A stretch of DNA of 64,000 bases, taken from Dehalococcoidia bacterium. Its GTDB lineage: Bacteria > Chloroflexota > Dehalococcoidia > UBA2979. The first letter of the stretch is position 1. Each line of letters opens with the position of its first letter. Shown piece after piece: positions 1 to 64,000 of this stretch. The stretch is from contig OZ219871.1 in assembly GCA_964291495.2 (NCBI GenBank), positions 832,001-896,000 of the forward strand, read 5' to 3'. A model generated the notes under the pieces. That model had not been told where the DNA came from, did no database searches, and was given only the letters and a program-made list of their open reading frames with translations. The translations under genes were made by a program, and so were the position numbers.

Positions 1-1
1 G

Positions 2-1984
2 GTGCGATCGGCCTTCCTCACGGGCTACCAGTGGGTGCAGGCCGGGGAGACGTGGAAGGCGATCGCACTGGGGGCCGGCCTCACCCTGGCGCTCGCCGTG
101 GGCGGCTGGGCCTGGCAGCGCTGGAGCCGTGCCCGCAACCGGATCCACGACCCCCTCCTCGTCAAGGAGAAGGTCTCGCGCATCGCTTTCGACGCCGAGA
201 TCGAGGTCGTGGCCGTCCTGCCGGCGATGCAGCCGGAGGACGGACACAAGCGCGCGCAGGAGCTGCTGGACCCGGTAGCAGCCGCCTACCGCCACTACGA
301 CCACCCGGCGGGGGCGCGCTTCCGCGTGGGCAAGGTGCGTCCCGTGCTGCCGCAACCCTCGGCGCTGCACCCCTCCGGCCCCGGCCTGTTCGGGGCGCGC
401 AGCGTCCTCGGCGTGCGCGAGGTCGCCTGCCTCTGGCACCCGCCGGGCGCGCGGGACGAGACGCCGCTCGTGGAGCGCTCCGGCGCACGGGTGCTGCTCC
501 CCTCGGCGAGGGACGTGCGCGGCGGCGCGCTCGTGGGCGAGACGACGGCGGGCAGGCCGCGTCCGATCCGCTTCCCGGACGACCTGCTGCGCCGCCACCA
601 CCTCTACGTGGCGAGGACGCGCATGGGCAAGTCGACGCTCATGCGCCACCTCGTCGCTCACAAGCTCGAAGAGAAGGCGGAGGGCCGCGACGGCGATGCG
701 ATCGTCGTCGTCGACCCCCACGCCGACCTCGTGGGCGATCTGCTCGAGCTGGTGCCTCCCTCGCTCGCCGACCAGGTGCGGCTCGTCGACCTCGCCGCCC
801 CGGGCGGCTTCCCCGGCATCAACCTGCTCGACACCCGCGTCTTCGCCGACCGCGACCGCACGGCCGACTCGGTCGTACGCGTCGCGAAGGGCCTCTGGGA
901 GCAGTGGGGCCCGCGCATGCAGTCGATCCTCGAGCAGACGGTGAAGACCCTGCACGAGGCCAACGCCCACCCCGAGACGAGCGCGGAGGAGCAACACACC
1001 ATCCTCGACGGCCTGCCCCTGCTCTCCGACGACGGCTTCCGCGCGACCGTCCTCGAACGCGTCTCCGATCCGTTCCTGCTCGACTGGTGGGCCCGCGACT
1101 TCGGGGGCTGGCGGCGGGAGTACCGCGCCGAGGCGCTGGCTCCCGTGCAGACGCGCCTCTCCTACTACGCCTCCTCGAAGCGTGCGCGCGCCATCCTCGG
1201 CCAGCGCCGCTCCACCGTCGACGTACGCCGCACGATCCTCGACGGCGGCATCCTGCTGGTCTCGACCGCCCAGGGCACCGCCGGCCGTGATGTGGCCGCC
1301 CTCGTCGGGGCATCGCTCCTGAACCTCGTCGACGCCGTGATCCGCGAGCAGGGAGTCCTGCCGCCCGAGCGCCGCCGCGGCGCGCTCGTCGTCGTGGACG
1401 AGATGCAGTCGATGCCGGGCGTCGACTACGAGTCGATGCTGTCCGAGCTGGGGAAGTTCGGGGCGTCGTTCGTGCTCGCCACCCAGAGCCTCGACAAGCT
1501 CGACGACCTCTCGCGCACGATGCGCACCACCCTCCTCGCCAACGTCGGCTGCCTCGCCGTCTTCCAGGTGGCCGGCTCCGACGCGCGCCAGCTCGTCTGG
1601 GAGCTGGACCGCGACCGCATCTCCGAGGAGGACGTCGTCTCCCTCCCGGTCCACCACTGCTACGTGCGCGCGACCGTGGGGAGCGAGCGCATGCCCGCCT
1701 TCTCGATGAAGGTGCGCAAGCCCGAAGGCGGCGACCCGGACGTGGCCACCGCGATTCGCGCGCGCGCCTCGTCCTACCTCGTCACGGAGGCGGAGATCGT
1801 CGCCCGGCAGGAGGAGGGCCGCAGGCGCGTCGAGGAGTTCCGGGCGGGCGTCGAGGCCCTCCGCGAGGCCGGGACTCCGGAGCAGGGCAACGGAGGCCGC
1901 ACCTCCGGGAAGCGAGCGCGCAGGAAGCAGCGCAGCAAGCATGTCCGGCCGCCGGGAGAAGCCTCCGCTGAGGACGCCGGGTGA
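2..1984 (+). CDS. VirD4/TraG-like type IV coupling ATPase (probably 5'-partial)
   Basis: Walker A-like ARTRMGKST, VVVDPHADL, Walker B VVVDEMQ, LATQS motif; N-terminal TM segment. Confidence 0.75.
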   Translation: MRSAFLTGYQWVQAGETWKAIALGAGLTLALAVGGWAWQRWSRARNRIHDPLLVKEKVSRIAFDAEIEVVAVLPAMQPEDGHKRAQELLDPVAAAYRHYDHPAGARFRVGKVRPVLPQPSALHPSGPGLFGARSVLGVREVACLWHPPGARDETPLVERSGARVLLPSARDVRGGALVGETTAGRPRPIRFPDDLLRRHHLYVARTRMGKSTLMRHLVAHKLEEKAEGRDGDAIVVVDPHADLVGDLLELVPPSLADQVRLVDLAAPGGFPGINLLDTRVFADRDRTADSVVRVAKGLWEQWGPRMQSILEQTVKTLHEANAHPETSAEEQHTILDGLPLLSDDGFRATVLERVSDPFLLDWWARDFGGWRREYRAEALAPVQTRLSYYASSKRARAILGQRRSTVDVRRTILDGGILLVSTAQGTAGRDVAALVGASLLNLVDAVIREQGVLPPERRRGALVVVDEMQSMPGVDYESMLSELGKFGASFVLATQSLDKLDDLSRTMRTTLLANVGCLAVFQVAGSDARQLVWELDRDRISEEDVVSLPVHHCYVRATVGSERMPAFSMKVRKPEGGDPDVATAIRARASSYLVTEAEIVARQEEGRRRVEEFRAGVEALREAGTPEQGNGGRTSGKRARRKQRSKHVRPPGEASAEDAG

Positions 1985-3627
1985 GACCGGAGCACGACTG
2001 CCTGCGTCTCCTCGCTCACATGCCCCTCCTCGACCGCCTGGAGCTCGTGGCGGTCTCCGGCTGGTCGAGGGGCGCGGTCTACGGGAGCATCCGGGCGCTC
2101 GAGGAGGGAGGCCTCGTCGCCTCCCTGCCCCACGCCTCCGAGCTCGTCGCGCCGACGCGCCGCTACTGCCTCACCACGGCCGGGCTGCGCCGCCTCGCCA
2201 GCGAGGAGGACGTCGCCGTGCACGAGCTGCTCCGCTCGCGGCCCGTGTCCGCCCACTGGCGGCGCATTCTGCTGGAGCGGCTCGACGCCGTTGCGGCCAG
2301 CTATCGCCTCGCCGCCGCGATCGCCGACCTCCACTACCCGCTCCGCTTCCGCTGGTACCGGGCGATGCCCATGGACGCCTCGATCGCCCTCCCCGACGGG
2401 CGCACCCTCGCCGTCGTCAGGCAGGGCCACACGGCCGAACGCACGGCCTTCGCCAAGCGGCTCTGGCGCCTGCGGGACGGACCGCGGCCCGGCGCCTACC
2501 TCGTGCTCGCGCCCGACGAGATGCGTCTCCGGCACACGGCGCGACTCATGGCCGACGCTCCCGCCCCTGTCTTCCTCGCGCTCGAACGTGACGCCGTCTC
2601 TTCAGAGCCGGGGTCGCGTGTCTGGCGCACGGCGTCCGGGGCGCCGCTCCTTGAGCTCGACGAGGTGCTCCACCACGTCTTGGCCCACGGCGCCTGGCCG
2701 GAGGAGCAGCCGCCGTCGCGGGCCACCCTCCCAGAGGACCTCCGCGAGGTGGATGCAGGTGAGGCTCCCGGCCGGCTGCTCCCCGCCCGGCTCGGCTCGG
2801 CCTCGAAGCGCGCGCTCGACCTGATCGCCGACTGGCCCTGGATCTCGCCCGGCGACCTCGGTGGGCTGCTCGGCGTCTCCGGCGCACGGGTCTCGCAGCT
2901 CGTGCTGCCGCTCGAGGACATCGGTCTCGTGGTGCGTACTGTGGGCCGCCTCGTCCTCGGCGACCGCGGCCTCTCGATGCTCGCGCGGCGCGACCGGGCG
3001 TCGGTCGGCCTAGCGCGAAAGCGCTGGAGCGCCGCGCGGCTGCATCCTGACGCCCCACGCTCCTGGCGCAACCTGACCGGCAGGCGCACCCGGCAGCTCT
3101 TTCGCAACCTGGAACACACGGCGGCTGTCCACGGGTTCGTATCTGCCCTCGCGCGCCAGGCCCGTGACCTGGGCTGGGAGGTCGCGCAACTCGATCCGCC
3201 CCACCGGGCGACCCGGTATTTCCGCCACGACGGCTCTTTGCGCTCCGTTCACCCTGACGCCTTCGGCATGCTGAGACAGGGCGACACGGTCTGGCCGTTC
3301 TTCCTGGAGTGGGAGCGACGCGCCGTCCGGCCCGTCACGATGGCCGCCCGGCTCGCCCCGTACCTGCGCTACTACGCCTCACACCGGCCCAACGACGACC
3401 ATGGCGTCCGCCCCGCCGTGCTCGTGGTCTTCGACGATGAGCTGGCGGCATCCCGCTTTCTTCGCGTGGCGCGGGAGGGCATGGAGCACGCCCGGGTCGA
3501 GGTACCCCTGCTCGTTTCGCATCGCCGCCTGCTCCGGCATGAAGGGCCGCTGCGAGACTCTTGGTCTTGCTCAGCTGGCTCCAAGCCGACACACCCCTTC
3601 AGTCGAGCTCATCTTTCCTTGCTGTGA
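1981..3627 (+). CDS. Replication-relaxation (Replic_Relax) family protein
   Basis: LEHTAAVHGF...VHPDAFG...FFLEWER motifs; wHTH-like segments; GTGA overlap with the upstream ATPase. Confidence 0.7.
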   Translation: MRPEHDCLRLLAHMPLLDRLELVAVSGWSRGAVYGSIRALEEGGLVASLPHASELVAPTRRYCLTTAGLRRLASEEDVAVHELLRSRPVSAHWRRILLERLDAVAASYRLAAAIADLHYPLRFRWYRAMPMDASIALPDGRTLAVVRQGHTAERTAFAKRLWRLRDGPRPGAYLVLAPDEMRLRHTARLMADAPAPVFLALERDAVSSEPGSRVWRTASGAPLLELDEVLHHVLAHGAWPEEQPPSRATLPEDLREVDAGEAPGRLLPARLGSASKRALDLIADWPWISPGDLGGLLGVSGARVSQLVLPLEDIGLVVRTVGRLVLGDRGLSMLARRDRASVGLARKRWSAARLHPDAPRSWRNLTGRRTRQLFRNLEHTAAVHGFVSALARQARDLGWEVAQLDPPHRATRYFRHDGSLRSVHPDAFGMLRQGDTVWPFFLEWERRAVRPVTMAARLAPYLRYYASHRPNDDHGVRPAVLVVFDDELAASRFLRVAREGMEHARVEVPLLVSHRRLLRHEGPLRDSWSCSAGSKPTHPFSRAHLSLL

Positions 3628-3830
3628 CCGGGCTCCTGTCCGTTGGCCGTCTCCATCTCCTGGTTCCCGCCGTCCACTGGGTCTTGGGTGGCCGGCGTCC
3701 GCGACTTGGATGCCGACCCATCCTGGTAGAGGTCCGGGTTCGCGAGGGCGTGGCGCACGATGATGCGTGCGAGAGTGCGAAGGCCCTCGATGCGGATCCG
3801 CTCCTGCTCGTCTGTCAGCCGTTGCCTCAT
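3609..3830 (-). CDS. Small hypothetical protein
   Basis: AGGAG RBS, ATG overlapping the ImmA-like stop; helical charged N-terminus. Confidence 0.55.
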   Translation of the reverse strand: MRQRLTDEQERIRIEGLRTLARIIVRHALANPDLYQDGSASKSRTPATQDPVDGGNQEMETANGQEPGHSKER

Positions 3831-4312
3831 AGTCCAGCTCCTGAACGAGGGGTTTCAGTTTCGCTCTCTACGGTGACGTCTGCAGGAGGTTGCAGGCGAA
3901 GCGGATCGAGTTGGACCAACTCGTCGGGGACTCCGAAGTGCTCGGCCATCTCCCACGATTGAACAAGGCCTTCCGCCTCCGCTTCCTGCTCGTCGATGAG
4001 CAGTCCGTGAGCGAAGTCCTCCGCCTCCCGTTCATAGCGCCGTGCGAGATCCGTGTGGGCGCGCAGCCAGAGGTGATTGCCGGGATGGAGTAGCTGGTGC
4101 CCGATGGCGTGGGCGATCACCCATCGCCGCCACTCCGGGCTGAGCCGCTCCGCGACCACGACGATGCCGTCGATCTGCAGCTCCTTGAGGACGTCGAGTG
4201 GCCAGGGGATTACCTCAAGCCCCAGGGCGACGGCAACCGCTTCGGCGTCCACGCGGCCGAGCAGACCCAGCTCCCGCCGCAAGGTCGAGGCCCGTTGTCG
4301 CGCCCGGTTCAA
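3827..4312 (-). CDS. ImmA/IrrE family metallopeptidase-like protein (HAxxH variant)
   Basis: RRWVIAHAIGHQLLH and EREAEDFA..LLI motifs; GGAGG RBS before TTG. Confidence 0.8.
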   Translation of the reverse strand: MNRARQRASTLRRELGLLGRVDAEAVAVALGLEVIPWPLDVLKELQIDGIVVVAERLSPEWRRWVIAHAIGHQLLHPGNHLWLRAHTDLARRYEREAEDFAHGLLIDEQEAEAEGLVQSWEMAEHFGVPDELVQLDPLRLQPPADVTVESETETPRSGAGL

Positions 4313-4408
4313 ACCTGACCTCCCTCAGTCCGTTCGATGAGCCGGCCGGGCTGGGAGGGCAATCACGTCCTGGAGACTGGGGCCCAACCTACAACCGACG
4401 CTGATTGG

Positions 4409-7400
4409 CTACTCGCCTGGACCGGAAATCGTGAACTCCAGCCGGTCGGAGAGCTTCCCGCCGGATCCCGTGCAGACCGCGCCCCGCACGCCGCAGTCCG
4501 TCGCGGCGGGCAGCACGATGGTCACATCGCCAGTACCGTCCGGCGTTACGGTTATCTGCCAGTGAATGTTGCGGGTGGCGCTGTGACGATCCATGCGCCG
4601 CACCTCCGTTACCTGCCCACCCGTCACTGTGAGTGCATCGTCCCTCAACGTGAGGTAGCTGAGGCCCGCGATATGCTCGCTGAACCGCAGCTCGAAGGTG
4701 AACGCCGTCTGGCCGTCGTGGCTCTGCGGCGGGTTCTCCAGGCGGGCGGTCAGGTGTTCCGCGGCCGCCACCGTGAAGGAGACTTCGAGTGTTCCGAGTA
4801 CGTTGCCGCCGAGAGCCCGCCCCGAGTAGGCCGTCGCCCGGAGGAAGTAGCTGCCGACCGGCAGGGGCTGGCCGTTCAGCCCGCCCTCGCTGTCCCCGTA
4901 GAGCGAATAGGGAGCGTAGTTCTCCGTCTGCGAGACCGTCTTGGCACCGGAGAGCTCCAGCCGGACGCTCCCTACGCGTACGCGGTAGTCGGTCTCCACC
5001 CGGATGCCAAAGGCGCCGTTGTCGGGGTCGCTCAGCCTCAGCGCGGCCCCGCCAGTGAGGGCTCCCAGCACCTGCTGGTTCGCGGCGTTCACCACCGTGA
5101 AACCGGTCAGAGGGTCAGGCGGCGTCACCGCCGCCGTCATGTCGCTGGTGAGCTTTTCGTCGAAGTTGTTGTTGTCGAGGAAGGAGACCTCCACCCCGAT
5201 CCTGCTGCCCCTGTCGGCGTCCCGCAGGGTGTAGCTGGAAGCGGTCGCTCTGTAGATGCGACGCTCGGTCCCCCCATTGCTGCGGATCCACTGGTACTTG
5301 AGGAGGGCTCCGTCCATGCCGTTGGCGTCGGCGATGCCTGACACGTCAGCCGTCAGCGTCTCGCCGGTCTCGACCGTACCGCTGATCGTGGGCTTGCCCG
5401 TGGCCGGGGTATTCTGGACGGACTCTCCTAGGACCAGGCTCACCTCCACCTCGTCTCCGTGCGTCCACCCCAGGCCGGGATCCGCCCACCGGAACCGGTA
5501 GGGTGACTCGTTGACCCTCTCTGCCGAGGCTTCACCTGAGGCAAACTCTTCGTCGCCCACCCGCAACACGAAGGCGTAGTCGAACATCTTGGACATGCCG
5601 AAGTTCAGTTCGCTGTCCATGAGCAGGACGTAGTAGACCGTGTGGGTCGCTCCGTCCACCTCAAACCTAGTTTCCGACAGGGCGCCCAGTGTCGGTTGGC
5701 CGAACAACGTGTAGCCGCTTGCGCTGCGTCTGGTCTCCACGGTCAGCGTCGCCGTCCATGCCGCCGCTGGGCCCGACTCAGGTGCCGCCGAGACCTCGGC
5801 CGACGGCGAACCCTCGCCCACATCGTTGACGGCAATGACCCGCACCGCGTATTCCACCCCGCCCGTCAGCCCGCTGAGGGTGTGGGCAGGGCCGGTGGCG
5901 GTCTCCTCGGAAACGTCCGGCAGGGTGTCCCAGCTGCCCGAGGCATCCTTCCACTGCACCCTGTAGTGGGTGATGTCGGAGCCACCGTCGCTTACGGGCG
6001 CGTGCCAGGACAGATCCAGGGCCCCCGCATCGTGCGGAGACGCTTTCAGGTGTTGCGGCGCCCCCGGTACGGTGGCTGCAACCGCAGTAGTGGACGCACT
6101 CGTCAGGGATTCCTCGTTGTCGGCACCGTCTCTAAAACTCACCCGCACCTTGATGGTCTTGCCCGCATCGTCGTCGGACAGCACATACGTTGAGTCCGTC
6201 GCGCCACTGATGTCCACGTCGGTGTTCCCGTGGTTGGCAATCCACTGGTAGATAAAGGTGGCGTTGTCCAGCCCGTCGGCGTCGGCGATGCCTGACACGT
6301 CAGCCGTCAGCGTCTCGCCGGTCTCGACCGTACCGCTGATCGTGGGCTTGCCCGTGGCCGGGGCGTTGGGAGCTTCCGCAGCAATAGTCGCAAACCGTGC
6401 GATACGTGCCGAAATCGTCTGGCCGTCCTCCCAATCGACATCGACATCCTCCCAGGTAAAGTTGCTATCTCCTGGGTCTAGTTCCACCACTAAGTCTCCA
6501 ACTTGGAGGGTCAGATCCGCCGTGCCTGGAACGCCCTCAGAAAACGCTAAGCGTAGCTGGCGCTCCGGGGTGTAGTACCACAGCCACTTTGCCTGGAGGA
6601 CAGAACTGCCGCCGATATTCGAGAAGAGATCGGCGCGGACTGCGCCAATGGCACCATTGCCGAGGTCCACCACGGACATATCCGCCGACCACACCGGAAT
6701 TTCTCCCTTAACTGCCGCCGTTGATGCGCTGGATAAGGACTCCTTATTGCCACGGTCGTCAGTGAAGTTGACCCGAACTCTGATGGTCCTGCCTTCGTCG
6801 CCGGGTTCCAAGGGGTAGGTCGATCCCACGGCGTCTTGGATGTCCGTGTCCCCGGTTCCGTCGTTTTGAATCCACTGGTATTCGAAGATGGTGTCGGCGA
6901 GGCCATCGGGATCGGCGATCTCAGACGTGTCCACCGTCAGCGTCTCGCCAACCCTTGGGGTTCCGCTAATGATGGGTTCGCCGCTCGCAGGACCGTTATC
7001 AAAGCGCGAATCTTCGGTGAAGACCCAAGGTCGGGCCTGTTTGATCGAGAGAACATCCTCGCTCGTGATTTTGAACTCAATCTCGATGGCGAACAGATCA
7101 TCGGCTTCGATCCCGTAGAGTTCCGCGAGTTCGTCGTGGATCACTTCGAGGTGGCTGCGCAACTGAACCATTTGGGCATCGCTCATCAGGAGTTGCCCTC
7201 GCGCCACCTGATTGGAGGTCGCAAGAACTTCATACGTACCGGACCCGTGTAACAGAATCTCCTCGGGTATCGAGCGTGCCTCCGGGTTGGTCACCAAGTC
7301 CTCGCCGAGCTGCGTGTTGACGTAGTAGGCCCCATCTGTGCCACGTATAGGGTCGAAGCTGACGGCGACGCCATTGGCCCGCTCGTCGGAGAAGTTGGGA

Positions 7401-9385
7401 TGTACTAGCACTCCCATCGCCGTGATCATGTGGTCGATGCGGTGGAACTCACGCTCGGTGAAGGCCCGGAAGTTCCAGAGGCTGGCGTACACCTGCTTGA
7501 GGGACTTGTCGATGCCTTCTTCCGCGGTCTCATCCGGCTTCTGGGTCTTGGAGTCGTACAGCCCCGCGCCGCTGAATCCGGGAAGGTCCTCGTTGTTCGT
7601 GCTCGACCGGTAGCGCAGCGACTGACCTTCCGGGTAGGTGGCGTGCATCTCCTCCAGTGCTTCGACGATCCACACCGGCGTCTCACCGTTCTTGATCTTC
7701 TTGCGGAGCTTCTTGAGCTCCGACGCCTGGGTGTCGTAGTCAGACTGGAAATTAGGGTCAACCAGCATCTCTTCGATGTCGTCGTAGAACCCGTTGTGCT
7801 TCATGAACTCGTCGTAGAAATAGAACGGCACGGCGAACCCATCCGGGACGGTACCCTCAGGGAAGCCGAGTGTGCGGAGAACGGCCATATTCGCCGCCTT
7901 GACGCCGAAGGCGTCCCAATCGTCGAATGCAACGTCGTTGAGGGCGGTGATCTGTGTGACCGTCAGATCCCGCTCCGGCGTCTGGGGCTCTGATGGACGG
8001 GAACCGGCATAGTGAGCATCGACCTCTTCCGGTGTTGCCGCGCGGATTGTGTAGCCCGACTCGTCCACTGTGTAGTGGACATAGCTGCCGATGAGATCAC
8101 CAATGTCGTGATCGTGGAGGGCGTCGCGGATGAAGGCGTTGGGGGCGCCGTCTTGCACCGCCCGCAGGTTAACGTGCGACAGCGGGGTTTGAGGCACGGT
8201 CGTTATGATGCCCGCGACGCGCGATAGCTCGTTAGGCAAGGTCTCGTAGATCACGATGTCGCGAGGGTTTGGCCTTTCCTCCAGGGTCATTAGCCGTAAT
8301 GCGCCGTACCCTTGGCCCCGATTGAGCAAGACGAAGTCGACATCGGGGAGGATGTCGTCCTCGGCCAGCACAGTGACTCGGGAATCCTTGTAGAGCGCCT
8401 CTTCTTCTTTATACAGCTGCAGCGCTCGTCCTGGCAGTGGGTAATAGGAAAGGTTGTTCTCGATCAGCGGCATGCTAGCCGCTAAGAGCTCGTACGAGTG
8501 GCTAACATCCGCGAAGTGGACGGCGCTCACGGGCTCGAATTCGAATCGGTATACGCCAAGCGAACCATCAGGGGCAACGATATTGGGATGAAATACGATC
8601 ACTCCCCTCAACGTCCCTTGAAACCGATGCCAGCGAGGGTCGCTCCAAAGGTCGGTGGCTGACTCGAACTGGAAATGTGCTCGGTGTGTCTCAGTGTTTT
8701 GGAAATAGATACCAGGATGGTTGGTGTCCATCCCGAACAGCACGAACTTCACGAACTCTAGACCGACTAGATGCGTGTCAATTGACACGGCTGCGCCCTT
8801 GTAAGAGAGCCCTTCAAACGTCTCTCGGTCAGGTATGGCTAGAGCGCCATTGGCAAATGAGATGACTGGGGCCGGGTTCAGCGGGTTTCTCCCTACCCTA
8901 TCCTGGAGTTCGGTGATGTCGTCGATGCAGTCGCCGTCGAGGTCCGCTGGCTCGGCGACCAGATGCCTCTCTATCCGGTAATGCTCCTTGGGCAGTGCTT
9001 CGAGTTCCTCCGTCAGCGTGGTCGTTCCCGCTTGGCCCAGCGTCACCGAAACCGCAATTTCCCGAGGGGAATCCAGATCAGGTCGTACAAAGAGCGCGAA
9101 GTACTGCTCGGTGGTGGACTCGACGACGATAGGAACGTCCTCAACCTCGACCTCCGTTGGCGTCGGCGCTGGGTTCGTTCCAGGGCACGCATCCTCCTCT
9201 GCGGGTTGCTGGGCGGAAGCAGTGGACCTAGGTAGGAGCAATTCTGGGTGGGAGACGGCCGCTACAGTGGCAGCGAGCACGACCAGACCGAACAATTGGA
9301 GCGCCTGCCGCCGGATCGACTTCCTCGGGTTCCGAGTCCCAAAGCGTCGATAAATGGAGTTATCCACGCTATAACTTCCCGGCAC
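4409..9385 (-). CDS. Large exported protein: signal peptide, PEP/pyruvate-binding (PPDK N-terminal) domain, Ig-like repeats and Fn3; true start probably supplied by DNA inversion
   Basis: GVKAAN, RSSTNNEDLPGFSGAGLYDS and IKQARP motifs; three PA(T/S)G(K/E)PxISGT repeats; Fn3 (PGAP..L.W..P..DGGS.IT.Y.VQW); no RBS before GTG 9385. Confidence 0.8.
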   Translation of the reverse strand: MPGSYSVDNSIYRRFGTRNPRKSIRRQALQLFGLVVLAATVAAVSHPELLLPRSTASAQQPAEEDACPGTNPAPTPTEVEVEDVPIVVESTTEQYFALFVRPDLDSPREIAVSVTLGQAGTTTLTEELEALPKEHYRIERHLVAEPADLDGDCIDDITELQDRVGRNPLNPAPVISFANGALAIPDRETFEGLSYKGAAVSIDTHLVGLEFVKFVLFGMDTNHPGIYFQNTETHRAHFQFESATDLWSDPRWHRFQGTLRGVIVFHPNIVAPDGSLGVYRFEFEPVSAVHFADVSHSYELLAASMPLIENNLSYYPLPGRALQLYKEEEALYKDSRVTVLAEDDILPDVDFVLLNRGQGYGALRLMTLEERPNPRDIVIYETLPNELSRVAGIITTVPQTPLSHVNLRAVQDGAPNAFIRDALHDHDIGDLIGSYVHYTVDESGYTIRAATPEEVDAHYAGSRPSEPQTPERDLTVTQITALNDVAFDDWDAFGVKAANMAVLRTLGFPEGTVPDGFAVPFYFYDEFMKHNGFYDDIEEMLVDPNFQSDYDTQASELKKLRKKIKNGETPVWIVEALEEMHATYPEGQSLRYRSSTNNEDLPGFSGAGLYDSKTQKPDETAEEGIDKSLKQVYASLWNFRAFTEREFHRIDHMITAMGVLVHPNFSDERANGVAVSFDPIRGTDGAYYVNTQLGEDLVTNPEARSIPEEILLHGSGTYEVLATSNQVARGQLLMSDAQMVQLRSHLEVIHDELAELYGIEADDLFAIEIEFKITSEDVLSIKQARPWVFTEDSRFDNGPASGEPIISGTPRVGETLTVDTSEIADPDGLADTIFEYQWIQNDGTGDTDIQDAVGSTYPLEPGDEGRTIRVRVNFTDDRGNKESLSSASTAAVKGEIPVWSADMSVVDLGNGAIGAVRADLFSNIGGSSVLQAKWLWYYTPERQLRLAFSEGVPGTADLTLQVGDLVVELDPGDSNFTWEDVDVDWEDGQTISARIARFATIAAEAPNAPATGKPTISGTVETGETLTADVSGIADADGLDNATFIYQWIANHGNTDVDISGATDSTYVLSDDDAGKTIKVRVSFRDGADNEESLTSASTTAVAATVPGAPQHLKASPHDAGALDLSWHAPVSDGGSDITHYRVQWKDASGSWDTLPDVSEETATGPAHTLSGLTGGVEYAVRVIAVNDVGEGSPSAEVSAAPESGPAAAWTATLTVETRRSASGYTLFGQPTLGALSETRFEVDGATHTVYYVLLMDSELNFGMSKMFDYAFVLRVGDEEFASGEASAERVNESPYRFRWADPGLGWTHGDEVEVSLVLGESVQNTPATGKPTISGTVETGETLTADVSGIADANGMDGALLKYQWIRSNGGTERRIYRATASSYTLRDADRGSRIGVEVSFLDNNNFDEKLTSDMTAAVTPPDPLTGFTVVNAANQQVLGALTGGAALRLSDPDNGAFGIRVETDYRVRVGSVRLELSGAKTVSQTENYAPYSLYGDSEGGLNGQPLPVGSYFLRATAYSGRALGGNVLGTLEVSFTVAAAEHLTARLENPPQSHDGQTAFTFELRFSEHIAGLSYLTLRDDALTVTGGQVTEVRRMDRHSATRNIHWQITVTPDGTGDVTIVLPAATDCGVRGAVCTGSGGKLSDRLEFTISGPGE
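5324..5409. repeat. 86-bp exact direct repeat, copy 1 (copy 2 at 6278-6363)
   Basis: Identical ggcgtcggcgatgcctgac...cccgtggccgggg in two repeat domains of the large protein. Confidence 0.9.
6278..6363. repeat. 86-bp exact direct repeat, copy 2
   Basis: Identical to 5324-5409. Confidence 0.9.
9343..9370. promoter_or_regulatory. Putative tyrosine recombinase site, left (11-6-11)
   Basis: AGCGTCGATAA-ATGGAG-TTATCCACGCT: inverted 11-bp arms (1 mismatch) around an asymmetric 6-bp spacer. Confidence 0.8.
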
Positions 9386-9582
9386 TGACGAATAGAAAGC
9401 GGCACCCGCCGGGAGGGACTACGATTGTCGAAGGCCACACTCACGGGGCTTCGTGCCCGCACGACCATCGCCAGCTTCCAAGCGCCGACCACGACTCACA
9501 CCGGGCTTGCCCGCTCGTCCTGGGCCTCGCACCTGGCCTGGATGCCGCCTGGGAGGCTCCCGCTGCTCGGGAAGAAGCGGCC

Positions 9583-10689
9583 GTGCCCGGTCCGGGTCGA
9601 GGAGCTGTGGCAGGCACGCCGGTGAGCGGGGGGTACGGAGAGGTTGGGCACGAGACGGGAGCCGCCGGCGGGGTGGCCACGGCCAACGCGCTCCTGGCCT
9701 CTCCGCCGCCACCCGACGTCGCCCCAACGGGCCATTCGCGGCCGGGTGCTGCGGCCCTGACCACGTCTGACGTTGACAACCTCAACGCGGTTCTTGACCA
9801 CGAAGTCGCCCGAAGCACCCTCAGGAACTACCGGGTCCAGTGGAAGAACTTCATCGCTTGGACGCTCAGGAAGGGCGTCTCGGCGCTCCCTGCCGACTCG
9901 GCGCAAGTCGCGGCGTACCTGGCCGAGCGGATCGAGGAGCAGGGACACAAACCGGCAACACTGCGGGTGGCTGCCTCCGCGATTGCCTTCGTGCATAAGA
10001 CGGCCGGCATGGGCGATCCCTGCGCTGGGCAGGAGGTGAAGAGGACACTCAAGGGCGCAACGCGGAAGGCGGGGCGATCGCAGAAGCAGGCGGAGGGGCT
10101 GACGGCCGACGCCCTGGCCGCGATCCAATCGACGGCTCGCAATCCAAGGACGGGCAGAGGAGGGAGGCTCGAGAGTCAAGGCACCGCCGAGAGCAGGGGG
10201 AACCTGGACATTGCGCTCATCAGCCTCATGCGCGACGCCATGCTGAGGGTGTCGGAAGCGGCCGCGTTGACATGGAACGACATTCGGACTGCGCGCGACG
10301 GGACGGGCCGCCTCCTGATCCGCCAGTCCAAGACGGACCCAGAGGGGGAGGGCGCGGTCGCGTTCGTATCGGCGCCCACAATGGCGATGCTTCGATTGAT
10401 ACGCCGAGGCGCGACCGACACCGACCGTGTATTCGGCCTTCGGCCCAACCAGATATCGAGGCGGATCAAGCAGGCGGCGCAGGTGGCGGGGCTCGGCAAT
10501 GGCTTCAGCGGCCACTCACCGCGGGTGGGCATGGCGCAGGATCTGGCGAGAGCGGGGATCGAACTACCGAGCTTGATGACTGCGGGGCGCTGGCGCACTC
10601 CCGCCATGCCGGCGCATTACACGCGCAATGAGTCTGCCGGCAGAGGGGCCGTGGCGCAGTTCTACGACACACACGCCCATCTGGCCTGA
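9583..10689 (+). CDS. Cre-like tyrosine recombinase (start uncertain)
   Basis: Catalytic set LRVSE (R), SKTD (K), GHSPR (HxxR), GRW (W as in Cre), AHY (Y); N-terminal SAM-like domain. Confidence 0.9.
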   Translation: MPGPGRGAVAGTPVSGGYGEVGHETGAAGGVATANALLASPPPPDVAPTGHSRPGAAALTTSDVDNLNAVLDHEVARSTLRNYRVQWKNFIAWTLRKGVSALPADSAQVAAYLAERIEEQGHKPATLRVAASAIAFVHKTAGMGDPCAGQEVKRTLKGATRKAGRSQKQAEGLTADALAAIQSTARNPRTGRGGRLESQGTAESRGNLDIALISLMRDAMLRVSEAAALTWNDIRTARDGTGRLLIRQSKTDPEGEGAVAFVSAPTMAMLRLIRRGATDTDRVFGLRPNQISRRIKQAAQVAGLGNGFSGHSPRVGMAQDLARAGIELPSLMTAGRWRTPAMPAHYTRNESAGRGAVAQFYDTHAHLA

Positions 10690-10805
10690 CGGGGTGCACA
10701 CGCACTGCTGACCCCCGTTCGGTGAGCGGCGAGCGCAGGCCAATCCCGGACCGGACAACGAACTAGCGGTGGCGCGGAGGTCCATCAGATGGATCGATCA
10801 GATGG

Positions 10806-10886
10806 TTGCCCGCGCTGGTGGCTCCATGCTAGGTTGCTGTCATTGACGCCCTTACCGGTGGAGCATAGGAGGGGGCCAAAGCGATG
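10806..10886 (+). promoter_or_regulatory. Putative promoter, RBS and ATG inside the invertible segment
   Basis: TTGCCC-18 bp-TAGGTT with extended TG; AGGAGG at 10867-10872; ATG at 10884. Confidence 0.55.
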
Positions 10887-10908
10887 TATAACTCCATTTA
10901 TACGCTCT
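10881..10908. promoter_or_regulatory. Putative tyrosine recombinase site, right (inverted relative to left)
   Basis: GCGATGTATAA-CTCCAT-TTATACGCTCT; the 14-bp core 10888-10901 is the exact reverse complement of 9350-9363. Confidence 0.8.
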
Positions 10909-11176
10909 GACATTTACGGAATAAATGCGAAGAAGAGTTTCTCGAAGTGACTGAATTGGCCTCACCACCGCGCTCCTTCCGAAGCTGGTCGTAGACCTCC
11001 TTTAGGACTCCCTTCTATCTTACTACGTGACATATAAAGCAGGGGTAACCGAGTCACAAAACGGCGGTAAACAAGACGGTGCCTTGCGTGGAACACGAGG
11101 CTCCGAGGAGCCGACGGCAAGTTCCCGCTGGTTGCCTCGCCGAACCCTGAGGGGCGAACCTACTGCCCGGCGCTTC

Positions 11177-11545
11177 TCACGCTCCGCTCCGCCTTCTCTT
11201 CCGGCGTTGCGCACGCACGAACCTGATGAAGTCGTGGATCGACTCGATGTCCTCTGGCGGGAGGCCGGCCACAGCGTCGCGGAATGACACCTCCGCCGCT
11301 TTGAGCAACTCCGACTCGACCACGGATTGCCCAAGGAGTTGGTCCGCGCTCGTCTCGCAGTGGAAGGCCACCTCGACGAGGTGCTCGTGCTGGGGCTTCA
11401 TGCGGCCTGCCTCCCAGGCCCATACGGTGTGCGAGGCCACGCCGACGAGCTCGGCGAGTTGTCGCTGAGTCAGCCCCACCTGCTTGCGTGCCTCGCGGAT
11501 ACGCCCTCCCAGGGCCTTCCAGCGGTAGCCACGGTCCCGGGTCAT
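11177..11545 (-). CDS. XRE/Cro-C1 HTH repressor (ImmR-like)
   Basis: LGGRIREARKQVGLTQRQLAELVGV...WE.GR..P; AGGAG RBS. Confidence 0.85.
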   Translation of the reverse strand: MTRDRGYRWKALGGRIREARKQVGLTQRQLAELVGVASHTVWAWEAGRMKPQHEHLVEVAFHCETSADQLLGQSVVESELLKAAEVSFRDAVAGLPPEDIESIHDFIRFVRAQRRKRRRSGA

Positions 11546-11598
11546 GCGTGGGGGCTCCTGCATCCTTCGCCTCGCCAGAAGACGCTCTCCAAGATGAT

Positions 11599-11612
11599 AG
11601 AACACGCGTTCT
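11599..11612. promoter_or_regulatory. LexA (SOS) box, GAAC-N4-GTTC type
   Basis: AGAAC-ACGC-GTTCT with perfectly inverted arms, touching the -35 hexamer. Confidence 0.7.
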
Positions 11613-11640
11613 TGACAGGCACTGTGTCCTTACATACAGT
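11612..11640 (+). promoter_or_regulatory. Sigma70 promoter for the HTH gene trio
   Basis: TTGACA-17 bp-TACAGT; ACAGT/ACTGT inverted repeats overlap it (possible repressor operators). Confidence 0.75.
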
Positions 11641-11685
11641 AGCACACTGTCCAGACGCAGATCATCGAGGAGCCTACGCACCGCC

Positions 11686-11928
11686 ATGCGCCGCCGCCGA
11701 GCAGTGGTGACACTCAAGCCCGAACCGCTCTGGGAGCGATTGGCCGTCCTCGGCCGCTCCCAGAACTGGCTTGCGCGTGAGGCGGGCATCAGCCCCGGCT
11801 ACCTCTCCATGCTGGTCAACGGCAAGCGCGCACCATCGGGCCGCCTCCGTAGGCGGCTGCTGCATATCCTCGAGGTGGAGGACTTCCATGAGTTGTTCGC
11901 CCTCCGGACGCCGGCCGACGACTCGTAG
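11686..11928 (+). CDS. XRE HTH protein (Cro-like)
   Basis: SQNWLAREAGISPGYLSMLVNGKRAPS. Confidence 0.8.
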   Translation: MRRRRAVVTLKPEPLWERLAVLGRSQNWLAREAGISPGYLSMLVNGKRAPSGRLRRRLLHILEVEDFHELFALRTPADDS

Positions 11929-11962
11929 GGCCGCTCCCCGGCTGCCCCGCTACAGCGGCCCC

Positions 11963-12238
11963 GTGATCGCCGGGCGTCGCGTGCCCTACGGCAGGGGCGA
12001 GTTGCCGGAGGACTTCCCGGACCGGCTTGAGCGCTTGAAGCGGGCCAGCGGCCTGAGCTGGGACGCGTTCGCGGAAGCCGCGGGTGTCGAACGCAAGCAG
12101 GTCCTCCGCTGGCGCCGGGGAACCGAGCCGAGCGGCAGCGCCTACCACGCTCTTGTCGAGCTGGCCCGCTGGATCCCTGGTGGCATCGAGATCCTCTTGG
12201 GCGAGGACTTCCTCGCACCCCGGACCGGAGCCAAGTGA
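11963..12238 (+). CDS. XRE HTH protein (start uncertain)
   Basis: DFPDRLERLKRASGLSWDAFAEAAGV...RWRRGTEPS. Confidence 0.7.
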   Translation: MIAGRRVPYGRGELPEDFPDRLERLKRASGLSWDAFAEAAGVERKQVLRWRRGTEPSGSAYHALVELARWIPGGIEILLGEDFLAPRTGAK

Positions 12239-12501
12239 TGCCGCGTCGCCGACCGCGTCCCCGGCGGGCCTCCTACGTGTACCCCAACGACTTCGGGCAG
12301 AGCCTGGAGCGAATCAAACAGGCGTCGGGCCTCACCTGGGCGGAGCTCGCCCGTCAGCTCGGGACCACCACGCTCAACCTCTGGCGCTGGCGCAAGGGCG
12401 TGCATCCCAGTAGCCGCCACTTGCTCGCCCTCCAGGACCTCGCACGCCGCCTGGACCTCGCACACCTGCTGCCGAGAGCGAGGATCCGCAGGCGATTGTG
12501 A
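12235..12501 (+). CDS. XRE HTH protein, paralog of the preceding gene
   Basis: DFGQSLERIKQASGLTWAELARQLG...RWRKGVHPS. Confidence 0.75.
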   Translation: MMPRRRPRPRRASYVYPNDFGQSLERIKQASGLTWAELARQLGTTTLNLWRWRKGVHPSSRHLLALQDLARRLDLAHLLPRARIRRRL

Positions 12502-12595
12502 ACATGAGCAGCACCATGCCCTCAGGCTGGGTCGCGCGAGGAGCACTTGCCGTCGGTCTTGGGGAACCGAAAGACAGGCGACGCGCCACCCCCGT

Positions 12596-14191
12596 TCATT
12601 CTGCAGGGGTGGTGAACGCGCGTTTCAATACCGCGTCCAGGTCTCTCCGGAACCCACCCTCGCGCCCAGCGACCGCTCCTAGAGCGGCAACGTCGTCCCC
12701 GAAAGGTTGACTTGGCCCCGGATAGAGGATGGCTGCGTACTCAACCACTCGCTGATCATCCTCTCCGCGTATTGCGTCGCGGTAGGCATGCATCTTGTCG
12801 ATGTCGGACTTCTTGGGACGTCCGGTCAAGCCCTCTTCGTCGTCATCGCGGTCTTCGCTGTCGAGCTTGTACTTGGGGTCGAACACGAACAGCCGTGGGG
12901 CCGAGTCGAACGCTCGAACTTCGAGAACGATATCGGGGCGCTGGGGGAAGCTCACCGAGCGCGGCCATCTGGTCCGACCGAATGTCCGCTCATGTGTGAG
13001 GGTTGCCTCCGTGCCTGACTCGTCATGCCGGTACCGCACGAGCGGCCTGCCCCCGGGAAGCACTTCAATGAAGAGTGCCGCTTGCCGCCGGCGGGACAGG
13101 CGCTCCTCAACAACTCGGAAGCCTCGTTCACCAGCCGCCTGGGTCACCGCGTCGACCAGCTCGAGCAAGCACCACCGCTGGTAGAGGTATGGGAGATTCT
13201 CCAAAGGGGCGTCGAGCGCATCGTCTTCAAGATGCACAGCGACGCTGCGTCGGAATTCGACCAGTCCGTCGAGAACGGCGCGATACTCGGGTCGATTGAG
13301 GAGCACCATCGTTAGGACGATGGGGAGGTCGCGAGGTGTATCAACCTCTGCCAGGAATGTGGCGGCACGCTCAGCGCTCCGGAGCTCGTTGCCCAGCGCC
13401 TCGAGCTCGGCGAGCACTGCCTCACGCTCGACGACCTCGGCGAGAAGTCGCCGGATCCTCGTTGCAACCTCTCGGGCGAAGGTCTTCAGGAGCCGGTTCT
13501 CGTACACATCGGCCGTGTGTCTGACTCGCTGATCGATGAGCTTGCGCAGCTCACCCTCTTCATTGACGTTGCCGGCTGCGGCAACGGCCAATGCAAGGCG
13601 TGCTGGTTGGGGGCGGCGGACGCGGTCCGCTCGCATCCATACGTCGTCGTTGCGGAAGATGCGATACGGATCTCGCGAGATGCTTCGGAGCGCTTGTGCT
13701 AGCCCCGGTCGTCCGGACGTCCCGCGTACAGCCCGCCGCAAGCGCAGGAGCTCCTGCGCAAGCGTGGACTCGCGACGCGGAAGCAATCGCAGTCCTTGCA
13801 GTGCCCCTAGGCGCTGGAGCCCGACCGCGATCGACGTTGGCAAACCTGACTCCAGAGCGTCTATCGTGCCCGCAAGAGCTTCTCTGTTCAGCTTCCCTGA
13901 CCGAATGGTGAAGGCGATCGAAGCCGAACCGGATGGCGACTCAAGCTCGATGAGGTAGTTGCCTGGCCCCGAGCGCGGCCACTCGACAGACACCCCGCCC
14001 TTCCAGGAGGGGGTCGCCTTCGCACTGCCGAACGCCTCTCCCTGCAGTTTGAGTTGCGCGCCCTGTGCTTCCCACTCCTCTGGGGTGACGCCTACCTCGA
14101 GCGTCGACGGCTCCCACTCACGGGGAGTGTCTATCGGCTGGCCCGACGCATCGACAAACCTCAGCTCAGGCGAAGTAGCTGACTGAACCAT
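12596..14191 (-). CDS. McrC-like nuclease (DUF2357 + PD-(D/E)XK)
   Basis: DVYENR, LYQRWC, RPDIVL..FDPKYK, KMHAYRDAI motifs; overlaps the McrB-like gene. Confidence 0.85.
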   Translation of the reverse strand: MVQSATSPELRFVDASGQPIDTPREWEPSTLEVGVTPEEWEAQGAQLKLQGEAFGSAKATPSWKGGVSVEWPRSGPGNYLIELESPSGSASIAFTIRSGKLNREALAGTIDALESGLPTSIAVGLQRLGALQGLRLLPRRESTLAQELLRLRRAVRGTSGRPGLAQALRSISRDPYRIFRNDDVWMRADRVRRPQPARLALAVAAAGNVNEEGELRKLIDQRVRHTADVYENRLLKTFAREVATRIRRLLAEVVEREAVLAELEALGNELRSAERAATFLAEVDTPRDLPIVLTMVLLNRPEYRAVLDGLVEFRRSVAVHLEDDALDAPLENLPYLYQRWCLLELVDAVTQAAGERGFRVVEERLSRRRQAALFIEVLPGGRPLVRYRHDESGTEATLTHERTFGRTRWPRSVSFPQRPDIVLEVRAFDSAPRLFVFDPKYKLDSEDRDDDEEGLTGRPKKSDIDKMHAYRDAIRGEDDQRVVEYAAILYPGPSQPFGDDVAALGAVAGREGGFRRDLDAVLKRAFTTPAE

Positions 14192-16427
14192 GCTCGTTGA
14201 AACGAATGCGCATGCGGCGTGCCTTTTCCGCACTCAGCGGGAAGCGCTCCCCGCATAGTTCGATGAAGCCCGCCAAGGATTGCTCGATACGTGGGTCGAT
14301 GCCGTGTACCTTCGGCAGCAGCTTCTGAAGCATCTGTTCGTCGAGAGCTGCCTCAACTTCCACCCCGATCGCCTCGGCTTCTTCTACGTAGTTTGTAATG
14401 TCGTCGATCACCCTGAACGCGAACGGCGCGACCTCATGCAGCGTGTCCCACGCAGACAGCAAGGCTTCGGCAAGCGGCGAGTCGCCAAGGTGCCCCTGAA
14501 TCGCCTCTCGCGGCGCTTCAAGTTCAACCAGCTGTGCCCGGTCGTAGACTTTGTCGGCGAACCCATGTGTGGTCTCGTCCACGTTGACGGTGCCGACGAA
14601 CCGGAGGTTCGGCGTGAGCCACACTTGCTCCTCTCCCAACTGGAGGGCCACCTTCGTCTCGCGTTGCCGGACTTCGAGCGCGGAGAGGAAGGTCGCGAAG
14701 TAATACTCAACGCGCGCAAGATTCATCTCGTCGAGCACGAGGTAGTAGGGAACCGCCTTCCGGCCCGCCGCATTCGCTGACTCCCACTCGTTGCCCGCTC
14801 TCCGTAGGAAGTCGCTGAACTCTGTGTCGTAGTAGGCCTCCCGAAGCGGGTTGAAATAGCCGAGCAGGTCCTCGTTCGTCGTCCAGTTGGGGGCCACCGC
14901 AACAAGGCACTGTTCGCCGGCGACAGCGCGCGCGTATGCCTGTGCGAGCCAAGTCTTCCCGGTCCCGGAAATGCCAGAGAGGATTACGAAGCCACGAGAC
15001 CGCAGCGACAAGTGCAAGCGTCGAAGCGTTCGGTCACTGATGACGAGACCCTCAGCGTCGATGCGCGACCGAATCGTTTCAAGGTCCGGCTCAACATAGT
15101 CAGCTGCCGCTTCACTCTGAACCTCTGGGTCGATCGAAACGCCCTCAGCGAGCTGCCGGAAACTGTCAGAAACCTTGGAGGCGAAGCCTTCAGAGAGCGG
15201 GTACAGATACCCCTGGTTGACGGAGCCGCGCCGATTGAATGGCCCGCGCTCCTCCTGACGCCACTCGATCGGTATGTCTCGCAGCGACACGGGGTCACTG
15301 AGTGCTTCCACGTGTACCTGGGCAAGCCTGCCATCGGGTTGCCACCCCTCCTTGGCCAACGCCGCGGGGATCTGCGAAAGCTCAGCGGCCTCTGCAACAC
15401 TCGAGACCGCTCGGATGTGCCCCGCCCAGTAATGGAAGACCCTATCGCCGACCGTAAGGTCGGCCATGTTCCGATGATGAGCTAGCTCCCTATCGCCCGA
15501 CTTGACCGGGGCCCACAAGTAACCCCCCTCGATCTCTTGTTCGTGCGTACCTCCTTGGTTCACCCACCAGTGGCGCCTCACGTGATCCGTCGACGGCTTG
15601 TCCTCGACGGCCTCTCGCTTCACTCGCTCCACCGTATGGACAAACTTCGACACATCACCCTGGACCTGCCCGCCGTCGAGGTCCGTGACCAAGGCGAATC
15701 TCCTGTTCTCTCCACCATCGTCGGCGACAATCTCGGAACCTTCGTAGCCGTCCCAGAAGGCACCGGGGCCGATTCCTGCTCGTCCTCCTCCAATCCGGCC
15801 TCGGTGAAGGAGTAGCGTATGTCCGGACTCAACCTCGCGTGCGAAGCATCCACCGATCCGCCGGTTCACCCCCGCAAGTGGTGAGTTCACCTCGCAGGTA
15901 ATCGAGGTCATGCCGCCGGGGCTTGGCTCCGAGGTCCCAAGCGCGTTCCAAAACCGGTTTCCCTCCGGCGCGACGCGGGACGCTAGCCAGACACTCTCGG
16001 CCGCAAGCCAGTAGGCAGTCTCCTCGACGGAGCCGCCCTGGAAGCCGAAGCGAACACCGTCGATCGGGACGGTTCCCCGCCGGAAGGCTCGGGCGAATGC
16101 TTCCTGAGCCTCTTGTATCTCGTCCACTGCCGAAAGCACGACCGCCGTAGGCGAGTCGAGCTGCGCAAGATTTGCCCTGGCGGCAGCGACGTCTTCGAAG
16201 TTCCAGAACTCGTAACCATTCGTGTTCGGAGAGGCGCGGCCTGGGTTGGCGCGGGTAATGACTGCCATAGCCGCGCCACTTGGCGAGGTGTAGGCACCAA
16301 CGCCATCAACCTCGTATTGACTGCCACCGCCAGGTCCGCGGACGATCCGACACCGATATTCGCTGCCCATGTACCCGGCGACCAGGACTACTCCGGGCGC
16401 TAGGAGTGAGCGTTCTTCTTGCTTCAT
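14166..16427 (-). CDS. McrB-like AAA+ GTPase with N-terminal RAMA-like and EVE/PUA-like domains
   Basis: GISGTGKT, LDEMNLAR, GTVNVDE (NxD), DRA; SPSGAA...NGYEFW; WWVNQG...GGYLWAP. Confidence 0.85.
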   Translation of the reverse strand: MKQEERSLLAPGVVLVAGYMGSEYRCRIVRGPGGGSQYEVDGVGAYTSPSGAAMAVITRANPGRASPNTNGYEFWNFEDVAAARANLAQLDSPTAVVLSAVDEIQEAQEAFARAFRRGTVPIDGVRFGFQGGSVEETAYWLAAESVWLASRVAPEGNRFWNALGTSEPSPGGMTSITCEVNSPLAGVNRRIGGCFAREVESGHTLLLHRGRIGGGRAGIGPGAFWDGYEGSEIVADDGGENRRFALVTDLDGGQVQGDVSKFVHTVERVKREAVEDKPSTDHVRRHWWVNQGGTHEQEIEGGYLWAPVKSGDRELAHHRNMADLTVGDRVFHYWAGHIRAVSSVAEAAELSQIPAALAKEGWQPDGRLAQVHVEALSDPVSLRDIPIEWRQEERGPFNRRGSVNQGYLYPLSEGFASKVSDSFRQLAEGVSIDPEVQSEAAADYVEPDLETIRSRIDAEGLVISDRTLRRLHLSLRSRGFVILSGISGTGKTWLAQAYARAVAGEQCLVAVAPNWTTNEDLLGYFNPLREAYYDTEFSDFLRRAGNEWESANAAGRKAVPYYLVLDEMNLARVEYYFATFLSALEVRQRETKVALQLGEEQVWLTPNLRFVGTVNVDETTHGFADKVYDRAQLVELEAPREAIQGHLGDSPLAEALLSAWDTLHEVAPFAFRVIDDITNYVEEAEAIGVEVEAALDEQMLQKLLPKVHGIDPRIEQSLAGFIELCGERFPLSAEKARRMRIRFNEHGSVSYFA

Positions 16428-16784
16428 GGCAATGTCCGGTCAGCGGCATACAGAGGCCGCGGCAGTCAGCAGCGTACCGGTTGGGACTGCGGAAACGCGA
16501 GCGTCTGACGGAGCCAGCGCCGCATGCACGAGTACCAGAGTGCTCCGACCCTGCCGTTGCTGTGCTCAAGCCTCGCGGCGTGGGGAGGGCACTTCAGCTA
16601 TGAAGTCCCTCGCGGGGGATTCCTCTCGCGTGCCCGCTGCGCGACGCTCGCCATTCACGTTCGGAAGGCGACACGACGGATGTGTTCACTGTCGGACTCA
16701 TCAAACGGGGGCGAGAGCAGCGACATGGAGGAGACGCAGAACTCCGGGCACCCGAGCGCCGGCGACGAAGCGTCCGAGGACGAG

Positions 16785-16964
16785 ATGACAGGACCGGTGG
16801 CGCCGAATCGCTATGCGGTCGTGCTCAAGACCGAGTGGCGGACCGGCCCCCGCACCCGCGCCTGGGACGAACTGTGGCGCTGGCTGCTCTCAGACGCTCT
16901 CCCTGACCCTCGTCAGTCCGGCATCCCTCGGTCTGATGGCGATGGGGAGCAGGACACGGCCTAA
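16785..16964 (+). CDS. Small hypothetical protein upstream of the serine integrase (start uncertain)
   Basis: GAGGA RBS + ATG; AWDELWRWLL helix. Confidence 0.4.
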   Translation: MTGPVAPNRYAVVLKTEWRTGPRTRAWDELWRWLLSDALPDPRQSGIPRSDGDGEQDTA

Positions 16965-17145
16965 CCGCTCCCGAACTCTCGCGGTCCGGTTGCCCGGAGG
17001 CTTTGGGCAGCGCGAGCCTTGCATCGTCCCGTGGCCTGGTGAACGATTGGGTCCGACCTCCCCGAGTATCGAGTCGGCTGGCACCAGAGGGCTCAGGTGC
17101 ACGAACGAGCAGCGAGAAGCCCCGGCCTCAACATGGGAGATGGCA

Positions 17146-18729
17146 ATGCGAGCGATCGTCTATTCACGCGTGTCGACCGACACACAAGAGCGCGACGGCA
17201 CTTCACTTGATACGCAGGAGCGCGCGTGCGTCGAACTCGCCGAGGACCGTGGGTGGCGCGTAGTGCGCTGCGTCCGCGACGCCGCCAGCGGAGGGGCGCT
17301 GGAGCGCGACGGCCTGGACGAACTGCGGGCGGCGTTGCAGCGGGGTGAGGCTGACGTCGTCGTCGCGTACGCGGTTGACCGCCTGTCGCGGAGCCAGAAC
17401 CACATCGGGATCCTGTTCGACGAGTTCGAGCGCGCCGAGGCGCGCCTCGAGTTCGTGACCGAGCGCTTCGAGGACACCGCGGTCGGGCGCTTCATCCTCG
17501 CCGCGCGCGCGTTCATCGCCGAAGTGGAGCGCGAGAAGATCGCGGAGCGGACCATGCGCGGCAAGGAAGAGCGAGCGAAGAGCGGGCGTATCCCCCAGGC
17601 GTTCGGCCGGGGCTGCTACGGGTACACGTACAACCCGGAGACCGGGCGCCGCGAGATCGATCCCTATCAGGCGGCGGTCGTCGGCCGGATCTTCGTGCGG
17701 TACGCGGCCAGCCGCAGCTTCTCGACCGTGGCCAACGAACTCAACGACGCCGGCATCCCTGCCTTCTCGGGAGGGCGCTGGTACGGGATCACGATTAGAC
17801 GAATGCTCCTCAACGAGGCGTACATCGGCCGCACTGTGTATCGCAGAACGAAGCGGGTGCGAGTGCGCGCTGCGGGAGCGCGCAGGCGCACCCGCGTGAT
17901 CGAGCGGCCCGAAGAGGAGCACATCGAGATTCCTGGCGCGACCCCGCCGATCGTTGACACCGAACTCTGGGATCGCGTTCAGGCGATCCTCAACGACCCC
18001 GAGCGAACGAATCGGCGCTCCACCGCGAAGCGCCAGTACATGCTGAGTGGCCGGCTGCGCTGCGGGCTCTGCAGCAGCGCGATGGTAGGGCAGACGCTCA
18101 CCTCGAAGGGTAAGACCTACTCGTACTACCGCTGCCGGCACGCCTACACCCGAGTCACCGGCCACCGCTGCGAGTCCCGCTACATCCGGGCGGAGGCGCT
18201 TGAGCAGGGGACTAGGGCTGAGGTGCGCAGTGTGCTCACCGAGCCCGAGCTTGTCCTGCGCGAGCAGCGCCGACTTGGCGAGACCGCACCCGACCCTGAG
18301 GAAGTCGAGCGGCTGGAGTCGGAGATGACCTCGCTGCGGAAGCGAGAGGAGCGGCTCGTTCGGCTCTTCGGCTACGACGAGGTGGACGGCGACGTAGTGC
18401 GTTCTGAACTTCGCCAGTTGCAGGGTCAGCGCGAGCTTCTCGCCAGCGAAATGGACGCCCTCACAGGTGTGGGGTCAGCGCTCGGTGCGGACGTTGACGA
18501 GGGTGACCTCAGACGGACCTGTGGCGCGATCGCAGAGCTCCTGGACGGCGCCGGACCGGAGGATCAGGACCTTGTCCTAGAGACGGTTCAGCTACAGATC
18601 ACGGCAACTCGCGATGAAGTGACGCTGGAAGGCGTTCTCCCGGTCGACGCGCCAGAATCTATCAGAACACCTCGTAAATCTAGTCAAAACGACCAGAAGT
18701 TTATCACCATTGAACAAACATCGGCATGA
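17146..18729 (+). CDS. Large serine recombinase (integrase)
   Basis: YSRVST catalytic motif, DRLSR, recombinase domain, zinc ribbon CGLC...YYRC...C, coiled coil. Confidence 0.95.
   Translation: MRAIVYSRVSTDTQERDGTSLDTQERACVELAEDRGWRVVRCVRDAASGGALERDGLDELRAALQRGEADVVVAYAVDRLSRSQNHIGILFDEFERAEARLEFVTERFEDTAVGRFILAARAFIAEVEREKIAERTMRGKEERAKSGRIPQAFGRGCYGYTYNPETGRREIDPYQAAVVGRIFVRYAASRSFSTVANELNDAGIPAFSGGRWYGITIRRMLLNEAYIGRTVYRRTKRVRVRAAGARRRTRVIERPEEEHIEIPGATPPIVDTELWDRVQAILNDPERTNRRSTAKRQYMLSGRLRCGLCSSAMVGQTLTSKGKTYSYYRCRHAYTRVTGHRCESRYIRAEALEQGTRAEVRSVLTEPELVLREQRRLGETAPDPEEVERLESEMTSLRKREERLVRLFGYDEVDGDVVRSELRQLQGQRELLASEMDALTGVGSALGADVDEGDLRRTCGAIAELLDGAGPEDQDLVLETVQLQITATRDEVTLEGVLPVDAPESIRTPRKSSQNDQKFITIEQTSA
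18701..18729. other. Putative att junction within the dnaN 3' end
   Basis: Integrase and dnaN overlap antisense by 26 bp; last dnaN codons TTT GTT CAA are AT-ending, unlike the rest of the gene. Confidence 0.65.
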
Positions 18730-19837
18730 CGACGTGGGTGTAGCGGTCGTCGCCGACGGGGCGGAGAACGCCGGGGCTTGAGGGGGAGCTGGTCTCGACG
18801 GCGACGCGGTCGGCGTCGAGGACCTGCAGGACCTCGGTGAGGTAGCGGCTGTTGAAGGCGATCTTTGCCTCCTCGCCGTCGACGATGGCGTCCAGCTCGC
18901 CTTCGTTATTGCCCAGCTCCTCGGCGCGCGCGGTGATCAGCAGCCGGCCGGGCGCTCCATCCTCGCCCGGCGTGGCGACGAGCCGCACGATGCCGGACCC
19001 GTCGCGCGCGAAGATCGAGGCGATGCGCGTCTCACGCATGAACTCAGCGACGGCGATTTCGGTTCGCGTCGCGTGCGCGCTGGGAATCAGCTGGTCGTAG
19101 TTGGGGAAGGTGCCCTGAAGCAGCGTGGCGCTGAGCGTCGCGTGGCCGAGGTCGAAGAGCACCTGCGTGCCGACGGCGTTGAAGCGCATCTCGACCGGCT
19201 CGTCGACCTCCGCGAGCATCCGCGCCAGTTCGCCGAGGGCGCGCGCCGGCACGATCGCCTCCCGCTCGGGAGGACTGCCCTCAAGCTCCATCGTGTGGAC
19301 GGCGAGGCGGAAGCCGTCGGCGGCGGCGAGGCGCAGCTGCGACCCCTTGATTCCGAAGTGGACGCCGGTGAGCACCGGCCTCGAGTTGTCGGTCGCGGCG
19401 GCGAAGACCACCTGGTTGATCGCCCGGCGCAGCGCGGTCGGGTCGAGGGCGAGCGAGTCTCCGTCCTCGACGGGCGGAATGGGCGGGAAGTCGTCGGCGC
19501 TCTGGCCGCCGATGGAGGCCTCGTTGCGAGCGCAGGAGAGGCTGACCTGGCGCGAGCGTTCGGCAAGCGAGAGGTTGATCGGCTGCTGGGGAAGCGAGGC
19601 CACGAAGTCGGAGAGCAGCCGCGAGGGGAGCGTGATCGCCCCGGATTCCTCGATGTCGGAGGCGATCGTGTAGGTGATCGCGATCGTCTCGGCGTCGGTG
19701 GCCGAGAGCGTGAGATTCGAGTCGCCTGAATCGAGCAGGATGTGACCGGCGATGGGGAGGGACGAGCGCGCGGGTACGGCGCGCGAAACGGCGCTGAGCC
19801 CCCGGTGGAGGTCCTCTTGCTGGACCGTAAGCTGCAT
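18704..19837 (-). CDS. dnaN: DNA polymerase III beta sliding clamp
   Basis: SRPVLTGV, AADGFRLA, GTFPNY, IAFNSRYL, VVMPM motifs; 377 aa. Confidence 0.97.
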   Translation of the reverse strand: MQLTVQQEDLHRGLSAVSRAVPARSSLPIAGHILLDSGDSNLTLSATDAETIAITYTIASDIEESGAITLPSRLLSDFVASLPQQPINLSLAERSRQVSLSCARNEASIGGQSADDFPPIPPVEDGDSLALDPTALRRAINQVVFAAATDNSRPVLTGVHFGIKGSQLRLAAADGFRLAVHTMELEGSPPEREAIVPARALGELARMLAEVDEPVEMRFNAVGTQVLFDLGHATLSATLLQGTFPNYDQLIPSAHATRTEIAVAEFMRETRIASIFARDGSGIVRLVATPGEDGAPGRLLITARAEELGNNEGELDAIVDGEEAKIAFNSRYLTEVLQVLDADRVAVETSSPSSPGVLRPVGDDRYTHVVMPMFVQW

Positions 19838-19925
19838 AGGCGAGTCCGCCTCGCCAAACCGATCAAGCGCTGCGCGCGTGAGCCCGCCACGCGAGTATAC
19901 GGGTGAGCACTCGCCGAGGCAATGC

Positions 19926-20295
19926 GCCCCCCTCTCCCCGAGGAGACATCTGCGAAACTCCCACAAGCCCGATCCGGCTCCCTCTCCCTGGGGAGAGGGC
20001 GGGGGTGAGGGGAGGACTCCCGCGCGCCTCCGAGAGCCCCGATGGCGCAATGCAATCCCGGAGGGCGGACCCTCCCTCACCCTAACCCTCTCCCTCGGGG
20101 AGAGGGCACCGGAGGGGGGCGCGACGGGCCCTCGAGGGCGGATCCGGCCCCCTCGGGGTGCTCCGTCGTTCGGCCGCCAAAAGCAGAGCCGGAATCCCCC
20201 TCACCCTAACCCTCTCCCGCCGGGGGAGAGGGGATCGAAGGGGGCACCCGGGATCGCCCTCACCCTATCCCTCTCCCTCGGGGAGAGGGGACCGG
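19926..20295. repeat. Cluster of BoxC-like palindromic repeats (4 full + 1 partial)
   Basis: CCCTCACCC(TAA/CCG)CCCTCTCCC-n-GGGAGAGGG units at ~19980, 20074, 20198, 20257. Confidence 0.85.
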
Positions 20296-20303
20296 AGGGA
20301 GCG

Positions 20304-21623
20304 CTACGCCTCGGAGGCGGCCTCGCGGAGGGCGGTGGCTACGGCCTCGATGGTGCGCTCGATCAGCGCCTCGTCGTGGGCGAGGGAGACGAACCAGGCC
20401 TCGAACTGCGAGGGCGGCAGCATGACGCCACGGTCGAGCAGCGCGCGGTGGAAACGGGCGAAGCGCGCCGTGTCGCTCTCCGCCGCCTCGGCGTAGTCGC
20501 GAGGGGCCTCAGAGCGGAAGAAGCCGGTCAGCGCCGATCCGACGCGCGCGACCGCGAAGGGCACGCCCGCCTCGCGCGCCGCCGCGGCGACGCCGTCCTC
20601 GAGCCGTGCGCCGAGCGCCTCGAGGCGTGCGTAGGCGGTCTCGTCGGCCTGCAGCGTGCGCAGCGTCGCGAGGCCGGCGGCGGTCGCCAGCGGGTTGCCG
20701 GAGAGCGTGCCGGCCTGGTAGACGCCGCCGGCCGGGGCCATCTGCTCCAGCAGCTCGCGCGGGCCGCCGTAGGCGCCGACGGGCAGGCCGCCGCCGATCA
20801 CCTTGCCGAGCGTGGTGAGGTCCGGACGCACGCCGTAGCGACCCTGCGCGCCGGACCAGCCGACGCGGAAGCCGGTGATCACCTCGTCGAAGACGAGCAG
20901 CGCGCCGTGCGCGTCGCAGAGCCGCCGCAGCGCCTCGAGGTAGCCGTCGCGCGGCGGGACCACGCCCATGTTACCGGCGACGGGCTCGACGATGACGGCG
21001 GCGACGGCGTCCGGGTGCGCCTCGAAGATCGCCTCGACGGCCGAGACGTCGTTGTAGGGGGCGAGCAGCGTCTGCGCGGCGAAGGCGGCGGGCACGCCGG
21101 GCGAGTCCGGCAGCCCGAGGGTGGCGACGCCCGAGCCGGCGGCGGCGAGCAGGCCGTCGGAGTGGCCGTGGTAGCCGCCCTCGAACTTCACGATCAGGTC
21201 GCGCCCGGTGGCGGCGCGGGCGAGCCGCAGCGCGCTCATCACCGCCTCGGTGCCGGAGTTGACGAAGCGCACCATCTCCACCGAGGGCAGCGCCTCGACG
21301 ATCAGCTCGGCGAGCTCCAGCTCGGCCTCCGTCGGCGCGCCGAACGAGGTGCCGCGCGCCGCCGCCTGCCCCACCGCCTCGACGACGGCCGGGTGGGCGT
21401 GGCCGAGGATCAGCGGGCCGAACGATCCGAGGTAATCGACGTACTCGTTGCCGTCGGCGTCGGCGACGATCGCGCCCGCGCCGCGGTCGAGCACGACGGG
21501 GTCGCCGCCGACGGCGCGGTAGGCGCGCGCCGGCGAGTTGACGCCGCCGGGGAGCACCTCGCGCGCCCGCGCCATCAGCGCGCGCGAGCGTTCGAGCGAG
21601 CGGCCGCCGGCCTCGGCGCTCAC
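20304..21623 (-). CDS. hemL: Glutamate-1-semialdehyde 2,1-aminomutase
   Basis: [34 protein letters not shown]. Confidence 0.97.
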
Positions 21624-22426
21624 GAGGCGACCACGCTCGGAAGGGGCACGCCAAGCGCCTCCGCCAGCTCGGGGAGCGTGTCGATGGCGAGTGCCGGCCT
21701 CGGCAGATCCTCTGCCAACTCGGCGTCCTCGCTGCGGCGCACCCACGCGACGGGCAGCCCGGCGTTGCTGGCGCCCATCACATCGGCCTGCGGGGAGTCG
21801 CCGACGTAGAGCACCTCGGCGGGCTCGCACGCAAGGCGCAGGCAGGTGTCCCGGAAGACCGAGCGATGCGGCTTGTAGGCGCGCAGCGACTCGGAGCTGT
21901 GGATCACGGAGAAGCGCAGGCGGTTGTGCGAGACGGCGCTCTGCAGGAAGTCCTCGTCGGCGTTCGAGAGCAGGGCGAGGCGGTAGCCCGCGGCGTCGAG
22001 GGCGTCGAGCACCTCGCGCGTGCCGGGGTAGGCCGGAGCGTGGCTCAGCACCTCGCGGAAGTGGGTCGCGCCGGCGGCCGGGTCGCCCTCAAGGCCCTGG
22101 TCGTCGAAGACCCAGGCGAACTGGCGCCGCCAGATCTCCCAGGTGGTGATGAACTCGGGCACGGGGCCGTCGAGCATGTACTCGCGGTCCGGCTTGCCCT
22201 CGTCGTCGACGCGGTCGCCCCAGGGGCTGACGCTGTTCCAGGCCTTCTCGAAGCTCTTGGCGGTCGCCTCGAAGTCCTCGACGGCGAGGCCTTGCTGGTC
22301 GAGCGCCTGGCGCAGCGCGGCGCGGAAGTCCCAGTCGAGCAGGGTGCCGTAGCCGTCGAAGGCCACGGCGCGGATCGCGCCGGGGTCGAGGGCAGGCGCA
22401 GCCGAGGCGCCGTCGTCGCTCGTCAC
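21620..22426 (-). CDS. HAD-family hydrolase
   Basis: [18 protein letters not shown] motifs. Confidence 0.85.
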
Positions 22427-23421
22427 CGCGTCTCGCGTAGCCAGCGCGCCGCCTCCTTCGCGTGGTACGTGAGCAGGATGTCGGCGCCGGCGCGGCGGAT
22501 CGAGGTCAGCGCCTCGAGGACGGCGCCGCGCTCGTCGATCCAGCCATTGGCGGCCGCCGCCTTCAACATCGCGTACTCGCCGGAGACGTTGTACGCCGCA
22601 AGCGGCAGTTCGGTCGAGTCCCGCACCGCGCGCACCACGTCGAGGTAGGCGAGCGCGGGCTTCACCATGACGATGTCGGCCTGCTCCTCGATGTCGATCG
22701 CGACCTCGCGGACGGCCTCGCGCACGTTGGGCGGATCCATCTGGTAGCCGCGGCGGTCGCCGAACTGCGGGGCGGAGTCGGCGGCCTCGCGGAAGGGGCC
22801 GTAGAAGGCGGAGGCGTACTTCGCGCTGTAGGCCATGATCGGCAGCTGCGCGAAGCCGGACTCGTCGAGCGCCGCGCGGATCGCGGCGACCCGCCCGTCC
22901 ATCATGTCCGAGGGCGCGACCATGTCCACGCCCGCCTCGGCGAGCGAGACCGAGGTCTGGGCAAGCAGCTCGATCGCGGCGTCGTTCTCCACCTCGCCAC
23001 GGGCGTTGATCGGGCCGCAGTGGCCGTGGTCGGTGTACTCGCAGAGGCAGACGTCGGCGATCACGGCCAGCGAGGGGTCGGCCTGCTTGAGCGCCTCGAT
23101 GGCGCGCTGCGTGATGCCGTCGGTCGCCCAGGCGCCGCTGCCCTCGGCGTCCTTGTAGTCGGGCACGCCGAAGAGCAGCACCGCGCGCACGCCGAGCTCG
23201 TGCAGCTCGGCGGCCTCGGCGGCGAGCATGTCGGTGGAGAGCCGCGCCTGCCCGGGCATCGACTCGATCGGCTGCCGCACGCCTGAGCCCTCGGTGACGA
23301 AGAGCGGGTAGACGAAGGAGGCCGGGTCGAGGCGCGTCTCGCGCACGAGCCCGCGCAGCGCCTCGCTACTGCGCAGCCTCCTCGTACGCGCGAAGTCCCG
23401 CGTGCGCGTCGCGATGGTCAT
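22423..23421 (-). CDS. hemB: Porphobilinogen synthase
   Basis: [34 protein letters not shown]. Confidence 0.97.
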
Positions 23422-24407
23422 GAGGCAGCCTCCTCTGTGGTGGCGGCGAGGGCTTCGAGGTCGAGGGCTCGAATGCGCGGCTCAAACGCACTGTGGAACC
23501 TAGGGAGCAGTTCGACAGCCCACTGCTTGAACTCTTCGAGCTCCTCGGGCGGCGAGCCGATGGTGCCGGGTCGGCCAGCGAACACCCGTGAAGCGAGGCG
23601 ATCGTAGTTGTGGCGGTCCCACTCCAATGGCTGCCCGACTTCGGTATCGACGGCGTCTTGCTCCTCACGGAGTCGATCAAAGGCTGCCTCGTTGACGGCG
23701 CGGCTGGCCGTCTCAATCACCATCTCGACTTCAAAGTGCTTCCGCTGAAACGTCGTGGCAAGCCGGAAACTAGTGTGCCCGATTCGTGGGAATGTGATGA
23801 ACGCGCCACGGCGAGCACGCGGCGGGGGAAACGCCGGACTCGCAGCACGGAGGCGTCGCAGCAAGTCATCGTTGAACTCACGGAAGCCGGATTGGCCTTC
23901 GTCCGATCGTGCAGCCGTACGCCGGAGGTCTCTCTGGAACTCGCTGGGCTCGGCAACGACGCTGAAGCGCGGTGCGGGCAACGAGTCGCCGATCCGCCAC
24001 ACCTCTACTTCAACCGCGAAGAACGCGACCGCCTCGCTTGTTCGCTCGTTGAGCCAGTGGACCGCTTCGCGGTGCTCATCACGGACATCCGGACTTATCC
24101 AGACCACGATCCTTGCGTCGAGGCCAGCCGCGTAGGCGAGCAACTGGCCGAGATGTGCATGGTCAGTGCGCTCTAGTTGGTTCTCGACGATGACGACGCG
24201 ATCGCTGTCCGAGACCTTGCCGAGGATGTCAAGGCTGAACGCCCCGACCGCCGCTTCGGTCTGCGTGACCTCGATGTCCAGCCCGAGCGCCTCGCCGAGC
24301 GAATCGATGTGCTCTGCCAGCCACGGCGTGAAGTCGCTCGCCTCGTTGGGCCAGACCTTGCGCGGGTTTACGTTCTCGATGCTGCCAAGTTCCGGCTCTA
24401 CCATCAC
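23418..24407 (-). CDS. DUF4268-containing PD-(D/E)XK-like protein
   Basis: [34 protein letters not shown]. Confidence 0.7.
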
Positions 24408-25942
24408 ACCCTCCCCGCCGCATATCTTCGCAGCGCAGCCACGAGGGCGTCGACCGAGGCGTGGTCGGCGACGGCCTGCGGGGGCAGGCCCGCCTCGACC
24501 GCGGCCTCGGCGGTCTGCGGGCCGATGCAGGCGACGACGGCGGCTCGCAAGGCGTCGAGGTCGCCGCCGAGCAGCGTGGCGAGGTTGCGCACGGTGGAGG
24601 AGGAGGTGAACGTCACCGCCTCGATCTCGCCGGCGTGCAGCGCGGCCAGCACTTCCGGTGGCGGGTCGGCCGGCGGCGCCGCGAGGTAGAGCGTGACCTC
24701 GTCGACCGAGGCGCCCCCTGCACGCAGGCGCTCGACCAGCGCCGGGTCGGCGCGCTCGGCGCGCGGCACGAGCACGCGCGCGCCCTCGATGCCTCGCTCC
24801 AGCAGCGCGTCCGCGACGCCCGTGCCGCTCGCGCGCTCCGGCAGCAGGTCCGGCGACAGCCCGTGCGCCTCGAGGGCGCGCGCCGTCGCAGCGCCGACGG
24901 CGGCGATACTCGCCCCGGCGAAGAGCCGCGCGTCTTGGCCCGCCTCGCGCACGAGGTCGAACCAGGCCTCGACGGCGTTGCCGGAGGTGAAGGCGACCCA
25001 GTCGTAGTCGCCCTCACGCAGCGCCTCGATGGCGGCTCGCACGGCCTCTGGGTCGGCGCGGCGCGAGATCTCGATCGCGGGCAGCAGCACGGGCTCGGCG
25101 CCCTCGGCGCGCAGCGCCTCGGCGAGGCTCGAGGCCTGGCGGCGCGTGCGCGTGACCAGCACCCGCCAGCCCGCCAGCGGGCGGCGCAGCGCCGGCGCGA
25201 GCCGCTCGCGCAGTGCGACCACCTCGCCGACGACGAGCAGCGCGGGGGGCTGCACCCCGGCCTCGCGCGCCGCCTCGGCGATGCAATCGAGCCGCGCCTC
25301 AACGACGCGCTGGCGCGGCGTCGTTGCCTCGACGATCAGCGCGCTCGGCGTCGCGGGCGGGCGGCCGCCCTCGATCAGCGCGCGGGCGATGCCCTCGAGG
25401 CGGCCGACGCCCATCAGCACGACGAGCGTGTCGACCGCCGTGGCGAGCTCCGCCCAGCGCACCTGCGCGGCGGGCTTGGTGGGGTCCTCGTGGCCGGTGA
25501 CGACGGCGAAGCTGGCGGCGACGCCGCGGTGGGTGACGGGGATGCCGGCCGCCGCGACGCCCCCGATCGCTGAGGTCACGCCCGGCACGACGGTCGCCTC
25601 GAGGCCCGCGTCCGCGAGCGCCTCGAGCTCCTCGCCGCCGCGCCCGAAGACGAAGGGGTCGCCACCCTTGAGGCGCACGACGCGCCTGCCCGCGCGGGCC
25701 TGGGCGACGAGCGCGGCGTTGATCTCGTCCTGCGTCATTGCCGAGCCGCCGGGCGCCTTGCCTGCGTCGATCAGCTCCGCCTCGGAGGCGCACTCCGCAA
25801 GCAGCTCGGCAGTTCCGAGGCGGTCGTACAGCACGACCTCGGCCTGGCGCAGCGCCTCGAGGCCTCCCTGCGTCACGAGACCGGGGTCGCCGGGCCCCGC
25901 GCCGATCAGCCAGACGTGTCCGGCCTCGCCCCCCGCGCTCAT
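24404..25942 (-). CDS. cobA: Uroporphyrinogen-III C-methyltransferase / uroporphyrinogen-III synthase fusion
   Basis: IGAGPGDP, RLKGGDPFVFGRGGEE; C-terminal HemD domain (VLVTR, FTS.N.V, FTSSSTV). Confidence 0.93.
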   Translation of the reverse strand: MSAGGEAGHVWLIGAGPGDPGLVTQGGLEALRQAEVVLYDRLGTAELLAECASEAELIDAGKAPGGSAMTQDEINAALVAQARAGRRVVRLKGGDPFVFGRGGEELEALADAGLEATVVPGVTSAIGGVAAAGIPVTHRGVAASFAVVTGHEDPTKPAAQVRWAELATAVDTLVVLMGVGRLEGIARALIEGGRPPATPSALIVEATTPRQRVVEARLDCIAEAAREAGVQPPALLVVGEVVALRERLAPALRRPLAGWRVLVTRTRRQASSLAEALRAEGAEPVLLPAIEISRRADPEAVRAAIEALREGDYDWVAFTSGNAVEAWFDLVREAGQDARLFAGASIAAVGAATARALEAHGLSPDLLPERASGTGVADALLERGIEGARVLVPRAERADPALVERLRAGGASVDEVTLYLAAPPADPPPEVLAALHAGEIEAVTFTSSSTVRNLATLLGGDLDALRAAVVACIGPQTAEAAVEAGLPPQAVADHASVDALVAALRRYAAGRV

Positions 25943-26849
25943 CGCGCGCCGTCCTCGGTGACACCCCCGGCGCCAAGCTGCGCCGCGAGGCCGCGGCCGA
26001 GCGCCTCGGCTTCGTCCGCCGGTCCGGCGGCGTCGCCGAAGCTCGCCCCTTCGCCGTCCTCGTCGCCGATCATGGCGCGCAGGGCGAGCAGGCCGTCGGC
26101 GATCTGCGCGTAGGCGCCGACGGGCACGGAGCAGCCGCTGCCCAGCTCGGCGAGGACGCCGCGCTCGGCCTCGACGGCCGCGCGCGTGGCGGCGTCGTCG
26201 ATGCCCGCCAGCAGCTCGCGCGTCGCCGCGTCGTCGCTGCGGCACTGCACGGCGAGCGCGCCCTGCCCGGGTGAGGGCAGGAACTCCATCGGCTCGAACA
26301 GCTGCGTCGCCTCCTCGAGCCGTTCGAGGCGCGCGAGGCCGGCCGCCGCGAGCACGACGGCGTCGTACTCGCCGCTCTCCACCTTGCCGAGGCGGGTGTC
26401 GACGTTGCCGCGGATCGGGCGACCTCGATGTCCGGGCGCAGCGCGCGGAGCAGCAGCGCCCGCCGCCGCGATCCGCTGCCCACGCGCGCCCCCGAGGGCA
26501 GCTCGGCGAGCCGCCGCCCGCCCGAGGCGACGAGGGCGTCGCGAGCGTCGGCGCGCGGCAGGATCGCGGCCAGTGTCAGCTCCTCGATGGCGGCGGTCGG
26601 CACGTCCTTGAGCGAGTGCACGGCGATCTCTGCCCGACCGTCGAGCAGGGCCTGCTCGACCGCCCGCACGAAGACGCCGCGCCCGCCGATCGCCGTGAGC
26701 GGCGAATCGCGGTCGATGTCGCCCTCGGTGCGGACGCGCACGAGCTCGATCTCGATGCCGGGGTGGCGGTCGCGGAGGGCGTCGGCGACGAGCTCGCTCT
26801 GCGCGAGCGCCAGGCGCGATCCGCGCGTGGCGAGGCGCAGCCGCGTCAA
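25939..26849 (-). CDS. hemC: Hydroxymethylbilane synthase, with an apparent 1-bp frameshift near 26420
   Basis: LATRGS.LALAQ and VHSLKD in one frame; IRGNVDTR, PSPGQGAL, GCSVP in another. Confidence 0.9.
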
Positions 26850-28138
26850 GGCGCCGCTGGCGGGTCCGCCGGCTCGTCGAGGCGGAAGAGATGCCGGACC
26901 GCGTCCACGTAGACGTCGCGGTCGCCGCGCTCGCGCAGGGCCGCGATCGGGTCGTGCAGGATGCGGCGCACCAGCGCCTTGGTCATCGCCTCGACGCGCT
27001 CGCGCTCGCCATCGTCGAGGTCGAGCCGCCGCAGGGTGCGCTCCAGCTCGCCTTGCCGCAGCTGCTCTGCCCGCTCGCTGAGCGCGGCAATCGTCGGCGC
27101 GACCTGGAGGTGCTCCCACCATTCGAGGAAGCGCCCCGTCTCCTCCTCGACGAGCCGCTCGACGGCCTGCACCTCTGCGGCGCGCGCGTGCGCGTGGGTG
27201 GCGGCGATCTCCTGCAGGTCGTCGATGTCGCGGTAGGTCACGCCGGGGATAGCGGCGACGCTGGGATCGCAGGCGCGCGGCACACCGATGTCGATGATCA
27301 GCTGCGGGGCGCCCTCGCGGCGCACGAGCGCACTCGCGACGCGGCCGCTGTTCAGCACGGGCTCCGGCGCATCGGTGGCGGCGATCACGACGTCGGCCGC
27401 GGACAGCTCCGCGCCGAGGCTGCCGTACGGCACGCTGCGCCCGCCGAGCTCCTCGGCGAGCGCCTCCGCGCGCGACTCGGTGCGGTTGCTGACGGCGATC
27501 GAGCCGATGCCGTGGTCGACGAGCGAGGCGGCGGCCAGCCTCCCCGCCTCGCCGGCCCCGACGACGAGCACGGCCGCGCCGGCCGGGTCGGCGGTGAGCT
27601 CGCGCGCCTGCTGCGCGGCGATCGAGGAGATCGACAGCGCGCCGTGCCCGATCGCGGTCTCCGTGCGCGCGCGGCGTCCGAGGCGGATGGCGGTGTGGAA
27701 GAGCCGCGAGAGCAGCGCCGTGTCGGCTCCGGCCGCGACCGTCGCCGCGAACGAGGACCGCACCTGCCCGAGGATCTCGGACTCGCCGATCACCATCGAG
27801 TCGATCCCCGCGGCGACGGCGTAGAGGTGGCTGACCGCCTCGGCGTCCCGGCGCGGCAGCAGGTAGCGCTCGCCGAGGTCCGGTTCGGCCCCGGCGGCCT
27901 CGCAGAGGAAGCCCGTCAACTCCTCGGGTGCTTGCTCGCCGGGCACGTAGAGCTCGAGGCGGTTGCAGGTGGCGACGATCGCGCCAGAGCCGAAACGCTC
28001 GGCCACTTCGTGGCGGACGTCCGGCAGTGCCTCCGCGGTGATCGCGAAGCGCTCGCGCACGGACAGCGGCGCGTTGCGGTGGCTGACGCCGACCATCGTG
28101 AGCATCGCGGCCTGGCCCTCGGTTCGTTCGGCGGTCAT
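26846..28138 (-). CDS. hemA: Glutamyl-tRNA reductase
   Basis: TCNR.E, DSMVIGE.EILGQV, GAGE, DIGVPR. Confidence 0.95.
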   Translation of the reverse strand: MTAERTEGQAAMLTMVGVSHRNAPLSVRERFAITAEALPDVRHEVAERFGSGAIVATCNRLELYVPGEQAPEELTGFLCEAAGAEPDLGERYLLPRRDAEAVSHLYAVAAGIDSMVIGESEILGQVRSSFAATVAAGADTALLSRLFHTAIRLGRRARTETAIGHGALSISSIAAQQARELTADPAGAAVLVVGAGEAGRLAAASLVDHGIGSIAVSNRTESRAEALAEELGGRSVPYGSLGAELSAADVVIAATDAPEPVLNSGRVASALVRREGAPQLIIDIGVPRACDPSVAAIPGVTYRDIDDLQEIAATHAHARAAEVQAVERLVEEETGRFLEWWEHLQVAPTIAALSERAEQLRQGELERTLRRLDLDDGERERVEAMTKALVRRILHDPIAALRERGDRDVYVDAVRHLFRLDEPADPPAAP

Positions 28139-28881
28139 GCCGGCTGTCCTTGCCACTCCGGGATCGCGAGCGGCCGGTCGAGGCCGAGCGACGCCACGAG
28201 GCGCGCGCGTGCGGCTTCGTACTCGCCGGCGCGCAGCAGCGATCGCAGGTCGTCGTCGATCGCGGCCTGCCATGTGTCGTTGCTGATGCGGTTCGGGCAG
28301 GCCTCGCAGAGTAGCGGGGGAGGCGGTCGCGTGCGGTCGCAGCTCGCGGCGCACTCGCGGTCACGCTCGCGGGCCTGCACGCGCACCTCGGCGAGCAGGT
28401 CGCCGAGCGCCGCCACCTCGTCGCTCAGGAACTCCTCGAGGCGCTCGCGCAGCCAGCGCGCCAGCGCGGGGCTCGCCCCGCCCGTCGAGGCGGCGAGGGC
28501 GATGCGCCCGCGCTTCGCGAGCGAGGGCAGGATGAAGTCGCAGTTCGCCGCGTCGTCGGCGGCGTTGACCCAGATGCCGAGCTCGCGCGCCTCGGCGGCG
28601 ATGCCAGCGTTCACGGCGCCGTCGTCGGTGGCGATCATCACCACCTCGAAGCCGCGCACGTCACCCGCCTCGTAGACGCGGGGGAGCCACGTCGCGCTGC
28701 CGCGATCGACGACCTCGCGCACGGGCGGGATCAGGTCGGGCGCGACGATGGTCACGTCCGCGCCGGCGTCGACGAGCTTGCCGAGCTTCTCGTCGGCGAC
28801 ACGGCCGCCGCCGACCAGCAGCACGCGCCGCCCTTCCATCTCCACGAAGATCGGGTAGTAGCCCACGCTAATCTTGCCCAT
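28135..28881 (-). CDS. Precorrin-2 dehydrogenase / sirohydrochlorin ferrochelatase (SirC/Met8p-like)
   Basis: YPIF, VGGGRVA..K, NAADD..CDF, STGGASP; start at 28881 or 28866. Confidence 0.88.
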   Translation of the reverse strand: MGKISVGYYPIFVEMEGRRVLLVGGGRVADEKLGKLVDAGADVTIVAPDLIPPVREVVDRGSATWLPRVYEAGDVRGFEVVMIATDDGAVNAGIAAEARELGIWVNAADDAANCDFILPSLAKRGRIALAASTGGASPALARWLRERLEEFLSDEVAALGDLLAEVRVQARERDRECAASCDRTRPPPPLLCEACPNRISNDTWQAAIDDDLRSLLRAGEYEAARARLVASLGLDRPLAIPEWQGQPA

Positions 28882-29506
28882 CGTCGTAGGCGGCGCTGAC
28901 ACCGAGCAGGACGCGGTCGGCGAGGCCGCCGATGCGTTCCCGGGCGTCGGCGGCCTCGCGCGCGTCCATGCGGTTGCGCTCCGCCATCTGCTTCGCGGTC
29001 TCGTCGAGCGAGCGGCGGAAGAACGTGAACGCCTCCATCGCCCGCAGCAGCGGCGTATCGCGCTCGACCAGCAGTTCGCCGTAGTGGCGGCCGATCTCGT
29101 CGACCTCGTGCTCGATCTCGGCGCGCGGGCGGCGCCCCGCGATGTACTCGCCAACCAGCTCGACGAGACGGCGTCCGAGGGGGCGCAGCGCCTCGCGCTC
29201 GGACTCCTCGATCTCCTGGTACCAGCCGGTCCCGCCACGCCCGGCGTGCAGCTTGCGGCGGATCTGCGAGACGGCGGCGCTGCGGAGGTCGCCCGCAGGG
29301 TTCTCGCGCGTCAGCGAGAGCAGGTCCTCCTCGGCGAAGCGGCGGTGGCCGCCGGGCGTGCGGAAGCAGCGGATCTGGCCAGAGTCCGCCCAGCGGCGCA
29401 CGGTCGACTGGTTGACGCCGAGGATCTCGCAGGCCCGGCCGAGGTTGACCCAGTTCGGCCCGGATCGCTGCCCGGAGCGCGCTGCTGCGTCCTGGTTCGA
29501 TACCAC
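28868..29506 (-). CDS. MerR/excisionase-type HTH regulator with an all-helical C-terminal domain
   Basis: LG.ACEILGV..STVRRWAD.G.I...RTPGGHRRF. Confidence 0.8.
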   Translation of the reverse strand: MVSNQDAAARSGQRSGPNWVNLGRACEILGVNQSTVRRWADSGQIRCFRTPGGHRRFAEEDLLSLTRENPAGDLRSAAVSQIRRKLHAGRGGTGWYQEIEESEREALRPLGRRLVELVGEYIAGRRPRAEIEHEVDEIGRHYGELLVERDTPLLRAMEAFTFFRRSLDETAKQMAERNRMDAREAADARERIGGLADRVLLGVSAAYDDGQD

Positions 29507-29653
29507 GCAAATCTACCTGTCTAAGGCGAAGACCTGAGAGGTTTTCGTTTCGGCGACCGTAGGGTAGCAACGATGCACGGTAGGTACGAACGCCCGCCCG
29601 CCACGTCGGAAGGTTTGCGCAGGTTCGGAGCGCCCTCGGCGGTCCCGCCCCGC

Positions 29654-30844
29654 CTACTCGCGATGGTCCTTACGCCCTCGCCGCAGCCCGCGACGCACCG
29701 CCTCGCCCCCGTAGCGGCCGCGGATCGTATCGATCGCGAGATCGACGCTGGCGGCGCGGAGCGACTCGTCGTCGTCGAAGCCGAGCTGGACGGCGTCCTC
29801 GACGAGGTTCGAGGCGCCGAGGCCGATCAGCCGGACGGGCCGCATCCGCTCGCGCGAGAGCAGCTCGTCGAGTAGCGCGACGCCGACGCTGGACAGCTCG
29901 TCCGTCAGCTGCACGGGCTGCGCGACCGTGCGGCTGCGCGTCAGTGTCGTGAAGTCCGACCAGCGCAGCTTGAGCGTGACCGTGCGTGCCCGGCGGCCCT
30001 GCCGCCGCAGGTCGGCGCCGACGCGCTCGGCGTGCGCGCGCAGCGTGCGGCGCAGCTCATCGAGGTCGCTGACGTCCTCCTCGAAGGTGACTTCGCGCGA
30101 GATCGAGCGCGCGCCGCGGCGGCCGTCGCCGACCGGGGCCGCGTCGACGCCGCGCGCGCGGTCGGCGAGCAGCAACCCGGCCTTGCCGAAGCGCCGCTCC
30201 AGCCAGCGCGGGTCGAGGGCGGCCGCGTCGCCGATCGTGCGCACGCCGAGCGCCGTGAGTTGCTCGCCGAAGCGCGGCCCGACGAGCGGCAGGTCGCGCA
30301 GCGGCAGCGGCGCGAGGAACTCCGCATCCCCGCCCGGGGGCACCTCGAGCAGCCCGTCCGGCTTGGCGCGGTCGCTGCCGACCTTCGCAGTGGTGCGCGA
30401 GCCGGCGATGCAGGCGGAAACGGGCAGGTCCAGCTCGTCGCGGGTGCGCTCGCGGACGCGCTCAGCGGCAGCCCGCGCGCCCGTGCCGCCCTCGCCGAGG
30501 CCGGTCAGGTCCGCGTACGCCTCGTCGATGCCGCCCGGTTCGACGATCGGTGCGCAGTCGCGAAGGATCTCGTGGAAGGCGCGCGAGCAGGCGCTGTAGC
30601 GCTCGAAGTCGGGCGGGACGACGATCGCCTCGGGGCAGAGTCGCAACGCCTGCGACATCGGCTGCGCCGAGTGGCAGCCGTACTCGCGCGACTCGTACGA
30701 GGCGCTGGCGACGACCCCGCGCCCACCCCGCCCGCCGACGAGCACCGGCTTGCCTCGCAGCGAGGGGTCGCGCGCCCGCTCGACGGACACGAAGAACGTA
30801 TCGAGGTCGAAGTGCGCGATGCGGCGCGGAAGCGAGCGCTCCAC
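29654..30844 (-). CDS. dinB: DNA polymerase IV
   Basis: HFDLDTFFVSVE, ASYESR, IDEAY, KP.G, RLIGL. Confidence 0.93.
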   Translation of the reverse strand: MERSLPRRIAHFDLDTFFVSVERARDPSLRGKPVLVGGRGGRGVVASASYESREYGCHSAQPMSQALRLCPEAIVVPPDFERYSACSRAFHEILRDCAPIVEPGGIDEAYADLTGLGEGGTGARAAAERVRERTRDELDLPVSACIAGSRTTAKVGSDRAKPDGLLEVPPGGDAEFLAPLPLRDLPLVGPRFGEQLTALGVRTIGDAAALDPRWLERRFGKAGLLLADRARGVDAAPVGDGRRGARSISREVTFEEDVSDLDELRRTLRAHAERVGADLRRQGRRARTVTLKLRWSDFTTLTRSRTVAQPVQLTDELSSVGVALLDELLSRERMRPVRLIGLGASNLVEDAVQLGFDDDESLRAASVDLAIDTIRGRYGGEAVRRGLRRGRKDHRE

Positions 30845-30916
30845 GGTTCACGTCCCTGTGTGGAGCGTAGCGCAGCGGCGGACCGAGGTGGGCATGCTCC
30901 CCCGAGGCCAATCCGC

Positions 30917-31056
30917 CCCCTCTCCCCGAGGGAGAGGGTGGGGGTGAGGGAGGCGCACGCCGGCGGTCCGAGGGGCAAGCTTCCGAGGGCGCGCCGAACC
31001 TCCCGAAACCCGATCCGGCACCCTCTCCCCTGGCGGGAGAGGGCGGGGGTGAGGGG
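30917..31056. repeat. Two BoxC-like palindromic repeats
   Basis: CCCTCTCCC..GGGAGAGGG.GGGGGTGAGGG at ~30918 and ~31021. Confidence 0.8.
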
Positions 31057-31202
31057 GAGCGGGCGCAGCCCGCCGCTTCGGCGCCCGCCGGGCAGCGAAT
31101 CAGCGGCGGCGCGGGTGCGGGCTCAAGGGGGTACGGGAGGAACTCGCGCGCGGGCGCTTTGGCGCGGGAGAGGTCAGGGCGCGGAGACTCGCGTGAGTGC
31201 GG

Positions 31203-31655
31203 CTAGAGGCCGCGCTTCGCGGGGACTGCTTCCTGCTCCATGGCATCGTCGGGGCCGTGGCCGTTGCCGCGCGGGGCCGCCTCGGTCTCCGTCTCGACCT
31301 CGACAACGTCGCCCTCGGCGGTGGCTTCGGCTTCGCTTGTGTCTTCGTCCTCGGCGTCGCCGCCGTTGGTCCAGGGCTCGCGCTCGTCCTTCTGGCCTCT
31401 GAGCTCCTCTTCGGTGAGGGAGGCGATCGCCTCCTCCTCGCTCTGGCCGTTGCGCAGCCGCCGCGCGATCGCGACGCCGGCGAGCACCACCAGCGAGGTG
31501 GAGACCGCCGCGCCGCCGGCGATGTACTTGTGGCGCTTCACCAGGTCCGGGAAGCGCTCGAGGCCGCGGTAGGCGAGCCGCACGGCATCCGTCGCCGTGC
31601 CCTGCAGGCGTTCGCCTCCGCTGGGATGCTTGAGTTCGTCGGGGAGCTTGCTCAT
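31203..31655 (-). CDS. Hypothetical protein with one TM helix and an acidic tail
   Basis: AGGAG RBS, hydrophobic segment. Confidence 0.6.
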   Translation of the reverse strand: MSKLPDELKHPSGGERLQGTATDAVRLAYRGLERFPDLVKRHKYIAGGAAVSTSLVVLAGVAIARRLRNGQSEEEAIASLTEEELRGQKDEREPWTNGGDAEDEDTSEAEATAEGDVVEVETETEAAPRGNGHGPDDAMEQEAVPAKRGL

Positions 31656-31697
31656 GTCCAGTCTCCTGTGCCTGGGGCGCCGCGTCGGCGGCGGGCC

Positions 31698-32162
31698 TCA
31701 GCCGATCTTCCGGAACAGGTTCGCCATCTCGAGCGCTGCGCGCATGGCCTCGTCGCCCTTGTTGCCCGCGGATCCGCCGGAGCGGGCCCGTGCCTGCGCC
31801 ATGGTGTCGCAGGTGAGCACGCCGAAGGCTACGGGCAGATTGAATTCCTGCGACACCATCGTAAGCCCTCGCGCCGCCTCGCTGCACACATAATCGAAGT
31901 GCGGCGTCTCGCCGCGCACGACCGCACCGAGGCAGACGATCGCGTCGTAGCCCCCCGCGCTCGCCAGCCTGCGCGCCGCCTGCGGCAACTCGAACGCGCC
32001 CGGCACGTGCACCACGTCGAGCGCGTCGTCGCCGACGCCGAGGTCGCGAGCAGTCGCGAGCGCCCCGCGCAGCAACGGCTCCGTCACGATCTCGTTGAAG
32101 CGCGAGACCACGACCGCGAGGCGCAGATCCGACCCGTCGAGACCGCCCTCGTAGCCGGCCAC
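31698..32162 (-). CDS. ribH: 6,7-dimethyl-8-ribityllumazine synthase
   Basis: VPGAFELP, GAVVRGET.HFDYV, FGVLT, NKG. Confidence 0.96.
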   Translation of the reverse strand: MAGYEGGLDGSDLRLAVVVSRFNEIVTEPLLRGALATARDLGVGDDALDVVHVPGAFELPQAARRLASAGGYDAIVCLGAVVRGETPHFDYVCSEAARGLTMVSQEFNLPVAFGVLTCDTMAQARARSGGSAGNKGDEAMRAALEMANLFRKIG

Positions 32163-32163
32163 G

Positions 32164-33435
32164 CTAGGCCAGGTCTTCCGATTCGAGCATGTGGCCCATC
32201 TTCTCGCGCTTCGTGCGCAGGTACGCCTCGTTGTGCGCGTTCGGCTCGACCTCGATCGGTACGCGCTCCACGATTTCGAGGCCGAAGCCCTCGAGGCCGG
32301 AGCGCTTCGTCGGGTTGTTCGTCATCAGCCGCAGCTTGCGCACGCCGAGATCGACGAGGATCTGCATGCCGATGCCGTACTCGCGCCGGTCGGCGGGCAG
32401 GCCGAGCGCCTCGTTCGCCTCGACGGTGTCGAGGCCGGTGTCCTGGAGGCGGTAGGCGCGGATCTTGTTGTGCAGGCCGATCCCGCGGCCCTCCTGATCC
32501 ATGTAGACGATCACCCCGCGGCCGGCCTCGGCGACGCGGCGGATCGCCTCCTCGAGCTGCTCGCCGCAGTCGCAGCGCAACGAGCCGAAGACGTCGCCGG
32601 TCACGCACTGGTCATGCACGCGCGCGAGGACGGGAGCCTCTGTGTCTACGTTGCCCATGACGAAGGCCTGGTGCTCCTTCGCGTCGATCAGCGTGCGGTA
32701 AGTGACGGCGCGGAACTCGCCGTAGGCCGTCGGCAGCGCCGACTCGGCGACGCGCTCGATCAGCGAGTCCATGCGCAGGCGGTAGGCGATCAGGTCGTTG
32801 ACGGTGACGATGCTCATGTCGTGCGCGCGCCCGAACTCGATCAGGTCCGGCATGCGCGCCATCGTGCCGTCCTCGCGCATGATTTCGCAGATCACGGCTG
32901 CCGGGTAACGGCCCGCCAGCTTCGCGAGGTCGACCGACGCCTCGGTTTGACCCGCCCGCACCAGCACGCCGCCCTCGCGCGCTCGTAGCGGGAACATGTG
33001 GCCCGGCTGCGTTAGATCCTCGGGACCCGACTCGGGGTCCACGAGCACCTCGACCGTGCGGGCGCGGTCGCCGGCGGAGATGCCCGTCGTCACGCCCTCG
33101 GCTGCCTCGACGCTGACGGTGAAGGCCGTGCTCAGCGGGGCGGTGTTGCGGGAGGTCATCAGCGGCAGCCCGAGCCTGTCGAGGCGCTCGCCGGTCATCG
33201 CGACGCAGATCAGGCCACGCGCATGCACGGCCATGAAGTTGATCAGGTCGGGCGTGACCACGTCGGCCGGGAAGCAGACGTCGCCCTCGTTCTCGCGGCC
33301 TTCGTCGTCGACGATGATCAGCGGCTTGCCCCGGCGGAACTCATCGATCGCGGCGCTGACCTCGATCACGAGGCTGGAGTCGATGGTGCTGGCGCGCGAG
33401 GGCTCGCCCTCGCGGGTCGCCCGTTGCTCGGACAT
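32164..33435 (-). CDS. ribBA: DHBP synthase / GTP cyclohydrolase II
   Basis: RENEGD, GQTEA, CVTGDVFGSLRCDCG, QEGRGIGL. Confidence 0.96.
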   Translation of the reverse strand: MSEQRATREGEPSRASTIDSSLVIEVSAAIDEFRRGKPLIIVDDEGRENEGDVCFPADVVTPDLINFMAVHARGLICVAMTGERLDRLGLPLMTSRNTAPLSTAFTVSVEAAEGVTTGISAGDRARTVEVLVDPESGPEDLTQPGHMFPLRAREGGVLVRAGQTEASVDLAKLAGRYPAAVICEIMREDGTMARMPDLIEFGRAHDMSIVTVNDLIAYRLRMDSLIERVAESALPTAYGEFRAVTYRTLIDAKEHQAFVMGNVDTEAPVLARVHDQCVTGDVFGSLRCDCGEQLEEAIRRVAEAGRGVIVYMDQEGRGIGLHNKIRAYRLQDTGLDTVEANEALGLPADRREYGIGMQILVDLGVRKLRLMTNNPTKRSGLEGFGLEIVERVPIEVEPNAHNEAYLRTKREKMGHMLESEDLA

Positions 33436-33466
33436 CAGGCCCCCGCATTTGCCTGCATCGCCCGGA

Positions 33467-34057
33467 TCAGGTCCCTTGCGAGCGCGCTTCCAGCAGCTGC
33501 TCGACGTACCGGGCCAGCAGGTCAGTCTCGAGGTTGATGCTATCACCGGGCTGGCGGCTCGTCAGGTTCGTGTGCTCCTGCGTGTACTGCACGAGCGAGA
33601 CGGAGAACGACTCCTCGTCGCGCGCCATCACCGTAAGCGAGGCGCCATCGAGGCAGACCGGCCCCTTCATCAGGATGTACGGCAGGTACTCCGCGGGCGG
33701 CCGGTAGCGGGCGATGATCGCCTCGCCGTCGGGCGTCAGGCTGTCCAGCGTGCAGGTCGTCTCCACCACGCCGCGCACGATGTGCCCGGAGAGCCGGTCC
33801 ACCGGCCGCACCGAGCGCTCGAGGTTCACGCGCGCCCCGGGCCCGGCCTCGCCGAGGTTGGAACGCCGGAATGTCTCCGGCATCACGTCGAATGTCAGCG
33901 AATCCTCGCCGATCGTCCGCACGGTGAGGTCGACGCCGTTGACGGCGATCGAGTCGCCGAGCGCGACATCCTCGAGGATCGTGCGACAGGCGATGACCAG
34001 CTCGCCGCCCTCGCGCGAGCGGACCTCCCCGACTTCCTCGACGATTCCGGTGAACAT
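33467..34057 (-). CDS. ribE: Riboflavin synthase
   Basis: MFTGIVEE, GDSIAVNGV.LTV, VNLE. Confidence 0.95.
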   Translation of the reverse strand: MFTGIVEEVGEVRSREGGELVIACRTILEDVALGDSIAVNGVDLTVRTIGEDSLTFDVMPETFRRSNLGEAGPGARVNLERSVRPVDRLSGHIVRGVVETTCTLDSLTPDGEAIIARYRPPAEYLPYILMKGPVCLDGASLTVMARDEESFSVSLVQYTQEHTNLTSRQPGDSINLETDLLARYVEQLLEARSQGT

Positions 34058-34089
34058 TGGCTGGGCCCCGTTCCGCCCGGAAAAGCGTA

Positions 34090-35196
34090 CTACCCGTCGG
34101 GCCAAGCGGGCAGGCCGCTGATCAGCGTGTCCTCGCCCAGCCGCGTGACGGTGACCTCGCGCAGCCGTGGGGCCTGCGCCATCCGCTCCACGCCGCGGCC
34201 GGCGACTGCGGCTGGCGCGGCGTCTGCGCCGATCACGAGCGGCGCAATCACCGCCTGCACGCGATCGACGAGGCGTGCGTCGAAGAGCGAGCCGAGCAGG
34301 ACGCCGCCGCCCTCGAACAGCACCGTGAGCGCGCCGCGATCGCCGAGCGCGCGGATCAGCGCGCCGAGGTCCACGTGGCCATCGGCCTCGGGCAGCACCA
34401 GCACCTCCGCGCCCCGGCCGGTCATGCGCGCGCGCCAGTCCTCGGGCGAGGCGGCGGTCGTCGCGATCAGCGTCGGCGAGTCGCCGGCGAGCACGCGCGC
34501 CGCCTCAGGCGTGCGCCCGCGCGAGTCGGCGACGACGCGCAGCGGCTGGTGTGCGCCCTCGGTGCTGCCGCCCGGCCGGGCGGTCAGCTCCGGATCGTCG
34601 ACGACGACCGTGCCGGAGCCGACGACGATCGCATCGAGGCCCTGGCGCTGCTCGTGCGCCCACTCAAGCGTCCGCGGACCGGAGACCCAGCGTGAGTCTC
34701 CCGATGAGGCGGCGATGCGCCCGTCGAGGGAGGCTGCGTACTTGACGATCACGAACGGGCGGCCCGTGCGCCGCTGGTGCAGGTAGCCCTCCAGCTGCGC
34801 GGCCACCTCGGCGGCGCCGTCGCCTTCATCGACGGCGATGCCGGCGGCCTCGAGGGCGCGCCGGCCTGCGCCGTTTACGTTCGGGTCCGGGTCGCCGATC
34901 GCGTAACGGACGGCAGCGACGCCGGCCTCGATCAGCGCCGAGGTGCAGGGCCCCGTGCGTCCCGTGTGCGCGCAGGGCTCGAGCGTGACGAAGACGGTGG
35001 CGCCGCGCGCCTGGTCGCCGGCCTCCCGCAGCGCGCCGACCTCGGCGTGGTCGCCGCCCGGCGGCTGCGTGCGGCCCGCGCCCACGACCTCGCCGTCGCG
35101 CACGACGACGGCGCCGACGGCAGGGTTGGGCGAACTCCAGCCGAGGGCGCGACGGCCCTCCGCGAGGGCGAGCTGCATCTGCTCCGAGATCGCCAC
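34090..35196 (-). CDS. ribD: Riboflavin deaminase/reductase
   Basis: PNP.VG, HAE, TLEPC...PC, SLDGRIA, EGGG. Confidence 0.96.
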   Translation of the reverse strand: MAISEQMQLALAEGRRALGWSSPNPAVGAVVVRDGEVVGAGRTQPPGGDHAEVGALREAGDQARGATVFVTLEPCAHTGRTGPCTSALIEAGVAAVRYAIGDPDPNVNGAGRRALEAAGIAVDEGDGAAEVAAQLEGYLHQRRTGRPFVIVKYAASLDGRIAASSGDSRWVSGPRTLEWAHEQRQGLDAIVVGSGTVVVDDPELTARPGGSTEGAHQPLRVVADSRGRTPEAARVLAGDSPTLIATTAASPEDWRARMTGRGAEVLVLPEADGHVDLGALIRALGDRGALTVLFEGGGVLLGSLFDARLVDRVQAVIAPLVIGADAAPAAVAGRGVERMAQAPRLREVTVTRLGEDTLISGLPAWPDG

Positions 35197-35255
35197 GGCG
35201 GCGCCTCGCCTTCGGGTCTGAGCGCTTGGGCGCAGATGGTACCGCGCCCGCGCCC

Positions 35256-36047
35256 CTACTCGATGGCGAAGACGATGTGCACCGTGACCGAGACCTGGCT
35301 CTCGCCGGGCGAGATCGGCGTCGAGGTGTCGGCGGCGAAGGCCGCCTCGGCCCTCAACACGCCCTGCCGCGCGAAGCCTCCGGACGACTCGGAGATCGAG
35401 ATCGCGCTGCCGAGCGTCACGCCCGCGAGGTCCGCGAGTTGCTGCGCCCTCTCGCGCGCGTCCTCGACGGCCAGCTTCCGCGCCTCGTCGGCGTACTGCT
35501 CCGGCTCGTCGACGCGGAAGGAGATGCCGCCGACGCGGATCGCGTCGCCGCCGGCCGTCACGGCGTCGTCGAGGATGTCCGAGAGCCGGTCGATGTCGCG
35601 GACCTTGACCTCGATCCAGTTGTTCACCGTGTAGCCGATGATCTCGGGCGGGCCTTCCTCGCTGCTGTAGTCGTACTGCGGGTAGATGTTGAAGGAGCGT
35701 GTCGTGATGTCCCGCTCCTCCACGCCGCTGGCGGTCACTGCGTCCCGCATCCGCTGCATCGCCTCCGCCGCGCCGGCGCGGGCGAGGGCCACCGTCTCCT
35801 CGGTCACCTCGACGCCGACGTCGAAGACGCCGATGTCGGGGGTGACGGTGACGCTGCCGGTCCCGTCGACCGAGATGCCGCCGTCCTCTTCGGACGCGAC
35901 CTGCTCGAGGACTGCCTCGACCGCCGCGGCGGCCGCGCTTCCGTCATCCGCCGGCGCCGGCTCGACCGTGACGTCGTAGCAGGCGGCCGACGCGAGGGTC
36001 AGCAATGCGAGGGCCGCGAGGCCCAGGATCGTGATCGTTCGTCTCAT
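35256..36047 (-). CDS. SIMPL (DUF541) lipoprotein
   Basis: Lipobox-like AAC; ISV.G.G.V.V.PD; A..RA..LA..AGV.LG. Confidence 0.85.
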   Translation of the reverse strand: MRRTITILGLAALALLTLASAACYDVTVEPAPADDGSAAAAAVEAVLEQVASEEDGGISVDGTGSVTVTPDIGVFDVGVEVTEETVALARAGAAEAMQRMRDAVTASGVEERDITTRSFNIYPQYDYSSEEGPPEIIGYTVNNWIEVKVRDIDRLSDILDDAVTAGGDAIRVGGISFRVDEPEQYADEARKLAVEDARERAQQLADLAGVTLGSAISISESSGGFARQGVLRAEAAFAADTSTPISPGESQVSVTVHIVFAIE

Positions 36048-36124
36048 GCTCGCTCCTCCTCGCTCAGACGGTCATCGCGGAACACATCCGGTAGTACGCC
36101 GGAGCGCGCCGCCCGGTTCCATCG

Positions 36125-37201
36125 TCATGCCCTGCCGCCTCGCCGCCTCCACAGCCCGAGCAGCAGCGTGAGCCCGACGAGGGCGAGCGCGACCACCAGC
36201 AGCCCCTGCTCGGCGCGCCGCAGCGCTCGCGCGGCGTCCCTGTCCTGAGCCTCGACCTGCGGCGGCTGTTCGACAATCGGTGGCGCCGAGGTGGCCACGG
36301 GGGCGGGGGTGGCCTCCGCGGGCGCGGCCGGAGCCGCCGCTTCGGCGCTGTCGGCATCGTCTGCCTGCTCGGCTGCCTCGGCAGCCGCGGGAGTGGCATC
36401 CGCCGCTTCTTCGGCGCTCGTCTCGGACGCCCCGGAGGCGGGCTCCGGCGTCGTGTCGGCTGCGGGCGCCTCGGCGGCTTCGTCCGACTCCACGCCGCGC
36501 GCTGCCGTGCGAGTCTCCCTCGTCACGGTCGGCAAGGCGGGGGCGTCGCGCGCCGGGGCGGCCGCCGTTGCCTCGGCGGTCGCCGCTGTGAGCGCCGCAA
36601 CGGTGGGTTGAGGCGTGGGGGTCGCCTCGGCGGCCTCCGCCGCAGCCGTCGGCTGCGTGGTTGGGGCGGCCGCGGCGGCCTGGGTCGCCGCGGGTGTTGC
36701 CGGGGCGGCGGTCACCTCCGCGCGCGCGGCCGCCGGCGCGGCCTGCGGCGCGTCGCTCGCTTGCTCGCTCGCTCCGCCGCCGAAGCTCGGGCGGGTGATC
36801 CCCCAGCCCTCGACGCCCTCGCCGCCGAGGCCCGCGACGTCGCTCGTGAACACGATCGCGAAGGCGACCGCGGCCGCGACGGCGCCCATGCGGAAGACCA
36901 GCTCCAGTCTGCCCGGCGCGCGGCGCGCGCCCGTGGGCGGCGCCTCGAGGATGAACGGGCGCGGGGCGCGCAGCTCGCCCAGCGATCCGAGCGCGTCGCG
37001 AACCGCCGCGAGCTCGCCGAGACGGACCTCGAGCGCCGGATCGGCGGCCAGGGCCTCCTCGACGACCGCGGCCTCGTGCTCGTCGAGCTCACCGTCAAGG
37101 TGGGCGGAGAGCTGCTCGTCCCAGACCGAGGACACGTCGAGGAGCTCGGGGTACTCCTCGTCCCCGGCATCGCCACGGCGTCGCCAACCCCAGAGGCGCA
37201 T
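36125..37201 (-). CDS. Anti-sigma factor-like membrane protein with an Ala/Pro/Thr-rich linker
   Basis: EQLSAHLDGEL N-terminus, two TM segments, directly downstream of the ECF sigma. Confidence 0.7.
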   Translation of the reverse strand: MRLWGWRRRGDAGDEEYPELLDVSSVWDEQLSAHLDGELDEHEAAVVEEALAADPALEVRLGELAAVRDALGSLGELRAPRPFILEAPPTGARRAPGRLELVFRMGAVAAAVAFAIVFTSDVAGLGGEGVEGWGITRPSFGGGASEQASDAPQAAPAAARAEVTAAPATPAATQAAAAAPTTQPTAAAEAAEATPTPQPTVAALTAATAEATAAAPARDAPALPTVTRETRTAARGVESDEAAEAPAADTTPEPASGASETSAEEAADATPAAAEAAEQADDADSAEAAAPAAPAEATPAPVATSAPPIVEQPPQVEAQDRDAARALRRAEQGLLVVALALVGLTLLLGLWRRRGGRA

Positions 37202-37212
37202 CACTCCACCTC

Positions 37213-37875
37213 TCATCTCTTCCGACGCTGCGCGAGCCCGGGAAGTTCCCCGGACTCGATCAGCAGCTGGCGCAAACGCGCCCGCGCGCGGCTCAGCCGC
37301 GACTTCACGGTGCCGAGCGGCGCGTCCACGGCATCGGCGACCTCCTCGTAGGACATGCCGTGCACGTCCGAGAGCAGCACCACCATCCGCCACTCCTCGG
37401 GCAGCTCGGCGAGCGCACGCTCCAGCACCCCTCGCAACTCCGTCTGCTCCGCCCGCTCCTGCGGTCCCAGGCCCGGCTCGACCGGATCGATCGAGGCCAT
37501 GTCCGGGTCGTCCCACGTCTCGTCGAGCGAGCGTTGCGGGCGGCGCTTGCGCCGTCGCAGCTCGTCGCGCGCCGCGTTGGCGACGATGCGCAGGAGCCAC
37601 GAGCGGAAGCGATCGCCCCGGAAGGTGTCGATGGCGCGCCAGGCGCGGACGAACGCCTCCTGCGTTACGTCCTCGGCCGCCTCGCGGGAGCGCAGGAAGC
37701 GCATGGCGAGCGAGTAGGCGGCGTTCTGGTGGCGGATCACCAGCGTGTTGAAGGCCGCGATCTCGCCGCCCTGCGCCCGCTGGACGAGGTCCGCAACGCC
37801 GTCGGCCGCATCGTGTCGTTGAGCCGCCAAGGGTCGGTTCGTGTTCGCTCCATCCCGCCTCGGCGAGCCTAGCAC
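37213..37875 (-). CDS. ECF RNA polymerase sigma factor
   Basis: AEDVTQEAF, FRSWL.RI..N, SYEEVA...GTVKSRL.RAR. Confidence 0.92.
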   Translation of the reverse strand: MLGSPRRDGANTNRPLAAQRHDAADGVADLVQRAQGGEIAAFNTLVIRHQNAAYSLAMRFLRSREAAEDVTQEAFVRAWRAIDTFRGDRFRSWLLRIVANAARDELRRRKRRPQRSLDETWDDPDMASIDPVEPGLGPQERAEQTELRGVLERALAELPEEWRMVVLLSDVHGMSYEEVADAVDAPLGTVKSRLSRARARLRQLLIESGELPGLAQRRKR

Positions 37876-37973
37876 GCGCCGATCACAGTGGCCCCGTTGC
37901 GCGGCGCTGTCAGGCCACGTTGCGCCGGTTGGTGGTGGCAGTCAGCGCGAGCGGGAGGGAAGCTGCCGCGCAA

Positions 37974-38201
37974 TCAGCTCGTGGTAGGCGCAGGTGCAGG
38001 GTCGGGAGACTCGGTGAGGAGTGCGCGCACGGCGGGGACCAGTTCGTTCGGAATCACCATCGCGGTGTGAGTTGTATCCTCGAACACCGCTTCGATCTCG
38101 GCCGCCAACTCGTCGTCGGTCCGCGACTCGTAGTGCTCGATGACGTCGCGGACGCGCGCCTCGTCCCAGCCGGGCGGCAACCCGTTCGCTTCGTCGCTCA
38201 T
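37974..38201 (-). CDS. Small protein, putative antitoxin
   Basis: Acidic 75 aa; stop/start overlap with the upstream toxin-like gene. Confidence 0.6.
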   Translation of the reverse strand: MSDEANGLPPGWDEARVRDVIEHYESRTDDELAAEIEAVFEDTTHTAMVIPNELVPAVRALLTESPDPAPAPTTS

Positions 38202-38482
38202 CAGTTTCTCCTTCGCCTCCGTCGCCGGAACGCCGCGAGGGCGTTGCCGGACAGTTCGTAGGCGGTGACGACAAATGCGCTGCCCGGCTCCGGGTCGCGT
38301 ACATACACTACCAGAAGGTACCGCCCTCCGAGCGTCTGTCCGATCGCGAGGCGGGAGTTGCGCCGACCCGGCAGGTCCTCCGCGGGGGAGGCCATGACCT
38401 CCTCCACCTCGCGCTCGTGCACGTCATGCCGATGGATGTGGGCATCGCCCGTGTGGGGGTCCGTGTAGAAGCGCAGGTCCAT
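38201..38482 (-). CDS. BrnT/DUF4258-like putative toxin
   Basis: HI..H.V...EVEEV...IGQT..GRYL.VVY....VVTAY. Confidence 0.65.
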   Translation of the reverse strand: MDLRFYTDPHTGDAHIHRHDVHEREVEEVMASPAEDLPGRRNSRLAIGQTLGGRYLLVVYVRDPEPGSAFVVTAYELSGNALAAFRRRRRRRN

Positions 38483-38600
38483 ATCCGCGAGCACCACCTT
38501 GCTCTGTCGCTCCATGGGATTCGTACCGGGAGCTCGCCTTCCGGGCAACGGACCGGCCCCCGCAACACCGCGCAGCGCCAATCCGTGTGAAGATCGGCGC

Positions 38601-39431
38601 ATGACGCTTGCCGGGGGCCGCGAGTTGCTGGCCGATGCGGAGCGGGGCGGCTACGCCGTACCCGGCTTCAACGTCTCCAACCTCGAGCTCGCGCTCGGCG
38701 TGCTCGACGCCGCCGAGGCGCGCCGCTCGCCGGTGCTGCTGCAGTTCAATCCCGGCAACCTCGACCACTTCGGCGGCATCGCCGTCGCCGCGGCGACAGC
38801 CCGCACGCTTGCCGAGCGCGCGCGCGTGCCGGTCGCCGTGCACCTCGACCACGGCCACGATCTCGAGCTGCTGCGCGCCGCCGCCCGCGCCGGCTTCAGT
38901 TCGCTGATGTACGACGGCTCGATCAAGCCGCTGGACCTCAACATCCGGGAGACGCTCGAGGCCGCCGCGGTCGCGCTCGAGCACGGCGTCGCCCTCGAGG
39001 CCGAGCTCGGGCACGTCGGCGGGCGCGAGCCCGGCGTCGTCACCTCGGAGTCCGTGCTCACCGACCCGGCGGCCGCCCGACGCTTCGTCGAGGAGACACA
39101 GGTCGACGCGCTGGCCGTCTCGGTCGGCACGGCGCACGGCCTCGCGGGCAACGTCGACCTGGCGCTGCTGCGCGAGCTGCGCGCGGCGGTGCGCGGGCTG
39201 CCGCTGGTGCTGCACGGCGGCTCGGGCGTGCCGCCAAGGCAGCTGCGCGACTGCGTGCGCGCGGGCATCCGCAAGCTCAACGTCAGCAGCGAGATCCACG
39301 CCGCCTTCGCCCGCGCCATCGCCGGCGCGGGCGACCGTGATCCGCGACCGGCCCTGCTGGAGGCGCGCGCCGCCGTCGCAGCCGTGGCGGGGGAGCGGAT
39401 GGACGCCCTCGGCTCCGCGTTGCGCGCCTGA
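38601..39431 (+). CDS. Class II fructose/tagatose-bisphosphate aldolase
   Basis: HLDH, MYDGS, EAELG, VGTAHG, LVLHGGSG, K.NV. Confidence 0.9.
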   Translation: MTLAGGRELLADAERGGYAVPGFNVSNLELALGVLDAAEARRSPVLLQFNPGNLDHFGGIAVAAATARTLAERARVPVAVHLDHGHDLELLRAAARAGFSSLMYDGSIKPLDLNIRETLEAAAVALEHGVALEAELGHVGGREPGVVTSESVLTDPAAARRFVEETQVDALAVSVGTAHGLAGNVDLALLRELRAAVRGLPLVLHGGSGVPPRQLRDCVRAGIRKLNVSSEIHAAFARAIAGAGDRDPRPALLEARAAVAAVAGERMDALGSALRA

Positions 39432-39495
39432 GCGGCCTTCGAGGACTGCGCCTGTCCGGGGGTTCCGTACAGGGCGCGTAGGTATACTCGATGCG

Positions 39496-40311
39496 ATGGT
39501 GAATCAGCCGCCGGCGGACCCGGGCAGGCCTCCCCAGCACCTCGATCCGCGCGAGCCGGCAGGCGCGCGGCCGCCCGTCCGCGCACTCAGCTTCGCGCAC
39601 GCGCCCAGCCACGGCGGCCTCGCGGAGCGCGACCCTTGGGGCGCCCCGATCGAGCCACCGCTCCCGGTCCCGGACGAGCGCACCACGCTGCAACGGATCT
39701 GGCCGTTCGGACTGCGCGGCGTGAGCGAAACGCTCGAGGTGGTCGCGCTCGCCCTGCTGATGTTCATCGTCGTGCGCGGCGTCGCCCAGAACTTCATCGT
39801 CGACGGCGGCTCGATGGAGCCGAACTTCCGGCACGCCGACATGGTCGTCGTCAACAAGCTCGCCTACCGCACCTTCGACTTCTCCTGGCTGCCGCTGGTG
39901 GAGGAAGACGCCTGGCAGCCCTTCGGCGCGATCGAGCAGGGCGACGTCGTCGTCTTCGCCTTTCCGCTGGGCCAGGACCGCGACTTCATCAAGCGCGTGG
40001 TCGCGCTGCCCGGACAGACCGTCGAGGTACGCGACGGGAACGTAATGGTGGACGGCGTCGCGCTGGACGAGCCTTACCTGCTGCACGCTCCGAGCTACGC
40101 GTTCGGCCCGCAGACAGTCCCCATCGGCCACGTCTTCGTCCTCGGCGACGCGCGCAACAACTCCTACGACTCGCACTCCTGGGGGATGCTCTACCAGGGC
40201 CTGATCATCGGCCGCGCCGAGCTGCGCTACTGGCCGCTCGACCGCTTCGGCATCGTCGGCCACGAGGAGCCGGGCACGCAGAGCGGCGTCGAGGTCAGCC
40301 AGTCCCGGTGA
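39496..40311 (+). CDS. lepB: Signal peptidase I
   Basis: GSMEP, FIKRVV.LPG, LGD.RNNS.DS; TATACT -10 at 39483 suggests a leaderless mRNA. Confidence 0.92.
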   Translation: MVNQPPADPGRPPQHLDPREPAGARPPVRALSFAHAPSHGGLAERDPWGAPIEPPLPVPDERTTLQRIWPFGLRGVSETLEVVALALLMFIVVRGVAQNFIVDGGSMEPNFRHADMVVVNKLAYRTFDFSWLPLVEEDAWQPFGAIEQGDVVVFAFPLGQDRDFIKRVVALPGQTVEVRDGNVMVDGVALDEPYLLHAPSYAFGPQTVPIGHVFVLGDARNNSYDSHSWGMLYQGLIIGRAELRYWPLDRFGIVGHEEPGTQSGVEVSQSR

Positions 40312-40886
40312 CGCGCGACGAGGCGGCCGACCCCGCGGTGATCGCCGCCTTCGAGGAGAGCGGCGCCTTCCTCGACGGCCATTTCCAGCTCGCCTCGGGC
40401 CGCCACGCCGCCCGCTACGTCGAGAAGTTCAACCTCCTGCAATGGCCGGACCGCACGGCCGAGATCTGCGCCCGGCTCGCCGAGGCGGCGCGCGGCCTGG
40501 CGCCGCAGACCGTGGCCGGCCCGACCACCGGCGGGGTGATCCTCGCCTACGAGATGGCCCGGCAGCTGGGCGTGCGCGGGATCATCGCCGAGCGCCGTCC
40601 GGACGGGCCCGGCCGGGCGATCCAGCGCGACTTCCGACTCAACCCCGGCGAGCGCGTGCTGATCGCCGACGACGTGGTGACCAGCGGCGGCTCCGTGCAC
40701 GACACGATCGAGGCCGTGCGCGAGGCCGGCGGCGAGCCCGTCGGCGTGACCGTGCTCGTCGACCGCTCGGCCGGGCGCGCCGACTTCGGCCTGCCCTTCT
40801 TCGCCGCCGCCACGCTCGACATCGAGAGCTGGGAGCCCCCCGACTGCCCGCTCTGTCCCGAGGGCGTCCCGCTCACGATCACGTAG
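40308..40886 (+). CDS. pyrE: Orotate phosphoribosyltransferase
   Basis: GHF.LASGRH, VLIADDVVTSGGS, VDRS. Confidence 0.9.
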   Translation: MTRDEAADPAVIAAFEESGAFLDGHFQLASGRHAARYVEKFNLLQWPDRTAEICARLAEAARGLAPQTVAGPTTGGVILAYEMARQLGVRGIIAERRPDGPGRAIQRDFRLNPGERVLIADDVVTSGGSVHDTIEAVREAGGEPVGVTVLVDRSAGRADFGLPFFAAATLDIESWEPPDCPLCPEGVPLTIT

Positions 40887-40914
40887 TCCGCGTCTGCCCG
40901 CCACGCCTGCTAGA

Positions 40915-41865
40915 GTGCCGCTCGCGAGGACGGAGGCGGCGGTGCGATTCAGCGTCCAGACCGGGCAGCAAAACATCGAGTGGGGCGAGCTCTCCGAGAC
41001 GTGGCAGCGCCTCGAGGCGCTCGGCTACGACGGCGCCTGGACGATCGACCACTTCCTGCCGACCGGCACGCGGGACACCGAGGGGCCGTGCATGGACGGC
41101 TGGGTGGTGCTCGCCGCGCTGGCGGCGGAGACGGAGCGGCTGCGCTTCGGCACCCTCGTGACGGGCAACCTCTTCCGCAACCCTGCGCTGCTCGCCAAGA
41201 CCGCGACGACGATCGACCAGATCTCGGGCGGGCGGCTGGAGTTCGGCATCGGCGCGGGCAACAACCCGCTCGAGCACGCCGCCTACGGCTGGCCGTTCCC
41301 CTCGGCGCGCGAACGCCTCGAGCGGCTCGACGAGGCGCTGCACGTGATCCGGCTGCTCTGGTCGGAGGAGGAGGAAGTCTCCTTCGAGGGCGAGTACTAC
41401 AGCCTCAGCCAGGCCCCGTTCCGCCCGCCTCCCATGCAGCGGCCGCACCCGCCGATCCTCGTGGGCGGCGCGGGCGAGCGGCGCACGCTCAACATCGTCG
41501 CGCGCCACGCCGACGCCTGGAACGGCGTCGGGACCGCCGCCGACCTCGCCCCGAAGGTCGCGGTGCTGAGGCAGCACTGCAACGACGTGGGGCGGCGCTT
41601 CGAGGAGATCCGGCTGACCGCGGGCACGCCGCTGATCCCGGACGCGATCTACGAGCGCTGGACGGAGCGCACCGCCGGGCGGCGCGGTATCAGCGTCGAG
41701 GAGCAGCGCGCGCAGACCATCGGCGGCCCGCCCGAGTCGATGCAGGCGGCGGTGCAGGGTTACGTCGACGGCGGCTTCGACGAGGTGATCCTGATGATGA
41801 ACACCCCCTACGACTGGCCCGCAATCGAGCGCTTCGCCTCGGAGGTCGCTCCGGCCTTCCGCTAG
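40915..41865 (+). CDS. LLM-class (probably F420-dependent) oxidoreductase
   Basis: DHF, LVT.N.FRNP.LLAK..TIDQISGGR, PILVGG.GE. Confidence 0.88.
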   Translation: MPLARTEAAVRFSVQTGQQNIEWGELSETWQRLEALGYDGAWTIDHFLPTGTRDTEGPCMDGWVVLAALAAETERLRFGTLVTGNLFRNPALLAKTATTIDQISGGRLEFGIGAGNNPLEHAAYGWPFPSARERLERLDEALHVIRLLWSEEEEVSFEGEYYSLSQAPFRPPPMQRPHPPILVGGAGERRTLNIVARHADAWNGVGTAADLAPKVAVLRQHCNDVGRRFEEIRLTAGTPLIPDAIYERWTERTAGRRGISVEEQRAQTIGGPPESMQAAVQGYVDGGFDEVILMMNTPYDWPAIERFASEVAPAFR

Positions 41866-41890
41866 CCGGGGCGCGCGGCTCGGCGGAGGC

Positions 41891-42355
41891 CTATCGCGGC
41901 GTGCCTGATCGGCCGCCCGGCCCTCCGCTGAGCGCCGGTTCCGACGCCGGGGCGGCAATCACCTGCAAGCGCTTGCCGACCGCTCCGAGTGCGGCGTCCA
42001 TCTGGTCCAGCCGCGAGTGGTGGTTCACGTCGAGCACTCGATCGACTTGTGGCATGTGCCAGCCGAGGCGGCGTGCCAGCTCGGCCTTCCCGACGCCCTG
42101 ATCCCGCATCCCCTGGTAGAGCATCACCTTGACCGAGGTGAGGGTCGGCAGCACGGCGTCGATCTCGCCTCGGGAGGGCTCTGGAATGTCCCTGCGATCG
42201 TGGATGCGGGCAGCGATTGCCTCTTCGAGGGCGTCGACGGCGCGGGCGAGGGCCTCCTCGCGGTCGTCACCGAAGGTAGTCAGCTCAGGGAAGTCGGGCG
42301 ATGTCGCCAGCACGGCGCCATCGCCGTCCTCAAGCACGATCGGGTAGGCGAGCAT
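41891..42355 (-). CDS. hicB: HicB family antitoxin
   Basis: PDFPEL.TFGD.REEAL..A.DAL; C-terminal HTH. Confidence 0.88.
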   Translation of the reverse strand: MLAYPIVLEDGDGAVLATSPDFPELTTFGDDREEALARAVDALEEAIAARIHDRRDIPEPSRGEIDAVLPTLTSVKVMLYQGMRDQGVGKAELARRLGWHMPQVDRVLDVNHHSRLDQMDAALGAVGKRLQVIAAPASEPALSGGPGGRSGTPR

Positions 42356-42542
42356 CAGTTCAACCCCAGGTCCTTCTTGATCTTGGCGACGAGCCCTCGT
42401 CCCAACTCCTTGCGTCCGCCGTGCATCGGCAGTGGCTGGTTCGGTTCCCACGCCGCACGGTGATGTGCCCGCTGCCGCCCTTGTGGGTATGAAACGTGCA
42501 GCCCCGTCTGCTCAGCCAGCGACGGAACTCGCGCGCGTTCAT
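42355..42542 (-). pseudogene. hicA: HicA toxin with a 1-bp frameshift near 42433 (pseudogene or assembly error)
   Basis: MNAREFRRWL..G...GSGH; restored frame gives LPMHG.RKEL..GLV.KIKKDLGLN and a TGATG overlap with hicB. Confidence 0.75.
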
Positions 42543-42683
42543 CGATCCGATCGTACGCAACACTTCTGTTGTTGTCACATCCCTGCTGCTCGCGACTTCG
42601 CCCTACCCCCGCCCGCTTGACGCGCCGCGCGCGGGCGCACCACCATCGGGCGGCAGCCAGCCCGCGCGCGGAGGGCGGTGCGT

Positions 42684-43898
42684 GTGAGCGGGACGAACGG
42701 CGACGGATCGGGCGACGCGTCCGAGGGCGCGACGGCCCTCGACGGCCTGCGCGTCGTCGAGATCGCGGCCGGGCGCGCCGTCGCCTACTGCGCGCAACTG
42801 CTCGCCCAGTACGGCGCCGAGGTGATCCGCATCGAGCCGCCCGGCGGCGATGCGATCCGCCTCGCCGGTCCCTTCAACGGCGACACGCCCGACCCCGACG
42901 GCGGCGGACTGCACGCCGCCATCAACCGCGGCAAGCGCAGCGTCGCGCTCGACCTCGAACGCGACGAGGAGGCAGCGCTCGCGGCCCGGCTGATCGAGGG
43001 CGCCGCGCTGCTCGTCTCCGACTGGCGCGAGGGCGAGCGGCTCGCCCCGGAGCTGCCGCTCGCCGACCCGGAGCGCTGGGGCGAGCGCTTCCCGGAGACG
43101 ACCTTCGTCTCGATCTCCGACTTCGGCATGACCGGGCCGTACGCTGCATGGCGCGCGGACAGCCACATCATCGAGGGCCTCGCGGGGTTCTCTTACGTGA
43201 GCGGTGATCCGGACCGCGAGCCGCTCAGCGCGGGCATCGAGATCAGCGACTACTTCGCGGCCACGCATGCGGCGATCTCCGCGCTCGCCGCCGTCGCCGC
43301 GGCACGCCGGGGACAGCACACGCACGTGGTCGACGTCTCCGCGCATGAGGCGCTGACGATGACGGACGACCACAACCTCGTCGTCTGGCTCGGCTCGGGC
43401 GTGGTGCGGAAGCGCTACTACTCGCGGATCCTGCCCGGCTACCCGAACGACATCATGGCCTGCAAGGACGGCTATATCGCCTTCGTGCCCGTCGGCACGG
43501 GCCATCACGACTTCGCCGGAGTGATCTCGACGCTGCTCGAACGGCCGGACATGAAGGACAGCCCGATCTTCACGGAGACGCAGACGCGCAACCTGCGCTG
43601 GCGCGAGTTCGACGCCGTCGCGCTGCCCTGGCTGGCACGCCACACCCGCGAGGAGATCTTCCGGCGAGCTGGCGAGCTGGGGCTTGGCTTCGGCACGGTC
43701 CCGGACGTCGAGGACCTGCTCGGCGATCACCACCTCGAGGAGCGCGACTACTGGGACGAAGGACCGGACGGCGTCCGGCTCACCGGCGCGGGCGCGATCC
43801 TCTCGGCCACGCCTCAGCGCTTCGGCCCCGCGCCCGCCCTCGACGCCGACGGCGAGGCGCTGCGCGCGAGCGCGGCGACGGCGGACGGGGCGGCCTGA
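42684..43898 (+). CDS. Family III CoA-transferase (CaiB/BaiF)
   Basis: LDGLRVVE, GAEVIRIEPPGGD, NRGKRSV.LDL, ISDFG.TGPY. Confidence 0.9.
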   Translation: MSGTNGDGSGDASEGATALDGLRVVEIAAGRAVAYCAQLLAQYGAEVIRIEPPGGDAIRLAGPFNGDTPDPDGGGLHAAINRGKRSVALDLERDEEAALAARLIEGAALLVSDWREGERLAPELPLADPERWGERFPETTFVSISDFGMTGPYAAWRADSHIIEGLAGFSYVSGDPDREPLSAGIEISDYFAATHAAISALAAVAAARRGQHTHVVDVSAHEALTMTDDHNLVVWLGSGVVRKRYYSRILPGYPNDIMACKDGYIAFVPVGTGHHDFAGVISTLLERPDMKDSPIFTETQTRNLRWREFDAVALPWLARHTREEIFRRAGELGLGFGTVPDVEDLLGDHHLEERDYWDEGPDGVRLTGAGAILSATPQRFGPAPALDADGEALRASAATADGAA

Positions 43899-43899
43899 G

Positions 43900-45240
43900 A
43901 TGCGCTTCTTCGAGGATCTGAAGGTCGTCGCGCTGACCCAGGGCTGGGTCGGGCCGCTGGCGACCCGCATCCTCTCCGACCTCGGTGCGAACATGGTGCG
44001 CGTCGAGCGGGCGTTCACGCCGGGCGGCAACTACGGCAACCGCACGCTCTTCCCGCCTCGCAACGACATCACGGGCGAGGTCTGGAACCGCAACATCTAC
44101 TTCACCGTCCGCAACGCCGGCACGCGCTCCGCGATGATCGACCTCGGGCAGGAGGAGGGCCGCGCGCTGGTGCGCCGGCTGATCTCCGAGGCCGACGTGG
44201 TCGTCGAGAACTTCATGCCCGGCGTCGTCGCCCGCCTCGGCTTCGACTTCAAGGAGCTGCACGAGGAGTTCCCGGAGCTGATCCTGCTGCACCTGAGCGG
44301 CTTCGGGCAGACCGGCCCCAACGCCTTCCGCCCCGCCAACGGCATGACGATGGAGCCCGCCTCGGGCGTGCCGACGGTGACCGGCTACCGTGGCGAGGGC
44401 CCGACGAAGACCGGCCAGACCTGGGTCGACCCCTACTCCGGGCTGCACGGGACGGCCGCCCTCGTGGCCGCCCTGATCCACCGGGACCGCACGGGCGAGG
44501 GCCAGATCATCGACGTCTCGATGCAGGAGGCGACGCTGCCGGTCCTCGAGTCGCAGTTCGCCGACTACCAGCGCAACGGCCGCCACCAGACGCGCGACGG
44601 CAACCGCCGCCCGGGCACGGTGCGCGGCGCCTACTCCTGCGCGGGTGACGACGACTGGGTGGCGATCTCGCTGCGCACCGAGGCGGAGTGGCAGGCCTTC
44701 TGTCGCGCGAGCGGCCACGAGGCCTGGCTCGACGACCCGCGCTTTGCGGACGCCGCCTCGCGCACGGAGCACCACGACGCCCTCGACGAGCTGATCGGCG
44801 AGTGGACGCGGGAGCGGGACAAGTTCGAGGTCGCCACGCTACTGCAGGCGGCGGGCGCGCCCGCCGGGCCGATCCTCAAGGCCGACGAGGTGATCGCGGA
44901 CCCGCACCTGGCCGCGCGCGAGTTCTTCGACGATCTGAAGATCGGCGACTTCGGGCGCGTGCCGATCCAGCGCTATCTGCCCGCGAAGTTCGACGGCGCC
45001 GCCGTGCCCGCAAAGGGGCCGGCGCCGCACCTCGGGGCGGACACGGACGCGGTGCTGGCGGAGCTGGGGCTGAGCGAGGCCGAGATCGAGGACCTGCACG
45101 CGCGGCGCATCGCCGACCGCGCCTCCGACCTGCAATCGGACCCCATCGCGCGCGAGGGCTCGCAGCTCCCGTTCGAGGACTACGAGGAGATGGGCTCCGT
45201 GCTGCGCATCGACCGCGACTACGCGCCGAAGCCGTTGTAG
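43900..45240 (+). CDS. Family III CoA-transferase
   Basis: DVVVENF.PGV, SGFGQTGP, GQIIDVSM. Confidence 0.9.
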   Translation: MRFFEDLKVVALTQGWVGPLATRILSDLGANMVRVERAFTPGGNYGNRTLFPPRNDITGEVWNRNIYFTVRNAGTRSAMIDLGQEEGRALVRRLISEADVVVENFMPGVVARLGFDFKELHEEFPELILLHLSGFGQTGPNAFRPANGMTMEPASGVPTVTGYRGEGPTKTGQTWVDPYSGLHGTAALVAALIHRDRTGEGQIIDVSMQEATLPVLESQFADYQRNGRHQTRDGNRRPGTVRGAYSCAGDDDWVAISLRTEAEWQAFCRASGHEAWLDDPRFADAASRTEHHDALDELIGEWTRERDKFEVATLLQAAGAPAGPILKADEVIADPHLAAREFFDDLKIGDFGRVPIQRYLPAKFDGAAVPAKGPAPHLGADTDAVLAELGLSEAEIEDLHARRIADRASDLQSDPIAREGSQLPFEDYEEMGSVLRIDRDYAPKPL

Positions 45241-45268
45241 GAAGCGACAGGCCAGAGCCTGTCGTTTC
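45241..45268 (+). terminator. Hairpin between convergent genes
   Basis: GAAGCGACAGGC-CAGA-GCCTGTCGTTTC. Confidence 0.5.
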
Positions 45269-45337
45269 GCGATTCACTTATCGGCCGCGCCCTGTGCGTG
45301 GCACTCGGAGCGGCACACCCAAAGGGGGGAAGTGGCC

Positions 45338-45727
45338 CTAGTCGCGCCACCCCCACACGGCTATTCGCAGGGCGGTGACCACGCACGCGTAGGCCGCGGC
45401 GGCCACGAAGTTCAACGGTGCCCCGCCAGGCCAGTTGTGGAGCACCAGGGTGCCGCCGGAGATCAGCACGGCCACAAAGACGAAACTGCGGAACGTCGTT
45501 CCGCGCGTCAGTGACGGCGGCTTGATGGCTCCCCGCATCCACCAGCTGTACAGCAGAACGGCCGCCCACTGGTAGGCGATGATGGACGCGAACACCCACG
45601 CAACTGGCCATCTTGGCCACGTAACGTAGAACACCAAGAGGGTGCCACCGCCGAACACGATCACGAAGAAGGCGATCGTGTGGAGCAGTTCGCCCCATGT
45701 CGTGTTCGGCGGAAGCCAGCGGCTCAT
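45338..45727 (-). CDS. Hypothetical four-TM membrane protein
   Basis: Four hydrophobic segments; less GC-biased codons. Confidence 0.55.
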   Translation of the reverse strand: MSRWLPPNTTWGELLHTIAFFVIVFGGGTLLVFYVTWPRWPVAWVFASIIAYQWAAVLLYSWWMRGAIKPPSLTRGTTFRSFVFVAVLISGGTLVLHNWPGGAPLNFVAAAAYACVVTALRIAVWGWRD

Positions 45728-45819
45728 AGAGGGTCAGGCTAGAACGGCTTGAGAGGGATTACAAACGTAGCAGCGCGAGCAGGAACCTGACTTGGCCAGC
45801 CCACAACAAGTAGGAGGCA

Positions 45820-47691
45820 CTAGCGCGCGGGGAGCCGGTCCTGCGCGTGCCAGACGCGATCGAGGATCGGGCGGCCCTCGCCGGCGGGGTCGACGAACTC
45901 GGGGCGGTAGATCCAGTGGACCTCGCCGCCGTCGCCGCGGATCACGATCGGGCGGATGCGGTAGCCGATCAGCCGCTCCTGCGTGAATCCGAGCTCCGTC
46001 ACCATCCCCTGCGTCGTCTCCACCGACCAGTCCTGGTCGAAGACGAAGTTGCCGGACGAGTAGGTCACGAGCGCGTCGTCGAAGTGCTCCACCGCCTGCA
46101 CCCAGTGCGGGTGGCTTCCGAGCACGAACGATGCGCCGGACTCGATCGCGATGCCGCCGATCTCGCGCTGCAGCGTCGTCGGATCCGCCGTTTCCTCGAT
46201 GCCCCAGTTCGCGCCGACCACGACGTGATCCGCGATCGCGCGCGCCGACAGCACATCCTCGCGCAGCATCGATCTGTCGAGCGGCGCCGTGCCTGGTGAG
46301 TGCTCCCCGGCCTCGTACCAGGACGCGACCGTGTCGTAGCCGAGGAAGGCGAAGCGCACGAAGCCGTTCGCTGTGTGCACCCTGACCACGGCCGGGGCGC
46401 GAGCGGCCGCCAGATCCTCGCCGGCGCCGGCGGTGGCGATGCCGGCCTCGTGCAGTCGCTTCAGCGTGTCGAGCAGCGCCCCGGTGTTGGAGCAGCCCTC
46501 CCAGCAGTCGAGCATGTGGTTGCCGTTCGTCAGCATTACGTCCACCCCCGCCTCGGCCGCCGCGCCGACGGCGCGAGGGCTGCCCTGCAGCGTGAACGTC
46601 GCCACGCAGGGCGTCGGCTCGCCGAGGTCCGTCAGCGAGGAGTCGAGGGGAACGACGGCGATGTCCGCCGCCGCGATCGCGTCGCGCACGCCGTCGAACA
46701 TCGCGCCGTAGTCGTCGAGCAGGGCGAGCACGAAGTTGCTGCAGCGCACCGGGATCAGGTCGCCGGTGGTCAGCATGCCGGCCGGGTCGAAGGGAGGCGC
46801 TGCGGCCAGTCCGAGGGCGGTCGACAGCTTGACGACGTCGTTCAGGCCCGGGGCGCGGACCCAGCGCACCTCGCTGAGCGGCGAGTCACGCGCCGGATCG
46901 CGGTACGGGTCGTGGCCGTCGACGGTGAGTGCGAGCACGCCGATCCGCAGTTGCTCCGGCTCGACCAGCGCGAACGCTCCCGGCGTTCCGGCAACGAGGT
47001 CGACCAGCTCGGCGTCCGGGATCAGCTCGGCCTCCAGATCCTCGAGCGCGATCCCGAGCGCTGCCGCGATGAGCGGCGCCCGCGAGGCGGGGAGGTACGG
47101 CAGGAGCGGCTGCCGGCTACCGCCGAGCAGGGACCAGTCGGGGACCTCGCCGCGGAGGATGCCCGGCACATCTGCGCGGTCCAGGTCTAGCACGTCGCGT
47201 CGCTGGTCCGTGATCGCCGCCCAGCGTGCGAGCACGACCGGCCGGGCGCCGGCGATCGGCGCGTCGGCGACTGCCCAGCGCGCCCCGGCATCGGTGGCCG
47301 GGCCGAAGTCGGGCGCTGCGGCCAGGGCCGCCTCGAGGCGGGCGCGCTCTGCCGGATCTGACACGAGGATCGCGACCGCCGCGCCGGCGGCCGGCGTGGG
47401 CGTCGCGACCACCGTCGGGGTTGGGGTCGCCGTCGGCGGCGCGGCGGTCGGCAACGGTGTCACGTCGGGCGTCGGCAGCGGGGTCGCCTCGGGCGTGGGC
47501 GGCGCGGTCGCCACGGCCGTCGCAACCGCCGTCGGCGCGGGCGGCGGCGGCGAGTCGCCGGACGGCCACGTGCAGGCGCTGAGGCCGATCGCAAGTGCGA
47601 GCGCGGTCAGAACCTGCAGCACGCGCCGCGCACGGCACGCGCGCACGATCTCCCCGCTCGCGACACGACCCGCCATGCTCGCTCCTGCCAC
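45820..47691 (-). CDS. CapA/PGA_cap family metallophosphatase-like lipoprotein
   Basis: LSAC lipobox, Pro/Thr linker, GD, NH.LD, G.HPHWVQ, YS.GNFVFDQ. Confidence 0.85.
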   Translation of the reverse strand: MAGASMAGRVASGEIVRACRARRVLQVLTALALAIGLSACTWPSGDSPPPPAPTAVATAVATAPPTPEATPLPTPDVTPLPTAAPPTATPTPTVVATPTPAAGAAVAILVSDPAERARLEAALAAAPDFGPATDAGARWAVADAPIAGARPVVLARWAAITDQRRDVLDLDRADVPGILRGEVPDWSLLGGSRQPLLPYLPASRAPLIAAALGIALEDLEAELIPDAELVDLVAGTPGAFALVEPEQLRIGVLALTVDGHDPYRDPARDSPLSEVRWVRAPGLNDVVKLSTALGLAAAPPFDPAGMLTTGDLIPVRCSNFVLALLDDYGAMFDGVRDAIAAADIAVVPLDSSLTDLGEPTPCVATFTLQGSPRAVGAAAEAGVDVMLTNGNHMLDCWEGCSNTGALLDTLKRLHEAGIATAGAGEDLAAARAPAVVRVHTANGFVRFAFLGYDTVASWYEAGEHSPGTAPLDRSMLREDVLSARAIADHVVVGANWGIEETADPTTLQREIGGIAIESGASFVLGSHPHWVQAVEHFDDALVTYSSGNFVFDQDWSVETTQGMVTELGFTQERLIGYRIRPIVIRGDGGEVHWIYRPEFVDPAGEGRPILDRVWHAQDRLPAR

Positions 47692-47782
47692 CCACTCTCA
47701 GGACGCGCGGCGGGAGCGGGAGGTTCCCGCACTGCGGTGGCGGCGGCAGCGGCGAACAGCGGATGGCCTGAGCGCGGTCCGC

Positions 47783-47924
47783 TCAGGCGATGTTGCGCTG
47801 GCGGAGGATCGCCACGTCCTCGGGCGTGTAGCCGAGCGCGGAGGTCAATACCTCGCTGGTGTGCTCGCCGAGCAGCGGCGCGCGGCGCAGCGCGCCCGGC
47901 GTGCCGTGCATGCGGATGGGCAGC
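47783..47924. repeat. 142-bp direct repeat of the CoA-transferase 3' end (other copy 48440-48581)
   Basis: Three substitutions between copies. Confidence 0.92.
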
Positions 47925-47939
47925 AGCGGAGCAGCACCC

Positions 47940-48242
47940 TCAGGGGTCGGTCTTGAGGAGTGCCGGGAGGATTGTCGTATTCCAGTAGTCGTCATCACCC
48001 GCCCGCCGTAACTCCTCCACCAACTGCGCCGTCTCCACGCCGACATCCTCCGCCAGTTCCGAGGCGGACCGGTCACCGGCCAACGCGGTGACAGCCTCGC
48101 GCAGCTTCAGCACGTATTGCGCAACATCGTATGCAGCTCGATCGGATGCGGCGCGGACCTGCAGAGCCTCGAGCTTCTCGAGCCAGTCCAGACCCCGTTC
48201 GGCCTCGTCGAACCTGTCATCCAGTGCGTCGGTCGTAGTCAT
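47940..48242 (-). CDS. Hypothetical 100-aa helical protein between the 142-bp repeats
   Basis: GGAGG RBS + ATG; palindrome GTGGTA-N8-TACCAC at 48301-48320 upstream. Confidence 0.6.
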   Translation of the reverse strand: MTTTDALDDRFDEAERGLDWLEKLEALQVRAASDRAAYDVAQYVLKLREAVTALAGDRSASELAEDVGVETAQLVEELRRAGDDDYWNTTILPALLKTDP

Positions 48243-48439
48243 GTCGGTAGCCTCCACTGCCAGCATCGGCTGCGTGCGCAGGCCGCGAGAATCAATCCAC
48301 GTGGTACAGGGTACTACCACGATCCGGCGAGCGTGCCCGAGTGATGCGACGCTGCGTCCCGCGCGGGCGCCGTGTCGTTTCGCCGAGACTTCGATGGAGC
48401 CGCGGAGCCGCGCGCGGAGTGCCGGGCGCGCCCGCACCG

Positions 48440-49672
48440 TCAGACGATGTTGCGCTGGCGGAGGATCACCACGTCCTCGGGCGTGTAGCCGAGCTCGGAG
48501 GTCAATACCTCGCTGGTGTGCTCGCCGAGCAGCGGCGCGCGGCGCAGCGCGCCCGGCGTGCCGTGCATGCGGATGGGCAGCCCCGGGAACTCGAACGCCC
48601 CTGCCTCGGGGTGTTCGATCGTGGTGATGAACTCGCGCTCGCGCAGGTGCGGGTCGGCGAAGACGTCCGCCATCGAGTTGATCGCGCCGACGGGGAGGCC
48701 TACCTCCTGCGCCTCCTCCATCACCTGCTGCTTCGTGCGCTCCAGCAGCCACGGGTAGAGCAGCGCGTCGAGATCCCCGCCGTGCTCGATGTGCTCGAGC
48801 CGGGCGAGCGTCTCCTCGTCGTCGATCAGCTCCGGATGCCCGATCATGCGGCAGAAGCGGTCGAACCACTGCAGCGCGCCGTTGACGAAGACGTAGCCGT
48901 CCTGGCAGGGGTAGACGCCTCGAGGGATGGCGTTGCGCCGCAGCTCGCGCATCCGCAGGTGCATCAGCGAGCCCGAGTACTGCCAGGCGACGAGGTTCGG
49001 CCCGCCCCGATCCATCGAGGCGCTGAGCACGTCCTGGATCGAGACGTCGAGGGTCTGGCCCACGCCGTCGCGGTCCGCCGCCATCAGCGCGCCGAACGAC
49101 ATCGCCGCGGCGGCGGCCCCGGCGAGGAAGAGCGGGGCGTAGAGCCCGATCTTGATCGGCTCGCGCTCCGGCACGCCGGTGATCTGCAGCACCCCGCCCG
49201 TGGCGTAGAGCAGCATGTCGTCGGCCTCGAAGTCCCGGTACGGGCCGTACTGCCCGAAGTTGGAGATGCGGATCAGCGAGGCCCGCGGGCGCTGCGCCGC
49301 GAGCCGCTCCGCGTCGAGCCCGAGCCGCTCGAGGGCGCCCGGCCGGAAGTTCTCGAAGACGAGGTCCGCGCTCGCGGCGAGGCGTTGCAGGATGCCCTGC
49401 CCGCTCGCTGTCTTGAGGTTGAGCGTGACGCTGCGCTTGCCGGTGTTGATGTGGAGGAAGACGCCGCCGCGCTCCGGGTGCGGCTCGTCGTTGGGGAAGG
49501 GGCCCATGCGGCGCGCCGGATCGCCGCCGTCCGGGCGCTCGATCTTGATCACGTCCGCGCCGTAGTCGGCATAGAGCTTCGTCGCGTACGGTCCGGCGAC
49601 GCCCTGCGTCAGATCGAGGATGCGAATCCCCTCGAGGGGCGGTCCCTGCGTTTGGCTTTCGCTGTCCGCCAT
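48440..49672 (-). CDS. Family III CoA-transferase-like protein
   Basis: LEGIRILDLT..VAGPY, NTGKRSVTLNLK, ENFRPG, APLLGEHT. Confidence 0.9.
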   Translation of the reverse strand: MADSESQTQGPPLEGIRILDLTQGVAGPYATKLYADYGADVIKIERPDGGDPARRMGPFPNDEPHPERGGVFLHINTGKRSVTLNLKTASGQGILQRLAASADLVFENFRPGALERLGLDAERLAAQRPRASLIRISNFGQYGPYRDFEADDMLLYATGGVLQITGVPEREPIKIGLYAPLFLAGAAAAAMSFGALMAADRDGVGQTLDVSIQDVLSASMDRGGPNLVAWQYSGSLMHLRMRELRRNAIPRGVYPCQDGYVFVNGALQWFDRFCRMIGHPELIDDEETLARLEHIEHGGDLDALLYPWLLERTKQQVMEEAQEVGLPVGAINSMADVFADPHLREREFITTIEHPEAGAFEFPGLPIRMHGTPGALRRAPLLGEHTSEVLTSELGYTPEDVVILRQRNIV

Positions 49673-49795
49673 CGCCGCCGCCGCCTCCCGACCCGCGCCG
49701 CGCGAGGCTAGCCCGTCGCCGCCCGCGCTGTCGACCGGCGCACACCCGCTAGAATCGCAGGGAGGCGGCAGCGCGGAGCAGCGAGGGCGGCGGCG

Positions 49796-51016
49796 ATGGC
49801 GCAGCAACGGGTCGATGCGGTCTTCATGCGCGGCGGCACCAGTCGCGGCATCTTCTTCCAGCGCGCCTGGCTGCCCGCGGCCCGCGAGGACTGGGATCCG
49901 ATCTTCCTCGGCGCGCTCGGCAGCCCGGACCCCTACGGCCGCCAGCTCGACGGCCTGGGGGGCGGCGTCTCCTCGCTCTCCAAGGTCGTCGTCGTCGAGC
50001 CGTCGTCGAGGCCGGACGCGGATGTCGAGTACACCTTCGGCCAGGTCGCCGTCCGCGAGGCGGCGGTCGCCTACCGCACGAACTGCGGCAACCTCACCTC
50101 CGCCGTCGGCCCCTTCGCCGTCGACGAGGGCCTCGTCACGCCCTCGGTCGACTCGCGCGGCGAGACGGCGGTGCGGCTCTACAACGTGAACACGAAGAAG
50201 CGCATCGTGGCCCGCTTCCCGCTCGACGGCGGGAGCGCCGCCGTCGAGGGCGAGTTCGAGCTGCTCGGCGTCGGCGGCAGCGGCGCGCCGATCCGCCTCG
50301 AGTTCCAGGACCCCGGCGGCGCCGTCACCGGCGACCTGCTCCCCGGCGGCGCGCCCGCGGAGCTGCTCGCCGTCCCCGGCATCGGCGACCTGCGCGTCTC
50401 GATCGTGGACGCGACGACGGCGGTCGTCGCCGTCAGTGCCGCCGACCTCGGCCTCTCCGGCAGCGAGCTGCCCGACGCGATCGAGGCCGACGCCGGGCTG
50501 CTCGCGCGCCTTGAGGCGGTGCGCGGGGCCGCCGCGCTGCGGCTCGGCCTCTCGCCGAGCGTGGAGGAGGCGAGCACATGCTCGCCGCAGAGCCCGCTGA
50601 TCGCGATCGTCTCCGCGCCGCAACCGGCGACGACCCTCGCGGGCGAGGCAATCGTGCCCGAGGCGGTCGACCTCACCGCCCGCGTGATGTCGATGGGCCA
50701 GGCGCACCGCGCGCTGCCGCTGACGGCGGCGATGTGCCTCGCCGTCGCCGCGCGCATCGAGGGCAGCGTGGTGCACGAGCTGACGCGGCCCGGCGATCCG
50801 GTCGCCGACCTGCGGCTCGGCAACCCCTCGGGCGTGCTGCCCGTGGCGGCGAGCGTGCGCCGCGAGGGCGGCGGCGAGGGCAACTGGATCGCCGACGACG
50901 TGGTGGTCTACCGCACCGCCCGGCGGCTGATGGAGGGGCGCGTGCTGGTGCCCGCCTCGCGCCTCGCAACCCCCGAGGCGGCGACGATGGCAGCGGCGGC
51001 AGGAGCCACGCCGTGA
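49796..51016 (+). CDS. prpF: PrpF/AcnD-accessory family isomerase
   Basis: MRGGTSRG, QLDGLGGG.SS.SK, NCGN, MG..H, RTARRLMEG. Confidence 0.9.
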   Translation: MAQQRVDAVFMRGGTSRGIFFQRAWLPAAREDWDPIFLGALGSPDPYGRQLDGLGGGVSSLSKVVVVEPSSRPDADVEYTFGQVAVREAAVAYRTNCGNLTSAVGPFAVDEGLVTPSVDSRGETAVRLYNVNTKKRIVARFPLDGGSAAVEGEFELLGVGGSGAPIRLEFQDPGGAVTGDLLPGGAPAELLAVPGIGDLRVSIVDATTAVVAVSAADLGLSGSELPDAIEADAGLLARLEAVRGAAALRLGLSPSVEEASTCSPQSPLIAIVSAPQPATTLAGEAIVPEAVDLTARVMSMGQAHRALPLTAAMCLAVAARIEGSVVHELTRPGDPVADLRLGNPSGVLPVAASVRREGGGEGNWIADDVVVYRTARRLMEGRVLVPASRLATPEAATMAAAAGATP

Positions 51017-51894
51017 GCGCGGCGCAGGCAGCGATCTCGGCGGCCACGCGGCTGCGCGAGCTGATCGAGGGCGACGAAGTCGTCGTAGCGCCGGGCGTCT
51101 TCGACGGGCTCTCGGCGCGGCTGGTCGAGCAGGCGGGCTTTCCCGCCGTCTACGCCAGCGGCGGCGCGATCGCCCGCAGCGGTGGGCTCCCGGACCTCGG
51201 GCTGCTCGGCCTCGGCGAGGTCGTCGACCGCCTCCGCCCGATCGTCGAGGCGGTCTCCATCCCGGTGATCGCCGACGCGGACACGGGCTACGGCAACGCA
51301 CTCAACACGCGGCGAGCGGCGCAGGAGTTCGCGCGCCTCGGCGTGGCCGCGCTACACCTCGAGGACCAGACCTTCCCCAAGCGCTGCGGCCACCTCGACG
51401 ACAAGTCGCTCGTCCCGGTCGAGGAGATGGCGCAGAAGCTGCGCGCGGCCGGCGAGGCGCTGGAGGGCAGCGGCGTGGTGCTGATCGCGCGCACCGACGC
51501 GATCGCCGTCGAGGGCCTCGAGGCCGCCTTCGAGCGCGCCGAGCGCTACGGCGAGGCCGGGGCGGACGTGCTCTTCGTCGAGGCGCCGGAGAGCGAGGCG
51601 CAGATCGAGGCGATCGCGGAGCGGCTGCCGGGGCCGAAGCTGATCAACATGTTCCAGGGCGGCAAGACGCCGCTCGTCCCCGCCGGGCGGCTCGCGGAGC
51701 TTGGCTACCGGATCGTGATCATCCCCTCGGACCTCCAGCGCGCTGCAGTGTGGGCGATGCAGCGCACGCTGGAGGCGATTAGCGAGGACGGCAGCAGCGC
51801 CGCGCAGGCCGAGCGCATGATCTCGTTCAACGAGCGCGAGGAGATCGTCGGCACCGCGGGCTACCTCGATCTCGGGGAGCGCTACGGGTCGTAG
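51013..51894 (+). CDS. Isocitrate lyase/PEP mutase family (PrpB-like)
   Basis: DADTGYG, EDQ.FPKRCGH, ARTD. Confidence 0.9.
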   Translation: MSAAQAAISAATRLRELIEGDEVVVAPGVFDGLSARLVEQAGFPAVYASGGAIARSGGLPDLGLLGLGEVVDRLRPIVEAVSIPVIADADTGYGNALNTRRAAQEFARLGVAALHLEDQTFPKRCGHLDDKSLVPVEEMAQKLRAAGEALEGSGVVLIARTDAIAVEGLEAAFERAERYGEAGADVLFVEAPESEAQIEAIAERLPGPKLINMFQGGKTPLVPAGRLAELGYRIVIIPSDLQRAAVWAMQRTLEAISEDGSSAAQAERMISFNEREEIVGTAGYLDLGERYGS

Positions 51895-51943
51895 CGCGCC
51901 GCGCCGCACGCGCTGCTAGCATCGGCCTCGCGAGGAGCGCGGC

Positions 51944-52309
51944 ATGACGATCACCGTCGCACGCCTGCAGCGGGAACGGCAGCGCGCCAGCGCGGCGGGC
52001 GTGCGCGGCGGGCGCGCGTTCGACATCGAGGCCGCGATGGCGGAGATGCGCGAGCAGGGCTACGACCCGCACCGCCAGGTCGTCGAGTTGGTCTTCGGCC
52101 CCGCGCCGGTGCAGAGCGCCTACGACGAGCGCCTCGATCGCTTCATCTTCCGCATCGCCGGCAGCAAGCCGACGATCGAGATCGAGGTCGAGCTGCCGCC
52201 CGGACAGATCGCGGAAGCGGAATGGACGCCGCTGATCGCCCCCGGCTGGGTGCGCGACCGCATCCGCCCGCCGATCCCCGAGTTCTACCCCGCCGGACAC
52301 GGCCTGTAG
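51944..52309 (+). CDS. Hypothetical protein
   Basis: GAGGAG RBS; TGCTAGCAT -10 upstream; GC-biased codons. Confidence 0.65.
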   Translation: MTITVARLQRERQRASAAGVRGGRAFDIEAAMAEMREQGYDPHRQVVELVFGPAPVQSAYDERLDRFIFRIAGSKPTIEIEVELPPGQIAEAEWTPLIAPGWVRDRIRPPIPEFYPAGHGL

Positions 52310-52319
52310 GGAGCCGCCG

Positions 52320-52742
52320 ATGCCCGTGATCCGCTTCGACCACGCCTCGGTCCCGACGGACCACCCGGAAGAGATGATGGCCTTCTACGAGAGCATGGGT
52401 TTCGAGATCCTCGACGCCGAGGCGTTCCGCAGCGGGGAGCGGCCGATTTTCTCGATCGCCTTCGGGGACAACAAGATCAACGTGCACGGCCCGGACTTCT
52501 GGCCGCGCGAGGACTTCACGCTGCGCGGCCCGACCGCGAAGCCGGGCTGCGGCGACCTCTGCTTCGTCTGGGACGGCGGCATCGAGGACCTGCAGGCCGC
52601 CCTCGAAGCGACCGGCGCGCCGATCGAGGAGGGCCCGGTACCGCGCGAGGGCGGCCGCGGCGGCGGCCGCGACATGGGCGTGAGCATCTACACGCGCGAC
52701 CCCGACCGGAACCTGCTGGAGTTCATCGTCTACGAGGACTAG
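52320..52742 (+). CDS. VOC/glyoxalase family protein
   Basis: DH, FY..MG, KINVH, DLCF, SIY.RDPD.NLLE. Confidence 0.88.
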   Translation: MPVIRFDHASVPTDHPEEMMAFYESMGFEILDAEAFRSGERPIFSIAFGDNKINVHGPDFWPREDFTLRGPTAKPGCGDLCFVWDGGIEDLQAALEATGAPIEEGPVPREGGRGGGRDMGVSIYTRDPDRNLLEFIVYED

Positions 52743-52795
52743 CGCCTCGGCGGCGCGAGGCCGCCGGCATTGCTGCGTGACGACGGGAGGGTGCG

Positions 52796-54058
52796 ATGGA
52801 CTGGGCAGACTCACCGGAACAGGCGGCGTTCCGCGCGAAGGTGCGGGCCTTCTTCGAGGACAACCTGCCCCAGCGCTACCGCGAGGACCTCGGGCCACTC
52901 CGCCCGCACATGATCCGCGCCTCCAACGGCGAGGAGATCCTCGCCACCCACGCCGAGTGGGGCACCGACCGCTACTCCGAGGATCCCGAGGTCAAGGGCG
53001 CGGCGGACTCCTGGGCGCAGGCGCTCGCCGCCGAGGGCTACGTCGCCTCCTCGTGGCCGAAGCACCTCGGTGGGGCGGGCTTCACGACGATCGAGCAGTT
53101 CATCTTCAACGAGGAGCGCGAGCGCGCCGGCGCGCCCCGCGTGGGCGGATCCGGCGCGATGTTCCTCGGCTCACTGCTCATGGTCTACGGGACCGAGGAG
53201 CAGAAGGCGAAGTACATGCCGGCGATCGCCCGGGGCGAGATCGACTGGGCGCAGGGCTACTCCGAGCCGGGCAGCGGCTCCGACCTCGCCTCGTTGCAGT
53301 GCCGCGCCGTGCGCGACGGCGACGAGTACGTGGTCAACGGCCAGAAGCTCTGGTCGCAGCCACTGACCTCGGACGCGATGTACACCCTCGTGCGAACCGA
53401 CCCGGAGGCGCCGAAGCATCGCGGCATCTCGTTCCTGATGATCGAGGACCTGACCGTGCCCGGGATCACGATGGCGCAGCTGCCGAGCATGGCCTTCCAC
53501 TACCCCGGCAACGGCGAGACCTTCTTCCACGACGTCAGGGTCCCGGTCGCCAACCTGATCGGCGAAGAGAACCAGGGCTGGTACGTCGCCATGACGCTCA
53601 TGGACTTCGACCGCGGCAGCCTCTCCGACACCGGCGAGGACCGCGAGAACCTCGCCCACCTCTTCGACTTCCTGGAGACCGAGGAGGGCCAGCGCGTCTC
53701 GCGCGTCGCCTCGTTGCCATCCGTGCGGGCGGAGATCGCCGACCGCTTCATCGAGGCGCGCGTCGGGCAGAGCCTCGCGCAGCGCGTCGCCTCGATGCAG
53801 GCCGCGGGGCTGATCCCGAACTACGAGGCCTCGATCGGCAAGTGCTTCTCCACGGAGCTGCACCAGCGCCTCGCGCGCACGGGGACGAAGACGTTCGGGC
53901 TCTACTCGAACCTCTGGCCGGGCGACGCGCGCGCCCCGCTGCACGGTCAGCACACGCACGACTACGCGCGGACCGTGGCGTTCACGATCTACGGCGGCAG
54001 CAGCGAGATTCAGCGCAACGTGATCGCCACGCGCGGCCTCGGCCTCCCGAGGGGGTAA
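52796..54058 (+). CDS. Acyl-CoA dehydrogenase family, paralog 1
   Basis: QGYSEPGSGSDLASL, NGQK.W, IYGGSSEIQRNVIA. Confidence 0.92.
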   Translation: MDWADSPEQAAFRAKVRAFFEDNLPQRYREDLGPLRPHMIRASNGEEILATHAEWGTDRYSEDPEVKGAADSWAQALAAEGYVASSWPKHLGGAGFTTIEQFIFNEERERAGAPRVGGSGAMFLGSLLMVYGTEEQKAKYMPAIARGEIDWAQGYSEPGSGSDLASLQCRAVRDGDEYVVNGQKLWSQPLTSDAMYTLVRTDPEAPKHRGISFLMIEDLTVPGITMAQLPSMAFHYPGNGETFFHDVRVPVANLIGEENQGWYVAMTLMDFDRGSLSDTGEDRENLAHLFDFLETEEGQRVSRVASLPSVRAEIADRFIEARVGQSLAQRVASMQAAGLIPNYEASIGKCFSTELHQRLARTGTKTFGLYSNLWPGDARAPLHGQHTHDYARTVAFTIYGGSSEIQRNVIATRGLGLPRG

Positions 54059-54130
54059 CGCACGCTCGGATAGCCGGTCCAGCACCCCGCGAGGCTGCTA
54101 GCATCGCTCCCGTGACGACGGGAGGGCGTG

Positions 54131-55393
54131 ATGGACTGGGCAGACTCGCCGGAACAGGCGGAGTTCCGCGCGAAGGTGCGGGCCTTCTTCGAAGACAACC
54201 TGCCCCAGCGCTACCGCGAGGACGCTGGACCGATCCGCCCGCACATGATCCGCGCCTCCAACGGCGAGGAGATCCTCGCCACCAGCGCCGACTGGGGCAC
54301 CGACCGCCACTCCGAGGATCCCGAGGTCAAGGGCGCCGCCGAGGAGTGGGCGCAGGTGCTCGCCGCCGAGGGCTACGTCGCCTCCTCGTGGCCGAAGGAG
54401 CTCGGCGGCGCGGGCTTCACGACGATCGAGCAGTTCATCTTCAATGAGGAGCGCGAGCGCGCCGGCGCGCCGCGCGTCGGCGGCACCGGCGCGATGTTCC
54501 TCGGCTCCTTGCTGATGGTCTACGGCAGCGAGGAGCAGAAGGCGAAGTACATGCCGCCGATCGCGGCGGGTGAGATCGACTGGGCGCAGGGCTACTCCGA
54601 GCCGGGCAGCGGCTCCGACCTCGCCTCGCTGCAGTGCCGCGCCGTCCGCGACGGCGACGAGTACGTGGTCAACGGGCAGAAGCTCTGGTCGCAGCCGCTC
54701 ACCTCGGACGCGATGTACACCCTCGTGCGGACGGACCCCGAGGCGCCCAAGCATCGCGGCATCTCGTTCCTGATGATCGAGGACCTGCGGGACCCCGGCA
54801 TCACGATGGCGCAGCTGCCGAACATGGCCTTCCATTACCCGGGCAACGGTGAAACCTTCTTCCACGACGTGCGGGTCCCCGTCGCCAACCTGATCGGCGA
54901 GGAGAACCAGGGCTGGTACGTCGCCATGACGCTCATGGACTTCGACCGCGGCAGCCTCTCCGACACCGGCGAGGACCGCCAGGGCCTCGCCCGCCTCGTC
55001 GAGTTCCTGCAGACCGACGAGGGCAGTCGCGTCTCCCGCGTCTCCGAGTTGCCCTCGGTACGTGCGGAGATCGCCGACCGCTACGTGGAGTCGAGGGTCG
55101 GCCAGAGCCTCGCGCAGCGCGTCGCCTCGATGCAGGCGGCGGGGCTGATCCCAAACTACGAGGCCTCGATCGGAAAGTGCTTCTCCACCGAGCTGCACCA
55201 GCGCCGCGCCCGCACCGGCGTGAAGACGTTCGGGCTCTACGCGAATCTCTGGCCGGGCGACGAGCGCGCGCCGCTGCACGGCGAGCACACGCACGACTAC
55301 GCGCAGACCGTCGCCTTCACGATCTACGGCGGCAGCAGCGAGATCCAACGCAACGTCATCGCCACGCGCGGCCTCGGCCTGCCGAGGGGCTAG
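54131..55393 (+). CDS. Acyl-CoA dehydrogenase family, paralog 2
   Basis: Highly similar to 52796-54058. Confidence 0.92.
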   Translation: MDWADSPEQAEFRAKVRAFFEDNLPQRYREDAGPIRPHMIRASNGEEILATSADWGTDRHSEDPEVKGAAEEWAQVLAAEGYVASSWPKELGGAGFTTIEQFIFNEERERAGAPRVGGTGAMFLGSLLMVYGSEEQKAKYMPPIAAGEIDWAQGYSEPGSGSDLASLQCRAVRDGDEYVVNGQKLWSQPLTSDAMYTLVRTDPEAPKHRGISFLMIEDLRDPGITMAQLPNMAFHYPGNGETFFHDVRVPVANLIGEENQGWYVAMTLMDFDRGSLSDTGEDRQGLARLVEFLQTDEGSRVSRVSELPSVRAEIADRYVESRVGQSLAQRVASMQAAGLIPNYEASIGKCFSTELHQRRARTGVKTFGLYANLWPGDERAPLHGEHTHDYAQTVAFTIYGGSSEIQRNVIATRGLGLPRG

Positions 55394-55414
55394 GCGCAAG
55401 CCGAGCCCGGGGCG

Positions 55415-56797
55415 ATGAGCGCGCAGGACAGCGGACGGCCGGACGCGGCAGCGGCGACGAACGAGACGCCGCCCCGGCGCCTGCCGCTCGAGGGCGTGCG
55501 CGTGCTCGCGCAGGCGATCGTCTGGGCGGGACCGTTCGCCACCATGCTGCTCTCCGACCTCGGCGCCGAGGTGATCGAGGTCGAGTCGATCCAGCACCTC
55601 AACCCGACGCGCACGAACTCGCGCCACCCGAGCGAGGTGATGCTCGCCGGGACGGTCGGCACGTACTACGTGGACCGCGACGGCAGCGAGGGCTTCTGGG
55701 ACCGCCAGGCCTGGTTCAACTTCGGCAAGCGCGGCTGCAAGTCGATCACCCTCGACCTCTCGCGTGATCGGGGCCGCGAGCTGTTTTACGAGCTGGTCCG
55801 GCACTCGGACGCCTTCATCGAGAACGGCGCCGCCGACGTCGTCGGCAACCTCGGCATCGACTGGGAGACGCTCTCGGCGATCAACCCGCGGCTGGTCATG
55901 GTGCGCTTTCCGGGCTTCGGGCTCGACGGGCCGTACGAGCACTACAAGGGCTACGGCAACGTCATGGAGGCGGTCGTCGGCCACACGATGCTGCGCGGCT
56001 ACCGGGACGCCGACCCCTCGCTCACACCCGCCTCGCTACACGGCGATCCGAACGCGGGCGCGATGGTCGCGTTCTCGCTGCAGGCGGCGCTGTGGGCGCG
56101 CAAGCGCAGCGGCCGAGGGCAGCTCATCGAGATCTCGCAGGCCGAGGCGGTGACGCAGCACCTCAGCCACGCCTTCATGGACTACTCGATGAACCGCCGC
56201 GTGAGCGGGCACGCCGGCAACACGCACCCCTCGATCGCGCCCTACGGCATCTTCCCCTGCGCCCCCTCGCCATCGCCGGCCGGTCCCGACGATGCGGCCG
56301 ACCGCTGGATCGCGATCGCAGCGCCGACGGACGAGGCCTTCGCCACGCTTTGCGCCGAGCTGGGCCGGCCGGAGCTGGCCGCCGACGAGCGCTACGCCGA
56401 TGTCGTCTCGCGCCATCGCAACCGGGACGCCCTCGATGCGGAGATCGGCGCCTGGACCGCCGGACACGAGGCACAGCCGCTGATGGAGCGGCTGCAACAC
56501 GCGGGCGTGCCCGCGGCGGCGCTGCTGCACCAGCCCGAGATGACCGGCGACCCGCAGCTCGCCGCGCGCGGCTTCTTCCAGGAGCTCACGCACCCGGCGG
56601 CAGGGACGCATGACTACCCCGGACCGGTGGCGCAGTTCTCGCGCACCTCGCTGACCCCGGTGCGCGGGCCGGCGCCGACGCTCGGGCAGCACAACGAGGA
56701 GCTGCTCTGCGGGCTGATCGGCCTCAGCCAGGCCGAGTACCAGCAGCTCGTCGAGGACCAGATCGTCGGGACCGTCTACCTCGAGAACGCGCGCTGA
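55415..56797 (+). CDS. Family III CoA-transferase
   Basis: LEGVRVL, AGPF, GFGLDGPY, GDP, APTLGQHN. Confidence 0.9.
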   Translation: MSAQDSGRPDAAAATNETPPRRLPLEGVRVLAQAIVWAGPFATMLLSDLGAEVIEVESIQHLNPTRTNSRHPSEVMLAGTVGTYYVDRDGSEGFWDRQAWFNFGKRGCKSITLDLSRDRGRELFYELVRHSDAFIENGAADVVGNLGIDWETLSAINPRLVMVRFPGFGLDGPYEHYKGYGNVMEAVVGHTMLRGYRDADPSLTPASLHGDPNAGAMVAFSLQAALWARKRSGRGQLIEISQAEAVTQHLSHAFMDYSMNRRVSGHAGNTHPSIAPYGIFPCAPSPSPAGPDDAADRWIAIAAPTDEAFATLCAELGRPELAADERYADVVSRHRNRDALDAEIGAWTAGHEAQPLMERLQHAGVPAAALLHQPEMTGDPQLAARGFFQELTHPAAGTHDYPGPVAQFSRTSLTPVRGPAPTLGQHNEELLCGLIGLSQAEYQQLVEDQIVGTVYLENAR

Positions 56798-56815
56798 GAG
56801 AAGGCAGGGAGGGCC

Positions 56816-57727
56816 ATGATGTCTGAACGGGAGACGATCGGGTTCGCGGGGACGGGCATCATGGGCGCGCCGATGGCCCGCAACCTCGCCCAGGCGGGCT
56901 TCAGCGTCGTGGCCTACAACCGCACCGCGGCGAAGGCCGAGGCGTTGCGCGAGCACGGCGTCGCCGTCGCCGCCTCGCCCGCCGAGGTCGGGCGCGCCGC
57001 GAGCGTCGTGATCACGATGGTGCCGGACACGCCGGACGTGCTTGCCGTCGTCGAGGGCGAGGACGGCCTCGCGGGTGCGATGGCCGAAGGGTCGGTGCTG
57101 ATCGACATGAGCACGATCGCGCCGGGCGAGACGCGCGCCCTCGCGGGGCGGCTCGCCGAGCGCGGCATCGCCATGCTCGACGCGCCGGTCAGCGGCGGAT
57201 CGTGGGGCGCGGAGCAGGCGACGCTGACGATCATGGTCGGCGGCGAGCAGGAGACCTTCGATCGCTGCCTGCCGGTATTCGAGGCAATGGGCACGAGCAT
57301 CACCCTGATGGGCGCGTCCGGGATGGGCCAGACGACAAAGCTGGTGAACCAGATCCTCGTCGCGGGGACGTGCGCCTCTGTCGCCGAGGCGCTGGTCTTC
57401 GCTGCCGCGCAGGGCGCGGACCTGTTGAAGACGGTCGACGCCGTCTCCGGCGGTGCGGCGGGCTCCTGGCAGCTCTCCAACCTCGGGCCGCGGATGGCGC
57501 AGCGCGACTTCGCGCCGGGCTTCATGGTGAAGCTGCAGCAGAAGGACCTGCGGCTGATCCTCGAGGCCGCGCAGGATCGCAGCGTCCCGCTCGCCGTCAC
57601 TTCCGTCGCGCGCCAGTACCTCACCGCCGCCGAGGCGATGGGCCTCGGCGAGGAGGGCACGCAGGCCATCGTGAAGGCGATGGAGCGCCTCGCGGGCGTC
57701 GAGGTGCGACAGGACGGTGGGGGCTAG
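56816..57727 (+). CDS. 3-hydroxyisobutyrate/tartronate semialdehyde reductase family dehydrogenase
   Basis: G.G.MG.PMA.NL, DAPVSGG, KLVNQ, KDL. Confidence 0.9.
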   Translation: MMSERETIGFAGTGIMGAPMARNLAQAGFSVVAYNRTAAKAEALREHGVAVAASPAEVGRAASVVITMVPDTPDVLAVVEGEDGLAGAMAEGSVLIDMSTIAPGETRALAGRLAERGIAMLDAPVSGGSWGAEQATLTIMVGGEQETFDRCLPVFEAMGTSITLMGASGMGQTTKLVNQILVAGTCASVAEALVFAAAQGADLLKTVDAVSGGAAGSWQLSNLGPRMAQRDFAPGFMVKLQQKDLRLILEAAQDRSVPLAVTSVARQYLTAAEAMGLGEEGTQAIVKAMERLAGVEVRQDGGG

Positions 57728-57757
57728 CGGGGCCGGTGATGTCCTCGTGCAGTTCGG

Positions 57758-58150
57758 CTACTGCCAGAGGGTGGGGACGGGGTAGTCCTTTATCAGGCGG
57801 TCGGGGGTCACGATCGTCAGCCCATGCACGATCGCCTGGGCAACCAGGAGGCGATCGAACGGATCGCGGTGGAGGTCCGGGAGCTTCCCTACCTGCAGGG
57901 TCGCCTCTTCGTTGATCGCCAGCGACTCGATGCGGTGAAGTCGGCGTTGCCGGGGCACGTAGTCCTCCGGAGGAAGGCGCAGGTGGAGGCGTCCCAGGGC
58001 GTGTTTGATGGCTATCTCCCAAGCCGAGGCAGAACTCAGCACGACCGCATTGTCGGGATCGGCAATCGCATCGCGGGCAGCCCCGACGAGGTTCGCGTGA
58101 TCCTCAGCCAGCCAGAGGAAGGCGGCGGTGTCGAGCAGAAGGCGCATCAC
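57758..58150 (-). CDS. vapC: VapC PIN-domain toxin
   Basis: LLLDT, S.AS.WEI.IK, HRDPFDRLLVAQA. Confidence 0.92.
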   Translation of the reverse strand: MMRLLLDTAAFLWLAEDHANLVGAARDAIADPDNAVVLSSASAWEIAIKHALGRLHLRLPPEDYVPRQRRLHRIESLAINEEATLQVGKLPDLHRDPFDRLLVAQAIVHGLTIVTPDRLIKDYPVPTLWQ

Positions 58151-58165
58151 GTTCGCGCCTCCAGA

Positions 58166-58411
58166 TCACCTTCCCTCGAAGAGATCGAGCAGCTCGTCGG
58201 GAAGCGGTTCGAAGAACGAGTCCGGGATCTCCACGAGACCCTTGCCCAGCCCCACGGGTCGCGGCTCATCGAGTTGCTCCTCGATGGGCCGAATCTCGGC
58301 CACGGGGCGATTGCGACGGCAGAGGATGATACGGTCGCCGGGCTTGAGACCCGCGATGTGCGCGGACAGGTGGGTCTTGGCTTCGTGCATGTTCAGTCGC
58401 GTCGTCGACAT
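58166..58411 (-). CDS. Phd/YefM family antitoxin
   Basis: NMHEAKTHLS...PVA.I.P...F.EPLP; inverted repeat TAGTG-N8-CACTA at 58411-58428. Confidence 0.88.
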   Translation of the reverse strand: MSTTRLNMHEAKTHLSAHIAGLKPGDRIILCRRNRPVAEIRPIEEQLDEPRPVGLGKGLVEIPDSFFEPLPDELLDLFEGR

Positions 58412-58473
58412 AGTGCGATAATACACTACCTACTTAGTTTAGTACCAGCCTCGATCATCAAGGAACCTAACTC

Positions 58474-59793
58474 GTGACGTCGCCCCCCGCCCGCGAACCC
58501 GCCGTGCAGTTGCTGCTCGACCGCGCCGCGGTCCACGACGTGCTGATGCGCTACTCGTTCGCCCTCGACCGCCGCGAGTTCGCCGAGGTGGCCTCCTGCT
58601 TCGCACCCGACGTGGGCGGCGAGTGGACCTACGGACCGATCGCCGACCGCGACGCGCTGCTGGACTACATCCGCGGCGTCGCGCGGTTCCACACGACGAT
58701 GCACTTCATGGGCAACGAGTTCATCGAGGTGAGCGGGGACCACGCCAGCCTTCAGGCCTACGCGATGCTGCTGCACCGCGCGACGCGCCGCGACGGCTCG
58801 ACGTTCGAGTACAACCCCAGCGACCGGCTCTACTCGGAACGGCTCGAGCGCCGCGAGGGCGAGTGGGTCATCGTGGAGCGCAAGGCCGAGCCGCAGTGGG
58901 CGCCGACCGGCGTGACCGGGGTCGAGCCGAGCGACCCCGCAGTGCAGTGGCTGCTCGACCGCGCCGAGATCCACGACCTGATGGCCTCGTACGCACTCGG
59001 CGTCGACCAGCGCGACTACGAGCGCGTCCGCGCCTGCTTCGCGCCAGGCTTCCGCGCCGTCTACGGCGACCACGAGTTCCGCGAGCTCGATCCGCTGATC
59101 GAGTACATCCGCGGCGTCGAGCACTTCGTATCCACCACGCACTTCATGGGCTCGCAGCTAATCGAGGTCGCCGGTGACGAGGCGACAATGCGCAGCGCCG
59201 CGATCATCAGCCAGCGCGACCCTCCCGACGGCGAGACGGAGTGGGCGATCGCCGGCAGGCGCTACACCGACCGGCTCGTCCGCCACGAGGGCCGCTGGCG
59301 CTTCGCCGAGCGGGCGCCCGACGCGGCGACCCTCCCCAGCGCGAACCCGCTGCGCCCGGCCTCGGACGACCCGGACGTGCGCACCCTGCTCGACCGAGCG
59401 GAGATCGAGGACCTGGTCGCGACGTTCGCGATCGGCCTCGACCGGCGTGACTGGGAGCTCGTGCGGTCCTGCTTTGCCCCCGAGGCCTCCGAGCACGCCG
59501 CGAGCCTGATCGCATCGCTGCGCGAGGAGCTGGCGCCGTGGCGGCGCAGCACGCACCTGCTCGGCAACCAGCGCGTCGCGATCGACGGCGACCGGGCGAG
59601 CGCCGAGACGTACGCCCTCGTCAACTACCAGCGGGCCGGCGAGCGGGCGGCGACCCACTGGAGCGAGGGCGCGCGGCGCTACCTCGACGACCTCGTGCGG
59701 GTTGAGGGCCGCTGGCGGATCGCGAGGCGGCACATCGAGGGGCCGTACTACCGCGACCCGGCGGAGTACTCCGAGGGCACTCCGGGCGACTGA
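58474..59793 (+). CDS. Protein with three tandem SnoaL/NTF2-like domains
   Basis: Three LLDRA...D.R....CFAP...H..G.....GD.A...Y...L.R.EG.W units. Confidence 0.85.
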   Translation: MTSPPAREPAVQLLLDRAAVHDVLMRYSFALDRREFAEVASCFAPDVGGEWTYGPIADRDALLDYIRGVARFHTTMHFMGNEFIEVSGDHASLQAYAMLLHRATRRDGSTFEYNPSDRLYSERLERREGEWVIVERKAEPQWAPTGVTGVEPSDPAVQWLLDRAEIHDLMASYALGVDQRDYERVRACFAPGFRAVYGDHEFRELDPLIEYIRGVEHFVSTTHFMGSQLIEVAGDEATMRSAAIISQRDPPDGETEWAIAGRRYTDRLVRHEGRWRFAERAPDAATLPSANPLRPASDDPDVRTLLDRAEIEDLVATFAIGLDRRDWELVRSCFAPEASEHAASLIASLREELAPWRRSTHLLGNQRVAIDGDRASAETYALVNYQRAGERAATHWSEGARRYLDDLVRVEGRWRIARRHIEGPYYRDPAEYSEGTPGD

Positions 59794-59802
59794 GCGTGGC
59801 TG

Positions 59803-60219
59803 CTACCCGAGGGCGTACAGCTCGTAGGTCATGACGTCGTCGCTGAGCGTGCCCTTGCCGACGACCTGCGTGGCGTTGAGCCAGTCGTAGCGCTCGTCCG
59901 GGGTCTCGATGCGGCCCGCCATCATGACCGGGCCGCCCTCGGACGCCATCTGCACGGGGCGGAAGCGGCCGAAGTAGTCGAGGTAGAGCAGCGCGTCGTC
60001 GTCGGTCTCGAGCATCGCGCGGACGTTCACCTCCGCGATCTCGCGGCCGGAGCGGTAGGTGCCGTTGACCCACACGGCCTCGGCGCGCACGCGCTCGCTC
60101 TCCCAGGTGGCGCCCGGGAGGATGCTCGTGGAGCGCCCGCCGAGCGGGCCGCGCGAGAAGCGCCACGAGTCGCCGGTGCGGACGGCCAGCGTCCCGAGGT
60201 CTGTCAGCTCGAGTGCCAT
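59803..60219 (-). CDS. DUF3237-like beta-barrel protein
   Basis: GPLG.R, LETDD.AL, ET.DERY.WLN....G.G. Confidence 0.75.
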   Translation of the reverse strand: MALELTDLGTLAVRTGDSWRFSRGPLGGRSTSILPGATWESERVRAEAVWVNGTYRSGREIAEVNVRAMLETDDDALLYLDYFGRFRPVQMASEGGPVMMAGRIETPDERYDWLNATQVVGKGTLSDDVMTYELYALG

Positions 60220-60280
60220 GCGAAGCTCCCTTCCGGAGTCCCGCCGGAGCGTACACTTGCGTCCGCGCGAGGGGGCCGCT

Positions 60281-60970
60281 GTGGAGAAGCTGATCTACGT
60301 CCTCGAGGGCGGGAGCGCGCCGCTCGCGGAGCGTCGGGCGCGGCTGGCCGAGGCGGCAGTCCCCGCGGCGCGTGGCGTCGGCGCCTCGCAGTTGGCGCTG
60401 CTGATCCCGGACCTGACGGACGAGCTCCTCGATCGCGCCCCGGCGCGCATACAGGGGGACTTTGGGCGGGTCGCCGCCGTCTTCGAGTGCTGGCTGCCCA
60501 ACCTCGACGCCCGCGCCTCCGTCGAGGAGGCGTTGCGCGCGGGCAGCGGCGACGCCGCCCTGTGGGGCTACCTCGTGACCGAGTCGACGGTGCAGGCCTG
60601 CCCGCACACGCCCGGCGAGGGCGAGCGTGTGCCCGGCGTGACGCAGTTCGCGATCAACGACAAGCCCGCGAGCGTGAGCCTCGATGACTTCTACCGCGCG
60701 TGGCAGGAGACGCACTCGCCGCGCACCTTCGCCCTGCATCCGCTGCGCGAGTCCTACATCCGCCACGCCGTCGCGCGGCGGCTCACCACCGATGCGCCGC
60801 AGTACCTCGCGATCGTCTACGAGCGCTTCCCAAGCATGGACGTCTTCACCGACGACGCCCGCTACGCGGGCGAGCGCGCCGCGATTCGCGAGGTGTTCAG
60901 GAACCTGCCGAACTTCTGGGAGCCCTCGACGGCGATCGTGGGCGCGCTCAGCGAGTACCGCTTCGCCTGA
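60281..60970 (+). CDS. EthD-like domain protein
   Basis: F...WQ..H.P......P....Y.R..V. Confidence 0.6.
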   Translation: MEKLIYVLEGGSAPLAERRARLAEAAVPAARGVGASQLALLIPDLTDELLDRAPARIQGDFGRVAAVFECWLPNLDARASVEEALRAGSGDAALWGYLVTESTVQACPHTPGEGERVPGVTQFAINDKPASVSLDDFYRAWQETHSPRTFALHPLRESYIRHAVARRLTTDAPQYLAIVYERFPSMDVFTDDARYAGERAAIREVFRNLPNFWEPSTAIVGALSEYRFA

Positions 60971-61275
60971 GGGAGGTGCGAGATGGAGATCCAGCCCGGA
61001 GACGCCGCCGTCATCACCGGCGCGGGCAGCGCATCCCTTCCGGTCCCCTCTCCCCGAGGGAGAGGGTTAGGGTGAGGGAGGGTCCGCCCTCCGGGATTGC
61101 GTTGCGCCATCGGGGCTCTCGGAGGCGCGCGGAAGTCTTCCCCCTCACCCCCGCCCTCTCCCCAGGGAGAGGGAGCCGGATCGGGCTTGTGGGAGTTTCG
61201 CAAGGGTCGCCTGAGGGAGGTGCGAGATGGAGATCCAGCCCGGAGACGCCGCCGTCATCACCGGCGCGGGCAGCG
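60963..61275. mobile_element. ~175-bp BoxC-pair element (61032-61206) flanked by an exact 69-bp direct repeat (60963-61031 / 61207-61275)
   Basis: 61039-61202 is a near-identical reverse complement of 19951-20113; the flanks are identical. Confidence 0.8.
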
Positions 61276-62034
61276 GCCTCGGCGAGGGGCTCGCGCAAGT
61301 CTGCCACGAGGCCGGCATGCGCGTCGCCGTCGCCGACATCGAGCTCGACGAGGCCGAGCGCGTGGCCTCGGAGATTCGTGAGGCCGGCGGCGAGGCGATC
61401 GCCGTGCTGACGGACGTCTCCGACCGCGCGTCGGTCGAGGCGCTGGCGGCGCGCGCCTACGAGGAGTTCGGGGAGGTGCGCCTGCTCTGCAACAACGCGG
61501 GCGTGCAGGTCTTCGATTCGCTGGTCGACACCTCGGCGGACGACTGGAGCTGGGTGCTGGGCGTGAACCTCCACGGGGTCATCAACGGCGTCGCCGCCTT
61601 CGTCCCGCGCATGCGGCCAGACCGGCGCCGCCTACATCGTCAACACCGGCTCGATCAGCGGCTGCGCTCCGTACCCGCGGCCGGCGACGATGCTGGCGGG
61701 CGCGTACATCACCTCGAAGTACGCGGTAGTCGGCCTGACGGAGTCGCTCCACGACGAGCTGGAGCCGGACGGCATCGGCGTCACCGCGCTCTGCCCGGCC
61801 GGCATCCGCTCGCGCATCTTCGATGCCGCTCGCAACCGCCCGGAGGCGCTCGGCGGAGCGGCGCCGGCGTCCGTGGATCAGTGGGAGGGCATGGAGCCCA
61901 CGGAGATCGGGCGGATGGTGCTGGACGCCGTCCGCGAGGACCGGCCCTTCGTCTTCACGGACACCTGGCCCCGCAGGTTCATCGAGCGTCGCCATCAGCG
62001 GATGATGGCAGCCTTCGATCTTCTGGAGGCGTAG
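61227..62034 (+). CDS. SDR family oxidoreductase, with an apparent frameshift near 61615
   Basis: TGAGSGLG and NNAGV in one frame; IVNTGS, Y..SK, LCP in another. Confidence 0.8.
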
Positions 62035-62042
62035 CGCCGGCG

Positions 62043-63272
62043 ATGGCGCGCGCCGTCGAGGGAGTCACAGCAGGCGGCGCGTTCGCCTCGTTCCGTGCGC
62101 CCGGCTTCCGGCGCGTCTGGCTGGGCGCCGTGCTCTACGCCCTCAGCCTCTGGGCCGAGCGCCTCGTGATCGGCTGGTTCGTGCTGGACGTGACCGGCTC
62201 GGTGCTGCTGGCCGCGCTCTCGCTCGGCATCCGCGGAATTCCCAACCTCGTGCTGGGTCCGGTCAGCGGGGCGGTCTCCGACCGTTTCCCGCGCGGCCGG
62301 GTACTGGCCGTGACCTCACTCGTGCGCGGCGTGGCGGTAGCGCTGATGTCGCTCGTGGTGATCGTCGACGTGGCGACGGTCCCGCTCATGCTCGCGCTGG
62401 TGCTCGTGACGGGCTCCGCGGCGCCGTTCCACATCACCTCGCTGATGCCGCTGCAGGCGGAGATCGTGGGAACGGCCCGCCTCGGGAACGCGATCACCCT
62501 CACATCATTCGGTCAGCAAGTAGTGGGGGCCGTTGGCGCGATCGGCGGCGGCGCGCTGATCGGCTGGCTCGGACCGGAACCGACCTTGCTCGTGGCCGCG
62601 CTGCCGCTCGTCGGCTCCGCCCTGGTCTTCGCCGGGCTGCAGCCATCGGCGCGGCCATCCCCCGTGCGAGCGCCGCTCTTCCGCGAGGTGCTGAACGGCC
62701 TCCGGGTCCTGGCGAGGACGCCGGCGGTGCGGCTGCTGCTGGGGATGATGATCGCCGCTACGATCCTCGGCTTCTCGTTCGCCAGCATGCTGCCCGCAGT
62801 GGCTGAACGGATCCTCGAGGTGGGCCCGGAGGGCCTCGGCGTGCTCACGGCGGGGGTGGCCGTGGGTGCGGTGCTCGGCACCGCGCTGCTCCTGCTCGCG
62901 ATCGATCGGCTGCCGCACGGGCTGATGCTGGTGGCGGTGTTCGTGACGTTCGGCCTGCTCGTGGTCGTGCTCGGGAACTCGACGATCTTCTGGCTCTCGG
63001 TCGCCGCGACCGCCGGCATCGGCGTCTCGGCCGCGATGGTCGACTCGCTGCAGTGGACCATGCTGCAGGTGAGCGTGGGGCCCGAACTGCGCGGACGCGC
63101 CGTCGGCGGCTGGAACTTCGCGATCGGCTGGAGCTGGGTCGGCCCGGTCGCGCTCGGCGCGCTGGCGGAGGCGACGAGCGTAGGGGCGGCACTGACGTTG
63201 AGCGGGGCGCTGCTCGTCGTCTTCTCGCTCGCCTGCCTCGCTCTCTCGCCGATGCTGCGGGAACGGCGCTGA
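62043..63272 (+). CDS. MFS transporter, paralog 1
   Basis: About 12 hydrophobic segments; GAVSDRFPR; ELRGRAVG. Confidence 0.88.
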   Translation: MARAVEGVTAGGAFASFRAPGFRRVWLGAVLYALSLWAERLVIGWFVLDVTGSVLLAALSLGIRGIPNLVLGPVSGAVSDRFPRGRVLAVTSLVRGVAVALMSLVVIVDVATVPLMLALVLVTGSAAPFHITSLMPLQAEIVGTARLGNAITLTSFGQQVVGAVGAIGGGALIGWLGPEPTLLVAALPLVGSALVFAGLQPSARPSPVRAPLFREVLNGLRVLARTPAVRLLLGMMIAATILGFSFASMLPAVAERILEVGPEGLGVLTAGVAVGAVLGTALLLLAIDRLPHGLMLVAVFVTFGLLVVVLGNSTIFWLSVAATAGIGVSAAMVDSLQWTMLQVSVGPELRGRAVGGWNFAIGWSWVGPVALGALAEATSVGAALTLSGALLVVFSLACLALSPMLRERR

Positions 63273-63315
63273 GGATGACGGCCGCCCCCGACGTGCTGGA
63301 GACGTAGCAACCGCG

Positions 63316-64000
63316 ATGGCCGGCGCAAGCGAGGGAGATGGCGCGACGGCGAGCGGCGTGTTCGCCATGTTCCGCGTGCCCCGGTTCCGGCGGGTCTGGC
63401 TGGGCGCGGTGCTGTTCGCGCTCGGCTTCTGGATGGAGCGCCTCGCGGTCGGCTGGTTCGTCCTCGATCTGACCGGTTCGGTGCTGCTCGCCGCGCTCTC
63501 GCTCGGCATCCGCGCGATTCCGAACCTCGTACTGGGCCCCATTGGCGGGGCGGTGTCCGACCGCCTGCCGCGAGGTCGCGTGCTGGCAGCCGCCGCGCTC
63601 GTGCGCGCCCTCGCCGTCGCCCTGATGGCGCTCGTCGTGATCGTCGACGTGGCGACGGTCCCGCTGCTGTTCGCCCTCGTGCTTGTGACGAGCTCGACGC
63701 TGGCGTTCCACATCACCTCGCTGCAGGCGCTCCAGGCGGAGATCGCGGGGACGGCGCGCCTCGCGAACGCGATCAGCCTGACCACGTTCGGCGAGCGCGC
63801 GGTGGGCGCCGTCGGCGCGCTCGGCGGCGGCGCGCTGATCGGCTGGCTCGGGCCCGAACCGACCTTCCTCGCAGCCGCGCTGTCGCTCGCCTGTGCCGCG
63901 GTGGTCTTCGCCGGCCTGCGTCCCCCGGCGCAGCTGCCCGTGGCGCGGGCGCACCTGTTCCGCGAGGTGCTGGACGGCCTGCGAATGCTCGCGGGGACGC
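63316..64000 (+). CDS. MFS transporter, paralog 2 (3'-partial)
   Basis: Starts MAGASEGDG; DNA clearly similar to 62043 onward. Confidence 0.85.
   Translation, partial: MAGASEGDGATASGVFAMFRVPRFRRVWLGAVLFALGFWMERLAVGWFVLDLTGSVLLAALSLGIRAIPNLVLGPIGGAVSDRLPRGRVLAAAALVRALAVALMALVVIVDVATVPLLFALVLVTSSTLAFHITSLQALQAEIAGTARLANAISLTTFGERAVGAVGALGGGALIGWLGPEPTFLAAALSLACAAVVFAGLRPPAQLPVARAHLFREVLDGLRMLAGT

What the first reader, a model, noticed from the sequence alone, without database searches (positions are those of the whole stretch)
9343..10910. Self-encoded inversion switch that supplies promoter, RBS and start codon to a 5-kb surface-protein gene (assembled OFF)
Seen: two sites flank the Cre-like recombinase in inverted orientation. 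Left: AGCGTCGATAA-ATGGAG-TTATCCACGCT (9343-9370). Right: GCGATGTATAA-CTCCAT-TTATACGCTCT (10881-10908). They share an exact 14-bp core including the asymmetric 6-bp spacer. Inside the right end are a plausible promoter (10806-10835), AGGAGG (10867-72) and an ATG (10884) in the arm of the site, which currently reads MYNSIYTL-stop. The left site lies in the 5' end of the large minus-strand ORF (...VDNSIYRRFG...), whose GTG has no RBS. Crossing over in the spacer gives AGGAGG...ATG TAT AAC TCC ATT TAT CGA CGC TTT GGG = MYNSIYRRFGTRNPRKSIRRQALQLFGLVVLAATVAAV...ASA|QQ, in frame and with a complete signal peptide. Established: tyrosine recombinases act on ~11-13 bp inverted arms with 6-8 bp spacers (loxP, dif), and inverted sites give inversion; hin/fljB and fimS are promoter-only precedents. 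Inference: an ON/OFF phase switch acting on both transcription and translation, with the recombination site itself translated, carried on a mobile element. I do not recognise it as a described system.
Basis: partly seen in the sequence, partly recalled or inferred. Interest (0 to 1): 0.92.

Follow-up and report, generated by a model that had tools for sequence, protein, structure and literature searches.

The report
Self-encoded Cre-like inversion switch cassette
A small DNA segment that carries its own Cre-like recombinase and an outward-pointing promoter sits between two inverted lox-like sites beside a giant secreted-protein gene, and relatives in other genomes show that such segments do flip, so it most likely turns that gene on and off.

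Summary
Two lox-like sites (9340-9373, 10878-10911) share an exact 14-bp core in inverted orientation. They are the only such sites in the 3.08-Mb genome, and they flank a Cre-like tyrosine recombinase.

Comparative data lift this above a single-locus curiosity:
- 20 homologous cassettes from 16 assemblies have the same architecture.
- Spacers differ between loci but match within a locus in 19 of 20.
- A promoter-like motif sits 81-92 nt inside the recombinase-distal site in 8 of 20.
- 15 of 20 have a giant gene just outside the left site; the seven giants scanned carry extracellular-type domains.
- Two sister-species pairs carry the cassette in opposite orientations, with breakpoints exactly in the sites.

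In this window, in-silico inversion joins promoter, AGGAGG and an arm ATG in frame to a 1652-aa ORF, completing a signal peptide homologous to that of relatives.

- The NTG is part of the arm consensus, so a GTG start (9367) exists in the present orientation too.
- Most relatives' giant genes have their own RBS and start, so the general mechanism is promoter inversion.
- No inversion was shown in this genome, and the outer right arm is degenerate.

It is a new variant of a known kind, laid out like the Hin segment but with a Cre-type enzyme.

The parts
9340..9373 (.). Left lox-like site. It can be parsed as 13-bp arm CAAAGCGTCGATA, 8-bp spacer AATGGAGT (central 6 bp ATGGAG), and 13-bp arm TATCCACGCTATA. 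It lies in codons 5-16 of the giant ORF, counted from GTG 9385.
   Evidence: The arm weight-matrix score is 43.7 bits, the best in the genome.
10878..10911 (.). Right lox-like site: arm AAAGCGATGTATA, spacer ACTCCATT, arm TATACGCTCTGAC. The inner arm has one extra A relative to the family consensus, which makes the ATG. The outer arm is 2 nt shorter than the consensus, so it is degenerate.
   Evidence: It scores 27.0 bits (inner arm 17.8, outer arm 9.2). The spacer is the exact reverse complement of the left spacer.
9354..10897 (.). Predicted invertible segment, from crossover region to crossover region, about 1.54 kb.
   Evidence: Inferred from the site geometry. Homologous segments are inverted between L087/L088 and between L091/L093, with breakpoints in the cores.
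9607..10689 (+). Cre-like tyrosine recombinase gene. GTG 9607 is preceded by GAGGAG. The frame is open back through the left site, and upstream codons show third-position variation among relatives, so the true start may lie further upstream.
   Evidence: PF00589 at 54.1 bits. Cre is the best solved match; the H-x-x-R, W and Y positions align, as do the R of LRVSE and the K of SKT. It is a single copy in the genome. Upstream frame and alignment.
10806..10835 (+). Outward-facing promoter-like element: TTGCCC, an 18-nt gap whose last three bases are the TGC of an extended -10, then TAGGTT.
   Evidence: The regex TTGNNN-N14-16-TGNTANNNT hits once in 7.5 kb (both strands) of the window, at this place. 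It hits the equivalent place (81-92 nt before the core) in 8 of 20 cassettes, and only 2 other hits occur in all the sequence scanned. See also the alignment. A strict sigma-70 consensus scan found nothing here.
10867..10886 (+). AGGAGG (10867-10872) and the arm ATG (10884-10886), 11 nt apart.
   Evidence: An SD-like AGGAG or GGAAG lies 7-8 nt before the arm NTG at the same end in L011, L012, L021, L089, L090, L092, L093 and L094.
10884..10910 (+). The 8-codon ORF read from the arm ATG in the present orientation.
4409..9385 (-). Giant secreted-protein gene (1658 aa from GTG 9385, 1652 aa from the arm GTG 9367). It has a signal peptide, an N-terminal module, PPDK_N, Ig-like repeats and fn3.
   Evidence: The signal-peptide region is homologous to that of full-length relatives such as P0206, P0213 and P0242. 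The public gene call P0129 starts 113 residues further in.
3827..4312 (-). ImmA/IrrE-type M78 metalloprotease-like gene downstream of the giant gene. In L012 and L013 the homologue lies between the site and the giant gene.
   Evidence: PF06114; phrog_87.
10781..10805 (+). Tandem 12-nt direct repeat (TCCATCAGATGG / TCGATCAGATGG) directly upstream of the -35 hexamer. It may be a regulator binding site.
   Evidence: Family D17. Its function is inference only.

Best explanation
Window 9354-10897 is a self-contained invertible cassette. It holds a Cre-type tyrosine recombinase gene and, downstream of it, an outward-facing promoter, a Shine-Dalgarno sequence and an ATG built into the inner arm of the right site.

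The recombinase is predicted to bind the two 34-bp lox-like sites, which are in inverted orientation with identical 6-bp crossover regions. It would then flip the segment.

In the assembled orientation the promoter points at an 8-codon ORF. The 5-kb giant secreted-protein gene has no recognised promoter and only a GTG with a weak SD, so it is OFF.

After inversion, the promoter, AGGAGG and ATG are joined in frame to the gene. Translation then starts in the recombination site and reads a complete signal peptide, so the gene is ON.

What is shown:
- the sites, and that they are the only ones in the genome;
- family-wide conservation of the architecture;
- co-variation of the spacers;
- conservation of the promoter motif;
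- opposite orientations in sister species;
- the in-frame fusion.

What is inferred:
- that inversion happens in this organism, and at a rate that makes it phase variation;
- that the motif is an active promoter;
- that the present state is silent.
For: 1. Sites. The exact 14-bp inverted core has a chance expectation of 0.01. These are the only two positive-scoring sites in the genome.
2. Enzyme. PF00589 is present. Cre is the nearest solved relative, and the catalytic positions align.
3. Family. 20 of the 44 recombinase hits examined are flanked by such inverted site pairs; these come from 16 assemblies, and the 20 have 60-78% identity to P0002. The consensus arm is AAAGCGTGTATAA. Two distant alphaproteobacterial homologues (33-34% identity) have the same layout with 6-bp spacers.
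4. Spacer co-variation. 11 different left spacers occur among the 20 loci. Left and right spacers are exact reverse complements in 19 of 20. This is what strand exchange by a tyrosine recombinase requires.
5. Inversion in nature.
- L087 and L088 (same genus) have colinear flanks at 78-80% identity, and the cassette is inverted between them, with the junctions at the cores.
- In L091 and L093 (94-98% identity), an identical flank is joined to opposite cassette ends exactly at the core.
6. Promoter. The extended -10 motif lies 81-92 nt before the right core in 8 of 20 cassettes. Only 10 hits occur in all the sequence scanned.
7. Target genes. 15 of 20 cassettes have a large minus-strand ORF (at least 700 aa, or a broken one) starting 0-977 nt outside the left site. 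All 7 that were scanned hold extracellular-type domains.
8. This locus. The in-silico inversion is in frame. Homologues start with their own M...RR...hydrophobic...STASAQQ signal peptide. Here the only start candidates upstream of the n-region are the arm NTG or GTG 9385.
9. In the window's genus (W, L011-L013), the inner right arm alone carries an extra A that turns the consensus GTG into ATG.
Against: - No molecule with the inverted junction was seen for this genome.
- Orientation is strongly biased. In 13 of 20 cassettes the promoter end points away from the only adjacent large outward gene. It faces a giant gene directly in 2: L088, and L094, whose two spacers do not match. In L089 it faces one only beyond a second recombinase gene.
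- In most relatives the giant gene starts 64-977 nt beyond the site, several with an SD-like motif of their own, and that upstream DNA could hold a promoter of its own.
- The strict sigma-70 scan found no promoter in 9100-11300.
- 12 of 20 cassettes lack the promoter regex.
- The outer right arm here is 2 nt short of the consensus and scores 9.2 bits, against 17.8-23.9 for the other three arms. This copy may be sluggish or locked.
- GTG 9367, with GGGAAG 7 nt upstream, could allow some translation in the present orientation.
- SD-like motifs also occur at the inner left end in L017, L018, L020 and L048.
Confidence: 0.65

Rival explanations
1. The cassette is real, but its job is not ON/OFF control of the giant gene. 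On this reading the inverted sites serve the module's own biology, for example orientation-dependent control of the recombinase itself, or capture and exchange of neighbouring gene cassettes within the mobile island. The giant genes are expressed from their own promoters, and the inversions seen between species are incidental.
For: - In most relatives the giant gene starts 64-977 nt beyond the site, several with an SD-like motif of their own.
- In 13 of 20 cassettes the recombinase is divergent from the giant gene.
- The recombinase frame stays open through the left site. In L011-L013 it could even start at a GTG in the outer arm, so its own expression might depend on orientation.
- Syntenic islands (W against L011) carry different giant genes next to the same cassette.
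Against: - In this window there is no DNA at all between the site and the ORF, so a promoter outside the cassette is impossible.
- The conserved promoter motif points outwards at the recombinase-distal end.
- No third site exists for cassette capture.
- L088 shows the promoter end facing a giant gene.
Confidence: 0.15
2. The cassette is a decayed or locked switch. It once flipped, but in this genome the degenerate outer right arm prevents recombination. The giant gene would then be permanently silent or only weakly expressed.
For: - The outer right arm lacks 2 nt of the consensus and scores 9.2 bits.
- Sites in this genus are generally further from the consensus (8-14 of 18 positions) than in other loci.
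- L094 shows that locked copies with mismatched spacers exist.
Against: - The recombinase ORF is intact with its catalytic positions.
- The spacers still match exactly.
- The 1652-aa ORF is uninterrupted, which is unexpected for a long-silent gene at 62% GC.
- From recalled knowledge of Cre biochemistry, lox-type sites with one weak arm can still recombine.
Confidence: 0.12
3. The polarity is reversed. On this reading the assembled, commonest orientation is the expressing state. Transcription would come from an unrecognised leftward promoter in the 230 bp between the left site and the recombinase, or from the AT-rich site itself, with translation from GTG 9367. Inversion would switch the gene off.
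For: - The orientation bias could mean that the usual state is the useful one.
- GTG 9367 has GGGAAG 7 nt upstream.
- GGAGGG or AAGAGG occurs at the inner left end in L017, L018, L020 and L048.
Against: - No promoter-regex hit faces left at the inner left end in any of the 20 loci.
- That stretch looks like coding sequence of the recombinase N-terminus.
- A terminator-like hairpin on the minus strand at 9410-9398 lies just before the site, though 1 hit against 1.5 expected by chance makes this weak.
- ATG and the stronger SD are at the other end.
Confidence: 0.07
4. The repeats are a chance inverted repeat, or the termini of an insertion sequence that disrupted the gene.
For: The repeats flank a single recombinase gene, as terminal repeats flank a transposase.
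Against: - The chance expectation is 0.01.
- The cassette is a single copy in the genome.
- Each end is a complete arm-spacer-arm site, not a plain terminal repeat.
- The two copies within one genome (L017 and L018) are duplicated together with the giant gene, and about 270 bp beyond the right site.
- The ORF is not disrupted; it is fused in frame.
Confidence: 0.01

Closest known systems
Salmonella Hin / hix invertible H segment controlling fljBA (recalled; no paper read here)
   Same: The recombinase gene lies inside the roughly 1-kb invertible segment together with an outward promoter. In one orientation that promoter drives a surface-protein operon.
   Different: Hin is a serine invertase. 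The enzyme here has PF00589 and no Resolvase domain. Recalled features of Hin are 2-bp crossover sites and a Fis-dependent enhancer. No part of a hix site is translated into the regulated protein.
E. coli fimS (FimB/FimE) and ipuS (IpuA/IpuB) promoter inversion switches (PMC6083910, seen as search listing and start of abstract; fim details recalled)
   Same: A tyrosine recombinase inverts a promoter-bearing element, giving ON/OFF expression of a surface adhesin or autotransporter. In fim, OFF-biased switching is known (recalled).
   Different: The recombinases are encoded outside a roughly 300-bp element. The inverted repeats are short and need host accessory proteins (recalled). Here the enzyme is inside the element, and the sites are complete 34-bp lox-type sites.
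Cre/loxP of phage P1 and Cre-type recombinases (PMC10250229, passages; PDB matches)
   Same: - Cre is the closest solved relative (E about 1e-11).
- The site can be parsed as 13-bp arms around an 8-bp spacer.
- The four bases next to the spacer (TATA or GATA) fit the G(T)-A-T(G)-A motif reported for active Cre-type sites.
   Different: - Only the C-terminal 54 residues match strongly.
- Recalled: Cre acts on single sites for circularisation and dimer resolution, not on an inverted pair around its own gene.
- That paper's site search used 8-bp spacers and single palindromes near the gene. In the passages seen, it reported no inverted pairs.
Mycoplasma / Ureaplasma surface-antigen inversion systems (Ureaplasma UU172/mba: PMC3047005, abstract; M. 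agalactiae vpma/Xer1: PMC2268961, listing; M. pulmonis vsa: recalled)
   Same: Site-specific inversion at repeats lying in or next to the 5' part of surface-protein genes connects one expression site with a gene.
   Different: Those systems switch between several alternative genes and can create chimeras, and the recombinase lies outside. Here there are only two sites in the genome, and the other side is an 8-codon ORF.
Clostridioides difficile cwpV / RecV switch (PMC2784873, listing; mechanism recalled)
   Same: A tyrosine recombinase drives an inversion upstream of a very large cell-wall protein gene.
   Different: Recalled: that switch lies between the promoter and the ORF and acts through terminator formation, and RecV is encoded elsewhere.

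Membership tests
Tyrosine site-specific recombinase, Cre type | Phage_integrase catalytic domain above the curated threshold | tested here: met
   PF00589 scores 54.1 bits against a cut-off of 27.1, at residues 209-350.
Tyrosine site-specific recombinase, Cre type | Catalytic R, K, H-x-x-R, W/H and Y residues | tested here: met
   The phmmer alignment to Cre-derived chains aligns GHSPRVG with GHSARVG, GRW with GGW, and HYTRN with NYIRN/NFIRN. It also aligns LRVSE with LRIAE, and the SKT region with GRTKT. This is by alignment only; no structure was modelled.
Tyrosine site-specific recombinase, Cre type | Target site made of two inverted arms of about 13 bp around an asymmetric 6-8 bp spacer | tested here: met
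   80 arms from 20 loci give the consensus AAAGCGTGTATAA. The three A positions of the core ATAA are invariant and its T is present in 73 of 80 arms. The geometry definition is taken from PMC10250229.
Invertible-promoter phase-variation switch (inverton) | Two recombination sites in inverted orientation with identical crossover regions | tested here: met
   The spacers are exact reverse complements.
Invertible-promoter phase-variation switch (inverton) | A promoter inside the segment facing outwards | tested here: inconclusive
   The conserved motif is at a fixed position in 8 of 20 cassettes. The strict sigma-70 scan found 0 sites. No transcript data were available.
Invertible-promoter phase-variation switch (inverton) | Both orientations coexist in one population | tested here: inconclusive
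   Only assembled contigs of one run could be laid, and a single contig spans the region in the assembled orientation. Both orientations are seen between sister species. That shows inversion, but not its rate.
Invertible-promoter phase-variation switch (inverton) | A gene placed under the promoter in one orientation only | tested here: met
   In-silico inversion joins the promoter, SD and ATG to the 1652-aa ORF.
Hin/Gin-type serine invertase segment | Serine recombinase (Resolvase domain) as the invertase | tested here: not met
   P0002 has PF00589 and no PF00239. The nearby PF00239 protein at 16813-18729 is a large serine recombinase outside the segment. The cassette works like a Hin segment but is not a member of that family.
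Multi-cassette gene-altering inversion systems (shufflon, vsa/mba type) | Three or more sites and alternative gene segments | tested here: not met
   There are only two sites in the genome. The right flank reads 8 codons.
Insertion sequence with terminal inverted repeats | Multiple copies in unrelated contexts, bounded by the repeats | tested here: not met
   It is a single copy in G000. The duplicated unit in L017/L018 extends beyond the repeats and includes the giant gene.

The most novel reading that the evidence does not exclude
A horizontally spread, plug-in phase-variation module. It is a roughly 1.4-kb cassette holding a Cre-type recombinase, an outward promoter, an SD and a start codon built into the lox-like arm. 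It sits in front of giant secreted proteins in uncultivated bacteria of at least three phyla (Chloroflexota, Nitrospirota, Pseudomonadota). In this genome it has become the sole source of transcription and efficient translation initiation, so the recombination site itself encodes the first residues of the signal peptide.
Probability: 0.45. Interest if true: 0.8.

Novelty: new variant of a known kind. Interest (0 to 1): 0.66.

Why it matters
If the cassette flips in living cells, several things follow.

- Uncultivated Chloroflexota and bacteria of other phyla would vary giant extracellular proteins by programmed inversion. Those proteins carry cadherin-like, Calx-beta, fn3, sulfatase and PPDK_N-type domains. 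This behaviour has so far been documented mainly in host-associated pathogens and gut commensals.
- The switch would be a portable unit that travels with mobile islands.
- It would explain why automatic annotation truncates this gene: the public call P0129 starts 113 residues further in.
- It would supply a natural series of Cre-type recombinase and site pairs with 11 different crossover sequences. Such pairs are of practical interest as orthogonal recombination tools.

The concept of an invertible promoter is old. What is new is the self-contained Cre-type form, its spread, and the translated site.

Tried and rejected
**Reads.** One public run holds the stretch (share 0.99), but it is kept only as assembled contigs. 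One contig (record 5) spans 8911-11400 in the assembled orientation. No joints were reported, and none of the loose ends listed lies at the sites (14 more were not shown). Contigs drop rare variants, so this says nothing about a minority orientation.

**Promoter scan.** The strict sigma-70 consensus scan of 9100-11300 found 0 promoters and 1 terminator-like hairpin, against 1.5 expected.

**Metagenome scan.** It returned 27 loci, of which only L048 was a close, site-flanked relative.

**Further genus search.** A search of 65 genomes of the family of G343 added L100-L102. L101 is identical to L021. L102 has the same orientation as L101. No new inversion was found.

**Third site.** None was found in the genome.

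**Other ON-state evidence.**
- The 40 homologues of the giant protein that were fetched (40 of the 120 listed) show no site-encoded N-terminus.
- The window's own protein cluster has 1 member, so no other assembly of this gene is on record at 90% identity or more.

**Right-flank gene 11160-11789(-).** It has no Pfam, NCBIfam or PHROG match.

**RNA genes.** No tRNA and no Rfam family was found in the window.

**Literature.** Five searches found no description of a Cre-type recombinase flanked by inverted lox-like sites next to giant genes. Supplementary tables of inverton surveys (for example PMC9881135 and PMC10028968) were closed and could list such loci.

**Rejected ideas.**
- A conserved 22-codon leader ORF outside the sites. 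It recurs in 12 of 40 site ends, but the flanks are homologous DNA, and only in L012 and L013 does the leader end at the next gene's start. It was not pursued.
- The recombinase starting at the outer-arm GTG. This is possible in L011-L013, but the window has GTC there.

Full report
**Observation**

The left site lies at 9343-9370 and the right site at 10881-10908. They share ATAAATGGAGTTAT in inverted orientation.
- The repeat finder extends this to 17 nt at 94% complementarity.
- The 14-mer occurs twice in the window even with up to 2 mismatches allowed, against 0.01 expected from shuffles.
- It occurs nowhere else in the 3.08-Mb genome.

The genome is 71% G+C, and only 4 places fit a relaxed core pattern. 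Scored with an arm matrix built from relatives, only the two sites are positive: 43.7 and 27.0 bits.

Between the sites lies an ORF with a Phage_integrase domain. Its closest solved relatives are Cre and Cre-derived enzymes, and the catalytic H-x-x-R, W and Y positions align. The recombinase is a single copy in the genome.

To the left, on the minus strand, is a 1658-aa ORF (4409-9385) with PPDK_N, fn3 and Ig-like domains.

**The family**

I searched related genomes, a species-representative genome collection and metagenomes. I then fetched flanks.
- Of the 44 recombinase hits examined, 20 are flanked by a pair of inverted lox-like sites 1286-1538 bp apart.
- These 20 come from 16 assemblies and have 60-78% identity to the window's protein.
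- The record titles name Tepidiformaceae, other Dehalococcoidia, Caldilineaceae and Nitrospirales MAGs.
- Among the near full-length hits of 60% identity or more, L022 and the second copies in L089 and L092 lack such sites. The truncated or partial hits in L016, L029, L030 and L095 lack them too. None of the 16 hits at 42-55% identity showed them with my exact-seed search.
- Two distant alphaproteobacterial homologues (33-34% identity; L032, L033) have the same layout with 6-bp spacers. L032 also has a 3227-aa ORF on the left.

The arm consensus from 80 arms is AAAGCGTGTATAA next to a 6-bp spacer. The site can equally be parsed as 13-bp arms around an 8-bp spacer, which is the Cre-type geometry described in PMC10250229 (passages). 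The four bases next to that spacer fit the G(T)-A-T(G)-A motif reported there.

**Evidence that the sites are used**

First, the spacers co-vary. There are 11 different left spacers among the 20 loci, yet left and right spacers are exact reverse complements in 19 of 20. The exception is L094. Tyrosine recombinases need identical crossover regions in the two partner sites, so this is the pattern expected if recombination competence is under selection.

Second, two pairs of sister species carry the cassette in opposite orientations.
- L087 (G203) and L088 (G232), of the same genus, are colinear in a distal flank, a giant gene and a second recombinase gene, at 78-80% identity. The site-bounded segment is inverted between them. 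The outer flank of one site in L087 matches the outer flank of the opposite site in L088.
- L091 (G343) and L093 (G136) share a flank at 97.9% identity. In one genome this flank is joined to the promoter end of the cassette, and in the other to the recombinase-start end. The switch point lies inside the core.
- L093 has also duplicated about 415 bp of that flank in inverted form on its other side, so that pair differs by more than one event.

**What the cassette carries**

An alignment of the stretch between the recombinase stop and the right site shows a conserved block. The regex TTGNNN-N14-16-TGNTANNNT was scanned on both strands of about 7.4 kb per locus.
- It gives 10 hits in all.
- 8 of them lie 81-92 nt before the right core and face outwards, in W, L012, L013, L017, L018, L020, L087 and L088.
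- None faces outwards at the left end.

A strict sigma-70 consensus scan does not call it, and 12 cassettes lack the motif.

An SD-like purine run lies 7-8 nt before an NTG in the inner right arm in many loci. That NTG is part of the arm consensus in all four arms. The ATG here is therefore primarily a binding-site feature.

Even so, in the window's genus (W, L011-L013) the inner right arm alone carries an extra A that converts GTG to ATG. This hints at selection for initiation at that arm.

**The neighbours**

In 15 of 20 loci a large minus-strand ORF starts 0-977 nt outside the left site.
- The seven that I scanned carry Calx-beta, cadherin-like, Big_9, fn3, sulfatase, SWM-repeat or PPDK_N domains.
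- By eye, most begin with a signal-peptide-like sequence. No predictor was run.
- In most of them the giant gene starts 64-977 nt beyond the site, and several starts follow an SD-like motif of their own. The family-wide mechanism would therefore be promoter inversion.

The promoter end faces away from the only adjacent large outward gene in 13 loci. It faces a giant gene directly in L088. It lies between two divergent giant genes with homologous 5' regions in L094. In L089 and L090 it faces a second recombinase gene followed by further genes. This bias is the main unexplained point. It fits an OFF-biased switch or assembly of the majority state, but it also feeds the rival readings.

**This window**

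Here the ORF abuts the site with no spacer DNA. Homologues of the N-terminal module (1410 proteins at E of 0.001 or less) that begin with the module have their own start. It is followed by an RR-containing n-region, a hydrophobic core and STASAQQ (P0206, P0213, P0220, P0226, P0242). The window's protein has the same h-region and the same STASAQQ.

Upstream of its n-region, the only start candidates are:
- the arm GTG at 9367;
- GTG 9385, which has no SD;
- after inversion, the arm ATG, with AGGAGG 11 nt upstream.

The next in-frame start downstream is a TTG inside the hydrophobic core (read). The public gene call for this ORF starts 113 residues further in (P0129).

In-silico inversion gives a 1652-aa ORF in frame. 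L089 is the only other locus where the giant ORF runs into the site, and it is also in the arm-NTG frame. However, it has an ATG of its own 9 codons downstream.

The window's outer right arm is 2 nt shorter than the consensus and scores 9.2 bits. This copy may recombine poorly.

**Context**

The region from 3.5 to 19 kb has 56-68% G+C, against 72-77% outside it. It holds:
- a Replic_Relax/MarR protein;
- the M78 protease-like gene;
- the giant gene and the cassette;
- a conserved gene of unknown family;
- McrBC-like genes (AAA_5; DUF2357 plus PDDEXK_7);
- a large serine recombinase next to a beta-clamp gene.

The same island order is found in L011 of the same genus, but with a different giant gene. 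Pieces of the island are 73-81% identical to a Tepidiformaceae record in another arrangement. Large serine recombinases also sit near the cassettes in L090 and L091. The cassette and its giant gene therefore travel on an integrative island.

**Comparison with what is known**

The layout is that of the Salmonella Hin segment (recalled): the recombinase lies inside, with an outward promoter at one end. The enzyme, however, is a Cre-type tyrosine recombinase, and the sites are lox-type.
- The tyrosine-recombinase promoter switches fimS and ipuS (PMC6083910, listing) have the enzymes outside a short element.
- Inversions within 5' parts of surface-protein genes are known in Ureaplasma (PMC3047005, abstract) and in mycoplasmas (PMC2268961, listing). 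Those shuffle several genes.
- A survey of Cre-type enzymes looked for single palindromes with 8-bp spacers near the gene (PMC10250229, passages).
- A survey of gene-altering inversions does not mention Chloroflexi (0 occurrences) in its main text, and its passages on 'start codon' and 'promoter' describe no such arrangement (PMC9881135, find).

Five full-text searches found no description of this family. Supplements were closed.

**Verdict**

- About 0.9: these are functional sites of the encoded recombinase, and cassettes of this family invert.
- About 0.65: the cassette works as an expression switch for the giant gene, as described.
- About 0.45: the boldest reading, a portable module with a translated recombination site that is the sole source of expression here.

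It is a new variant of a known kind. Interest is 0.66.

Noticed in passing
window 12596-16427 (-): A McrBC-like pair sits on the same low-GC island. One ORF of 753 aa has an AAA_5 domain. The other, of 545 aa, has DUF2357 plus a PD-(D/E)XK nuclease domain. In the syntenic island of L011 this position is occupied by a different 1127-aa ORF.
   Followed up: partly
window 16813-18729 (+) and 18704-20080 (-): A large serine recombinase (Resolvase, Recombinase and Zn_ribbon_recom domains) overlaps the end of a DNA polymerase III beta-clamp gene. This is probably the island's integrase at its right boundary. Heme-biosynthesis genes (hemL-, hemB- and hemD-type) follow at 20.3-26.2 kb. Similar serine recombinases lie next to the cassettes in L090 and L091.
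   Followed up: partly
window 10781-10805: A tandem 12-nt direct repeat (TCCATCAGATGG / TCGATCAGATGG) abuts the -35 hexamer of the promoter-like element. It may be a binding site for a regulator. GATCAG-like bases recur at this place in L012.
   Followed up: no
window 9343-9606 and L011-L013 equivalents: The recombinase reading frame stays open back through the left site. Between the site and the conserved domain, the relatives show third-codon-position variation (for example in the A-C-P-L-x-L-G stretch). The window has no ATG, GTG or TTG in that frame before 9583; an ATT at 9424 follows GGGAGGGA. The real N-terminus of the enzyme is therefore unclear.
   Followed up: partly
L089, L092, L087, L088, L026/L051: Several loci have a second tyrosine recombinase gene (47-68% identical to the window's) directly beside the cassette but without flanking sites.
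   Followed up: no
L094 (G136) and L093 (G136): In L094 the cassette sits between two divergent giant genes whose first roughly 600 bp are homologous, and its two spacers do not match (ATGCAG against ATCTTG), so it may be a locked copy. L093 has about 415 bp of the same flank on both sides in inverted orientation.
   Followed up: partly
L012 9067-9204 (-), L013 9628-9752 (-): The short ORF that starts at the arm NTG ends at the M78 gene's start codon in L012 (1-nt overlap), and 8 nt before it in L013. This would allow translational coupling. A 22-codon ORF recurs outside 12 of the 40 site ends.
   Followed up: partly
window 4409-9385 (-); proteins P0123-P0242: The giant protein's N-terminal module plus a secreted PPDK_N (ATP-grasp-type) domain forms a very large family: 1410 hits at E of 0.001 or less among the scored candidates. 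It is often present twice in one protein and combined with sulfatase, LRR, cadherin or metallophosphatase domains. One member is labelled Candidatus Poriferisodalis. What a secreted PPDK_N domain does is unclear.
   Followed up: no
window 11160-12546 (-): A conserved gene block directly right of the cassette is 82-84% identical in DNA to L011-L013. It has no match in Pfam, NCBIfam or PHROGs. In the present orientation the cassette promoter would transcribe it antisense.
   Followed up: partly
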